Shown here: piece after piece, positions 1 through 64,000 of the stretch
Layout: each line of letters starts with the position of its first letter
How positions within the stretch are numbered: the first letter of the stretch is position 1
Assembly: GCA_030704615.1 (NCBI GenBank)
Contig: CM060733.1
Coordinates: 35,092,001-35,156,000, forward strand
Source: Takakia lepidozioides
Taxonomy: Eukaryota; Plantae; Bryophyta
Length of the DNA: 64,000 nt
Reading direction: 5' to 3'
The notes under the pieces: model-generated
What the model was told of the DNA's origin: nothing
The model's database searches: none
Seen by the model: the letters and a program-made list of their open reading frames with translations, nothing else
Program-made: the position numbers and the translations under genes

Positions 1-329
1 GGTGTATTTTATTGTTGGGATGTAGAGCCCAGGTTCTGTTTTCCTCAGGTAACCATCTGTGTTGGTTAGATGAAAAGCCAAGTTGGATAAATTGTTTCAG
101 TTTCTGCTGCACCTGAGAATATCTGTTCTACTTCAATAATATGAGAGAACAGCCATGTTGTCTTGAGACTGACTTCAGTGATTATCAACAGCAGCATGTG
201 CTGATTCAGATGAAAGTCAGTTTGATATTCAGAAGTGCTACAAATGAGACTAGCAGTTCACTGGATATTTATTTCTTCACCATTAGTCTACTCCTAGTCC
301 GTACTGAAAACTCATTTGCTTTGTTGCAG

Positions 330-482
330 GCTGAGGAACTTTATAACAGCATGGAACAGGCTGGGTGTAAACCAGACCTAATCACATTCAGAACCCTACA
401 TAAGGCATTCTCCTCTTCAAAGAATTTACTTGATGCCAAGAAGATTCTTCTGGACATGCGGAAGGCAGGAGTCAGCTTCTGA
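330..482 (+). CDS. 3' terminal exon of a P-class pentatricopeptide repeat (PPR) protein gene that starts upstream of the window
   Basis: Acceptor ttgttgcag at 329, then AEELYNSMEQAGCKPDLITFRTLHKAF...AKKILLDMRKAGVSF*, a typical P-type PPR motif (GCKPD-I-T-F). Confidence 0.75.
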   Translation, partial: AEELYNSMEQAGCKPDLITFRTLHKAFSSSKNLLDAKKILLDMRKAGVSF

Positions 483-1915
483 GTTCTTGCACTTCACGGG
501 AGTGTACTAAATTATTACACCTGTATGTTGGAAGTAGATGCTTTGCTTAGGTTGCTTTGTTTCTTTGTTACCCCAAGTTTTTGGCGGGTTTTACAGAGAT
601 ATTTGAGTCACCAGTGATTGTACAGTAAAATGTATTTTCCCTTCTCCCATGGTGGGTAACTTTGTATGTAATTTCAGTCTTCCATAAAAGCTTAACAGAA
701 GAGGTGTGAAGAGAAAAAGTTGATGCAAGTTTTCAAGGGTATAGCAATGTCTTCGAGTCTCAGCCATGATCAAATTTACCTTGTGTAGGATTGACAGCTA
801 GTTCATGATCCTCTTCAGGTGTTGCTAAGGCAATTGGGCGAGAGAGGGTTGCAAAACATGGGTTAATGTACATGTTTCATAACGTAGGTTGCACATGCTT
901 GATCATGCAACACAACAAATGGCAGTCCACTATTGTGTAGGGATGCCAGGTAGCAGTGGATCCATTGGGATACTTTTTTAGTTTGAACTTTGCGCAAGCT
1001 GCTATATACATCAACAGTCAATCACTGGGAGCCTATCAGGAGGCTTAGTTCTTTCCTTTCTTCTTTTCCTCAGCTTTTACTGTGAGGTTTTCAATCTATC
1101 CGGGAGATGCACTCTTTAGAGGATTCGTTGAGTAGCTTCAGTTGCCTCCAACCACTGTTTATTTGAAAAACTCATGGTTTTAGACTTTGACTCCTTGCTG
1201 CTTTGCAAAATATTGATTGGTCTGCTGGATTTCACTAAGCTCCGGGGAAGGATTGAAGATGACTTTTTGCAATCATGAATAGAGAAATGTGATGTAGAGG
1301 CTACTGTATTCAAACAAAGAAAAACCTGAGGGGTAAACCTCAATTCGAGCCCGGGTTGTAAGTGTGAGGCCAAAAAACGGGGAAACCATGCTGTGCAAGC
1401 TTTGATGATAAGTTCCATAAGGGTATATTAACAATCCACCCAATGACAAGGTGAGGTGTACACCTCAAATCTGACCCTGCCAGTCATCAAGGCCAAAACT
1501 GTGAAAACCAAAGGCGCTTTGGCATGCCGGTGGAAAGCCTACAAATCCAACCATGGTACATATAAAAAATGATGCTAACCTCCAAATGTACACGACGGTA
1601 CTCTCCTAGGTAGCCCTGCTGTTCCCTTACTTCCTGCAAGCTCTCAGAAACCGGATGTGTATGGAGTTGCGATGTGACCACTTCAAATCTCATCCTTCAT
1701 GCTCACCTCCCAGTGTGGCACCAACAGACCCCGTCTTTCCAGACACAGTGTAAAGTGAAATTGAAGTGGGCTTCGTCGAGCTCAATAGTGTCAATGCAAT
1801 GGAGCGTCCACTTTTCTACCAGTTGGTGGTAGATGAATCCAAACACGTACAGATAGTAAGGAGGTGGAACGCAATTGAGGGGAGGAGTCGGAATGAGAAA
1901 TTCCTCGCAACGCCT

Positions 1916-2230
1916 CTACGTCCGCGGCCTACCTCCCGAAATATTTGAGGCCTGAATCTGCACAGGTAGCGGCCTTCCTGTCCCAGATCCACCACAACTG
2001 CTACATCGCATCATGCCTGTACCACTGCAAGAGCTACAACCTATATCATTATCTGACCACCTAGTGCACATACAGGGTACTCTTCTCGAACCATTGCAGG
2101 TGGGGCACCGCGAATATCCACCTGCCATCGGCTTCTGCTGCTCTGCATCCAAAATAGATTTCACTATCCACGCGCCCGCCAACACGCTAACCCCCTGTGC
2201 GACCTGAGTGATGACCACCCCGAGCGACAT
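1916..2230 (-). CDS. Small DnaJ-like cysteine-rich zinc-finger protein (CxxCxGxG repeats, no J domain), resembling Arabidopsis At5g43260-type proteins
   Basis: Intact single-exon 104-aa ORF with a hydrophobic N-terminus (VITQVAQGVSVLAGA) and motifs CPTCNGS, CSSCSGTG, CSSCGGSGTGRPLP. Confidence 0.85.
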   Translation of the reverse strand: MSLGVVITQVAQGVSVLAGAWIVKSILDAEQQKPMAGGYSRCPTCNGSRRVPCMCTRWSDNDIGCSSCSGTGMMRCSSCGGSGTGRPLPVQIQASNISGGRPRT

Positions 2231-2559
2231 GCCGCCTTCTCCTCAGATCACAAACACCCACAGAGAGACGACGATGTCGCACTCAGGTTCGGTTCACAAT
2301 TCCCCTCTCCGGCTCTTGCAAAAACCACAGGGCCAGAGAGAAACCCAAATAATCACACACTGCCACAGACTACAAAACTCCGTCCTTTACAAGAACCCTC
2401 CGGATACCTCCGCTTCCAAAACTCCACAAAACGAAAGGCACAAAAGCCGGCTCTAGAGTCACAGGAATCCTGGAGATGCGCTACAACGAAAACCCACACA
2501 ATTTCTTCCTTCAAGCTTCAATGTCGTGCCTGCAGATCACAGCAAAGGCGGAAGAATCA

Positions 2560-2960
2560 GCAGCGATGTGACGATGAGTGCGAGCCTTGCATGGAAAGAA
2601 AGAAGTGGACGGTAGTCAGCCCTGCAGCAAACCCTTGTACATGCCCACCACGGTACGGCCTCACGTGCCGTGGCGCCATCCCGCACGCAAGATCCTCCTC
2701 ATCTCAGCCGCCCGATGGAGGCAGCCGGATGCCGTGGATCTTGAGCTCCGTCGTCCCCTGGCGTGCATCCGACCGCGGGGACTCGGAGGGAAAACCAACC
2801 GTCGGATGGAACTGCACTGTACGATGGATGTGGCTGCAACACGCGTGCCGGCGATTGGAAGGTTTGAGCACGTGTCGTGGACTGGCGTGAACAAGTTCGC
2901 AGCCGCGTGCACGCTCCCGTTGCCGGCCAAGTTCGTGCCCACCTTCCGACCCCACGAGCC
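2560..2960 (-). promoter_or_regulatory. GC/CpG-rich upstream region of the DnaJ-like gene with G-box/ABRE-like motifs
   Basis: CpG-rich stretch 5' of the minus-strand gene; CACGTG at 2662-2667 and CACGTGTC at 2869-2876. Function inferred only. Confidence 0.3.
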
Positions 2961-2985
2961 TGTTTGATTTTTTCTTTCTTCTTAA

Positions 2986-3801
2986 CCCCTAAGCGCGGGG
3001 AGTGTTTTTGGGGGTCCACTTCAAAAATGGGACCCACTGACACCTCCGAGGCCATGTCTGCCAGCAAGAGTGCATCCACGGAAGTGAACCTTACTAAATG
3101 GCAGTTAACTACTAGATGCAGGTACTGTGAAAATTTGGGAAGAATTGACCGTTTCGTTTGGGAGATTATAATAATTTACTAGGGGTTTTGTTTTTCAATT
3201 CCAAGGAAGTTTATAGGGAAAAATTCTGTTTGACCAGCAAATTGGCCTTGATAGAGATTTTTTCTGGGGGCCGGACCAACTCAGTCACAATCTTTGCAGG
3301 GTTACACATGTCCTCAAGAAATTTGAGGGCCAAATTCCCCAAAAATAATATGGCACCTTTGTATGTGCAATAGGGGGGTTCAATGGAAGAAAAATTACAC
3401 GAGAAAAGGAAGATCCACATAGCTCCTGGAGTTTTTTACAACTTCAAGTTTCCTCTGGTGCAATCTTGCATGGCCCACAGGGCAAGAAGAATGCCCAATT
3501 TTTTTTCCAAAAAACCAAAAACTGCTCAGTAGATGGGCTTTTTGGTGACTTTTCCGGTAACTTCCATCTGAGGGCTGTCCGCAGGCCACGCCGGCAGGTC
3601 AACTGCAGTGGCGGCCTCAGATGAAAAATCGTAGCTTGCCGAGTTTTGGGTTTTTGGGGGCGCAGTAAAGTGGAGCGTGTGGCATTAATTCCAGCGCTCA
3701 CTTTTCATTCAGACACTTTTTTCATCCTTTTTCATCCACAAAAGGTATTCCGTGGATGAAAACGGCTGCGACCTGATTCAGGTCGCGCCGGCCTTTAGGG
3801 G
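2986..3801. mobile_element. Non-autonomous TTAA-flanked DNA transposon (piggyBac-like MITE)
   Basis: TTAA (2982-2985) | CCCCTAAG... and ...TTTAGGGG | TTAA (3802-3805): short CCCCTAA terminal inverted repeats with a TTAA duplication. No credible ORF inside. Confidence 0.6.
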
Positions 3802-3989
3802 TTAAGAGTTTGATCTATTTATTAGACTTACCTATTTACATTGCGAATTCAACTGGCCGGTGAAGTTCTAGATATACCTGTACATATATATGACGCCAAC
3901 CAAAGTTAGTGCAAATAAGAGCCTCTTCCCTTTGCGCATTTTCGGGGGTGGGCACAGTAAGTTTTACGTTAAGTTCAGTTCTTGCCGTG

Positions 3990-4110
3990 TCCCTTGGGCG
4001 GTGTCTTGTGGCGAGGTTACTTTTGAAATGGGCTATTTCTTCTTCTCACTAAAAATGAAGGGGCCTGATTTGCAGTTGCTTAGAAACCCCTTTGAAACAA
4101 AAGAAAAATC
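3990..4110 (+). mobile_element. Degenerate 3' part of a SINE, same family as 62190-62425
   Basis: gcgaggttacttttgaaatgggctatttc...aaggggcctgatttg (4011-4072) matches the reverse complement of 62236-62293; followed by an A-rich tail. Confidence 0.5.
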
Positions 4111-6036
4111 CACCCTCATCTGTTTCTCTTTGTTTCTTTCTTGTTTCTTCAAAAAGGGAACAGAGAGAAAGAAAACAAAAACAAAACGGAACTCCTGGAA
4201 TGGTGAAAAGAAGGTGGGAAAAAAATAATCACCATGGGGCCGTGAAGACTCACAAAGGGGATACCACCCAGTAAACACAGTACGAAAAGCAAAGAAAACA
4301 AGAGGAGCAAATGGCCATTGTTTAGCACTCTAAATTAACACTTAATCTGATTCTCCCCCATGGGGTCTCACCCTTTGGTGGAATCTTTGGGGAATCCGAA
4401 GATGCTGTAAGATGGGGATAGTTACAAAAGAGAATTGTGCAACAGACTATGTTAGGCTGTTCCTCCATTGTTGGCGGGGCTTTATAACACAAGAGAAACT
4501 ATGTTATGGGGATGAAAATGCCCTCCGCCGCGAATGCTGGCACGAGAGCAGGGAAAGGAGGAAATAACTCTAAGAACTTATCTTGACACCACCCTTTACC
4601 TTGCCGGCTCTCAGCTACCTGCTGTCCCAACCGGGGCGCACCTAAGAAGGATGGGCTACTATGTGGATGTGTGGCCGCTTGCCCTTTGGCAACGTTGGGA
4701 AGACAGCCGTTGTCCCACGTGCGTCTTGCCAATGGAGGCGAATACTAACGTATGTGTGGCCTGGCTATCATCAGCACTTCAGCCTTTTTTTTTCTCCCCA
4801 AAAACAAGTGAAAAACCATATGTGTAAGGTGGGTGAATTTCCACCCACGACACTTGGGTTTGGAATGCAAGGTTGACTAGACACGTGACAAGGAGAATAT
4901 CGTCTGAGCCACTCCTGAACTCCTCTTGTGGTGGGCCAGGCAATGCCCTACCTTTTGCGACTAAATTCTGAATTCTAGGAAATTGTGGGGGCAATAGTGT
5001 GGTATCCGTGACACATTTGCAGTAGGATTTCTTCAAAAAGGTTTGGAAAAGTACACTTTTTGGAGGTTGCTAGCAGTGAAGCTTCCACATTTTCAGTTTC
5101 CTGTAGGACAAAAAGTGATATTGACCTGCAATTGTCTTGTAATGGTTACACCAGCGTTACATGACTATTTGTGTGTCTCAAGCTTAGAAAAGCCACTTGT
5201 AGTCTGGTCAAACCATACAAGCGACCCAAATCTCTATGAATTTTCACTTCCACCTAATTTCAGCAGATCTACTCTGGTGGGGCCCACTTTTGAAGCTTTT
5301 TGGACAAGGTACTTGTCCCTAATATGATGCAAAAAAACAAATTAAAAAACAACAAAAGCTCCTACCTACAGAAAATATCCAAGATAACTATGTCACATTT
5401 TGGGCCTAAAAAGCTTGTTGAATGCAGACATGGCTCAAAACATTTATGGCGCGGCGGCAGCCGACTCAATGGCCCTTATTTTTGGGATGGGTTGGTGGCG
5501 CCATGCAACAGGGGAAAGAGAGTGATGGCTGGGTGGCTTACTTCATGTGTTGGGCCGCAGTAACAGATGCTCCCAAAGGGTTCTCCACGGGCCGGCCGCT
5601 GCAATATAAAGGGACTTTCAGCATCCTATAGGATTTGAACTTAGAAGGTTGTTGCTCTATCCACCTGAGCTAAGAATGCAGTACATTACTAACCACTTCG
5701 TGAAGAAAAAATGAACTCCAAACAAGAAAGAAGCACATATCTTTCTTCTCTCCTGTTGTCTTCGCACAGCAAATGAAGGGCGCACGCAAAATAGATTGAC
5801 AAGATCAGAAATAAAGATACATGTTCAGTCAGAGTCCATCAACACGGACATAGACATGAACCAAGTCTTTGCATGAGAAGGTTTGTAAATGTAAATCACA
5901 TATGCTCAAATCTACACTAAATTTCTACTCTTTGTGTAATACGTTACGGCCTGTCTTACGTTTCAATATACAACAAATCATCTTCCAATGAAATAAAAAA
6001 AGGCTCAATCTAAATAAACCTTACCAGAAAGAAAAA

Positions 6037-8400
6037 ATGAAGTGGGTTAAAATTCTGCTGGTTACCTCTTCAAGCAGGGTTATAGTGAATGGTCACCTAT
6101 CCAAATCCTTCCCTCTTCAGAGATCAGTGCGCCAAGGCTGCCATCTTGCCCCCTTCCTCTTCCATATTGTTGTAGATTCCCTGGGTTATATGTTGCAGTT
6201 CAACAGCCAGATAAAGGGCCTCAAGATCACAAACTACAACACCCAACAGCAAATCCAAGTAACAGACTCTATGTTCGTAGATGATACCTTCTTGATGCTT
6301 TAGGCGGATCAACAAAATCTAGACATAGCTTCCACAACTCTCAACACTTTCTTCTCTGCATCAGGCTTTAAGGTGAATTGGAACAAAATGGCAGCTCTGC
6401 TGGTGAGGGATCTGTCCGCATCCACAATAGGGGCCAGTCCCTCCTAGGGTGCTAACCAGTGTCTTAAATGGCTCAAACCGGGGGAATCTACAACCCTATT
6501 AGGGTACACCTTTGGTATTGATCTCTCTGACGAGCATATTTTTAGACCTATTATCTCCAAGCTAAAACTTAGGCTCTCGCAGTGAGGAAGTAAGCACATG
6601 TCCATAACCGGGAGGGCTCTTGTGGCCAACCAGATCTTAGAGGCTGGCCTATGGTATTTTGCTGCTGCCCGGAAGCCCAACTCCTCCCAAATTCAAGAGG
6701 CCAAGAGACTTACCAGAAACTTTATAAGGGGGCACAACACTCTGCAGAAAAGAAAAGGCCTCAGGTGGCATGGGCTCAAATCTGTTGTCCAAAAAAGAAA
6801 GGTGGTCTAGGAGACATAGACCCGGACACCCAAATTATGGCTCTTCTAGCAAAATGGATCCCCAGATTTCTGGGTCCTGAAGGGGGACTTTGGAAATTCC
6901 TAGTGTATGACAACACAGCTCTTTCGTCTCCACTGAAAGCTGCCCACTGAAAGCTGCCCATTGGAAGCCTTCCATCAGGTGGATCGCTCACGGACTCAAC
7001 CTTAAACCTGTGGGCTCCAAGCTTTGGACAAACATCTGGATTGCCTAGGGGAAATTTCACCGATTCCTGGTTAAGACAGCCCCTGCCTCATATTATGAGA
7101 TTTTCAGGCAGCATCTATTCATCAATACCAATAACCCATCTCCTCGGCAAAAAAAAAAGAAGCTAAACGAAGGTCTTCTTGGGATAATCTTGGAGTCAGT
7201 CAAATCTTTTAATATCTGGAATCAATCTGACTTCAAACCCCCGGAGCTCCTCCCCCCGTATTGGTTCGGCCAGGGTGGCCAAGTTACCAAGACATCATCC
7301 AATCAATTCCCCCACTGGCAACATACCCTTCGAGCGGGCCCTACAGATCCTGCTCTCCCTCTCTGGGCTCTTGTAATTCTCCACAACCGCCTCTCTATCC
7401 TTTATGTTACTGACTCTAATCCTTCTCACCACTCCGTCTTTGCTTTCAATATTGACCCTATTTCGCTGGCCCTCTCTCTAGCATCCTCCTCCCCTTTGGA
7501 CATCCCTGCCACTGCCCTAACCCCAGTAAGGATCTGCGGATGGTCTATCCCAGGTAGGCCCATGGACCCCAAACCTGACCTCTTGTCCCCCCTAGAGAGT
7601 TGGCTTTCTAGAAATACATTCATTTGGATCTTGGGGCGTCCGCTAGCACAGATGGATCTTGACCCTATGGAATGGTCTTGGAAGTTTGAGAGATCGCCAT
7701 AGCCATTCTTTAGCTTCACCACCAGGAAGGGTTATAGAGCTCTATCTAACTTTCAATGCTTGAAGGTTAAGTGGGAAGCCAGATGAGAGCTATACAGCTT
7801 TCGCAATGAAAACTGGGCTGCCATCTGGAGCTCTGTGTGGATCAAATCTCGTCTTGCAAAAATAGCCACATTCCTTTAGCAGATAGTCAACAGGGTACTT
7901 AAGGTGGAGAAATGGCTTCACTTCCAAGCAAGACTTCTCTGCAGTTGCTGTTAAGCGAACATAATGGAGTCCCTAGAGCACTGTCTGCTTTTCTGTCATA
8001 CACCTGCCAAAGTCTGGCCTTTGGTGAAAGTTTTATATGGCCATTAGAGTTCCAAACCCCTTCTATCCCTTCATCTTCTTCTACAAAGTCTTTAACTATC
8101 CTGTTTTTTAGACCCTGCAAAGCTCCATCCTCTCACACCTATGGAAAGCTCGATGCAAGAAAAATCCTTCTCAGGAGAGACTGCCACCATCTCCTCCCTG
8201 CTTTCTAATGTTTTCTATGATCTAGGAGTGGAGTCAAGAAAAGCGTGGTCAAAAACTTGTGCAGATTTTGAACGAAATTCGGAAAGCGCGGCAGCCATCC
8301 ATGCTAACTTTAAGGCCACCTGGGGCAATCACAGCCTTATCTGCTTCTCCCCTGAGCAGGACTTATGCATTTGGATAGAGCTCCCCCCTTCATGCTGGTG
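6037..8400 (+). mobile_element. 5'-truncated, decayed L1-clade LINE ORF2 (RT domain and downstream zf-RVT region)
   Basis: VIVNGHLSKSFPLQRSVRQGCHLAPFLF...SMFVDDT, SGFKVNWNK, GRALVANQIL and VAWAQICCPKKKGGLG, all typical plant L1 RT motifs; multiple stops and frameshifts. Confidence 0.9.
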
Positions 8401-10414
8401 AGACCGCCGTGCAACACTCCATAGTGTCCCCTAAGTTCGAACGAGATGTCAACTGGAAACATCTAAAGCCATCCTCCACTGTTTCCAGGCTCCACTACCG
8501 TTAGGATTTCATCGGTCTTCTTAGCTTCTCCAGGAAGATTGCGATCTGGTTCTTGAGAGCTCCAAGCCTCAACAGCTATCTCCCAGGGTGCATTTCTTCA
8601 CAGTAGCACAAAAGTTTCAATGCACCATTTTCTCCTCTGGCGTTAATCACCCCTTAAGATTAGATCCAGCTTATTACAACATTGATTAGTTGTCCCATTG
8701 CTTTGGTCTTGATCACTCTCTCGATATGAGAGGAAAGGCTCTTCTTTCACTAAAATCGGTTTGTGTACCTTATGGTGTAATCGGGGTTTTAATTTTTTTT
8801 CCCACAATAAATTGAATAAAACCCAGGGCTGTGGAGTTGGGATTCCTCCTCACGTGTTTTCTTGACTTGGATGAATGGAGGGAGAATGGGCTCCAGATGA
8901 TCTAGGGATGGACGGAACCAGGATGTAGTCTGGATGAACTTGCGCTTGATGCATGGGGATGAGCTGGCAACAGCTTAAGACTTTATTATATGTTGTCTTA
9001 TTCTAACAGCTAGTTTAGGATTAGATTAGGATGAGACTGGGTGATCTGGCTTCTTTCTATGGCTATGCTGGAACGACATCTGGCTGGCATGTGTGTAAGT
9101 GCCACGCGGCACGAGGATTAGATTATGACCTAATGCTATTTAAACTACACTGCCGTGGCAGTGGGGGTGGTAGTTTTCATCTTATGTCTGCGTGTACTAT
9201 GTGAGACGGCATGCTTGAGTGTTTGTATGAACATTGTGTGGATGTGTGACTCAGTTGTGTCCTCTTCGTAAGATTTCCTCTTCTCAGCTAGGCTCCTCTG
9301 CCGACTACATTCCCCTTGACTACGCTAAATTGGGAGAGGAAGGGGAATAATTCCCTGGCGCCGGAATCGTGGTGGAGATGCGGTAACTAAAAGTCATTAA
9401 CAGAAAATGTGTCTAGTACAAAGCATCTGAGGCAGTGGATTGCGTACGGGGGATTTGGCATGATTGATGAGAGAGGTGATAGCAAAATGGCGGCTAGTTT
9501 GTCATGCACAGTGAAAGAGAGAGAGAGGGTCTGTTTGCTAGAGTTTTTCTGCGCTTTGAGAGTTTTGTGAATAAGCACCATGGCGTCCAGCTCTCAGCGT
9601 GGTTGGTTTGAGCTTGATCAGTATGAAGTTCCTCGCATGAGACAGACCCAGGCATTGGAGTCACGCTACATTTGTGAGCTTGCCCGCAATCTGCTGCTAG
9701 AACAAATTGTGTTTGTGGATTATCCGCCATCCCGCGTCCATAACTTCCCTTGGACACGCCATCTGAATTTTGGGCCAAGACTTTTGAGGAAACAGCCCGC
9801 AAGTAAGCTTCCAAGCCCATTCACACCAAGCCTGAACGCAGGGAGCAGAATCGACGCATCAAGGAGTCTCTGCAAGGGGCTTATGTTGCGCGTCTGCTGC
9901 TCAAACTCCATTCTAGGGAAGTTTCCTTTCAATTTTCACTTTCTAGTGCTAAAGAGCAATTGGAGAGGGGAGAGACGCTCAATTGGGCAGTCACTACAAC
10001 AGATTGCGGCTTTTATGACTCCCATGGGTGCACAGTCATGACAGATTTGTGGCAGAAATGCCATTTGCAGTCGTAAAATGCGATTGCATGGCTCCGGACT
10101 CTGCGCAACACAGGTCAAACATGTTTGACCACGAATATTGGCATGGCAGATATGACTACCAGTCACCGTCATGGCTACACTTGAATGACGTGTGTATATT
10201 GCTAGAAAGACATATGACTTCATGACTCTCACTCTAATGCATTCTGCCAGATCATCACATGGATGAATCACTACATGACTGCACATGTCGACACATGCTT
10301 TTCTGGTTATATATATAATATATGAGTATTTATATTTTGAAAAAATGGAGACTCTGACCACTAGAATCAATTTTTAAAAAAACAAAATGCAATTAAAAAA
10401 AAAAAAAAAAAACA

Positions 10415-10620
10415 CATCGGCTAGTAAGTGCACAGTGTCGCCCTGGTGGTTTGGGGTTCAAACCCGCTGCCTTATCCCGTGTGTGGGATTGTTCGTGACA
10501 GTATGTCTGGGCGTTGATCGGCCTGTACGTCTTATGGCCCATAAATGAAGGCGGGTGAATTTCCCCCCCTCCTCAAGGGCCTGTGGTTTCCTTTAAGAAA
10601 AGAAAAAAAAGAAAAAAAAT
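10415..10620 (+). mobile_element. Probable tRNA-derived SINE inside Pack-CACTA 1
   Basis: B-box-like GGTTCAAACCC at about 10455, degenerate upstream A box, A-rich tail at about 10595-10620, A-run upstream. Confidence 0.45.
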
Positions 10621-10939
10621 CAAAGAGGGACTTTTAGGGTTTACAAAAAGGTTAAAAAACTTAAAAAGTTGCCCATCACGGTAGCGTGAACAGACTTAGA
10701 GCGAGCGGGAGGGAGAGAGAGAGAGGGTTGGGACTTAGAGCGAGCGAGCGGGAGAGAGGGCAAACATGCATGGGAGTCCCGCAGTTGGATCAACCTTCGC
10801 ATTTGGAGCAAGCAACCCTAGAAACGCTAGGGTATGTGTGCAAGGAGGTTTCGGCTGGGAGCCCGCCGTTCTTGGGAGAGTCAGCTTTGTCTTAGCAGGC
10901 CGTGTTTCAATCTCTACCCGCTCGGCCTTGATTTTACAG

Positions 10940-13570
10940 CACGGAGCAGAGCTGGCATGAGTTTCTAAAAGATCCTTCACGATGGTGGGACAACCGCAAT
11001 CGCAAGGTGTTGCTTTTTCTTAATGTACGATGTGAAGAAGTTTGTCCATCCTGCAAATGTGGGTTGTTGGCTCCTGTTAGTACCATGATTTGGTATTCTT
11101 CCTGATGTTTACAAGGTTCTTGGGAGAGTTAGCTTGGTCTTAGCAGGCCGTGGTTCAATCTCTGCCCACTCAGCTGCACCGTGGTGGTTCTCACTGACCA
11201 ATCCGACATTACCTGACTACAGAAATAAGCATCACACTGAAGAGGTCCTCTTGGGTTCATGGTCAGTCAAATCCTCCATGGGTCATGACACAAGGTCGAG
11301 GACAATGTGGTGAGGGCACCTTCTTCTTCAACCTATTTCAGCCTGTTTTGCCCTCTCATCAGACTCGGCCCTTCATTTGCAGCACGGAGCAGAGTTGGCA
11401 TGAGATTTTTAAAGATCCTTCACGATGGTGCAACAACCGCAATGGCAAGGTGTGGCTTTTCCTTAATGTACGATGTGAAGAAGTTTGTCCATCCTGCAAA
11501 TTTGGGCTGTTGGCTCCTGTTAGTACCATGATTTGGTATTCTTCCTGATGTTTCAAGGTTCTTGGGAGAGTCAGCTTGGTCTTAGCAGGCCGTGTTTCAG
11601 GCCATGTGCCATCGTCAAAGCTGAAATTGTACTAGTTGTCATTCTGACCACTGCCCTAGTGGACATGTATGCCAAATGTGGGTGCAGCAAGCCTGATGCA
11701 AAGGGAGAGTTCGACAACATGGCTAAATGAGATGTGGTGTTGTGGACTGCCATGATTGTAAGGTGTGTGTAGCATATGTGTGGGAGTAAGGCTTTGGAAA
11801 CCTAAGAACAAATGATGTGGGAAAGGATGAAGCCAAACCAGGTCATGTTCATTTGTGTTTGTTAATATGCATATGCGAGCCTAGCAGCCCTGGGAAGGGG
11901 CCAAGAGGTTCATGGTGGCATCATCAAAGCTGGAATTGTACCTGATGTCATTCTGAACATTCCCCTAGTGTACATGTATGTCAAATGCGAGCCTGGTAGC
12001 CCTGGAAAGGACGCAAAGGTCCATTATCAAATCTGGAATTGTACCACTAGATGTCACTCTAAACACTGCCTTGGTGGATATGTATGTCAAATGCACGCCT
12101 GGCAGCCCTAAAAAAGGGTACAGAGGTCCACGGTGATATTGTCAAAGCTGGTATTGTATCTGATGTGATTCTGAACGTTGCCGTAGTGGACATGTATGCC
12201 AAGGTTGCAGGGTGCAACTACAAGGATACATGGCTGTTTTGATAATATGGCTGAATGAGATGTGGTACCAGCCTAGCCCATAATTGCACTTAACTAGAGT
12301 AGGCAATGAGTGAAGACGGGGTTTGTGATGACATCGTCCAAGCTGGAATTAAACAAATGTTGTTCTGAACTATGCCTTTGTGGACTTGTATGCCAAATTG
12401 GGGTGCATGGAGGATGATGATCCCAGGATATGCACAACAGCGGCGCGGGATGGAGGTTTTTTGGAGAGGTCTATGAGCAAGTGGTGTGGGAAGGGATACT
12501 GCAGCGCAACCACATCGCGTTTGTTACATTTGCAACATGTGTGCAAGCCTGGCAGCCCTGCAAAATAGCAAAGAGGTTCGTGGTAACATCGTCCAAGCTG
12601 GAATTGTACTAGATGTCGATCTGAACTTTGACATGATGCCAATGTGACAACAGGAAAGTATCCAGAAACAGGTCACAGAGACGAGGAGAAGTTGTGGAAT
12701 GGTGAGACAACCGAGGGAAAAAGGTTAATGCCTGTTAGATTATAGAGGGCAGACGCAATTCAGCATAGGAACTAGTGTGATAAGCTGAGTTGGGTGTTTC
12801 CTAGAACAAATCTAGGCTGTCATTATCAGCTGCAAGACAAGGAAGTATGCATGATTTGTGCAGAAGCAGTGATAGCTGAAAGAGCAGGGATAGAGTATGG
12901 GTCCAGATTCATCCAAGAGGGCCAGATTTCAAGCACATGATTACCTATGATTACCTGTGGATTTAGCTATAAGAAACCTACATGGGTAGATGGTGAACTG
13001 GAAGCCGCAGGAGTAGCGGCACAATTGATAAAATCAAGCACTGCTAATAAAGGCACCTTCTTCAACACATTTCACCCTGTTTTTTCCCTCTTATCAGAAC
13101 CGGCCCTAAATTTTAATGTCTGCAAGTTAGCTGGTTGAGTGAATCTAGTTTGGAGTGACTTTGACATGATATTGCCAATGTGACAACAGGAAAGTATCGA
13201 AAAACAGTTAACGGAGATGAGGGGAAGCTGTGGAATGAATACTTTTCTGACCCCAGTCAATGGTGGGACAACCGAGGCAAAAAGGTAAATGCCTGTTGGA
13301 TTACAGAGAGTAGCAGATGCAATTGAGAATAGGAACTAGTGTGGTAAGTTGAGTTGGGTGTTTGCTGGAACAAATGTAGGTTGTCATTGTCAGCTGCTAA
13401 CAGCAATGCAAGGATATATGCATGATCTGTGCAGAGGCATGGATAGCTGAAGGAGCAGGGATAGAGTGTGGGTCCAGATCATCCAAGAAAGCCGGATTTC
13501 AAGCTCCAGATTACCGATGATTCCCTGTGGAAGGATAGCTACAAGAAACCTGCATAGGTAGATGATCATG
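10940..13570 (+). pseudogene. Rearranged fragments of OSB-type PDF-motif plus PLS-class PPR gene(s), cargo of Pack-CACTA 1
   Basis: WHEFLKDPSRWWDNRNRK|gt (two copies); TNPTLPDYRNKHH...NPPWV; IHPRGPDFKHMI...SYKKPTWVDG; PPR motifs TALVDMYAKCG...FDNMAK*DVVLWTAMI and EVHGGIIKAGIVPDVIL. Many stops and frameshifts. Confidence 0.85.
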
Positions 13571-14681
13571 GTAGATGGTAGATAGTTTGGAGTGACTTTG
13601 ACATGATACTGCCAAAGTGACAATAAAAAAGTATCCATAAACAGGTAACAGTAGCAGACGCAATTCAGCATAGGCACTAAAGGCAAACTCTCCTTCCCCG
13701 GAAAGGTGTGTGTTGGTATATGAGCGAATAAATATTTTATCTAAGAATATAATTTCAAAAATTCGTTATTTAATAATGTGCCACTGTCCCATGTTGGTCA
13801 AAAGTAATAAATAATAATAATAATTATTATTATTATTATAGTAATTGTAATAACAATAAATTAAATCCCCAAACCCCCCCCCCCCCCCCACAGCGACGCG
13901 TGTCAATTGACATGAGGAACCACGTGTCAAAATCACGATGCGACACATGTTGACGTCTGATTCCCTCCTTTGCAGTCAAATGGCGTCGCAGTCTGACACG
14001 TGGCGTGTTCTGTAGAGAGCACGTGTCTCTCTTACACAGCGGCTGACATGGACCCGTTCAGTCATTCAGTAAAGCCAGCATGTATGACTACCCCCACAGC
14101 TGCTCAGGCGCCACGTCACAGCCAGGCTGGCGAGTCATATCTGCCGTGCCACAACTGACTAGGGTTTTACGACTGCAGAGTCATGAAGTCGTAAATGGCT
14201 TTCATAACTGCATTTGCAGTCATAACATAGAGTCGTAAAAGCCGCAATCTGTTGTAGTGAGTGTTGGGCATCCCTCAGTTCTCACTGAGTTATGAGTTGG
14301 GTGTTGAGCTCGAGAGTTTCTTGCCGCCTGACAAACCAAGTCCCCTACGATTGTGGGAATTTGTAAAGGGAGGGACGTCGCTAGCAAATCTACGACCCAG
14401 AATTCCTCCTGCCCCTACCCGAGATCCCACTTGGGAATAACTGATCACTGGCATTGCTCATTCTGATTTTCTGTTTTGCGTAAATGATGTGGTAGTGTTT
14501 CCAAGGGTTTGTTTTCGCCGTGAGACCGTGGATTTGTACAAGCCCGAAGCAACTAAGAGCTATCCTGCTCACACTCTACTGGTAAAGGAAAAGGTGGTGT
14601 GTAGTGTGAATGCAGGGGAGTGACATTGAAATTTTTATTTTTACTCACTGAGATTCTTCATTTCTACAAAAGAAGGGACCG

Positions 14682-15370
14682 TGTCGTGCGCATACATATC
14701 GCTACACAAATACATCGCTGTCCAAAACCACACAACACATGTGCACGCACGCCACACACTAGTATACCACTAGTCCACCACTAGTCCAACCACTAGTCCA
14801 ACCACTAGGCTACAACTAGTCAGTCACTAGGCTGCCACTATGTTGCCCACTATGGCAGTCACTAGTCCACACAATAATAAAGAAGAAGAATACAAGCACA
14901 AGCTCATGCGAGCTCACAAAGCTGAAGCATAAACTCATGCATAAATAAACTCATCACTCAAATACAAGTCAAGCCAAGTGCACCCCACGCCATGGGGAAT
15001 CCACACTACGGCGCCATAGCTAGGCGCGGTGAGGCTCAACTCGAGAAAGATGAGCCTCCCGCGCTTGCCGTGAAGATAACCACTCCAGGGCCTAAATCTG
15101 CCTTGACCCCTGGATTGACACTTGGGCCAATCCCAAATGTCAATATGTAAAAGCTAGCTATTTCCTAGCTAGTTTCACACTAGTGGTAAAATAACTTGAC
15201 AGCTGTCGTGCGCATACATATCGCTACACAACTACATCGCTGTCCAAAACCACACAACACATGTGCACACCACACACTAGTATACCACTAGTCCACCACT
15301 AGTCCAACCACTAAGCTACAACTAGTCTGTCACTATGTTGCCCACTATGGCAGTCACTAGTCCACACAAT
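14682..15370 (-). repeat. 3' repeat block of the Gypsy-DNMT element: A1 (15370-15204), gc, B2 (15201-14882), A2 (14875-14682)
   Basis: A is duplicated (tgtcgtgcgcatacatatcgctacac...actagtccacacaat, rich in ACTAGT). B is nearly identical to 22091-22411. The junction GACAGCTGTC at 15198-15207 is palindromic. A PPT-like TAGGGGGGCG lies just 5' of A1 on the minus strand (15371-15380). Confidence 0.9.
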
Positions 15371-15471
15371 CGCCCCCCTAGCTGGTGCTTAGGTCCCTCT
15401 AAGTCCAGGTAGCCACAAGATGTGATAGTGACCATAGCCTCACTAAGTCCTCCATCATTGTCCCTACTACC

Positions 15472-16200
15472 TCAAACTCGATAGATCAAGAGGTCGGATG
15501 CAAGAGTTGCCCCATCGTTAGTCGCCGTCTTGCAACCTGTGAACTTGAGAAGAAAATATGGTGAAAAGGAGGCAAGTGATGCTTGTTTGCTGAACCTGTA
15601 GCCCATGGCTAACCAAGACACCTGAATATCCCAATCTCCTAAGTGTCCCTTCTGCAAGCCATACTTACACAAACCCCTCTTCACCGTCTGAACGACTCGC
15701 TCTGCCAAGCTATCGGCCTCAGGATAATCCCGAGAAGTGGTGCAGTGGTCTATCAAGGCTTTATGACACAAAGCCTGAAACTCCCCCAAGAACTCTCTCC
15801 CTTGGTCCGTGAGTACCTCAGCTGGAGCACCGAATCGGCTAATCACACGATCCAAGAATACATACGCAGCCCCCTCACTAGCCTTGTCAGGCAATGGAAC
15901 CAACTCAATCCACTTGGAGAAGTGCTCCACCATCACCAACACATATCTGTGGTGGCGCATAGTCAGTGGCAACGGTCCTGCGAAGTCAAGACTTCACCTG
16001 TAGCCCAATCCCATGATTGGTAATGATGCAACTGTGGTGTAGGGGTGTTGAATGAAGCACGCACCCTGTCACACATCATGCCCACCTAGCCAATGCTCTG
16101 TATGCATACCACGCCACCAATACTGCCCCTGCAGTAAATTGTGAGTGTGTCGCACTCCAAAATGCCCCAACTCCTCATGGGCCCGCACCCGACCATCCTC
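15472..16200 (-). pseudogene. Gypsy integrase (HHCC zinc finger plus rve DDE core), truncated at the C-terminus
   Basis: HEELGHFG...YWWRGM...CDRV; DFAGPLPLT...VMVEHFSKWIE...RFGAPAEVLTDQGREF...LAERVVQTVK. Confidence 0.92.
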
Positions 16201-16527
16201 ACCCGACCATCCTCCCATACTCGGAGTAGGTATATCCCCTCCCACTTGAACCTCTTGGCTCGTTGCAGGATCCGATCCCTCTCCTTGTCAGTCACAGTGG
16301 CTGCTGTATCTCCAGTACGGAGGTAGTCACACACAGCCGCATCCTCATATATATCTCGGGTACCACCTGGCTCATCACTAGCCTCAGGGTCCTCAGACAC
16401 TCCATCTATAGTCATCCCTGTTGTAGGTCCAACCTGACCCCCAGATGCCAAGATATACAAAAAGGCAGATGCATGCCATCCCGGCACCATCTCCTCGGCC
16501 GTCTCACCATGCCACCGAGCTCCGGTG

Positions 16528-17628
16528 TCATCCTGCTGGCTCGTGCATGGATTGCGACTCAAATCCATCCGTATCCCGATTGACCAAACCCGGTCGATGC
16601 ACAACCTGAAAGTCATACTCTTGGAGTATGAGTGCCCACCGTGCAAGCTTCCCCGTAAGCTTATCTGACTCCATCAACCACTTGAGTGGCTGGTGATCCG
16701 TGACAAGGGTGAAGAGATTGCTGTATAGATAGCACGTGAAGTGTACCACGGCCCACACTGCAACTAAGCACTCTCCCTCATATGAGCTGTACTTATCATC
16801 TGCAACATTGTTCGATTGGCTAGCATAAGCCACTACTAACTCTCTTCCCTCATCATCCACCTGTGTGAGCACCGCTCCAAGCCCCAGCATGCTCCAATCC
16901 GTATGCAGCTGAAAGGGACATCCCCTGATAGGTCGTCTCAGGATAGGCGCCGAGGTTAACCTCGCCTTGAGCTCTTGAAAAGCTCGTTCCTGCTCATCTT
17001 CCCACTGCCACTCCTGGTCCACCTTGTTCAGCTTGGTTAGAGCCTTTGCAATAGCACTAAATCCCTTGACAAACCGTCTAGAATAGTTTGCCAACCCCAT
17101 GAAAGCTCAAACTCGGCTCACATCCGTGGGGCATGGAATTTGTGCAATGGCCTCTACCTTAGTTTGCTGTACCCCCAATCCTCCAGGATATATCATGTGA
17201 CCCAGATACTCAATCTGGTTGTGGAAAAACTTGCATTTCCCCGGATGCAACTTCAATCCGCGCGCTCTCAAGCGCTCCAATACCACCTGAAGATGTCTCT
17301 CATGCTCCTCCATCGTAGCACTAAAGATGATGATGTCATCTATGTAACACCGAGCAAAGTCCACCCCTGCTAGAATCCTATCCATGACTCTCTGAAACTC
17401 TGCAAGAGCATTCTTAAGCCCAAATGGTAAGAACCGCCACTGATATAGGCAATCATTGTCGTGCTCATTGATCCCCCAGAATATTGTCTTCTGCTTGTCC
17501 GCCTCCTTGATCGGCAACTGGTGATATCCGGATCGTAAATCCAAAGTGTTAAAGACCTTAGCAAGCCCGATGGTATCAAAGATCTCCTCTGGTGTTGGCA
17601 TTGCATACTTATCGGACTTGTCTGACAA
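16528..17628 (-). pseudogene. Gypsy reverse transcriptase plus RNase H (frameshifts and stops)
   Basis: LDLRSGYHQL, LPFGLKNA, CYIDDIIIFS, KCKFF...YLGH; RNase H LHTDWS...VVAYAS...EGECLVAVWAV...TDHQPLKWL...LARWAL. Confidence 0.95.
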
Positions 17629-18359
17629 TTTTACAGCCGGTAATCACCGCACATACGTCTCTCCATCCAATTGCCATAGACATCCTTCTTGGCTGGCATC
17701 ACTGTGGCTGCAGCATACTCTCCACCAGAGAGCTCCACCAAACCAGCCTCCTAGAGATCTTGAGTCCTCATCTGAATCAAAGACCTCTTCATGTCACTGT
17801 ATCTATAGGGTCTCCGAAAGATTGGTGTGTCAGTGGCCAACTCAATACAAATCTCTTGACCCTTCAGTGCTCCCAAGTCTTTCAAACTGAAGGCAATGCA
17901 ATTCAAGTAAGCTTTCAGGAACCGCCATATACGTCATCTCTCTCCTCCGGTGACAATGGGTCCAATGTCAGGCTCCCAATTGTCCTCCGTAACTGCAACC
18001 TTAAGTCTAGTGGGCTTAGAGGTAGAGGACGCGTCTAGTGGTTGCTATGTTGCAACCTCTTGAGTAGTATTCCCTGCCTGCTCAGTCAATGACAAGGCCT
18101 CATCCTGCCCCATCATCTCATCCTCGAGGACTTCCTCAACCCGAGAAAAATCCCCAACCTCATCCATCACCGCTGCCTTGGCTGCCAACTCCCTCTGAAC
18201 CTCGAGCACCTCCCACGTGTGCCATGGATGCCTGCACCCCGTGGTCCTCTCATGTTTGCCCCCACTCACTGCCTGTACCGTCTCGGTAGGCAGAGAGACC
18301 ATCGAGGGAAGTGTACTCTGCACTCTGCATTGCTCAGCCATAGCCAAGCTGATAATCCC

Positions 18360-19380
18360 GGTTAAGCAATTGAGATCCATTACTTGCCCCAACACCTGAC
18401 GACGTGATGCCTCAGAAAGAGACGGCACCGCCGTGGTAAGACCCATTGCCCGCTCACGCTCGTCAGCATTAGGCTCCACTAACTGCTGCAACTGAGCATC
18501 CCACAGGAAGCCAGGTCCATTATTCCGGAAAGCATGCGATCCTGGGAAGTTGAGCAGTGTAGATAATGCTGCTCGTGGTTGACCCACCTTGTTGACCACT
18601 GCCAAAAGCGAACAGTCATCATGTCTCACACACTGAGACTGCCTCCCTGTGTCCAAAATGCTATCCACTGTGAGGTGTGCTGCCGCTGCACCCCATCAAA
18701 TGCACGCTTGAGCAGTGCGGGTGGCATCAAGTTAGTCCACCATAGCCGTGGACGATGAGCCCGTGACCCCACTGTAGCTGCATCTAGCAACACTGCTGCC
18801 CAAGCCACGACCGGACTTGATGCACACCTGGAGGTGGTTTCGCAGGTGGCTGACCCTGTTGAGGAGGACGACAGGGAGCTTTCTGACCAGGCCATCACCC
18901 TGGCCCAAGAATCGCCCATCAGTGGCACATTCTCCAAGATGTATGCTGGAGATACAGCTTGATGAAGCTGCAAGTGGCGCAAAACCCGCACCATCTCCCA
19001 AAACAGACCCGACCTTGAGTCTCGCAATCCATTGCCATGCCCGGCTGATGAATGCCCTTGGCAGGGCCAACCTGCCACTACCAGATCAATGGAGCCAACC
19101 CGCTCCAAATCCTGCACCCCCAGCAACGAAATGTCTACTGGCAAGGCCTGCTGATATCCACGAACTGCAGACACCAGCAACAACTCAGGGTACTGCTGCA
19201 CCAACTGAGCAACATGGCGAAGTGAACGTGTCGTGCAGTCTCATCCCTCTCCATATACAGGTAGCGCTGAACTCGTATACCTACCTGTAACACAACAGCC
19301 AATCCGGTACTGATCCCGCCAAACAAGTCCAGAAGACAAATGCCTTCATCCGGATATTGCCACACGATCGGTATGGTGTC
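18360..19380 (-). pseudogene. DNA (cytosine-5) methyltransferase domain, DNMT3-like, embedded in the retroelement pol region
   Basis: Motif I LLDLFGGI (about 19312-19335), motif IV DLVVAGWPCQGHS, GLRDSRSGLFWE, motif VI YILENV, motif VIII AHRPRLWWTNL, motifs IX/X ERERAMG...RRQVLGQVMD. Canonical order, spread over 3 frames. Confidence 0.9.
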
Positions 19381-20029
19381 CAATGGTGACAACTGAGGTG
19401 GTCCTGGTGCAATCCCCGCACTGTCCTCCTCTGTACAAAAGCCTCTACCCAGGCTTGTTGCACCCGTCAATCAGCAACCCACTGCAAATCCTTGCTCGAG
19501 CCCCACAATGGAGTATGAGCAACCATAGGAGGCAACTCCGCCATACCATGCATGTCATCCTGCTCTCCTGGAGGTGACACATCCTCTGAATGAGTGTTGC
19601 CATCCAACAACTCTCCAGGCCAAGTCACTACAGCTGTGAATGCTGCTAGTGTCGGCATCTTGCCCCGTTGGGTTCCCATAACTCCTCTTATGAACGTCAC
19701 AGGGAGCTACTCTTGTAAGGACACCCGAGCCCAAACCCGGACTGACTCTTACCTCCACCTACGGAAAGGTCTTGGCCTAATGAGAGGGTGGAAAACTACG
19801 AGGAAGAGAAGCTAAAGCAATGCCTAACCCCAGCATGCCCTCATCCCAACACTCTTTTTCTCCTCTCTTCCCTCACTTGCATGACCATGGAAATATCATG
19901 AAGATACTCCTCAAACCGCCCTCCACGAGCTTCAAAATTTGGCCTTCAAGACCGCATGCTAGTCCTCAAGCAGTCCACCAGTGCCTCCACGAGTTAGCAT
20001 AGGCCGTCCATATGTCAACACGGGCCACC

Positions 20030-20640
20030 ACAGACTAGCACAGGCCCACACAGATCACTGGTCACAGCCGTCACAACCCCACACAGGCCACAGGTCACAG
20101 CCCGTCACAGCCCAAAAGGCCATAGGCACAGCCTGTCACAGTCCATCACAGCCCCACAGGCCATAGGTCACAGCCTGTCACAGTCCCTCACAGCCCCAAC
20201 GGCCACAGGGCACAGCCAGTCATAGTCCCTCACAACCCCAAAGGCCACAGGGCACAACCAGTCACAGCCCTACACAGGTCACAGGGTCACAGCTCCATAG
20301 GCCACAACCTGTCACAGTCCCTCACAGCCAATCACAGCCCCTCATATCCCCAAAGGCCTCAGGCATAGCCTGTCACGGCCCTACACAGGTCACAGGGGTC
20401 ACAGCCCCAAAGGCCACAGGCACAGCCTGTCACGGCCCTACACAGGTCACAGGGGTCACAGCCCAAAGGCCACAGCCCGTCACAGCCCCACAGGCCACAG
20501 GGCACAGCCTATCACAGCCCGTCATAGCCCGTCACAGCCCCACAGGCCACAGGGCATAGCTTGTCACAGCCCATCACAGCCGTCACAGCCCCACAGGTCA
20601 CAGGGCACAGCCTGTCACAGCCCGTCGCAGCCCCATCCAT
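20030..20640. repeat. Degenerate tandem array of about 9-11-bp units (gtcacagcc/ccacagg) within the 5' internal region of the Gypsy element
   Basis: Continuous cacagccc / gtcacag / ggccacagg units over about 600 bp. Confidence 0.85.
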
Positions 20641-22090
20641 GGCCACTCATGACAGTTTAGCCATTTCTCGAAGGGGTTTAGCCACGCCAAGCTAGGGTTT
20701 GTGTCTCTTGGACTCTAGGCTTTTTTGCACCGAGCTATGGCGGCTGTGAGGAAATCAGCAAGGTATTCTTGCTCTTTGTGGCCCCCACACACCACCAATA
20801 GTAGCTCTAATTCCAAAGGAAGATGTTTGCAATCGAAACTAAGTGCACAAGCTTTCTTTTAACTCACAAAACAACGCCATTGATCCCTATGGCGACTAAC
20901 CAAACATGGCTTACTTCCAGCCCTTGTAGGCACTTATTCATGCGCTCTCCTTGGCTATAGAATGTGTCTTAGAGCCTATTCCAACCCCCTACACCTGCCA
21001 CTTCAAGAGCCATGCTCTATCTAGGCTTGTAGTTGAAACCCCAACTCAGAACACGCTCTACAAGTGTCGGACTGTCACATAAGAGTAGATCAGCCCCTTA
21101 CCTTCTCTTCTAGCTCTCCAAAGCTTAAAGATGGAGGCCTAACTAGGCTGAATGCATGCTCCACACATGCCCTACAGGGAAACCAACTCCTTCATTCCTT
21201 TCTTGCACTCCCAAACCTGAAAATGCAAGCCTTCAACGGGCTGAAAGCATGCTCCACACATGCGTTGCCATCACATAAGAGAAGTCAGCCCTTCCCTCTT
21301 CCTTGCTTGCCCTCCAAGCTTGAAGATGGAAGCTTCAATGGGCTGCATGCATGCTCCACACATGCATCATCTTCACACAAGAGGTAATATCAGCCCCCTA
21401 TCTTGGCTCCTTGGCTCCTTGATGCTCTCTAAGACAAGACTAAGCACTCCACAGCCTTTGCCAAGCTCCTGAAACCCTAAGGCTTACATTTCCAGCCACA
21501 AGACACTCATTTTGTGGTGCAAGAGCTCTTCATCCAAGCTCTGAAACCCTAGGTGCACATTCCATGGCCTTGCCGCACCTCTTAGCTCCTGTTCCAGCCC
21601 TGCTCTTGCCATGACAAGAGCCCTCTCAATGCTGAAGCTCGAGATTGAAACCCAATCTCAACATACTCCACAAAGTGCATTGATTTGCCCCAAGCCAAAT
21701 CAGCCCTTTCGCTTGGTCTTGCAATCCTTCACACAATGAAAGCTCGCATTCCCAAGTCCAGTTCTCAGCTTTGCCACCAAAGCCACTATAACCTGCTCTT
21801 GACTGGTCCTCTTCCCAATCGTGCTTGCTCATGCATGTACACAATCTGAAACCATCAAGGTGCTCTGGAATTACCTGCAGCATGGTGCTTTCATCTCTGA
21901 AGCTGAAGATCGAATGCCAAGGTCTACCACCTCGTAACTCAAATCGCCTCCGTTTCTAACAACCAAGAGCTCCACGGTACTCCTTGCATAACAACCTGGT
22001 TTCTCTCATTCTCAAGCAAAAACCACAAGTGCTACAACTAACTCGTATCTGGCACTTACAGATACGAGCTCATCTTTCTCGAGTGATTAG

Positions 22091-22411
22091 GAAGAAGAAT
22101 ACAAGCACAAGCTAATGCGAGCTCACAAAGCTGAAGCATAAACTCATGCATATATAAACTCATCACTCAGATACAAGTCAAGCCAAGTGCACCCCACGCC
22201 ATGGGGAATCCATACTACGGCGCCATAGCTAGGCGCGGTGAGGCTCAACTCGAGAAAGATGAGCCTCCCGCGCTTGCCGTGAAGATAACCACTCTAGGGC
22301 CTAAATCTGCCTTGACCCCTGAATTGACACTTGGGCCAATCCCAAATGTCAATATGTAAAAGCTAGCTATTTCGTAGCTAGTTTCACACTAGTGGTAAAA
22401 ATAATTTGACA
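22091..22411 (-). repeat. 5' terminal repeat B1 of the Gypsy-DNMT element
   Basis: About 320 bp nearly identical to 14882-15201; begins TGTCAAA on the minus strand; not followed by an A copy or a recognisable tRNA PBS. Confidence 0.9.
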
Positions 22412-22506
22412 ACCGCTTCATCATCTCACACTATGTATCTGGGTGGGATTCGAAGCTCAGTGCTCCCTCGGACAGGTAGTGGTTTCTCTCTACTACCTCA
22501 TGCTTG

Positions 22507-24800
22507 CACTACAGGAAAAAGGGGGGCCTTTGCGATGCCCGAGCCACGCCGCGGCCATGCCGCATCGTCGGGAAAACGCCCATTTTGGGCAAGGGGCATG
22601 TGCAGAATTTGCAACGCCTGGCCGTCGCCCGACAGTCGCATGGGCGTCGCCAAAATTTGACGTATGGGGGTCGCGAGCCCCCACCCCAACTCCCGCGACT
22701 GCCGGACGTCGCTTTTCAGGCCGTCCGCGCCGATGGCAGGGGCCTCCTTGGAGCGACGTCTCGCCGTCGCGGCCCTCCAGCCGATGACGTTGGTGAGGGC
22801 TACGGCGCGGCATTGCATCCCTTTTTTTTTTCTAACCTGCCCGGGAGTCCCATCCTAAAACCCAAAAACACGTGGCGTAAGCCGGATGGTACGCCAAGCG
22901 ACTATTGGGCATGGCAAAAAACAGCAGGAGCAGGAGTCGGGCTCCGCCACGCCCGGGCGTGGGTTTGTGCGACGCTTTGGCGTCGCTTTTGTTTATATTT
23001 AATTTAAAAAAAAAAAAAAAAACAACGTGGCGCAGGTGGGTGGTGGGCTCCGCAATGCCAGGGCGTCGCTGCTTGCGACCCTCGGACCAAAAAAATACGT
23101 CGCAGGGGGGGTCGGGCGTTGCCGCCCGCAAATGGGATTTACGACTCCCTACCATCGCGGCTTGCGACCCCCGCCCAAAAAGCACGGCGACGTGCTGCAG
23201 TCGTGTGGGCAGCCTGGTGGGGGGGGGTTGATTTTGGGGGTGAATTGGGGGTGGTTTTTGTTTTTTGCCTGGTTTTGTTTTTGGGGATGGGAGACCTTAC
23301 AGTTCCATTTATCTGATTTAGCAGGTACACAATTGAGCAAGCATGAATCGAGGGTGAGGATGGTGCGACACATGAATAAGATGGAAGATGAAAAGATGGA
23401 AATATATTTATAGGAAATGAGCTGAAAAGCTCACAAGGGTTCAGTAGGCTGACCCTGGGACCTACATGGACTAGGACTAGTCATCCTCATCCTCATCCTC
23501 AGTGGAGGACTCAGAGCTATCCGATGAACCTGATGACTCCGCGCCCTTTGCCAGTGCACCTAAATGAGGCGACGTTCTCCTAAGTCCCGCAGAGCTGTCA
23601 TCCAAACGCTGGCCATGACCCCCGACCTCATCCATACTAGTGCCACACTCATCCCCTCCGTGTTGGCCATGTTCTTCATGAGGGATTGCCAACCATGCTC
23701 CTTGGCGTAGTTGTACTCTACCGGAGATGGCTTCATCTCAAACTCGAGTTGCTACACATGCCACAAATTAAAGTCAGTTCTTCGCGATGATGGAGCCAGA
23801 AAGAAGACATAACAAAATCTATAGGGAAGTGCGACTTACAAATCGCAAGATAAAACCCTTGGATCCGCCGGCACCCCACTTGAGTGTGGATTCGTGCTTG
23901 TCAAGGCGGACTGTTGTTGCTTCGCGTGCCCGGTCAAATTTGGCCTTGTTTGCGGCATCATTCTCTCCCGCAATGAGTGCATCCCACGATACCTATGCCC
24001 TCCCCCCCCCCTAACAATTAGTGAATTACATATATACGTTGCATCGAATCCACCTCATTAATGCACATGCGACAAATGGAAGGTGACATGATTCAGGATT
24101 TGCCAACCTGTATAATTCCATGAGGTGCTTTGGGTATGGCCCCCTTTTCCATTGCCCTCCGAATGATCTGTCTGGTACGGTACCTCCTGTTCTTAAAGTT
24201 TCGCCCCACCATCTCCATCACCCTTGTGTCACTTCAATTGCCCGGAAACCGGCGGTCTAACTCACGGGCATACGTCCGCTTTGCGCCAAAGTGCTGATCA
24301 GCCCACTCGATGTGCAAAGGGAACCACCTCAAGGCGAGTTCGAAGGCTGGCTTCTTCATAGCCTCCCAGAATGCACTGCAGGGGTCACCATGGCGATTCA
24401 CCTCCATCGGTGGCACCACTATCTTTGCCAACTCCACGTCCTGTATCGCCAAGGGCATGTTCTTCTTCCCACCCTCTCCCTTCTTTGTAGCCTCCTTCCC
24501 CTGCTCTTTTTACCCCACTGCCCTCCCCCACATGCACACTCACCTCTTCCTCTCTATGGGACTTCTTCTTCTTCTTCTAAAAAGAAACAAACAACAAAGA
24601 AAATCGTGCATGCAAAAGAAAGGATAAAACATGGAACAAGGTGCGATAGTTGTACCTTTGCAAGCTTGTCCGACTCGCCCCCGGTGTCACCCGATGTGGC
24701 AGGAGTCCCCGTTGCCGGATGTGCCCGCGCTATCCCCTCCCGGAGCACCACTGGAAGTAGATTCCAGACGTGGAGCATAGCCGGCGGTGGCGCCCCGTAG
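22507..24800 (-). mobile_element. One end of a third CACTA element with decayed TnpA/ORF2-like exons; other end not identified
   Basis: CACTACAGGAAAAAGGGG at 22507, then GC-rich subterminal repeats (22520-23220). Minus-strand fragments FELALRWFPLHIEWADQH...RELDRRFPGN*...GRNFKNRRYR and an acidic tail SSESSTEDEDEDD. Right coordinate approximate. Confidence 0.5.
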
Positions 24801-25502
24801 TCCAGGCCCTTCTTTGCTGACCGCTCAGGCTCAGGGGGCGGTGTCGCTGATCGGCTAGGCCGCTCCAAACTGGCCCATACATCCTCCTCCCCCCCCCCCC
24901 AACGACGCAATGGCGTGAGCGCGCGAGCGTACGCTCACGCAGGAGTGACGTGGCGTGAGCCTGCACCCACGCTGACGTGGTATGAGCGTCATGTCAGCAT
25001 GCTAATGTGGCGGCAAATGATGACGTGGCACTGTCCGTCATCTGCCACGTCAACATTAACATGCGCCGCCTATAACCAAGGATGGTCCTATGACCGTGGA
25101 ATTAATGCAGGGAATCTTGCCTAAATAGAATCAAGACTACCACGAGGCCTACAATTGTAGCATCCAACATTGTGCAATTACAAATGCTTGTTTCACTTTT
25201 ACAATTACGATGACGAGAAAATATCCTCACAAAGTGTGTGCCATAGAGGCTGCCACGGGAAGACCTTCCTCCCTCCTCAAATAACAATGAGAGTTAGGAT
25301 CATCTTCAAAAGATGATTGTAGTGCATAGCGACAGCAAGACATGTAGACTTCGAACGGTGCAATGACAAATGTGCTTTTAAAAGTTGTCACTCAGAGCTC
25401 ACTCCGTATAGTTGGAGGCCATATCATTGCACCGCCGACGAATTGATGTGAATTACACATTTCAAATCATGTTCGTCCACATACCACATTGCATAGTTGA
25501 TG

Positions 25503-28500
25503 CTACCCATGTGTTGTATCCCGCTGCAATAGAGTATCGACCTCGTTGAAACTCATAATGGCCTGGTGAATGAAGTTGTCACGTTTGGGAACGCAAACCA
25601 TCCTCTTCAAAAATATGAAATACAAATGTTTGCAGGGTATAAATTTACCTCTCTTGCCCAAACTGGTTGATAACATATTCACAAAATCAGGACATGTGCA
25701 ATTGGGGAAATTGGAAACCGTGATGTCGTACGTCCTGTCATGAACAGTAGATGTGGAAGTGATGATTGTGAATACCTGACCATATCCTGGATCGGGTACT
25801 TCCGTGGTGCTTCCAACACGAGCTTGGAGCATTTTTGCGGACTCCACTTTGCCAAAGTGTTCAGCGGTTGGAGGGAAACGCCGAACGAGCTTTCCATCTC
25901 GTTTGGTTGGCCACAAGTCAGGGATTTGTCGGGGGGACCCGGGAGGACGCAGAAGTAGTAGCACATGCATGGAGTTGGGGTTGTCTAGCAAGGGAAAAGC
26001 CTGCCTCCTCCAACATTTCAATCTCCCGAAATCTGAGATGTGTTCCCACCTTCACGAGCCAAACGGTTGGAGGAGATGGCTTCATCACTACGGAAGGACG
26101 CACAGTTCCATGCACACATCTGGCACAATCATCTGCGCAGAACCAGAACTTGTGGTTCTTGGCTTCTGGTTGACCGTATGGACGCATCAAACTCGTGAAA
26201 GTCAGAGCAGGAGTTCGGGCACCACCTCTGGATATAGATGAAGTGCACTTTTTGAAATTAGTTGCCCTGATCGCTGTACATTTCACACGAGACCCTACAC
26301 TTGTGCGTTCTATGTACCAAACGTGGTCGGGGCATGCGGACTCAAGCACATCAACGGGGTTGTTTCTCTCCTGCACCATTTTAGTGGCACTGTTTGATGC
26401 TGGAGCTTGCCGTCGTGTTGGAGGTTCCTCCACAATGGAGGTTCCGGACATGGAGCTGTCATGCAGGGGAACACGAGGCTTCGAGAAGTTATCACGGTCT
26501 GCCCTATGCGAATCGGAATCCGAACCAGGTGGAGTGTTCAATTTCCTCTTACAGGAGCTGAATCTCTCCTCCCCTTCAAGATGTGGAACTCTAGAAACAA
26601 GTGACATTCCCTGGCATACATGCTCACCGCCCGTGCTATCTTGATTGGATCCCCAGATCTGTTTGCAGCACGCAACATCAACTCCCATTTGTCCGGACCC
26701 TTGCCACCAACCCCACCTCGCAAGAAATCACGGTATCGGGTTTGTTGTTGCAAGGCACGTATCAAATCATCTGTTGTTGCCACATACAAATCTCGACCTC
26801 GTTTCTCAGACTGCTGTAACCATGCGTTGTGCACAGTTTCTGCCAAATTGCAAGATGGCATGTCCGCCATTTTCTTAATGGACATGTTCTGCAAAGTGGA
26901 GAACAACACTTCAAAACAGTGAACAGAAAACAACATAAAGAAAGCGAAGAGACAATAAAATGGAAAGTAAATGTATGAATAAAGCAAGAAATATAAGCCT
27001 CGTACCACTGCCATGGCTGCTCCCCACTGTCTATACCGGAAGTGCCAAAACGCCAGCCAATCTTCCAATGCTCTCATACTCTCAAGTGATGCAGCTCCAG
27101 AAGAGAACCACCAGGCACGAATTGTCTGGAACAAAGTGTCCGCCTCATTCATTGTTCTAGCATCTTTGTACTCTTTGCACAATTTATGGTGCTGAGTTTG
27201 CATCTCTGGTTTGATGTCCGACTTTGTATGTTTTTCCAGAGATTGTGTCCAATGGAATAGACATATACGCTCTCTTCCTCACATTGGCACTTTTGGGTCG
27301 CCCGATCCGAAGACAATATGAACAGCATTGAAATTTGCTTGAGCACTATCCGCCATGAAACTTGCGAAATTTGGAGATGGCAGCCCATGGCAGCCCATGA
27401 CACGTATTAGGGAATTCCACATGAGCTTCTGGAATTCCGTATCCTCGGATTGCATGTCACAAACTGCAATTGTCATAACTTGTTGGTACACTGGATCGTA
27501 GACATGACAAGCCATTGTCGTCCAATCCTTCACTCGTTTCACATGATCAAAAATAAGAAAACAGTTATGCAAGTCCCCAGTCTTCTGCATCCGCTTCACG
27601 AGGCTAACCCCACTGCCCTCCCCAACAGTCGACATTTTGAAAAGAAAAACTTTGATGACACCTTGACCTGGGAATACATTGTCCTGGATGTAATCGTACT
27701 TGCTCACTCGTTTCAACTCCAAAATGTTGTCTATGCAGCCTCTGATACCAGAGCCCATTCTTAATGCATTGATCTGATGCCGAATGTTAGGTGAACTCAA
27801 AGTGGAGAAATGATCCATGACCAGGTCCAATGCTGCACCGTCAAGTTTAGTCCCCACAGAATCCCCTTCACTCAAAATATGGCTTTTCAATAAGGACTTG
27901 CTTGCGCTAAGAGCAATTGCAGATGTTGTTGCGGATGGGTTTTTCCCGAACTCCTGTTTAATCAACCTCGATACTATCTCAACACTCTCCCTGTAATCCC
28001 CCTTTGAGACAGGATGGTTATGGAATCCAAAATGCACACAAGCTCTTGTCATTGTTTTCAAACGGTGGACAACATAGTACATTCTTGCTCCGCAGAGCGC
28101 CAAGCAGGATGGCACAAGTTTGCAGAATTTGCAGACGAAAGTGTTTGCCGGTGGTGGGGCAGTCCCAGGCTGAAATGGATTTTCCGCCAGACCCTCCCAT
28201 TCGCTTTGATTATGAACCCCAGACTGAAGAAAGTGTCTGCAAGTCAAATTATCACACCTAAGGTGTACATTGCAAACTGTTCTCCTGAAAACAAGCTTGT
28301 CATCATTCTGAATATTGGAAGTTTTTGTTCTGCACCACGAGTGCCTGTCGTGTTTCTTGTCCATTCCATGCATCATGATTGTTACACCTCTAACTCGCGG
28401 AGGAGGAGGCAGTTCGAATAGGATATCGCCATCAAAAGTCTCTGGCAAGAACTTCACAGGCACCTGCTTCAAAGATTCCCAATCAATTCCTCGCAACTCA

Positions 28501-29018
28501 CTTTTGAATCCAGCCATTCCTCCCATCGCCCGTAGTTTTGGAATGACACTACAAATCTTTTCTTCATCCGCTTCCACAACCACAGTAGGAAGGACTGGAT
28601 TTGGAATTTCACTTATGTCATCATCGGACGAATCCGAAAGCTCAACGATTGGAGTGGAGTACGTCTGTTCTTTTTTCACCACCACCTCTCTCTTGTCTTC
28701 AACGACCGAAGCAGCAGTCCCGGGCGTCACATATGACCCAAGGGACTTTCGTCGAGGCTCTCCAAGTACTCTGTATCGACCAGGGTGCACTCTCCACTGG
28801 TTGACATGAGTCGTCTCATCACGGTTTTGGAAAGAGTATTTCAACAACTTCCCTTTCAAATCGTACACCTCTTTCTCCAAAAAGATGGAGCCATTCTGCC
28901 GCTGAAAACGGGTAGCCAAGACATGTTCTAGAACAATTGCAAATCCATTGTCAAGGACTTCCTGGGAGAACGGCACCGGTTTGTCGTCAGAGAAGAACTC
29001 CGCTTTAGAGGAAGCCAT
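25503..29018 (-). mobile_element. Mutator/MULE-like transposase pseudogene (GCM/WRKY-like Zn domain, DDE core, SWIM finger)
   Basis: HSWCRTKTSN...C..HLRC..C...CKFC...CVHFGFHNHP; FDHVKRV...MACHVYD; FMADSAQANFNAV...CLFHW; SCNLAETVHNAW; SWIM CTCPDF...PCKHLYFIF. In-frame TGA at 27279-27281, a probable intron near 26890-27005, and frameshifts. Confidence 0.8.
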
Positions 29019-29876
29019 CTTCCTTCCTCGCGTACGTTGATACCTTGCTATCGCAGACCTTCAGTGTAAATCGGTTTACTGATGTCTCCAGAACACAGTT
29101 GAAGAATGAGCAGAGAATATGGCGGAGGAAGCTCAGACGATGACTGTGCATATTCTGTTATTCCTTCAAGATATGCAGCCGTCTATTTTAATTACTTTTC
29201 TTGTGGGCCCAGTGGTCAGAGTATCCCTAGGAGCAATGTCGGCAGCTGTTAAACCGTTAATCAAAACCTCATCAATAAACACAATAACAAGCCGACTTCC
29301 TGGAAGCATGCCACAGGATCTGAGGGTGGGATTGCAGATTAAGTAAATGTATCTTTATACTACTACCAATGATCATGCGCACCTGGAAAGTTCAAAATGT
29401 GAAACGAACGTAGGGTTGGCTAACAAGGATGAACGTGTATAATATCCCAAAATTTGTCATCAAACTCTCGTTCATTTACATACATTTGTCTAAGACTGTG
29501 CGCAAAGATTTCTGGGATTCGCTGTTATTTTTAAATATTGAAACCGTTCTAATAAAAGAACACGCGGTTTATTTTGGGCGACACGCGTCAGACATCGATA
29601 ACTGAATACGAACAGCTGTAAACTAATTGCTGGCATGTGCACTAATAAGGGAACGACTATGTGTAACGGTCACGCGAGAGGGAATCTGATGCTTCTAGAG
29701 ACAAGCAACAACGCACGTAATCCCGCAAGAAATCGGGAGTCGCTTCGTTTTTCTGCTTTTCGCGCTTAGAGGGAGAGTGGTAGTCAAGCTGGAGAGGGTT
29801 CCTTCCACAATACGAAAGAGAAGAAAGTCTCTTTATTTTACTTCCCTTAGAGAGAGACGCAGAGCAAGAGAGCAAA

Positions 29877-32160
29877 TGACGAGGCGTCATTTGTTGGAGA
29901 ACACAGGGCCAAGGCAGCAGGTGATTGCGGAGACTGATTCAGAAGAGCAGACTGAGACTGAGGTAGCGGTTGTGACACAGTCGGCGATAGCAATGCGCGT
30001 TCGAAACCAGGCTGTGGATGCAGAGATGACTCGCAGGGAAACTGAAGGAGGTGGAAGTATGAGGAACGCTGAACCGGGAGAAGGTCCAGAAACCCTAGAG
30101 CAGACAGAAATTCCAGCAGATGTGAGAGGGAAGAGGAAAGCTGCAGAAGGGGATCCAATTTCAAAACCTAAGAAGGCGCCAGTAAGTTTTCTCTAACTTA
30201 CATCTCATTGTTGAAGATCTGCGTAGAGATTGAGTGGAATGTCCCAGAAAGGGATTGTCGCTACCGACCATCACTATGAAACAACGGTGATTTGCTTTCT
30301 ACTCATTTGTTAAGGGTTTATCGCACAATGAGTGGGTGACTGACGGTACCGTCATTCACTATTGTTCAGATCATACAGTCTATCTGATAGCCTTTCAAGT
30401 AGTCCTTCCTCTTCCCTTCTTTAGCAGGAACATGTGATTGAAGTCTACTGAATTGCGAGCGTCGTTAACGCCATTCGATTCTCCTCATGAGATTTATGTA
30501 CCTATGTGTTTGAAGAGAGAGTGGGGATCGGCATATTCAGTCATATTGTTTTGCTTGCATTGCATTGCAACCTCAAACCTTGTTTTGTTTTGCTTGCGAC
30601 GTTCATCACAATGGAGTCAATCTGACGTATCTGCACTTATTGTCCGCCCTAAACTATACTGAATGTCGTTGCCGCCAATCACTTACACATACATGTCATT
30701 GCACAACACCGATCCGGCAGGTCCCACTCTTTTGTGATTGTCGTTAACGCCGTTCATTCTTGCTCAAAACCTTTCTGTTCCTGTGTCTCTAGAATCATAG
30801 TGTTTTGTTTTGAATTCGGCAAGATCAGCTTTGTTTGTGTAGATGGTTCTGAATTTGTTTCATACCATTCATTGTTGGGACGAGACAGAGTGATGGTCGT
30901 TACCGCCGTTCACTATTTGCACATTACTCAGTCAGATTTGAATGGCATCGTGCAAAAAACTGTGAGGTCCAAGCCTACAGGATCAGAGGGGAAAGGATCT
31001 GGAGATGGGGACGAGTCTGGAAAAAGCTCAGAAAGCAGATGAATCTGAAGTGCACTACCTTGACAAGGTGAAACAACTCATGTCATTCAAGAAGGTAAAC
31101 TCTCAGGAGGTTATAAGGGACATGCTCGTATCTGGAGGGCGTCTGGACATCCCTCTATGCCGGATGATATCTATGCCTGTTGTGCGTCCACCTCTTTCCC
31201 ATGACATAATAAAATTGGAGAGTGATTTCGTGCATGGATACAGATTTGGTGCACAAGTTTTTTATGTATCACTGACGGATATAAATGGGAAAAGCACATT
31301 AGTGTCTCCAGAGATCAGTGATACCTGGGATGAGTGCTGGAAAGATGCTAATGAGGAGTTCGAGCTGGGCCTCATGATGGGAAAGAACACCCAGCAATTC
31401 TGCAACCACATGTTCTACGTCTGGGACGGCAACCACCGATTGCTGGCATGGATGGGATACATTCAGAAACATCATGCGAAAGACAAAGACAAGCATGTTG
31501 TTGTGGAGGCAATGGTTTTGGATCTTGGAAACGACATCGCTAGGCTTCTTACAGCTATGCACGACGTGAACAAGTAAGTCATCCTAGAGACTTCATTCCC
31601 TCTATAGTGTCTTGTTAATCCCAAAAAAACAGTGTTAAAGAATGCAATGTTTCCAATGTTTTTGCAGATCGACAGAGAAATTGCATGTGACAACAAGCTT
31701 GGTCCACACACTATTCCGAATTCAGAGGATTGGTATGATGAAGCTGGATGATTTTCGGACTGTACTCCCCCCAATATAATCAAGAAGTGCGAAACAGGAA
31801 GAGCTGCATGTACTTGGTATTCTTTGACTCGAGAGGCCTTTCTGGAGTACATGTATGCGGTAAGCCCAAGTCTGTACTCAGTTTACTTTTCGAATACATG
31901 TTTGTAGTTCTTTCGGTGCTAATCACTATTTGAATCAATGCAGCAAGAACTGGCAGAGGCAGCTGAGAAGGGAAAATCCGAATATTACCGCACTACACCA
32001 GAGGAACTAAGGACATCAAAGGGTGTGGAAGTAGCAATAAAGAAGGAGTTTGAAATGCGAAGAACCCAATTGATGTCCGCCTTCGGAAAGCAGCTTAGAA
32101 TAGTAGATCCTGGACTTGGTTATGAGTTCCTTCAGCAGATCAAATCTCACTATGACAAGC
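29877..32160 (+). pseudogene. Multi-exon gene with a ParB/sulfiredoxin-like domain, divergent from the MULE transposase; probable transposon accessory gene
   Basis: Exon-like blocks 29877-30181, about 30936-31573 (IPLCRMISMPVVRPPL...FYVWDGNHRLLAW...LLTAMHDVN|gtaag), 31668-31859 and 31944-32160. DGNHR is the ParB/Srx signature. Frameshifts present. Confidence 0.6.
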
Positions 32161-33501
32161 ATGTGCATCCGTGTGTTTGCCAAGGTACATTTCACCCGTC
32201 TTGGTGGCCGGGGGTGTGCTCAACTGAGCATCCAACTCAGCAACAACCTCCCGAATAGGAGAACTGGTAGAGCCGGCCCCTGGCGCATCCAAGATGTGGA
32301 CAAGAGGGGTACTGGCCTGGGGCAGACGAGCCCTCCGGCTGCGGCTACTATGACACTTCCTCCCAAATTCACAGCACAGTGTTGGGACCAACCAGATGGT
32401 TTCAAAAACTGTATGTGGCTTTGCAAGGCTGGAATATGGCATCGCTTTCTCAGTATCCAATAGTTTTGATCAATATGTTGCTGCCCAGATAACCAATTAG
32501 GTGCATTGTGTGGGCAATTTCTTTCCTGAATGTACTCATTTGTTCTCTACCTCCAGGTGGCCTCCTTCCTCATCCCCCTGTCCATAAAACCTCATCGCTA
32601 TCTGCAGGCCTCCTGCCCAGCAATCACCTGGAAATTATGGGAAATCAATCTCAATCCAACGCGCTTTGGAGAATGTTTAGGGCGGCGCAGAGTGTACATT
32701 CCACACCTTCCGAGCTCTTCTCGCATATGGCCAGGCTTACAGGCAGAGTGGCCTCGGGAAGGGTTTGGAGGCCCCGAGATGCCTCCAGCAACGAAGGTCA
32801 TGGTAGAGTGCCCCAAGGCATGTATGGCCCCCACAAGTGCTTGCATGCTCACTGTAGGCGAAATCCTGAGACTTTCCAGTAATACTGCCATTGATACGGA
32901 GTGATAAGCTTGGCTTGAACGAACTAGTCAGCGAGAAAGGATCACATCTATGAGTGAACAAGGGTGGTTTCAGCTCGGCATCACTTTGAAGCATAATTTC
33001 AACAAAGACATCGAGATTTGGCACTCATACCGGTGTAACCTGATACACCATTGTGATGGCATGGCTGCAAGTGTTTCTACACTAAAACAAGAACCGAGTG
33101 AGCTATGGCTGGGTCGTGCCGCTCTAAACTTCCACCCAGTTGAGAATCTGCCATGAAATAGTAGTTAATTGGTAGAACCATACTCCTCAGGGCTTTGACC
33201 TCGTTACACTATTGCAACACCCACAAGCTCGAGAGAACATCCTTTGGTTTCCGATCAGCACGCAGCCCTGCCTCTTTTCTTCACCGAGCCCACTCAAAAC
33301 AGCTGTGAGAGATTGATTGCTCCACAGGCGCTGCTTGATTGCTGGCAAGTTCAGACATCTTGGAGGGAGATCTGGAGAAGGCGAAGCAGGAACAACCTTT
33401 CATCCACAGGGGCCGCATGCTTCAACCCTACAGTGCTGTTTCTTTCATCCGCCGAGCGCAGGGATACAGACAGCTCGTGCATCAGTAGTGAATCTGCAGC
33501 G

Positions 33502-36081
33502 ATGGCGGACACAGACACCCAGCAGAAGGGTGCACGCATCATCGACGGGAAGGCCATAGCCCAAACCATTCACCTCGAAATCGCTCAAGAGGTTTCCAAG
33601 CTCAAGGAGCAATATAGCCGGGTAAACCCATCTCTCTCTCATTTCTCTGGGATTCGGTTGCACGTGCAGCCTCTACTCTGGAATCCTTCTGGTGGGAATC
33701 AGAAGTCCATCATGTGAATTTCTAAAATATGGGTTTGTTAGAGGCTGACAGTCCATTGTTCCAGCTTTTGAACGCACATCCACTCTGTTAGTGAGAGATC
33801 TGTAGCAGTTTCGGACGCAGCTGACAAGGCAAATGCAAAGCAATGGAATGTACTGGCTATCAAACCACGGCACTGACAATAGCATTCTCTGGCTGTTTGC
33901 TTCTCACAGTCCCCAGTGCTGGCGGTTGTATTAGTAGGGGAGAGAAAAGACTCTCAGACCTACGTGCGCATGAAAAGAAAGGCATGCGCAGAGGTGGGCA
34001 TTTTATCAATCAACAAAGACTTGCCAGGGGATGCGACTGAAGAAACAATTCTCGACACAGTTTTAGATCTCAATGTGGACCCCAATGTCCATGGTGTGCA
34101 CTTCCATCTTCACCTTTGTAATTTTTCTAGCAATATTGTTAGCATACGGCTACACACCCGGTCAATTACAATCTGCCTCCCTCCAACCTTCCTGCTGTAG
34201 TGAAATTCTACTCAGGGTAGGTTGCACTACTGGAGGTGGCCTTCCACTATTGGCAGTGGCCCATTCCACTTCCTCCCCCGGCCCCCCCCCCTCCCTTTTC
34301 TGCTTCTTAAATATGAGGATGGGGCTGTGGCCACAATGGTACTTGCAAAGCAAAAAGTACACTTGGTACTAAATCTCTGTATGTCTTGCTCACACTACGA
34401 ATCTGAGTTCTCTGCAATCCTCCGCATGGTAGAGCAGTCTATGCATTGTGCAATGTGGTTACTGGGAACTAATGTGGAAGTCAGATGTGCATCTCAATGT
34501 GGCAGAATCTCTACCTCCCATGAATTTACGATCTAATCAACTACTTGGTAGCATGTGAAGAGAGAATACTGGTTGTATCATAAGGGCTGAAAACAATCAT
34601 GGCCAGGGAATGAAACTAAGCTTGATTATGGGTTGATCAGTGTGGGTAGATTGTTATTTGATCAAGCTTTATTACCTTCTAAGCAGGGGCTTGGGTAGGG
34701 CAGGGATTCTTGTGCAGTTGCCACTGCCAAAGCATGTGAATGAAGAGAGAATCTTGAGTGCTGTTGGTGTGGAAAAGGATGTAGATGGCTTGCATCCGCT
34801 CAATGTGGGCAACCTTTGCATGAAGGGACGCAAACCTTTGTATGTTCCATGCACACCCCAGGTATTGTCTCATACCTTGTGTATTCCTGAATCAACACTA
34901 GTTCATTGCTCAAAAGAGTCTGGAAGAATTGTAAGGGGGTGCTTTCATTGTGGTTTGGATTGTCTCAATGGCAGGGATGCATTGAGCTTTTGGAGAGAAG
35001 TGGGGTGGAAATAGCAGGGAAGAGGGCGGTGGTCCTGGGCCGGAGTAATATTGTGGGTATCCCCGCAGCAATGCTTCTCAACAAGAAAGATGCTACAGTT
35101 ACGATCGTGCACTCACGGACTGTGGATCCTCACCTCATAGTGTCAGAAGCTGACATTCTTATCGCTGCAGCGGGCCAGGCACTAATGGTATAGGTTCAGA
35201 CTCATTTGACAATTGGATTCCATCTCAATGTGTTAGCTCTCTGCCTCATCAATCAGATAGTCTTTTGATCTTCCAAACAACCATTTCAACGATCTGCCAT
35301 CCAGGCGAGAGTGAGTTGCGGAAGCACATTTCATTATTGTAGCTAGTTATAAGTCCTCAAGTATATCAGAAGAAGCTTGGTTGGTGGTGTTTTCAGGTTA
35401 AAGGGGATTGGATCAAGCCAGGGGCAGCAATAATTGATGTAGGGACAAATGCAATTGATGACCCAAGCAAAAAGCTGGGATACAGACTAGTTGGCGACGT
35501 GGACTACGAAGAGGCTAAAAAGGTGGCAGGCTGGATAACTCCTGTTCCAGGTAAAAATTGCACCAGATGATGCGGGGATCTCCTCTTCCTCTCTCTGCTC
35601 TCTCCTGTAGAGTCTTGTAATGTGTGTGTTTTTACAATGATGGGTCACAGATTGCCACCTTTTTTGGAACTGTTCATAGCATTGGAATCAGAGAGAGAGA
35701 GAGATCCATGAAGTTGTCCTTGTGCAATACTAACCCTCCTGGAAACAGTCACGAGGTTCCAACCCACCACCATGGAACCGCAGCCATAGCTCTTATGCAC
35801 AGCTGATGGAAAGAGAGACAAGCCTCCGGCCGAAGGCGGCGTAAAAAAGAGTCGGATAGAAATCCCATCACAGGGATTGAGCGCTGATATAACAGCAACA
35901 TGTTGGTTGGAGCAGTGCTACCCCCATGAGTCCCCTTATCTGGTTGAAATGAAACATTTTGGATAATCTCATATTTTCTCATGTTGTACTATTTGCAGGT
36001 GGGGTGGGGCCTATGACAATCGCCATGTTGCTACGCAACACTCTCGAGGGTGCAAAACTTGCCTTCGCACAACTAAACTGA
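33502..36081 (+). CDS. FOLD: Bifunctional methylenetetrahydrofolate dehydrogenase/cyclohydrolase (FolD, cytosolic FOLD2/MTHFD1-like), 6 exons
   Basis: Exons 33502-33621, 33910-34093, 34704-34861, 34975-35187, 35397-35550, 35999-36081 with GT-AG borders. Motifs [68 protein letters not shown]. Confidence 0.96.
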
Positions 36082-36488
36082 GATCCAATTCTGGCCAGCA
36101 TTGATAATCCGTTACATTCACAATCATTGATTTCGAGATTTAGTAAGAAAGGAACTCAACTGGAATTACCTTTCCATATTATTGAGCACCTTTATTTGCA
36201 TTTCAATTGCAGGCTTCGCCAAAGACAGTTTGCCGGAAATGGAAGGAATCCATATTACTTCCAAGGCAAAAACGAAACTTTCTAAGATATTAGGTGAAAT
36301 TGAACTTACCTGCTGATAGCTTGACTTGGGGCTATGGTGATAGACTGTTCATATGAAATCACAGAAATTGAGGACTTATTTGCTCCAGCAAATTGTTGTG
36401 GAAATCTCCTGGGCTTTTGGACAACCAAGTAGAGGATAAGCTAATTTTCGAGGGTCACTTCCAGCCGGGTGCCACAAAATCTGCCAAT

Positions 36489-37772
36489 CTAAATGGCAGC
36501 TTGAAGCTCAGTCTTGTCCTCCATAAAGACTGCTTTGAATAGGTTTTTGTCAAGATCATAGTTCCAGTTTCCATTCCTCACTAGAAGTGCACCAATGCGT
36601 CCAATTTCGTCAGAAGATTTGGCTGCTGCTCCGCAGCCCCCAGTGGCCACAAAGACTTTTGTCTCATAGGAAGCCTGCTTGCCATCCACTGCATCAATGT
36701 AGGGATAACCGTGAGAGGTGTATGTAACAATGCATGGCTTCTTTTGTAAGGAATTGTAAGAAAGATCTGGAATCAATTGTAGGAGAACACTTTGTAAAAC
36801 GTCAACCTGAGCTTGTCCACCTTCACCGTGAAACCACTTCACGAAATCCTCGTGGCTTGATTTAGTCAGTGGGTCGTATTCTGTGTCCCCGATCTTCAGG
36901 TACGATTTGCCATCTGGATAGCGAATAGGTGGACATGCATAAATAGAATGCAAAGTGGGATGTGAATCTAGACGCCAAATGATTGAAGGCATGCCTTGCA
37001 ATCTCTTCTCTTCCTTCTCTCCAATTTCAGCCAGCAGCACTGACACAAGCTTAGTCTCCAGAACTAACTTCGAACTAGGAAGCAAGTAGTTGGAATAGGC
37101 ATCCGCACATATCAGGACTTTGAAAGCTGACAACACCTTTCCTCCGTCGGTGGTAATGGTCACGCCATTGCTGCTGGTTTCGACTGCTATCACAGTCTCT
37201 GGCACAAGGTAAGCCCCGTGTTTCTTAGCAACCGCTAACTGGGCTTTGACCATGGCCCTTGGATTCACGTACCCCGCCCCTCCGGTCTCTACGACACCGG
37301 CGTGATTGCTCTCAAAATGGAAGTATGGAAACCGCTGCTTCAGCTCGCCCACCCCATCTATCAATTGCACTGCTGCTCCATTTTCTTTTCCAACCTCAAA
37401 AGCTGTAGGCAAACTGTCACCCGCTTGTTTGTATAAGGGGGTGACTCTAAGAGATCCAACCGGATGATGAAAGCAGATTCCACTTTCCTCCTCAATGAGA
37501 CTATAGCTGGCAATTGATCGGGCTGCAAGCTTCGACCATACAGGGTCCTCGTCCACAATACGTGTGATGCGTCCCTCGTCATAATGAGAGGCAAACACTC
37601 CTGTATGGGCCTCCCAATCTGCAGGCTCTGGAGGTCCAATACCCACCACTGATTCTGATGCGAGAGAGAGATGGCGGCAGGCAGCTGACCCAATCATGCC
37701 CAACCCTAGCACAGCCACAGAAAAGACAGTGGACTCATGAAGCTGTGCCATAGCTCCAATCAACTTCTGCAT
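36489..37772 (-). CDS. Intronless FAD-dependent oxidoreductase, sarcosine oxidase/DAO family
   Basis: Intact 427-aa ORF; Rossmann motif VAVLGLGMIGSAA, ASHYDEGRITR, GYVNPRAMV, C-terminal GYPYID...GGCGAAAKSSDEIG. Confidence 0.88.
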   Translation of the reverse strand: MQKLIGAMAQLHESTVFSVAVLGLGMIGSAACRHLSLASESVVGIGPPEPADWEAHTGVFASHYDEGRITRIVDEDPVWSKLAARSIASYSLIEEESGICFHHPVGSLRVTPLYKQAGDSLPTAFEVGKENGAAVQLIDGVGELKQRFPYFHFESNHAGVVETGGAGYVNPRAMVKAQLAVAKKHGAYLVPETVIAVETSSNGVTITTDGGKVLSAFKVLICADAYSNYLLPSSKLVLETKLVSVLLAEIGEKEEKRLQGMPSIIWRLDSHPTLHSIYACPPIRYPDGKSYLKIGDTEYDPLTKSSHEDFVKWFHGEGGQAQVDVLQSVLLQLIPDLSYNSLQKKPCIVTYTSHGYPYIDAVDGKQASYETKVFVATGGCGAAAKSSDEIGRIGALLVRNGNWNYDLDKNLFKAVFMEDKTELQAAI

Positions 37773-38139
37773 GAGTGAAAGGAATCGTACAAATCAGAAA
37801 CATGAACAAGAGTTTGTTGAATTGGCAAAATTGAAGCTTCAGACCGGCCTCTGGATGGCAATAGAAATGGAAATCTTGAGTGCAGTGGTGAGAATTGGAC
37901 ATGAGAACTGCGAAAATCCGGTGGGTTTCTTACTTGAGCTGAAATTTGAACAAATCTCGCTTCATCAAACGCTTCAACTTACCCTTTTGAGGTAACTGTC
38001 TACTTCATGAAAGTGGAAGTTCGAGAAAAGGAGACTTGTTAGAGGACTTCGTGTATGGATTGATAGAAGACCTAGGCACTCCCGCTGCATAATTCGAACC
38101 CAAGAGACAAAGTCAGAGACAGAGAGATGCATGGAAAAC

Positions 38140-39010
38140 AGAAATGAATGTGACCTTGTTGGGCATCACGCCTTCCCGTAGCATATGCTCATACACTTGA
38201 AAGCCTCCAAACCACACCCATGCTGGGCATACCCTGCAATGATTGCACTCCATGAGACCACAATTCGTTCAGTCATACTGTCAAACGCTTCACGTGCATC
38301 TGTCCTCCCACATTTGGCATACATGTCGACAAGGGCAGTCTCCAGAATGATATCTTCTGTAAATCCAGCTTTGATTACATCAGCATGGACATTTCTCCCA
38401 AACTTGGCATACATGTTGAGAACGGTGTTGAGTACAAAGTTGTTTGGCTTGTTTGGCCACTTTCGATGATGTGGGTGTGCACCTCCTTTCCCATTTCAAA
38501 GTTTTGAATTTTGATGCACTCTCGCAAGAGACAGACATACGTATAGGAGTCTGCTGAAGTGCCTTGTTTGTTCAAAATGTGCAGTGCCTCTTTCAGTTGC
38601 CCTGCCTTACATAGTGTCCTCACATCCCCACAAGAGCCAAACGGGTTGTGCTGACTCCATAAGCAGAATAGCACGTACTACTGGATTAAACCAAGGAGTG
38701 TTCAACGAACCCTCAACCAATGGGGCCTTGCTTGTGTGTTTATGTGTGGGGTATGGTGATCTTGGATTTTTCTGTGAGAACCACCAGTTGGCATCTGAGG
38801 AGCGCCAGTTTGAAGACAGCCTCCAATAGACCAGGCTCCAAGCGTTTTTCAAACAACATGGAGCACCCTTGAGCAAGTTAACAATAAGGACTGTCTGTGC
38901 TGGCTTTACACTACAAAGATCAAAATTGTCATTAATTTCAGGGATAAAGATAGCCTCACCTTATCAAACCTGCTGGCCCACCACCGTGAAGGAACTGCTG
39001 CCAGAAATGT
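38140..39010 (-). pseudogene. PDF-motif plus PLS-class PPR pseudogene
   Basis: Degenerate EHFWQQF..PSRWWASRFDK|gt intron ag|KNPRSPYPTHKHTSKAPLVEGSLNTPWF, then DVRTLCKAGQLKEALHIL...YVCLLRECIK...ALVDMYAKCG...VVSWSAIIAGYAQHG. Frameshifted. Confidence 0.8.
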
Positions 39011-39619
39011 TCTGTTCCTTTAAATTGACCTGTGTGCAAGAACAAAGAGACCATGAGAACTTCACCAGCTACTGATTACCTCAGTCACTATTAAAGAGTC
39101 CAAGTTCTTTGAACATAGAGCTGCTAAGATCTCCAACCGGGACCTGCCATACCAATCTGGTCTCAATCATTCCTTTGTGTACCATGAAGAGCGACAAAGG
39201 AAAATCATCACCCGTTCTATTATCACCGATAGAGCAGTATTAAAACCCCTCCTGGATTGCTGGAATTCATTGATATCTACCTTGACATGAGACTAACTGA
39301 GAAGTCTCACCCTACTAACTGAGAAGAAAGTCAGATTCTTCCCTCATAGAATATCTACGGAATTCCAGCTTTGATGATGTCTCCATGGACTTTTTTGCCC
39401 TTTTCTAAGCCTGCCAGGCTTGTCCACCCCTTTCTTTGGGGCAGGGGACTTCTTCTCTTTCCCCATAAGCTGGCACCTGTCATGCAAACCCACAAGTTGG
39501 CCTCATTAGGAAACACCCTCTACATCCCAGATCAAAAACAAAAAAAACCAAGCATGTCGGGGGCTGAGAGCAGCAAGTGCCCGGGTTCTCGAGAGGGGGC
39601 AACAAAGAGAAAAGAAAAA

Positions 39620-39716
39620 GGTGGGGGGGAGTGACTAAGCACCACCAGCAGCTGCTGAGCACCACGGGCTCAGTCACTCCCCCCCCCCCCCCAATTTTTT
39701 TTTTTTTTTGTTTCCT

Positions 39717-39752
<36 letters not shown>

Positions 39753-42700
39753 CCTCACTTTTTTGCTGCCCACAAAAATAAACAAACCACAAAGGAGAGA
39801 GGGTGCAGAAAAAGTTAAAAAGATTGTACTCATAAGACGTTGTTTGCCGTAGCCTTGTGGCCATTGACCCCGCGCCCAGTTTGAGCGGAAACAAATGGGA
39901 CAAAACTTGCCTCTCTCAGGGGCTGACATTGGTAGTAAGACTTACCTTCATATATAGAATTAATCTGGGTTTTCCAGATATCCTCTAGAAATCCCTTCAC
40001 ACAAGCATCAATCTGTTGTGTGTGATTTGCCCAATAACTAGGCCTCAGGAGGGCCTGGGCTTTTGGTTCAGCCTTGAGACCTTCAAAGTTGGTAAACAGA
40101 GGTACAGACACAATTCCCTTGATAGATTTGAATAGAGCGTCTCTTTGGTGAGAGAACCCCGGATAGTGTATCAGAAAATGAGTACTGTCTTCAGATTGCC
40201 CACACAACGGGCAATTGCACTCTCCCTTTCCTCTTTGCTTCTGTTTGCTGTTCAAAGGTAGGCTTCATGCCCTGAGTTTAAATTTCAGTCTAGTGCCGAG
40301 AGTGGATAGACCCTTGAGGTCATCCAAGATGTCCTCCCCCATGTCACTGACTGGAAACAAGTTCATGGAAGTTTTCTGCCTAACTTCATTTTCATCAGAC
40401 AATCTCATGGCAACAGACATGGCTTTGGACACTACAGCCTCTAAGTCAGATTTATCAACCCATATTGCAGATCCGTACTCCAAGGCAAGTATAATAATGC
40501 GACAAAGCATGGTTTTCTTAACCTCAGAATTGACCCCTCTGCAGAAAAAGTTAAAAAGAGAGAGGGAGAGGGAAGATATTCATGTCATGTCAAGACATGG
40601 ACAAGACCCTACTAAGGGTCATTGTCAATTAAAAACATAAACTGCCCAAAACAGGGCACCATCTAACATTTCCATTCTTGTCATAGCTTCCCATGAATTG
40701 ACATCACCCAATCAGTCATGATAAAACAGGGTGGGAGGGTGAGGTTTGTTCATGTAGGGGATGCAAGCATCTTGAACACCTGAGATCCGGCCATCTTGGC
40801 CAATGAATCATTAAATTGCAGGTTACGAGCCTGGTGTCATGACAAGGTCAGAATCACTGATTGCAACACCTTACCTTATCAGCATATGGTCATGCATCAA
40901 GCAAAGCATAAGGACCAACCTGCAATATTTCAGAATCAGGACATGCCTCCAAGCAATCCACTTGGGCATGATAAAACAGATTCCATACCATTTGTAATCA
41001 CCCCAAGACGTGTAATCATACAAGGCGTCAAGGGAATGTGAGATCAGCCTGTCATATTGCAAATTCAAGACATGTACACACAAGCATCTTGAAAACTCAG
41101 ATTGCAGATCATAGGCCTGATGTCATGACAAGGCCAAAACAATAGGTAGGATTCCATTACAGCTTACCATCCTCATCCTTCAAGAGGTCCATGCTAGAGC
41201 TTACAAAGAACACCTCACTATGATCCATCACACACCAGAAACAGGCCCGAAAAAGAGCAGTTCGGTTCCTTATCAAGCTGCCGCCATAACATTCAAGGCC
41301 ACCATGTCCTTAGAGCCCCAAAATTTCCGAAGCCGCCCCCATAAAACCAAATCCTCTTTGGCCAAAAGAACTTATAACCTAGCTCAATAATCCCCCTGCT
41401 GTCAAAGATCAAAAGGTAGGGTATGGTTTGTATCAAGCCTCAGGAAACAGGCCAAACACGCCGAGCTGCGCATCGACAGCAGAATGACAAAGGCCAAAAC
41501 ACAGGCTGTAGTATGCAAAACCAGGAGTAGTCGGGTTGAAATCGGGGCTGCAGACAGCAGCCACCTCACAACGCAATAACCCACAGGTCTCCTCAGCCCT
41601 TATCCCAACTGCATGCTCAAGAAACTTCAAAGTAGGTGAGGATCCTCACCTGGTCCCATCACAAGCCCCCACAAAATCAACGGATTAGTGAGGATTGTGG
41701 AACCCCAGGTGAATCACAGACCCTCACACTTGTCAACTAAGAAACTCAAAAGCAAGAGAAGAAGATAAGAACATGAGGATCCATAAACTCCAAAGGCACC
41801 TTAAGCGATTGGGGAAGAGGGTTATGCGCCATCACCACCCGCAGCAAGCCGCCTCCACAAAGCACATGAGCAATGAAGCAAAGCAGGCAAACTCGCAAGG
41901 CAATAGAAAGGAGGGAGGGAGACACTTCCCAGCACAAATGCCCTTGCTAAACTTAAAAGCCACTGCATTCACAGCAGTGTTTCCCGTTGCAAGAGAGACA
42001 AGGCGCCGCCTTCACGCCTCCCCAGGCGCTCGTCCAGCACGGGTACGACACCACAAACGGGGCAGCCAACAAAACACGTCCGCTATAACACTCTCCCTGC
42101 GAGCTCAAAAGCACATCGCGTGCTTCTGACAGCGGGAGAGACACCATAGGGTTTTTTTCCCCATGATTCTTCATCCGTGGATAAAAAACAGTAGAACACA
42201 TCCTTCTACCCTGACGGATTTCATCCGTGGCAGGGTTAAAAATAGGTTTTAGGGTAAGGGTTAGGGTTTCCCCCGTAATTAATCATAATTAGGGGTAATA
42301 AGGTCAATTCCAGGCCTTAATCATCTGTACTTGTCATCCATAAACAAATCACTTTGTCAGGATGAAAAAAGTAGAGAATATCATCCGTGGCAGCAGTTTA
42401 CCTCCACCTAGGTAATTCATCATTCCTCACCAGACCATCCGGTATGGATAAAAAAATCAATGAAAGGGGAATGAAGAAATTATTATCCTGGTAGTTTTTC
42501 AACCGGTATGGATGAAAAACAGGATGTTGTTGGCAACCCTCATAGAGGTAATTTTTCATTCCATAGTGACTCATCCGGTATGGATTAGAGTCAATAAAAG
42601 AGGAATGAAAAAAACCAAAAAACCATCCTAGAGGTAATTCAGTGTCCATCTTGGTGGCTCATCCGGTATGGATGAAAAAGCCGATAAAGGATGGATGAGC

Positions 42701-42880
42701 CTCTGTCAAAACTTCATCTGGTATGGGTGAAAAAACAGGAGATCAACACTGATAACAACCTGTCGGTTCCCAGTAGAGAGGGAGACAGAGGGAGAGAGGG
42801 GGCAACAAAGAAAAAACAAAAAGATGTGTGGGGGGGGGGGGGAAGTGACTGAGCAGCTGCTGCTCACCCCCCCCCCCACC
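39620..42880 (+). repeat. Copy 1 of an unclassified 2.3-kb dispersed repeat family (interrupted by the LINE)
   Basis: 40545-42860 aligns by eye with 53520-55790, and more loosely with 56755-58690. Shared features: GC hairpin, CT microsatellite, telomere-like TTTTAGGGTAAGGGTTAGGG, reiterated CATCCGGTATGGAT. Confidence 0.85.
39824..40539 (-). mobile_element. 5'-truncated non-LTR retrotransposon (RTE/RTEX/CR1-like C-terminus) with a 20-bp TSD
   Basis: LEYGSAIW, RLKFKLRA...CPLCGQSEDSTHFLIH. TSD tgcagaaaaagttaaaaaga at 39804-39823 and 40540-40559. Confidence 0.85.
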
Positions 42881-42898
42881 TTCCTCTTTTTCTTTTTA

Positions 42899-43242
42899 GC
42901 CACCGCCATCGCCTTAAAGAGCCCGCATAGACGGCACTCACAGGAGCCATAAACACTCAAGGATTGGCAGCTCATGGTATCTGCAGCACGAGCACCATCG
43001 CTCCTCCTAAGCCACCATCGCGCGCACTCTTGCAGCGCAAAAAGAAAGACATTAGGGTTGCGCAGGGTTTTCCCCTGTCTGGCCCGTCATTCATCATTCT
43101 CAGGATGAAAAACATCCGCCAGCCTGTAGGCCCGACGGATGTTGTCCGTTTCTCATTCGCGGAAGATGAAAGACATCGTGCGTTCATCCTGTCTTGAACC
43201 CGACGGACGCAGTCCGCTTTTCATCTAGGTTAGATGAAAAAC
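42899..43242 (+). repeat. Left arm of an approximately 340-bp inverted repeat pair (partner 51392-51733)
   Basis: The same spurious translation MAAHGICSTSTIAPPKPPSRAL... appears on opposite strands at 42964 (+) and 51670 (-); both arms end in the hairpin ttttcatctaggttagatgaaaa. Confidence 0.85.
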
Positions 43243-44449
43243 GAGGGATTCCTTGACTAATGATTTAGAAAGGATGATTCCTGAACTGTCCACTGAAATC
43301 TCTGATCTACCATACATCATGGGGATCTATAAACTACACAAGAAAAAGTACAGGTGGATCACTAATGCCCACAAATGCATTTTTTAGTGGGCTAGCAAGT
43401 TTACTTACTTGTGCCACTATGACTCTTTTGCCGCTCGTGAAAGAGTGGGTGAAAATGAAGCTGGACACCTATGAAAAATTTCTTAAAGTCTCTACGTCTA
43501 TGTACTGGATTATAGACAGTATTATGGACTTTACCCTGAATTTACCTGATAAAATACATAGCATATTTGTGGCTGACATCACCCAATGCTATGAGAATAT
43601 ACCCTTATCAGGAGAAGATAACCTAGGTGCAGCCATTGCTTATGTGATTAAAATTGCCTTTGAGCAATATCATGCATCTCGACCTAGGTCCCAACATGTT
43701 TTATGGATCCAAACAAATGAAGGAAAATTTGGGAAGTGTAGGTGGGGACCTACTTCCCCTAAACCTGGCAGTTGGATCGAGCTGTCTGAAGCAAGGTTCA
43801 CTACAATACAAGATGGGCTTTTCGACTTTGTATTTGACTCATTTTTGAGTCGTTTGCGATATTTTTACTCCCAGCCTCCATAGTCAAACATGCATGACAA
43901 AGGTCAAGTCGTTTCAGTCAAGCAGTCGAATCCAGCTGCCAGGTTCTGACAGTGAAATGTGACAATAAAACCTAGGGGGTGACGTGTAGGCAGCACAGTA
44001 TGACGTGGCTATGACGTGTAGTAAAATGGTTTAACTGAATTATAAGGTGGATGTGTAATGAGTGGCTTAAGCGCAGAGTGACGTGGATGCATGGCGTGTA
44101 GTAAAGTGGTTTAACTGAAGTGGAACATATTGACTATGTTCCATGATGTTTAGTATATGGTTTGTCTGTAAATCAGTGATAGTGAGTTTGCTTGACTTTG
44201 TATAGTGTAATATTCTACTGTGAAGCAGTAAAAGATGACACATTTTAGTAAATATGTTTCACTCTGGGGGTGTATATACATATATACACTTTGACTACCT
44301 AAAATGAGCTGACTGAGACAACCAGTTAAGCAATGGCACGTGTAATCACAATATATAAATTATATAGCAATATATATGTGGATAATAAGAAGTTTAAAAA
44401 ATAACTATTTTTTCACTGATCCAGCACATTAATAATAAACTAATTGGTT

Positions 44450-44700
44450 AAGGTTAGTGAAACAAAACAACTGAATTATATGAACGAATGATAAATAAAC
44501 GCCTTGCTGGCAGCTATTGGTTGAACCTATGAAAGGTTAGTGAAACAAAACAACTGGATTACCTGAACGAGTGATAAACAAACGCTTTGCTGGCAGCTAT
44601 TGGATGAACGTATGAAATATAATTTTTGTGCACTGGATGAACGTTTGAACAAACGATAAAGAAAATGCCTTGCTGGCAACTATTGTATGAATGTATGAAC
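44450..44700. repeat. About 3 imperfect tandem copies of an approximately 85-bp unit in the CACTA 2 subterminal region
   Basis: ggttagtgaaacaaaacaactg...aaacgccttgctggcagctattgg repeated. Confidence 0.7.
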
Positions 44701-45069
44701 GGATGATAATGCACTTGGCTCGAGTTTAGGGTTGCTAGGTTGCAGTGTGCAGCCTGGCTGGGACTTGGTGTTTTTTTGGGGTTGGCGTGGTTCGAGAGCT
44801 CCGCAGGCTTAGGGACTTAGCGTTTGTTTGTCTTTGTGCCACCATCTGTGTTTTCTTAAGGTTCGCGAACCAGGATAAGCGGTTTCTTAAAGACTAGTAT
44901 CTTGCTGTGTGCACATGAGAGAGCGGGTGGGCGGGGGGAGGAGAGAATAGAGAGAGAAAAGTGCCGCGCAGCGAGTGTACTGTTCGTGGGATCGACCTGT
45001 ATGTTTGCTCTTGTTGTGTCGGCCACGGTCACGACGTGTGCTATATGGGAGCTTTAGAGCGGAGACAGC

Positions 45070-48000
45070 AGGGAGTGCTCAACAGTATGGCTGAACGAGA
45101 TGTGGTATCGTGGAGTGCGATGATTGCTGGATATGCACAGCGGGCGCGGGATGGAGGCTTTGCAGACATATGAGCACCTTCTTCAACACATTTCAGCCTG
45201 TTTTCCATGTTATCAGGATTCAGAGTCGTCCCTAAATTTTCAGGTTGAATTCTGCAAGTTAGCTCGATGTTGGTGCAAAAAGGTGAATGCCTGTTGGAAG
45301 GAACTAGTGTGAGAAGTAGGGTTAGGGTGTTTGCTGGAACAAATCTAGGCTGTCATTATCCGCTGCTAGCAGCAAAGCAAGGAGGTACTATGCATGATTG
45401 GTGCAGAGGTATGGATAGCCGAAGGAGCAGGGCTAGAGTGTGGGTCCAGATTCATCCAAGTGGGCCGGATTTCAAGCTCCAGATTACCTATGAATCCCTG
45501 TGGAATGATAGCTACAAGAAACCTGCATGCGTAGATGGTCAACTGGAAGCCGCAACAGCAGTAGCGGCGGCACAATTGATAAAATTCAGGTACTACTACT
45601 CAAGGCACCTTCTTCAACACATTTCACCCTGTTTTTTCCTCTTATCAAAACCGGCCCTAAATGTCTCTTAAGGCCTTCAGCAGATGGGTTGAATAGAGTC
45701 ACGTGGTTTACTTTTTCAACTTGATTTTCAGATCTTAGGGCATGCGTAGACAGTGTCAACAATCAATCATTCTTCCTGCAAAGTCTTAGTATGCACAATC
45801 TGAGACTTGAGATCCTCCACAGAGGCCAGCAAGTTTTTAGTTGAGGATCCACCCTCTGCCATATCCTCATGAGCACAATATTTGAGCTTCCCTACCCTGG
45901 TTCGAATTGCCATGCCCTCCCTAATGTGTGCATGATTTGTGCAGAGGCAGAGATAGCTGAAGGAGCAGGGATAGAGAGTAGGTCTAGATTCATCCAAAAG
46001 GGCCAGATTTCAAGCACAAGATTACTTATGATTTCCTGTAAATCAATAGCTACAAGAAACCTGCATGGGTAGATGGTCAACTGTCATGCCGCAGCAGCAG
46101 CGGCACAACTGATAAAATCAGGCACTGGTAATCAAGGCACCTTCTTCACATTCACCCTGTTTTTCCCTCTTATCAGAATCGGCCCTGAATTTCCATGTTG
46201 AATTCTGCAAGTTAGCTGGTTGAGTGAATGTAGTTTGGAGTGACTTTGACATGATACTGCCACTGTGACAACAGGAAAGTATCCAAAAATACCGAACAGA
46301 GATGAGAAGCTGTGGAATGATTACTTTTCTGACCCCAGTCAATGGTGGGACATCAGGCAAAATGCTTGTTAGATTACAGGAGAGTAGCAGACGCAATTCA
46401 ATATAGGAACTAGTGTAATAAGCTGAGTTGGGTGTTTCCTAGAACAAATCTAGGCTGTCATTATCAGCTGCAAGGCAAGGATGTATGCATCATTTGTGCA
46501 GAGGCATGGATAGCTGAAGGAGCGGGGATAGAGTGTGGGTCCAGGTTCATCCAAGAGGGCTGGACTTCAAGCTCCAGATTACCTTGATTTCAGGTGGGTC
46601 AGTAGCTACAAGAAACCTGCATGTGTAGATGGTCAACTAAAGGCAGCAGCTGCAGTGGCACAGTTGATAAAATCAGGCACCTCAACCATGACCACAGCTG
46701 TTGAAATTAGAGGATCAAGAGAGGGAGTCCACAATGCCTCTTCTGGCACTTCTGGGCATGTGAAGATACTTTGTGCGGCAGGCAGACTGACAGAGGCTCT
46801 ACAGACTCTAAACCAAGGAGGCATTTCAACAGATTCAGATATGTCTGTCTGTTGCTTAAGTGCATCAAGATGGATGGTCTGGAAGCTGGAAAGCAGGTGC
46901 ACACTCACATTATCCAAAGTGGATTCACACCAAATGTTTTTCTACTCAACACCCTTGACAACATGTATGTTAAGTGCGGGAGCATCATGGATGCTCACCA
47001 AGTGTTCAACAAAATGCCTCAATGATCTTTGATCACATGGAATATTATGTTGGCAGGATTTACCAAGCGTAGGTGTGGTAGGAATGCTTAGGAGACCTAT
47101 GAGCAAATGTTGCGCGAAGGGGTGAAGCCCAACCACATCACGTTTGTTTGTGTTTGCAATGTGTGTGCAAGCCTGGGAGCTCTGGAAAAGGGCAAAGAGG
47201 TCCATAGTGACATTGTCAAAGCTGGAATTGTACCAGATGTCATCCTGGAAACAGAAGCGGCAGCAGCCCAATTGATAGAACAATTCGCTGCTAATGAAGG
47301 TACATTCTTCAATACATTTCACACTATTTTGCCATGTTATCAGAGTCGTCCCTAAATTTCATGTAGAATTCTGCAAGTTAGCTCGTTCATGATGTGAGCT
47401 GGCATGAGTTTTATAAAGATCCTTCACGATGGTGGGACAACCGCAATCACAAGGTGTGGCTTTTCTTAATGTACGATGTGAAGAAGTTTGTCTATCCTGC
47501 AAAGGTGGGCTCTTGGCTCCTGTTAGTACCATGATTTGGTGTTCTTCCTGATGTTTACAAGGTTCTTGGGAGAGTCAGCTTGGTCTTAGTAGGCCGTGTT
47601 TCAATCTCTGCCTGCTCAGCTGCACCGTGGTGGTTCTCACAGACCAATCCAACATTACCTGACTGGGTTGATGCTCGGTCAAATCCTCCATGGGTCAAGG
47701 ACAATGTGGTGAGGGCACCTTCTTCTTTGACCTGTTGCAGCCTATTTTGCCCCCTCATCAGACTTGGCCCTGAGATGCATATTGAATTCTGTAAGTTAGC
47801 TCATTGGGTGGATCTGTGGTGGTTTGGAGTGACTTTGAACTAGTGTGATAAGTAGGGTTGGGGTGTTTGCTGGAACAATTCTAGGCTGTCATTGTCAGCT
47901 GCTAGTAGCAAGGCAAGGATGTATGGATGATTTGTGCAGAGGTATGGATAGCTAAAGGGGCAGGGATAGTGTGGGTCCAGATTCATCCAAGAGGGCTGGA

Positions 48001-49500
48001 TTTCAAGCTCCAGATTACCTATGATTCCATGTGGATCAATAGCTACAAGAAACCTGCTGCATGGGTAGATGGTCAAGTAATGGTAGCAGCTGCAGCGGCA
48101 CAGTTGATAAAATCACGCACCTCAACCATGACCACAACTTCTGAAAGCGGATCAAGAGAGGGAGTCCATAATGCCTCTTCTGCTGGGCATGTGAAGATGC
48201 TTTGTGAGGCAGGCAGACTGACAGAGGCTCTACAACTTAAACCAACAAGGCATTTCAGCAGATTCAGATACGTCTGTCTGTCTCTTGCTTAAGTGCATCA
48301 AGATGAAAGGTCTGGAAGCTGGAAGCAGGTGCACACTCACATTATCCAAAGTGGATTAACACCAAATGATTTTCTACTCAACACCCTTGTCAACATGTAT
48401 GTTAAGTGTGGGAGCATCATGGATGCTCACCAGGTTTTCCACAGAGTGCCTCAACGATCTTGATCACGTGGAATATAATGTTGGCAGGATTTACCAAGGA
48501 TGGGTGTGGTAGGAGTGCTTTGGAAACCTATGAGCAACTGTTGTGCGAAGGGTGAAACCCAACCACATCACATTTGTTTGTGTTTGCCACGCGTGTGCAA
48601 GGCTGGGAGCTCTGGAAAAGGGGAAAGAGGTCCATGGTGACATCGTCAAGCTGGATTTGTACGAGATGTCATTTTGAACACTGCCCTGGTGGACATGTAT
48701 GCCAAATGTGGGTGCATTAAGGATGTGAAGGGAGTTTTCAACACTATGGCTGAACGAGATGTGGTGTCATGGAATGTGGGGGGAATGTGATGCTTGCAGG
48801 GTATGCACAACAGGGACATGGTATGGAGGCTTTGGAGACTATGATCAAATATTGATGGGGGAAGGGATGAAGCCCAACCACATCACTTGCAGCATACTGG
48901 TACTTCACAGCCATGGCAGCTCTCTCAGCCCCTCCATTTTTTTTTCTTTTGGTTTTTTTGGTGCTGGGAGAGAGCAGCAGCTCTGCTGTCTCCTTCCCCT
49001 TGCTTATGCCAATTGTTAAAGGGGAAATTGTCATTCTGAACTCTGCCTTGGTGGACATGTATGCCAAATGTGGGTGCAGCAAGCCTGATGTGAAGGGAGA
49101 GTTTGACAATATGGCTGAACGAGATGTGGTATTTTGGAGTGCCATGATTGCAAGGTATGTGCAGCCTGGGTATGGGATTAAGGCTTTGGAAACATAAGAG
49201 CAAATGATGTGGGAAGGGATGAAGCCAGACCAGGCCGTCATGTTCATTTGTTTTTGTAATATGCATATGCGAGCCTAGCAGCCCTGGGAAGGGGCAAAGA
49301 GGTTTATGGTGACATTATCCAATCTGGAATTGTACCAGATGTCATTCTGAACATTCCCCTGGTGTACATCTACGTCAAATGTGAGCCTGGCAGCCCTCAA
49401 AAGGGCACAAAGGTCCATGATGACATCGTCAAAGCTGGAGTTGTCACTCTAAACACTGCCTTGGTGGATATGTATGTCAAGGCAGCCCTGGAAGTGGATG
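45070..49500 (+). pseudogene. Tandemly reiterated PDF-motif plus PLS-PPR gene fragments, cargo of Pack-CACTA 2
   Basis: At least 4 copies of cag|IHPRGPDFKLQITY.SLW..SYKKPAWVDGQL; two run into GHVK.LC.AGRLTEALQ...GKQVHTHIIQSG...MYVKCGSIMDAHQVF. Segments shared with 10940-13570. Confidence 0.85.
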
Positions 49501-51391
49501 TCACTTTGGGTGACAAGGTAGCTGGCACCACCATTCTCTGGAACTCATTCTCAAAATGATTTCAAATGTTCTCTTGACATGTCCACGATAGTGCTGGACC
49601 TAGCTGCACAGCAGATTATCCTTACCCAATGACTTCAGTTGGGCAGTGATCTATGGATATGGCAACATGGCCCTCATGTTGGTCATTTGTAGAATGTGGC
49701 CAAAACTTGTTTTGCAAAACACTCTTGATATAAACCAGTTTTGAGCCATCCAAATGTTTTTGGTTCCGACCTATATTTGTATTCTATGTTTTGTTGTATT
49801 TGTAATATATTTTCAATGCAGTGCAGCGAATCAAAAAATTTAAATACAATATCCACTAATTCACATACGTTAAACTAAAAGTAAATGAAAAAAACGAAAT
49901 AACAGTAATAAACCAAAAAAAAACCCAAATATTAAATTAAAAAACCTCCCAATTCATATATATATATATGTATTTTTATATTTATGTCATTCCCGAAATT
50001 GACCATGTTGGTCCATGTATTTTACAACAACGCCAACGTCAAACTAAATCGTCGATATTACATAGGGTGTGTTGTAGTGGTTGCTCGAGCTCCACGGATG
50101 GTTGATGTCCCATTGCTTCGTTGCTTTAGGGGACCGGGTATGGCAGCAAATATCAGGTATCCCTATGGGCTTTTCTTGTTCACCTTTATGGTGCAATACA
50201 TATTTTTTATCCTATGAAATCCGGTTCATTTTAAGATTGGCTACACTCGGGGAATCACAACTGATGGCCAAGTTCGAATCAGCTTTCCGTTACATTGTTG
50301 ACATATGCTGGCTTAATGCCGGAAATGCCCTAATGTTTTTGAATCCCTCAGCTGATCATAGTAGTTCCAATCCATGGTGGATATATCCTTTGAATGTGGT
50401 CGAAATCAAGCCTGAAATATTGAGAACCAAATCTGAGTCTCAAGATGAAGGCCTGGAAGCTTGTTTTATGAACATCCAATTATCAGTTGTGAATGAGGAG
50501 ACAAGTGAATTCCACTTCCAGAAATATGACAAGAGAAGGGCACTCCCTTTCTCATATACCCAATACATTCAGTTCAGGTCAAACCGACCAGTGAACCAAT
50601 CATACAATGTGGTGATATCTCAGGCTGTACCCATATTACATATTTCCAGTACTATTCAATCTGCCTGGAAAGAGTGTGGGATTCTGATTGACACCTTAGG
50701 AAAAAATGGCTTCAAAACGGACAAGCTGTTACGAATATTACTAAGGCTCCTTGAAGAAGGAACTTTTCCTGGTGTACACTTCCAGATTGCTGATCTGGTT
50801 AACATGCTCAGAGGTAAGCACTATCCTTATCAACCTAAATGACTTCAAAGATTGATTTCATTTTGCTTGTTCTAAATCACCCAGCTTGACTAAGGGTAGC
50901 CTGATAATCCTTTACGGGACATCTTCCGAAGGATTGGCCTAGGAGCAGGGAGAGATCACCCTTTTGGAGAGGAGTCTGGTATGCACTCCCTTACGGGGTG
51001 AGTGCATACCACACTCACTCCGTAAGGGCCTGCCATACCAAGGGTTGGATGGTGGGATTCCCTCTCTCTCCCTCTCTCTCCCTCTGGAAACTGGGTTTAT
51101 GGAATTGTTGTCCCGGCTTCCATCTTTGAAAAATTGGGTTGCAGGGAATTTTGGATGTTTTTCATCCAAAATACATTTTTTTTCCCTAGTGAAACTTTTC
51201 TTCACTAATACCTGTGAGGTTTTTTGCTTCATCCGAACATCAAACCGGAATATACTGATTACAAAACTCCCGTCAATTTTTATTTTTTTCAAATCCAACC
51301 TGGAGGAAAAAATGACTTCATCTGACAGGACCTAAATACGGGGCAAGACAGGGATAAAAAAGTTTATATTTTTTTTAAAAAAAACCCCGAT

Positions 51392-51733
51392 GTTTTTCAT
51401 CTAACCTAGATGAAAAGCGGACTGCGTCCGTCGGGTTCAAGACAGGATGAACGCACAATGTCTTTCATCTTCCGCGAATAAGAAACGGACAACGTTCGTC
51501 GGGCATACAGGCTGGCGGATGTTTTTCATCCTGAAAAGGATGAGTGATGGGCCAGACAGGGGAAAACCCTGCGCAACCCTAATGTCTTTCTTTTTGCGCT
51601 GTGAGAGTGCGCGCGATGGCGGCTTGGGAGGAGCGATGGTGCTCGTGCTGCAGATACCATGAGCTGCCAATCCTTGAGTGTTTATGGTTCATGTGAGCGC
51701 CGCCTATGCGGGCTCTAAGGCGATGGCGGTGGC
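51392..51733 (-). repeat. Right arm of the inverted repeat pair (partner 42899-43242)
   Basis: Reverse-complement match to 42899-43242. Confidence 0.85.
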
Positions 51734-53449
51734 TTAGAGATGAGGGAAGATTCACTGTCTCATTTGTCTGTTTTTTGCTGCACAAGGGAACCACGGCAGT
51801 GATGGTGGAGGTACCACCTGCCTACTTATGAAGTTTCCTAGGAGCCCTCCTCTAGATCTTTGATGAATGGCGGCGTCTTGGTAGAACAAGGAAGTCTCTC
51901 CCTCCCTCCCTTTATAAACCCTACCTTTTGAGACCAAGCTCTTTTTTCTTGTGCATGGCAAGACTTTGCTTTGGTTAAGGTAGCAGTGTTGTGGTGCTGG
52001 CGGAGACCTCCTTGTACGGTTAGGCTTGTGGAGAGATGGCGACTCTCCCTCAAACAGTAAAAAATGTTCTTTTTTCTGTTTGTCTTGTTTCCTTGCTTTC
52101 TTTGGCATTCTCTGCGCTTAGATTGAAGTGTATTTGACCTCGATAGCAAGTGTGGAAGCCTGTTACTCACCTCGTGCATCCTCACTAACTCACAATGCGT
52201 TGTGGTTGTTTTTGGGACAGGCACAGATGAGGGCTTCCACTTAATATTCTTGATGTCTAGGTGCTGCTGGATGCCAAGTGGGATTGCAGAGCAGGGGAAG
52301 GAATCGCTTGCCAGGGACTCATCTTAAAATGTTGAAAAACTAAACTACTCTATGGTTTTTCTTGATCCTACCTCTTTTATTTCTTAATCTTTGAAGAACA
52401 AGTGTAATGCTTTCTACGATGGGCTATTTTCGGCCCAGCCACTGGAAAACCTCTGCTTTGTTGTGACAGCCGGGTTTATGATGGCTTGTGTGAGAGACAC
52501 ACTTCTGTTTTCCAGGCCTTAGTTTGCTTTGCTTACCTTATGGTAGTTGGAAACAAATTGAGAGGCTGCAAGGAACTGTTTGCTGCAGCTACTCGGGTAC
52601 CCATGTTGGTAAAATGCCCTGTTATGTTCCAACCCGGATGGCTTTGTTAGCTAAATGCTTAGGCCAGGGTATGGTGAAGTTTCTGCCTGTGGCTATTCGG
52701 CTGACACTGAAATATGACAGCAATATATCTGGTAACTGGTTTTTGAGGCAGTCAGGGTGGTCAAGTGGAAATACCTCCTGGACATGGTGTAATGACATGG
52801 TCAAATGTGGAATGATGTGAATAGGGTGTATTGACAATATCATATATTGTCACAGGATGTGTATGCAGTCCTTTAGCTTTATCTTGTTGTGTCATGAACT
52901 TTGATTTTCAGTTGTAGCAAGAAATAAAGGTATAGGGGTATTCTAGAAAACTTACCAGACATATCCACCTCCCATGTGGGGGCAAGCTATGCCGCAGACC
53001 AGTCTAAGCAAATACTGGCAGGGCAAGGTATTTAAATCTGTGGTATCCAAGTGTTCTTTTTGTTTTGTTTAAAAAAAAAAACCCCTCCATGACACCCATG
53101 GGGTTTGAGTAAGTATGTTTGGATTACAACTTGTGGACAGTAAATCTGTATGACCATTTGGCTTGCACCACATCAAGGCCAAAATATGGCCAAGTACCCG
53201 TCATCCCACCCAAACCTCTGAATGTGTATCATGATCATGACTGATGGTCAATCAGCATCAGTGGCATACTCTTTGGGTTTTGAATAATACTGACATGAAC
53301 ACATTACTGTGCATGGATGTAATTCTGGATTTTCTAAGCTTGATGATTGATGGATGGTGCCACTGTTAAGTGGCTGATATGTCTGATTATTCTTTCATGA
53401 CAACAACCCTAGGGGTCCTGTCTTTGTCTTGACATGACAAAAAAATATC

Positions 53450-55800
53450 TTCTCTCTCTCTCCTCTCTTTCGTGCTGCTCACAAAAAAAAAAAAAACCAC
53501 AGAGGGAAAGAGGGGGTAGAAAAAGTTAATAAGAGAGAGGGAGAGAGTGGAAAGATATTCATATCATGTCAAGACATGGACAAGACCCTACTAGGGTCAT
53601 TGTCAATTAAAGACATAAACAGCCCAAAACAGGGCACCATCTAACATTTCCAATCTTGTCATAGTTTCCCATGAATTGACATCACCCAATCAGTCATGAT
53701 AAAACAGGGTGGGAGGGCGGGGTTTGTTCATGTAGGGGATGCAAACATCTTGAACACCCGAGATCCGGCCATCTTGGCCAATGAATCATCAAATTGCAGG
53801 TTACGAGCCTGATGTCATGACAAGGTCAGAATCACTGATTGCAACACCTTACCTTATCAGCATATGGTCATGCATCAAGCAAAGCATAAGGACCAACCTG
53901 CAATATTTCAGAATCAGGACATGCCTCCAAGCAATCCACTTGGGCATGATAAAAAAGATTCCATACCATTTGTAATCACCCCAAGACGTGTAATCATACA
54001 AGGCGTCAAGGGAATGTGAGATCAGCTTGTCATATTGCAAATTCAAGACATGTACACACAAGCATTTTGAAAACTCAGATTGCAAGTCATAGGCCTGATG
54101 TCATGACAAGGCCAAAACTATAGGTAGGATTCCATTACAGCTTACCATCCTCATCCTTCAAGAGGTCCATGCTAGAGCTTGCAACGAATACCTCACTATG
54201 ATTCATCACACACCAAAAACAGGCCCGAAAAGGAGCAGTTCGGTTCTTTATCAGGCTACTGCCATAACATTCAAGGCCACCACGTCCTTAGAGCCCCAAA
54301 CCTGCCGAAGCAGCCCCCATAAAACCAGATCCTCTATGGCCCAAAGAACTTACAACCTAGCTCAATAATCCACAGGCCCTGCTGTCAAAGATCAAAAGAT
54401 AGGGTATGGTTTGTATGCAAGCCTCAGGAAACAGGCCAGACAGGTCGAGCTGCCCATCGATGGCAGAATGACAAAAGCCAAAACATAGGCTGTAGCATGC
54501 CAAACCAGGAGCAGTCGGGTTGAAATCGGGGTCGCAGGCGGCAGCCACCTCAAAGCACAATAACCCACAAGTCTCCTCAGCCCATATCCCAATTGCATGC
54601 TCAAGAAACTTCAAAGTAGGTGAGGATCCTCACCTGGTCCCATCACAAGCCCTCACAAAATCAACGGATTAGTGAGGATTGTGGAACCCCAGGTGAATCA
54701 CAGACCCTCACACTTGTCATCGATGTCAACTAAGAAACTCAAAAGCAAGAGAAGAAGATAAGAACACAAGGATCCCTAAACTCCAAAGGCACCTTAAAGC
54801 GATTGGGGAAGAGGGTTATGCGCCATCACCACCCACAGCAAGCCGCCTCCACAAAACACATGAGCAATGAAGCAAAATAGGCAAACTCGCAAGGCAATAG
54901 AAAGGAGGGAGAGAGACTTTCCAGCACAAATGCCCTTGCTAAACTTAAAAGCCAGAGGAGGGAAGATGCCACTGCATTCACAGTAGCGTTTCCCGCTGCA
55001 AGAGAGACAAGGCGCCGCCTTCGCGCCTCCCTAGGCGCTCGTCCAACATGGGTACGACACCACAAATGGGGCAACCACCAAAGCACGTCCGCCATAACAC
55101 TCTCCCTGCGAGCTCAGAAGCACATCGCGTGCTTTTGACAGCGGGTAAGACAACATAGGGTTTTTTCCCCCCAAATTTCATCCTGGATGAAAAAAATAGA
55201 ACACATCCTTCTACCCTGACGGATTCCATCCGTGGTAGGGTTAAAAATAGGTTTTAGGGTAGGGGTTAGGGTTTCTCCTTAATTAATCATAATTAGGGGT
55301 AGTTAAGATCAATTCCAGGCCATAATCATCTGTACTCGTCATCCATAAACAGATCACTTTGTCAGGATGAAAAAGTATGGAATATCATCCGTGGCAACGG
55401 TTTACCTCCACCTAGGTAATTCATCATTCCTCACCAGACCATCCGGTATGGATTAAAAAAAAAAATCAATGAAAGAGGAATGAAAAATTATTATCCTGGT
55501 AGTTTTTCAACCGGTATGGATGAAAAACAAGATGTTGTTGGCAACCCTCATAGAGGTAATTTTTCATTCATTGGTGACTCATCCGGTATGGATTAGAGTC
55601 AATAAAAGAGGAAGGAAAAAAACCAAAAAACCATCCTAAAGGTAATTGGGTGAAAAAACAGGAAATCAACATTGATAACAACCTGCCGGTTCCCAGTAGA
55701 GAGGGAGACAGAGGGAGAGAGGGGGCAACAATGAAAAAAAAATGGGTGGTGGGGGGGGGTGACTGAGCAGCTGCTGCTCAGTCACTCCCCTCCCACTTTT
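53450..55800 (+). repeat. Copy 2 of the unclassified repeat family
   Basis: Near-collinear with 40545-42860; ends in the hairpin gtgactgagcagctgctgctcagtcac (about 55759-55785) followed by poly-T. Confidence 0.85.
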
Positions 55801-55838
55801 TTTTTTTTTTTTTTATTGTTTCCTGATCTGTCCCTGGT

Positions 55839-56024
55839 TTTGGGCTGATCAGCATTACCCCTAGGACGCCTCTCCGTCTCATCAAGAATCTTCGAGTGTG
55901 TGGTGACTGCCACACCTCCACCAAATTCATCTCAAAGATTGTTGGCCGAGCAATTGTTGTACAAGACGCTAACCGCTTTCATCACTTTGAAGATGGGATT
56001 TGTTCTTGTGGTGATTACTGGTGA
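55839..56024 (+). pseudogene. Orphan C-terminal half of a PPR DYW deaminase domain
   Basis: Manual translation gives [61 protein letters not shown]. The upstream HSE motif is absent, replaced by repeat sequence. Confidence 0.9.
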
Positions 56025-56642
56025 AATGATGTCTTCTTGCCAACATGCGAGTGTCTTGCATCATTCATTGATCTGTGACTTAGCTACTCACACCATCCAC
56101 CATTTCCCGAAAGTATTGACCATGATGTACTGTTGAGTGCATTTCCTGTGCCATACATCCACAGGAAATGATAGTGGGGTCTACCCGGCACAGGTGGGAA
56201 GTCAGCCCATAATTGCACTTGACTGAAGGGGTGATTTTTGACTAATTCTGGTGACAGTGGATGGAAATCATAGTGTTGTCCTAATTCTAGGTTTGGGTGG
56301 TGGAGCTTCTCTAAAGCTTCAAGATGGAAGTGAATACGAATTTTAATGAGCTTGATGAGAGGGGCAGCCCTGTGCACAAGTTTGTTCAGCATCTTAAATT
56401 TGGACGTGTTTGTTTCTCGTGGTGTGGCTTTGGATGGAGCCCTTGATGAACTTGCATGAATATTGTCAAAAGCTAGCCTTACGCACCAAGCATGGTGGAT
56501 GCTTGAAAGTTCATACAGTGAATGTAAGGGTATTTGGGTATGTTGTTATTGATTGATGCGGCTTTTGAAATTGAACATTGAATGCAGATCCGCCATTTTT
56601 CTTTCAGAAAAAAACAAAACATGGGATCTCTGCATGTACCAC

Positions 56643-56644
<2 letters not shown>

Positions 56645-56708
<64 letters not shown>
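56645..56708. repeat. (CT)n microsatellite
   Basis: About 32 uninterrupted CT units at the head of repeat copy 3. Confidence 0.95.
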
Positions 56709-56709
<1 letters not shown>

Positions 56710-56711
<2 letters not shown>

Positions 56712-58684
56712 GTGCTGCTCACAAAAACAAACCCCACAGAGGGAGAGAGGGGGTAGAAAAAGTTAAAAAGAGAGGGAAGATATTCATGTCATGTCAAGAC
56801 ATGGACAAGACCAACTAGGGTCATTGTCAATTAAAGACATAAACAGCCCCATGACAGGGCACCATCTAATATTTCCAGTCTTGTCATAACACACCAAGTG
56901 ACGCCACCCATTCAGTCATGATAAAACAGGGTGGGAGGGCGGGGTATGTTCATAATCAGATTCCTGTCATGTACCCAAGTGACCCTCTTGCACAATATAA
57001 GTCAGATTGCAGCCTCAGATTACATCATCCATAGTTATCCATAAGATATGCACCATCCAAGATATCATGGGCATATAAGAACATCTTGCCACATTACCGA
57101 TCCAAGATATGTATACACAAGTACCTTGAGGTGATCCAAGACAAGCATTATGCAAAGTTGGTAAGAACAGCCTGCCCTACAACACATTCAAGGAGTGTTC
57201 ACCCCGGCAGCAGGAAGGACCAGCCTGCAATTAATTACGGGTCTGCCACCAAGTACACTTCTTGGGCATGGCAAGCCATATTGCAACTTCACATTTGGCC
57301 AAATGTAAGCACCCCAAAGCATGCATCATGCAAGGCCTTCTGGGTATGTAAGAACAGCCTGTCATTATACATATTCAGGACCTGTGCACATAGGACTCTT
57401 GCTGGCCGAGCCTGTAGTAAATCAGACTCTAAACATGCAACCAAGTGAACACTTTGGGCATGACAAGACTGACTGCGACTTCATTCTATATCATGTACAG
57501 TTACCCCAAGATATGTATCATGTAAAGCCACTGATGACTTTACCCTTACACCATCAATCATCTTTTAAGGCCAAAAAATGAACCTAGTCTAAAAATCCAC
57601 AGGCAAAGCTGTCAAAGATTCAAGACAAGGTAAGATTCACATGTTGTGCTGCATGAGACAAAGCTTGTCAGGCCGGAATGCTCCATCAGCAGCATCAAAA
57701 GATAGGTCAAAAGCACGCATCATCATATCAACCCGGGAGCAAGCTGGCCGAAATCGGGGCTGCAGGCAGCAGCAGTATGTTCCTTTTGCACACATCATTA
57801 TCTACAAGCTCAAGAGAATTCAAAGTAGGTAGGGATCCTCACCTGGTCCCATCACAAGCCCCCACAAAAGCCAATGGGTTAGTGAGGATTGTGGAACCCC
57901 AGGTGAATCACAGACCCCTACACTTGTCATCGATGTCAACTAAGAACCCCAAAAGCAAGAGAGAAGACATGAAGTAAAAGGGACCCTAATCACCAAAAGC
58001 ACCTTGAGCGATTGGGGAAGGTAACTCTGCGCCATTGCCACCAGCAAGCCACCTCCAGCACAGCTAAGGAGAAGCGAAGCATACAAATGCTAGGTTTAAG
58101 AAGGGAGAGAGAGATATATACTTCCCCACCCAAGCGCCGCTGTGAAACATAAAAGCCAGAGGAGGGAAAGAGATGATGCCATCACAGCGGGGTCTCCCGC
58201 CTGTGAGAAGAGACAAGACGCCGCCATTGCGCATCACCAGGAGCTCGTCCGGCATGGGCACGAAGCAGCAGACAGGGTAGCAGCAAAGCTCAGACGCCAT
58301 AACTTCTCAGCTCGCGGGCACAGCAGCACGAGGAGTGCAGCTGACGGTGGGAGAGACACCCTAGGGCAACGCCCGATTTTTCATCTGCGGGGGATGAATA
58401 ATCAACACCCTTTAACTCAAAAACCTGGCGGATGTCATCCGTTAGCTAGGTTTAAACCGTAGGTTATAGGGTAGGGGTTAGGGTTTTACTCCTTAATTAG
58501 CCATAATGAAGGATAATTAAACAATTTTCCAGGGTCATCATAAGCTGCACTTTTCATCTGGTTTAGATGAAAAAAGGTAATAAGTTCATCAAGTTGGAGA
58601 AGGTCCACCAGTAGGATGGAAAAACAATACATATCATCCGAGGCATCGGTTTCTCATCCTAGCAGGTAATTCACCATCCCCTCA
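56710..58684 (+). repeat. Copy 3 (more divergent) of the unclassified repeat family
   Basis: Shares the head (agaaaaagttaaaaagagaggg...catgtcaagacatggacaagacc), the middle block (ggatcctcacctggtcccatcacaagcc) and the telomere-like motif at about 58460. Confidence 0.75.
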
Positions 58685-59085
58685 CTAGATTGAAATTTAA
58701 ACTCAAGGCAGGAAGCCTACCTTTGAACAACAAACAGAAGCAGAGAGGAAAGGGAGAGTGCAATTGCCCGTTGTGTGGGCAATCTGAAGACAGTATTCAT
58801 TTTTTGATACACTGTCCGGGGTTCTCTCACCAAAGAGACGCTCTATTCAAATCTATCAAGGGAATTGTGCATGTACCTCTGTTTACTAACTTTGAAAAAG
58901 TCGAGGCTGAGCCAAAAGCCCAGCCCCTTCTGAGGCCTAGTTTTTGGGCAACTCACACACAGCAGATTGATGCTTGTGTGAAGGGATTTCTAGAGGATAT
59001 CTGGAAAACCCAGATTAATTCTGTATGTGAAGGTAAGTCTTACTACCAACGTCAGCCCCTGACAGAGGTAGGATTTGTCCCTTTT
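58685..59085 (+). mobile_element. Second fragment of the RTE/RTEX-like LINE 3' end, inverted relative to 39824-40539
   Basis: KFKLKAGSLPLNNKQKQRGKGECNCPLCGQSEDSIHFLIHCPGF..., nearly identical to the minus-strand copy. Confidence 0.85.
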
Positions 59086-59325
59086 GCAACAAAGAAAAAA
59101 AATAAATGTGGCCCCCTGATGTCTCCCTCTCACTCCCTCTCTCTGTCCCTCTCTGTCCCTCTCTCCAACTACTTGTTTGGGATTATCAATTTTTTTTTTC
59201 CATAATGCTTATTTTGGAAATACTATATATTTTTAATCCCTGAAGGAATTTTGTAAGGTTTCATCCAAACTGGATGAAATTCCTGTTATAACCATAACTG
59301 GATGATTTATAGGCAGATATGCATT

Positions 59326-59825
59326 NNNNNNNNNNNNNNNNNNNNNNNNNNNNNNNNNNNNNNNNNNNNNNNNNNNNNNNNNNNNNNNNNNNNNNNNNNN
59401 NNNNNNNNNNNNNNNNNNNNNNNNNNNNNNNNNNNNNNNNNNNNNNNNNNNNNNNNNNNNNNNNNNNNNNNNNNNNNNNNNNNNNNNNNNNNNNNNNNNN
59501 NNNNNNNNNNNNNNNNNNNNNNNNNNNNNNNNNNNNNNNNNNNNNNNNNNNNNNNNNNNNNNNNNNNNNNNNNNNNNNNNNNNNNNNNNNNNNNNNNNNN
59601 NNNNNNNNNNNNNNNNNNNNNNNNNNNNNNNNNNNNNNNNNNNNNNNNNNNNNNNNNNNNNNNNNNNNNNNNNNNNNNNNNNNNNNNNNNNNNNNNNNNN
59701 NNNNNNNNNNNNNNNNNNNNNNNNNNNNNNNNNNNNNNNNNNNNNNNNNNNNNNNNNNNNNNNNNNNNNNNNNNNNNNNNNNNNNNNNNNNNNNNNNNNN
59801 NNNNNNNNNNNNNNNNNNNNNNNNN
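59326..59825. other. Assembly gap (500 N)
   Basis: Run of N. Confidence 1.
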
Positions 59826-61472
59826 TAGTCCGATCAGCACTTTCAAATGTTTTTCTTTTCCCCCTCACTTCCATCTGGCAAGTAAAGTAAACTGGCCTCA
59901 GCGGCAGGCCTCGAGTGAAGGTCCATTGTAAAATGGCTTTCCCCACCCAAGGTCAAGCTCATAGTACGGCAATCGGGACCAGTCGGAAATGCAAATGAGT
60001 AATTGACCGAAGTTGGCCTCTTCTTTACGTCCTCCATGTAATCAAGTACGGATCTCAAGTATTTGTCTGTGATCAAAGCAATCCTTCTTGTATAAGGCCC
60101 ACTGCATAAGACAGAGGCTTGGATAGGAGCTCATCAGCTGTGGTCATAGCGCAAGCTGCATAAGATGAGTTACAACATAGTCGGACGGAACGGGCGGAGA
60201 AACTTTGAACGAACGTCAACTGCCACGAGGAGTCTGGTTTCTTGGGATGGCTCCATTCCAAGTGCTTTCGTGCGCGCGCGCCAAACATGGGCTGCGAGCG
60301 TCTCAAAAGTGGAGCACTTGCTCACATATCCCCCAGGCTGTCCCAATATTTGTTGTCTTAACTCTGTGAGGGTTTCACGGGTGAAATGGAAAGTGTTGTA
60401 TACAAAATCATCACCCAAGACATTTTCTGCCAGATCCATCTCGTCATATTCATGGTGTGGAAAGTCAATCTGACGTGGAGTTCGTGGGCGAAAGATTGTA
60501 CGGTCTAAGAATGGAGCACTCAAAGGGGTACTGTCTCCACGCACTATAGCAGCCCAAGCATGTAGGAACTGTATGAATGCGATGCCGTCCATAAACGCAT
60601 GGTTAAGGCCCACGCCGAATGCGAACCCACCACACCTGAACCTTGTCGCCTGCTAGCACGGAGGGGGGGATTCAACAAAAACTTAGCTGTTTCTGATTCA
60701 AGTTGAGGACTCAGACATGCAGTAGTGAGCATGTCCGACATACAATATTGTGACATATTATATGAATCTAAAAGACTAGTTCGGTCGCCGTCTATTTACT
60801 GAGCAAATCAGTGCCAATTGGACTCATTAAGAGTGCAGGCATTTGAGGAAAGATGCGTTCACATCCTAATCTAGTATGCGTTAATCAAAATTTCCTCTAT
60901 TCTGGAAAGTTTTAAAAATACTTACAGTGTGCAGGAAGTTTAATCGGGCACTACATGCGATGCATATATGGCAACCATGAAACAAAATTTTGACATCAGC
61001 TATGAGTTACCTGAATAACCAACGCAGGGGTCACAAGTTGCTGATGCAATGCGTCCTGATTCTTTGCCTCTGGAACAAAGAAGACCAGTTGCATCAATCT
61101 CGGATCGGGCTTGCCAGGCTCGGTGCATTTTTCCAAGTCAGATATGTCGGCATCTGCCTCAGCTTCCACAAACACGACCCCTTTGCCATTACAGTTGAGT
61201 TCGAGTTCCCCCTCCAAACTGATCTGAAGCCTTCCTGCTAGAGGGTAATACGGGACAAGTACCTTCGAAAGTGCCTCTCTCATCGCTTTTGCTACATTGT
61301 CATGGTTTACGGTAGGATTGGCATGATACAATGAAACAGCGTTCATTGTAAAAAGCAGGGGCTGATCCATGTTGGAAAGATACATCACATGATTTCTAGT
61401 AGGAACAGCTGGTACAACCAAAGTTGGGTCTTTCAAGATCACTTGGAGCTTGGGCTCAGCTACGATGTCCAT
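59826..61472 (-). CDS. BAHD/HXXXD acyltransferase (HHT/feruloyl-transferase-like). Exon 1 61472-61011; exon 2 from 60649 toward the gap. The 3' part is frameshifted.
   Basis: YLSNMDQ, ALSKVLVPYYPLAGRL, IQ|ATRFRCGGF...NHAFMDG (HXXXD), CSTFETLAAHVWRAR, YELDLGWG (DFGWG variant). Conserved BAHD intron after Q. Confidence 0.85.
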
Positions 61473-62189
61473 GCTTTCCTGAAGTTTTTTTCGTCCAGAA
61501 TGGAAGCGAGAACTTCAAATCTGGATGTCCAAGATGTTTCGGAAGCTGAGAGCATTCAAAAAACCCCAAAACGGAATTACGAGGTGAGATACTTCGGACC
61601 TTCCTCGTTCCTGACCTAGTTGCACATCTTCGGACTTGAGCTTACAGCTGTACAACTTTCAGCCTCTGCCTATCCTCGATATCGTTCTTGCTTGTGACTG
61701 TTGGCCAGAAGCATTCAAGCTACAACGCCCCTGAAAACATGATGAACTGCTAAGCAGTGCTGGTCTTCGCCGGCACCTCTTCTATAGGCTCCAATAAAGT
61801 TGATGGGATTTGGAGGAGCCTCTGAATTTTGTGGGCCCTCGTCGTAATGAGGTTGGTCTGGAAGTGGGACCCGCCAAATGGTAAAGCGCTTATTCACTTG
61901 CCAAAACTTTGCCCTATACCCTACACGCAGGGCCTTGTCCTTAGGGGCCTTACCCCTAAAGGACGAGCCTGCTTTTTGTGGGCCCTGTCCAAAACCAGAC
62001 ATACCCTCATGGGTGAGGGTATAAGCTTATCTCTCATTTGACACACATCCCACCGTACCAAAGTGATCCTACCTACTTCATGCACCTCATGTAAAAATCT
62101 CAGGAGATTTGACCGTCTAATTAGGAAGATTATTAGCTAGGCCAAATTTCCTACCATTTTTCTTTACCATTTACCGTTTTCATAGTGAG

Positions 62190-62425
62190 TTTGTTTTTTA
62201 AGAAATGAAGGGAAACACCTGGGAGTGACAGCTCACAAATCAGGCCCCTTAATACTGAGAGGAGAAAATAACCTCTTTCATAGTAACCTCGCAGTGAAGG
62301 CTTTCTGATGGGACACTGCCCAAGGGAAGGGGAGGAGAGCATACCGCACCCCTCATGTAGCAGGATTTGACCCGAGAAACATCTGGGTGTCACTCGGTGC
62401 GCACTAACCAACTGAGCTACTGACC
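62190..62425 (-). mobile_element. tRNA-derived SINE
   Basis: Minus strand reads ggtcagTAGCTCAGTTGGttagtgcg...cGGGTCAAATCC (Pol III A and B boxes), then a non-tRNA body and an A-rich tail; related to the copy at about 4000. Confidence 0.7.
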
Positions 62426-63211
62426 GTTAGTGGAAAATTGGTTTGACCAAGCACATGGCTTACCATTTAGAATTTGCTCTGATACAGGCTGTACCCAGAT
62501 TCTAATTGTATGGCACCTACAGCATGTCCACCCAAAAATCTAGAGCAAAATGCCAAAAATTCAAAATGGTTGCTTTGTATGGGAAAACAAGGGGGTAAAA
62601 ATGGCCATTTCTCCCCAAATCACCCTAAACGTGTCCCAATTTTTGAGGAAACAAAACTCCTCTTCATGCTCTTGCTTGCCTTTTTTTCTTTTTTTTTGAC
62701 GATAAAGGGGAACGGACTTGCCTTCATACTCACTACCCTGAAAAGAAATGAAACCATCCTAAGCTATTTACAGGCAGAGATTGCAAAAGAAAGGATTTCC
62801 TACTTGAATCCAAACTCAGGCCGACTATCGGCTCAGATAATCGCGGCAAGGAAAAGGGGCCACGCCATCTAAAGCGATGAACTGTTTTGTGTGAGCCCGT
62901 TAATTTTGTGGGCCCCTGCTGACAAACCCTTCGCCCGCAAATGCCGAGACTCAGCCCCATTTGCCTGCCACGTGGTAAAGTCAACCCTGCTGGAGGGCCC
63001 CAAACCATCAAAATTTTGGGTGTCCGTGCGCAGTCCAAAAATTTCTGACGGCAGTCCTTTAGGTTTTTTAGGGTGCCATCAACGCAAGGGGGTGAACTCT
63101 CTTTTGCCTGAAATGCAAAGCCATTCTCAAAACACTCCTGACCTTGGATAATTTAGTGCGCATAAGTAGTAACACACTGCTTCGAGTAAGGAAATGACAG
63201 GTCTGAATCGC

Positions 63212-64000
63212 TTAGACAATCCAAGGTATCATCGAGTTGGACGTTGGGGTCTGCTGGAGCGGTAACAGGTGTGCAGTGGTCAAACCCAAAGCATGGAGAA
63301 TTTTCTTGACATAGATGGATTGGTCAATCCAAAAAAGCTTATGCGCAAGATCTCGTATGATGATGTGGAGACCAACATACACGTCTGCAACAGATGTAGA
63401 GACTTCAAATTCTTTTTCCATGTGCGAGATCATACATGTCAGTTTGTCCGTGTGAATGCAACACCCAAGGCCGTTGTCAACAAAGATGGTCGTGAAGAGA
63501 AGAGGCAGCAGCCGACTAGAGTATACGCAAGGATCCGCATCAGTAGGGTGCAGATCTTACTGTGTGAGGAAATTGTGAACTTTCTGATTCTAAACCCTGG
63601 AAGATTGTTTGAGCCCGTAAAGACTCTCGCGTAAACGGCAAACCTTCCCTGCTTCATCCCCAGGGGTTGCAAAGCCTTTAGGCTGTAGCATGTAGATTTC
63701 CTCCTCCAAGTGCCCGTACAAAAATGTTGTCTTTATATCGAATTGGACAATGTCTATATCTTGCTGGGCAGCAATGGAGAGCACAGTCCTGATCGGCTCA
63801 TATTTAACAACTGGGGAAAACATTTGATCGTAGTCCACGCCATATTGTTGGTTGTAGCCTTTGGCCACGAGTCGAGCCTCGTATTTTGCAATGGCCCTTG
63901 TAGATGTTGTCTTTATTTTGTATATCCACTTACACGAAAATGGCCTTGCGGCCAGGAGGTAAGTGTGTCAAGACCCAGGTTTCGTATTAAGGACTGGAAT
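63212..64000 (-). mobile_element. Ty1/Copia RT pseudogene fragment, continuing beyond the window
   Basis: [28 protein letters not shown]...[25 protein letters not shown]...LYGLKQSSR; frameshifts. Confidence 0.92.

Follow-up and report, generated by a model that had tools for sequence, protein, structure and literature searches.

The closest described relative of the element analysed here is KnitGypsy-Dnmt3 from the alga Klebsormidium nitens, which combines DIRS-like repeats with Gypsy domains (PMC5890265, legend of Fig. 4c) and whose Ka/Ks is given as under 0.2 (PMC5890265). As described there, it shares with our family the Ty3/Gypsy domains, an intronless, non-permuted DNMT3-like domain located between protease and reverse transcriptase (RT), and a DIRS-like repeat order, the match in repeat layout being to the published description and not to Klebsormidium DNA itself. 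Furthermore, both the RT and the DNMT of our family group with the Klebsormidium protein P0048 in the respective trees. In PMC5890265 the algal DNMT belongs to the Pol ORF, and P0048 is predicted as a single protein, whereas the domain of our family forms the end of ORF1 and is followed by a conserved stop; the hosts also differ, being an alga in one case and land plants in the other. The available text of PMC5890265 does not mention self-priming, the position of the polypurine tract (PPT) or circle-type joints, and Marchantia and Sphagnum are absent from its main text and the supplement files searched. Two further reports refer to 'streptophytes', with land plants unnamed in the parts available, and their supplementary trees may include bryophyte copies (10.64898/2026.05.21.726589; PMC12344493). 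The available portions of PMC8557442, 10.1101/363937, PMC6453930 and PMC8616336 contain nothing on the family, and literature searches, with most subscription journals and Repbase outside their coverage, turned up neither a report from land plants nor a description of the repeats.

Tf1/sushi elements and plant Tcn1 share with our family a self-primer complementary to a site just after the 5' repeat, as well as a 4-bp target site duplication (TSD) and a DDE integrase (PMC6317226). As described, they have ordinary paired LTRs and chromodomains, whereas our family features a PHD finger, a methylase and permuted repeats. At the integrase C-terminus of the relatives, we met a PHD finger instead of the chromovirus chromodomain, and a long branch (100/99) separates the RT of our family from RTs with chromodomains. 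PAT/Ngaro-type DIRS elements have yet another layout, consisting of split direct repeats in the order A1...B1 A2 B2. These split repeats are common to our family and to PAT/Ngaro-type elements, some of which, such as SymbioDIRS-Dnmt3, also carry a DNMT3; however, they encode a tyrosine recombinase, while our family has an rve integrase, a PPT and 4-bp TSDs. Consistently, neither the window nor the Pfam searches of its relatives gave a tyrosine recombinase match, and rve is present. Among host enzymes, the DNMT3 proteins of non-flowering plants share the DNMT3-type catalytic domain but have a C-terminal DUF3444 of their own, whereas DRM is permuted and the window domain is non-permuted and lies inside a retroelement polyprotein (PMC6453930).

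A decayed Ty3/Gypsy element with a DNMT3-like domain

The window, a stretch of 64,000 nucleotides from Takakia lepidozioides, contains a Ty3/Gypsy element of 7.7 kb (22411-14682, minus strand) that starts with TGTC, ends with GACA and is bounded by a perfect 4-bp TSD. We found the PR-RT-RH-IN domain order, an rve integrase, a primer binding site (PBS), a PPT and a short TSD, all typical of Ty3/Gypsy elements, with the protease present in relatives only. Ordered from the 5' to the 3' end, the features are:

22412..22415, minus strand: left TSD copy, 4 bp, from end comparison
22084..22411, minus strand: A1, first copy of repeat A, with TGTC start (element 5' end) and CA end; putative transcript start and self-primer inside
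22068..22084, minus strand: self-primer binding site, a perfect 17-nt complement of 22264-22248
19713..22067, minus strand: non-coding 5' region with a tandem-repeat block at about 20020-20640; gag and protease undetectable
19333..19712, minus strand: remnant of the protease-to-methylase linker, profile matches with iE 3e-19 and 7e-5
18354..19344, minus strand: DNMT3-like C5 cytosine methyltransferase domain, with frameshifts near 19230 and 18680 and a 62-65-bp insertion near 18827-18890
18039..18047, minus strand: stop codon of ORF1 in a read-through-type context, TAG CAA CCA, sharing its frame with RT
17107..18020, minus strand: reverse transcriptase (RVT_1, E 6.8e-29), with stops and one frameshift near 17620
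16546..17106, minus strand: RNase H (PF17917, E 7e-32)
15547..16185, minus strand: integrase zinc finger and core (rve, E 1.9e-12), without the C-terminal part and PHD finger of relatives
15371..15414, minus strand: conserved block with the PPT at its end, directly before B1, from comparison of ends
15204..15370, minus strand: B1, first copy of repeat B, putative U3 start, from self-comparison and joint comparison
15198..15207, no strand assigned: B1/A2 junction with the 10-bp palindrome GACAGCTGTC, putative integrase attachment site, shared with other loci
14876..15201, minus strand: A2, second copy of repeat A, 97% to A1; its end abuts B2 (putative LTR-tip joint)
14682..14875, minus strand: B2, second copy of repeat B, with GACA end (element 3' end); 84% to B1, with tandem-unit indels
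14678..14681, minus strand: right TSD copy, 4 bp, from end comparison

A previous reading of this DNA from sequence only had described the copy as decayed, in agreement with our results: pol carries frameshifts and stops, gag and protease have been lost, and the integrase tail is missing, with alignments to relatives breaking off at 15547, where the relatives continue into the PHD finger. A profile built from the gag-protease regions of 24 relatives detected no gag or protease in the window and matched only the linker (19712-19333). Many contigs of a sequencing run of the host species cover the non-coding 5' region (19713..22067), at approximately half of the pol depth. The window copy cannot carry out any of the steps proposed below unaided.

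The methyltransferase domain

The same reading had listed six C5-methyltransferase motifs upstream of RT. All of them are indeed present in canonical order on the minus strand (19332-18375), inside the TSD-bounded element and with RT, RNase H and rve downstream on the same strand. Their positions in the window translation are:

19332-19315, minus strand: LDLFGG
19072-19055, minus strand: GWPCQG
18940-18923, minus strand: ILENVP
18760-18728, minus strand: AHRPRLWWTNL
18461-18441, minus strand: ERERAMG
18392-18375, minus strand: LGQVMD

The motifs are spread over three frames, and the three aligned pieces contain zero stop codons. The short insertion noted earlier between motifs VI and VIII measures 62-65 bp (around 18827-18890) and is skipped by contigs of related copies. 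The suggested Pfam check was positive, as the middle ORF matches PF00145 (E 2e-12; 47.6 bits against a cut-off of 22). The original assignment to the DNMT3-like, non-permuted C5 methyltransferases and to a Ty3/Gypsy family is supported. Compared by sequence with solved structures, P0001 matches DNMT3A best (E 6e-12), with DNMT3B second; a DRM-like chain (4onj) scores E 1.2e-8, DRM2 1.6e-4 and bacterial enzymes 3.5e-4 or worse. Foldseek likewise places DNMT3A in the top ranks for the AlphaFold model of P0001, a poor model (pLDDT 53; TM 0.34 to DNMT3A), and the ESM Atlas returned generic methylase clusters only.

Across 82 full-length domains, the catalytic motifs are strongly preserved (PCQ in 77, ENV-type in 80, RxR in 81), with all motifs within 73-81 of the 82. 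Comparing the window with 76 loci, we obtained dN 0.26 and dS 2.2 for the DNMT, the dS being near saturation, and dN 0.20 and dS 2.4 for RT, while dN/dS within the Sphagnum-type family was 0.58 for the DNMT versus 0.38 for RT. Selection on the DNMT across copies, which the earlier reading had proposed to assess, is thus purifying but weaker than on RT. We also built a DNMT tree from the 82 full-length domains (of 192 matches), the window domain, 2 partial domains and 5 bacterial sequences. Liverwort and moss proteins share a 99-supported group with the window domain. All element-borne DNMTs including Klebsormidium form an 85-row clade separate from the 5 bacterial outgroups, in a tree that does not include host DNMT3.

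Distribution and domain order of the family

Searches with the window ORF identified 75 longer relatives, several of them fused to RT. Named relatives come from Marchantia polymorpha (many loci), Calypogeia fissa, Sphagnum and Klebsormidium nitens, and further Sphagnum species were added by profile search. Marchantia polymorpha contains near-intact ORF1s annotated as hypothetical genes, and a Coleochaete transcriptome provided a close RT-RH-IN-PHD relative. Among viral contigs, the search returned one weak, unrelated-looking locus. We additionally collected 80 metagenome loci from short-read assemblies, a set that includes duplicates and possible chimeras (L021 versus L072); most are Sphagnum-like, judged by near-identity to P0050.

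The relatives have the domain order gag-zinc knuckle-protease-DNMT-stop-RT-RNase H-integrase-PHD. Among the window and the metagenome loci, all chosen by DNMT, RT lies 3' of the DNMT in 46 of the 49 loci with room, while the protease is found 5' of it in 54/62 loci and gag in 31/35. Because these loci were chosen by DNMT, the reverse test was taken from contig depth over DNMT versus RT. When 74,233 contigs of one host-species run, possibly the one from which the window itself derives, were placed on the element, the summed depth was similar over the two domains (0.55-1.0 million for DNMT and 0.69-1.0 million for RT), with 80 for a unique flank contig. The family is abundant in the host, and the summed depth, although it does not count copies, indicates a very large number of them. 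A search of cluster representatives with a relative retrieved 269 proteins at E 1e-30 or better; among the best 150 of these, 63 of the 68 long proteins carry RT, RNase H or integrase.

A second arrangement, RT-RH-DNMT-IN-PHD, is the commonest one among distant representatives and places the DNMT between RNase H and integrase (P0057, P0062, P0370, P0413, P0415 and others). Within the lineage, the DNMT has apparently moved to a different position.

An RT tree, from which 5/126 rows were dropped as too short and in which the named Chlamyvir, Phygy and Selgy references are absent, groups these elements in 48 rows, split from 73 other Ty3 RTs by the long 100/99 branch. Both the RT and the DNMT of the window nest among bryophyte sequences; together with the PF02458 acyltransferase exon and the PPR-like repeats described below, this nesting marks the window as land-plant DNA. 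The earlier proposal of a land-plant Gypsy element with its own DNMT therefore needs to be divided: such an element is present, but a separate acquisition in land plants does not hold, because RT and DNMT share clades with Klebsormidium. The element is of the KnitGypsy-Dnmt3 kind, which has been little studied so far, extended into land plants, and we consider this identity firm.

A conserved stop between DNMT and RT

The DNMT had initially been placed inside pol. It does lie directly upstream of RT, but a family-conserved in-frame TAG (18047-18045) splits the two, and throughout the family the DNMT is the C-terminus of ORF1 (gag-protease-DNMT). An in-frame stop occurs at all 49 junctions found (32 TAG, 17 TAA), 14-21 codons 5' of the first conserved ORF2 motif, and is followed by CAA in 47/49; the window reads TAG CAA CCA. 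The products of ORF1 (1,180-1,440 aa) and ORF2 (about 1,030-1,080 aa) are separate database proteins.

Plant viruses are known to use CARYYA as a read-through context (PMC4132726). At 43/49 junctions the third codon is CCC, not YYA, and the Sphagnum-type family has an ATG after the stop that is not found in the window or in L025. Conservation supports the stop plus CAA as a likely read-through signal; given the CCC codon and the ATG after the stop, re-initiation is possible in the Sphagnum-type family. A leaky stop would yield DNMT at Gag-like levels and RT-IN at lower ones.

Split terminal repeats and self-primer

Self-comparison of the window revealed the repeat order A1-PBS-internal-PPT-B1-GC-A2|B2. 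The same order is complete in L037, L053 and L060 and partial in L009, L072 and L003, and the last 39 nt of B2 are 82-88% like the Sphagnum-type B. A third family, with unrelated repeat sequence, has the same PPT-B1-spacer-A2|B2 layout (L030:16640-17325) with a flush CA|TG joint. The canonical form, with two whole LTRs at the ends, was not seen in the window or in the loci compared. The TSD is perfect in 7/9 elements, one of the others having a mismatch and one a damaged end, and a G-rich PPT directly precedes B in 17 of the 19 ends examined. Four of eight B1/A2 junctions carry the palindrome GACAGCTGTC (window, L003, L009, L060), and the remaining four, among L037, L072, L053 and L030, have the spacers AT, AT, AC and GT, products that deamination of GC would give.

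Directly after A1, a perfect 17-nt self-complement is present in the window, L051, L057 and L060 (L057 and L060 being one insertion). Between the two families concerned, 10 of its 17 letters differ, yet pairing is still full. A self-complement of at least 10 nt was found in 13/23 left ends versus 17/300 random tests (random maximum 13 nt), and the window RNA folds with the self-primer pairing (z -7.1). Inspection by eye revealed no tRNA-type PBS after A1 (no TGG). Supported by this conservation, the site is likely a self-priming signal. A 9-bp hairpin directly follows it in the window (22043-22067).

The last letters of repeat A are CA, and B has TG at or beside its start. In the window (with point changes) and in L009, L053, L060, L072 and L030, A2 and B2 meet flush at their tips, whereas at this joint L044/L045 (one insertion) retain a PBS-like remnant and L037 a PPT remnant plus filler. 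PBS- and PPT-type remnants are typical of retroviral two-LTR circle junctions. The opposite permutation was found in 0/24 left ends, representing 21 distinct insertions.

We also considered and dropped single-B elements (A1-internal-B with TSD; L021, L026, L035, L077) as insertions of one-LTR circles, since L021, with a single B, and L072, with the full set, share their 3' flank, which recombination or assembly collapse explains. Readings as a Ginger-type DNA transposon or as a tandem insertion were discarded, because the element has an RT, a PBS and a PPT and its layout is found repeatedly.

Proposed integration route

We hold with moderate confidence that the window contains a decayed Ty3/Gypsy copy with a DNMT3-like domain at the end of the gag-protease frame and split repeats, of an element that is likely self-primed, probably enters the genome as a two-LTR circle opened in mid-LTR, and probably directs the methylase at its own new DNA. 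Transcription would start inside A1, and the 5' end of the RNA would pair with the site after A1 and prime the minus strand, as in Tf1. Plus-strand synthesis would start at the PPT, making B-GC-A the true LTR. The two LTR tips (A|B) would then be joined into a circle, and the DDE integrase would cut the palindrome GACA/GC/TGTC of the 5' LTR and join it to target DNA, producing the observed permutation.

The argument relies on the PBS after A and the PPT before B, which together define B-GC-A as an ordinary LTR; with this LTR, opening a two-LTR circle at the palindrome yields the integrated form as a circular permutation. Integration of such circles via a mid-LTR cut is what we strongly infer from these sequences. 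A symmetric circle has two equal attachment sites, so the absence of the opposite permutation from all 24 left ends demands an otherwise unexplained bias for the site in the 5' LTR. Speculatively, this bias could come from a late-finishing plus-strand end-to-end template jump or from differential methylation.

No such extra assumption is needed if the element passes on its split repeats in the manner of PAT/Ngaro-type DIRS elements, with RNA running into B2 and template switches at B1/A2 rebuilding the ends of linear or circular cDNA without tip joining. The repeat order is indeed the same as in DIRS elements. However, the PBS follows A1 immediately and the PPT immediately precedes B1, which gives B-GC-A the make-up of an ordinary LTR, with CA at the end of A and TG at or next to the start of B. 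In addition, the A2|B2 joints vary and retain primer remnants, which inheritance would not produce. We therefore regard DIRS-type inheritance as rather unlikely and favour two-LTR-circle integration.

More tentatively, and with slightly less than even confidence, we propose that a large, old branch of green-lineage Ty3/Gypsy elements moved its attachment site from the LTR tips to a mid-LTR palindrome and integrates two-LTR circles, and that the packaged DNMT3 methylates the circle and could select which of the two CHG-containing sites is cut. For other DDE retroelements, two-LTR circles are regarded as dead ends.

Role of the methylase

With its position as the sole guide, the likely target of the methylase is the element's own new DNA. 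Since the DNMT lies in the Gag-protease frame, it would be packaged into the particle together with the cDNA. There it would methylate the cDNA or the circle, which would arrive marked as host-like chromatin.

Alternatively, the methylase may be kept for another job, such as methylating the chromatin of the host, whether where the element inserts or at other places, or serving as a DNA- or RNA-binding decoy against silencing. Such options are listed in PMC5890265, where the Klebsormidium domain showed no activity in yeast, a result that the authors do not treat as decisive; moreover, the PHD finger on the integrase of relatives suggests that the element reads chromatin. On the other hand, the expected placement in the particle with cDNA disfavours this explanation, the near-invariant catalytic residues speak against a pure decoy, and DNMT3s of Symbiodinium retrotransposons methylate CG de novo (PMC5890265). 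We consider another job unlikely, and methylation of the element's own DNA is the role we retain.

Finally, the fact that the window copy is broken and without gag and protease would fit a host DNMT3 fragment captured once by one decayed copy, with the extra repeats a chance tandem insertion, but this is highly improbable, as the one-off capture that the sequence-only reading had named as its refutation is contradicted by a DNMT that is family-wide in other species, in the loci and in the host contigs, by an architecture and an order of repeats that recur in other species and in three sequence families, by a DNMT that is intronless and lacks the DUF3444 of host plant DNMT3s (PMC6453930; Pfam on P0005), and by purifying selection on it.

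Implications

These results extend retrotransposon-borne DNMT3 from one alga to land plants, including Marchantia polymorpha. Methylation mutants exist for Marchantia, which makes it directly testable why transposons carry the silencing enzyme of their host. These elements may have raised the numbers of DNMT genes counted in bryophyte genomes, and, lacking paired LTRs, they would probably escape LTR-finding software. The repeat anatomy accounts in concrete terms for the 'DIRS-like repeats with Gypsy domains' described in 2018 (PMC5890265) and points to circle integration by a DDE integrase.

Neighbourhood of the element

The flank at 22416-22900 is multi-copy among the host-species contigs. 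Beyond it, 25503-29060 (minus strand) contains a 593-aa ORF without Pfam match and, after it, frames that match a SWIM zinc finger weakly (E 0.002), a region that we take to be a Zisupton- or Mutator-like DNA transposon. Degenerate repeat clusters, partly duplicated between one another, occur at 10900-13600, 38180-39430 and 45000-49500; they are presumably PPR-like, although Pfam missed 2/2 short ORFs. Two ORF fragments on the plus strand (43278-43883 and 50078-50842) have no Pfam match and in our judgement resemble a Penelope-like reverse transcriptase. They are framed by a 325-nt inverted repeat (42918-43242 / 51392-51716). A direct repeat of about 1.5 kb, 91-97% identical, is present in two copies 13 kb apart (40615-42162 and 53593-55171), and a 500-N assembly gap lies at about 59300-59830. 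An FAD oxidoreductase gene (PF01266, E 5e-30; 36489-37793, minus strand) is intact in a single frame and apparently intronless, and 60996-61514 (minus strand) encodes a PF02458 acyltransferase exon.
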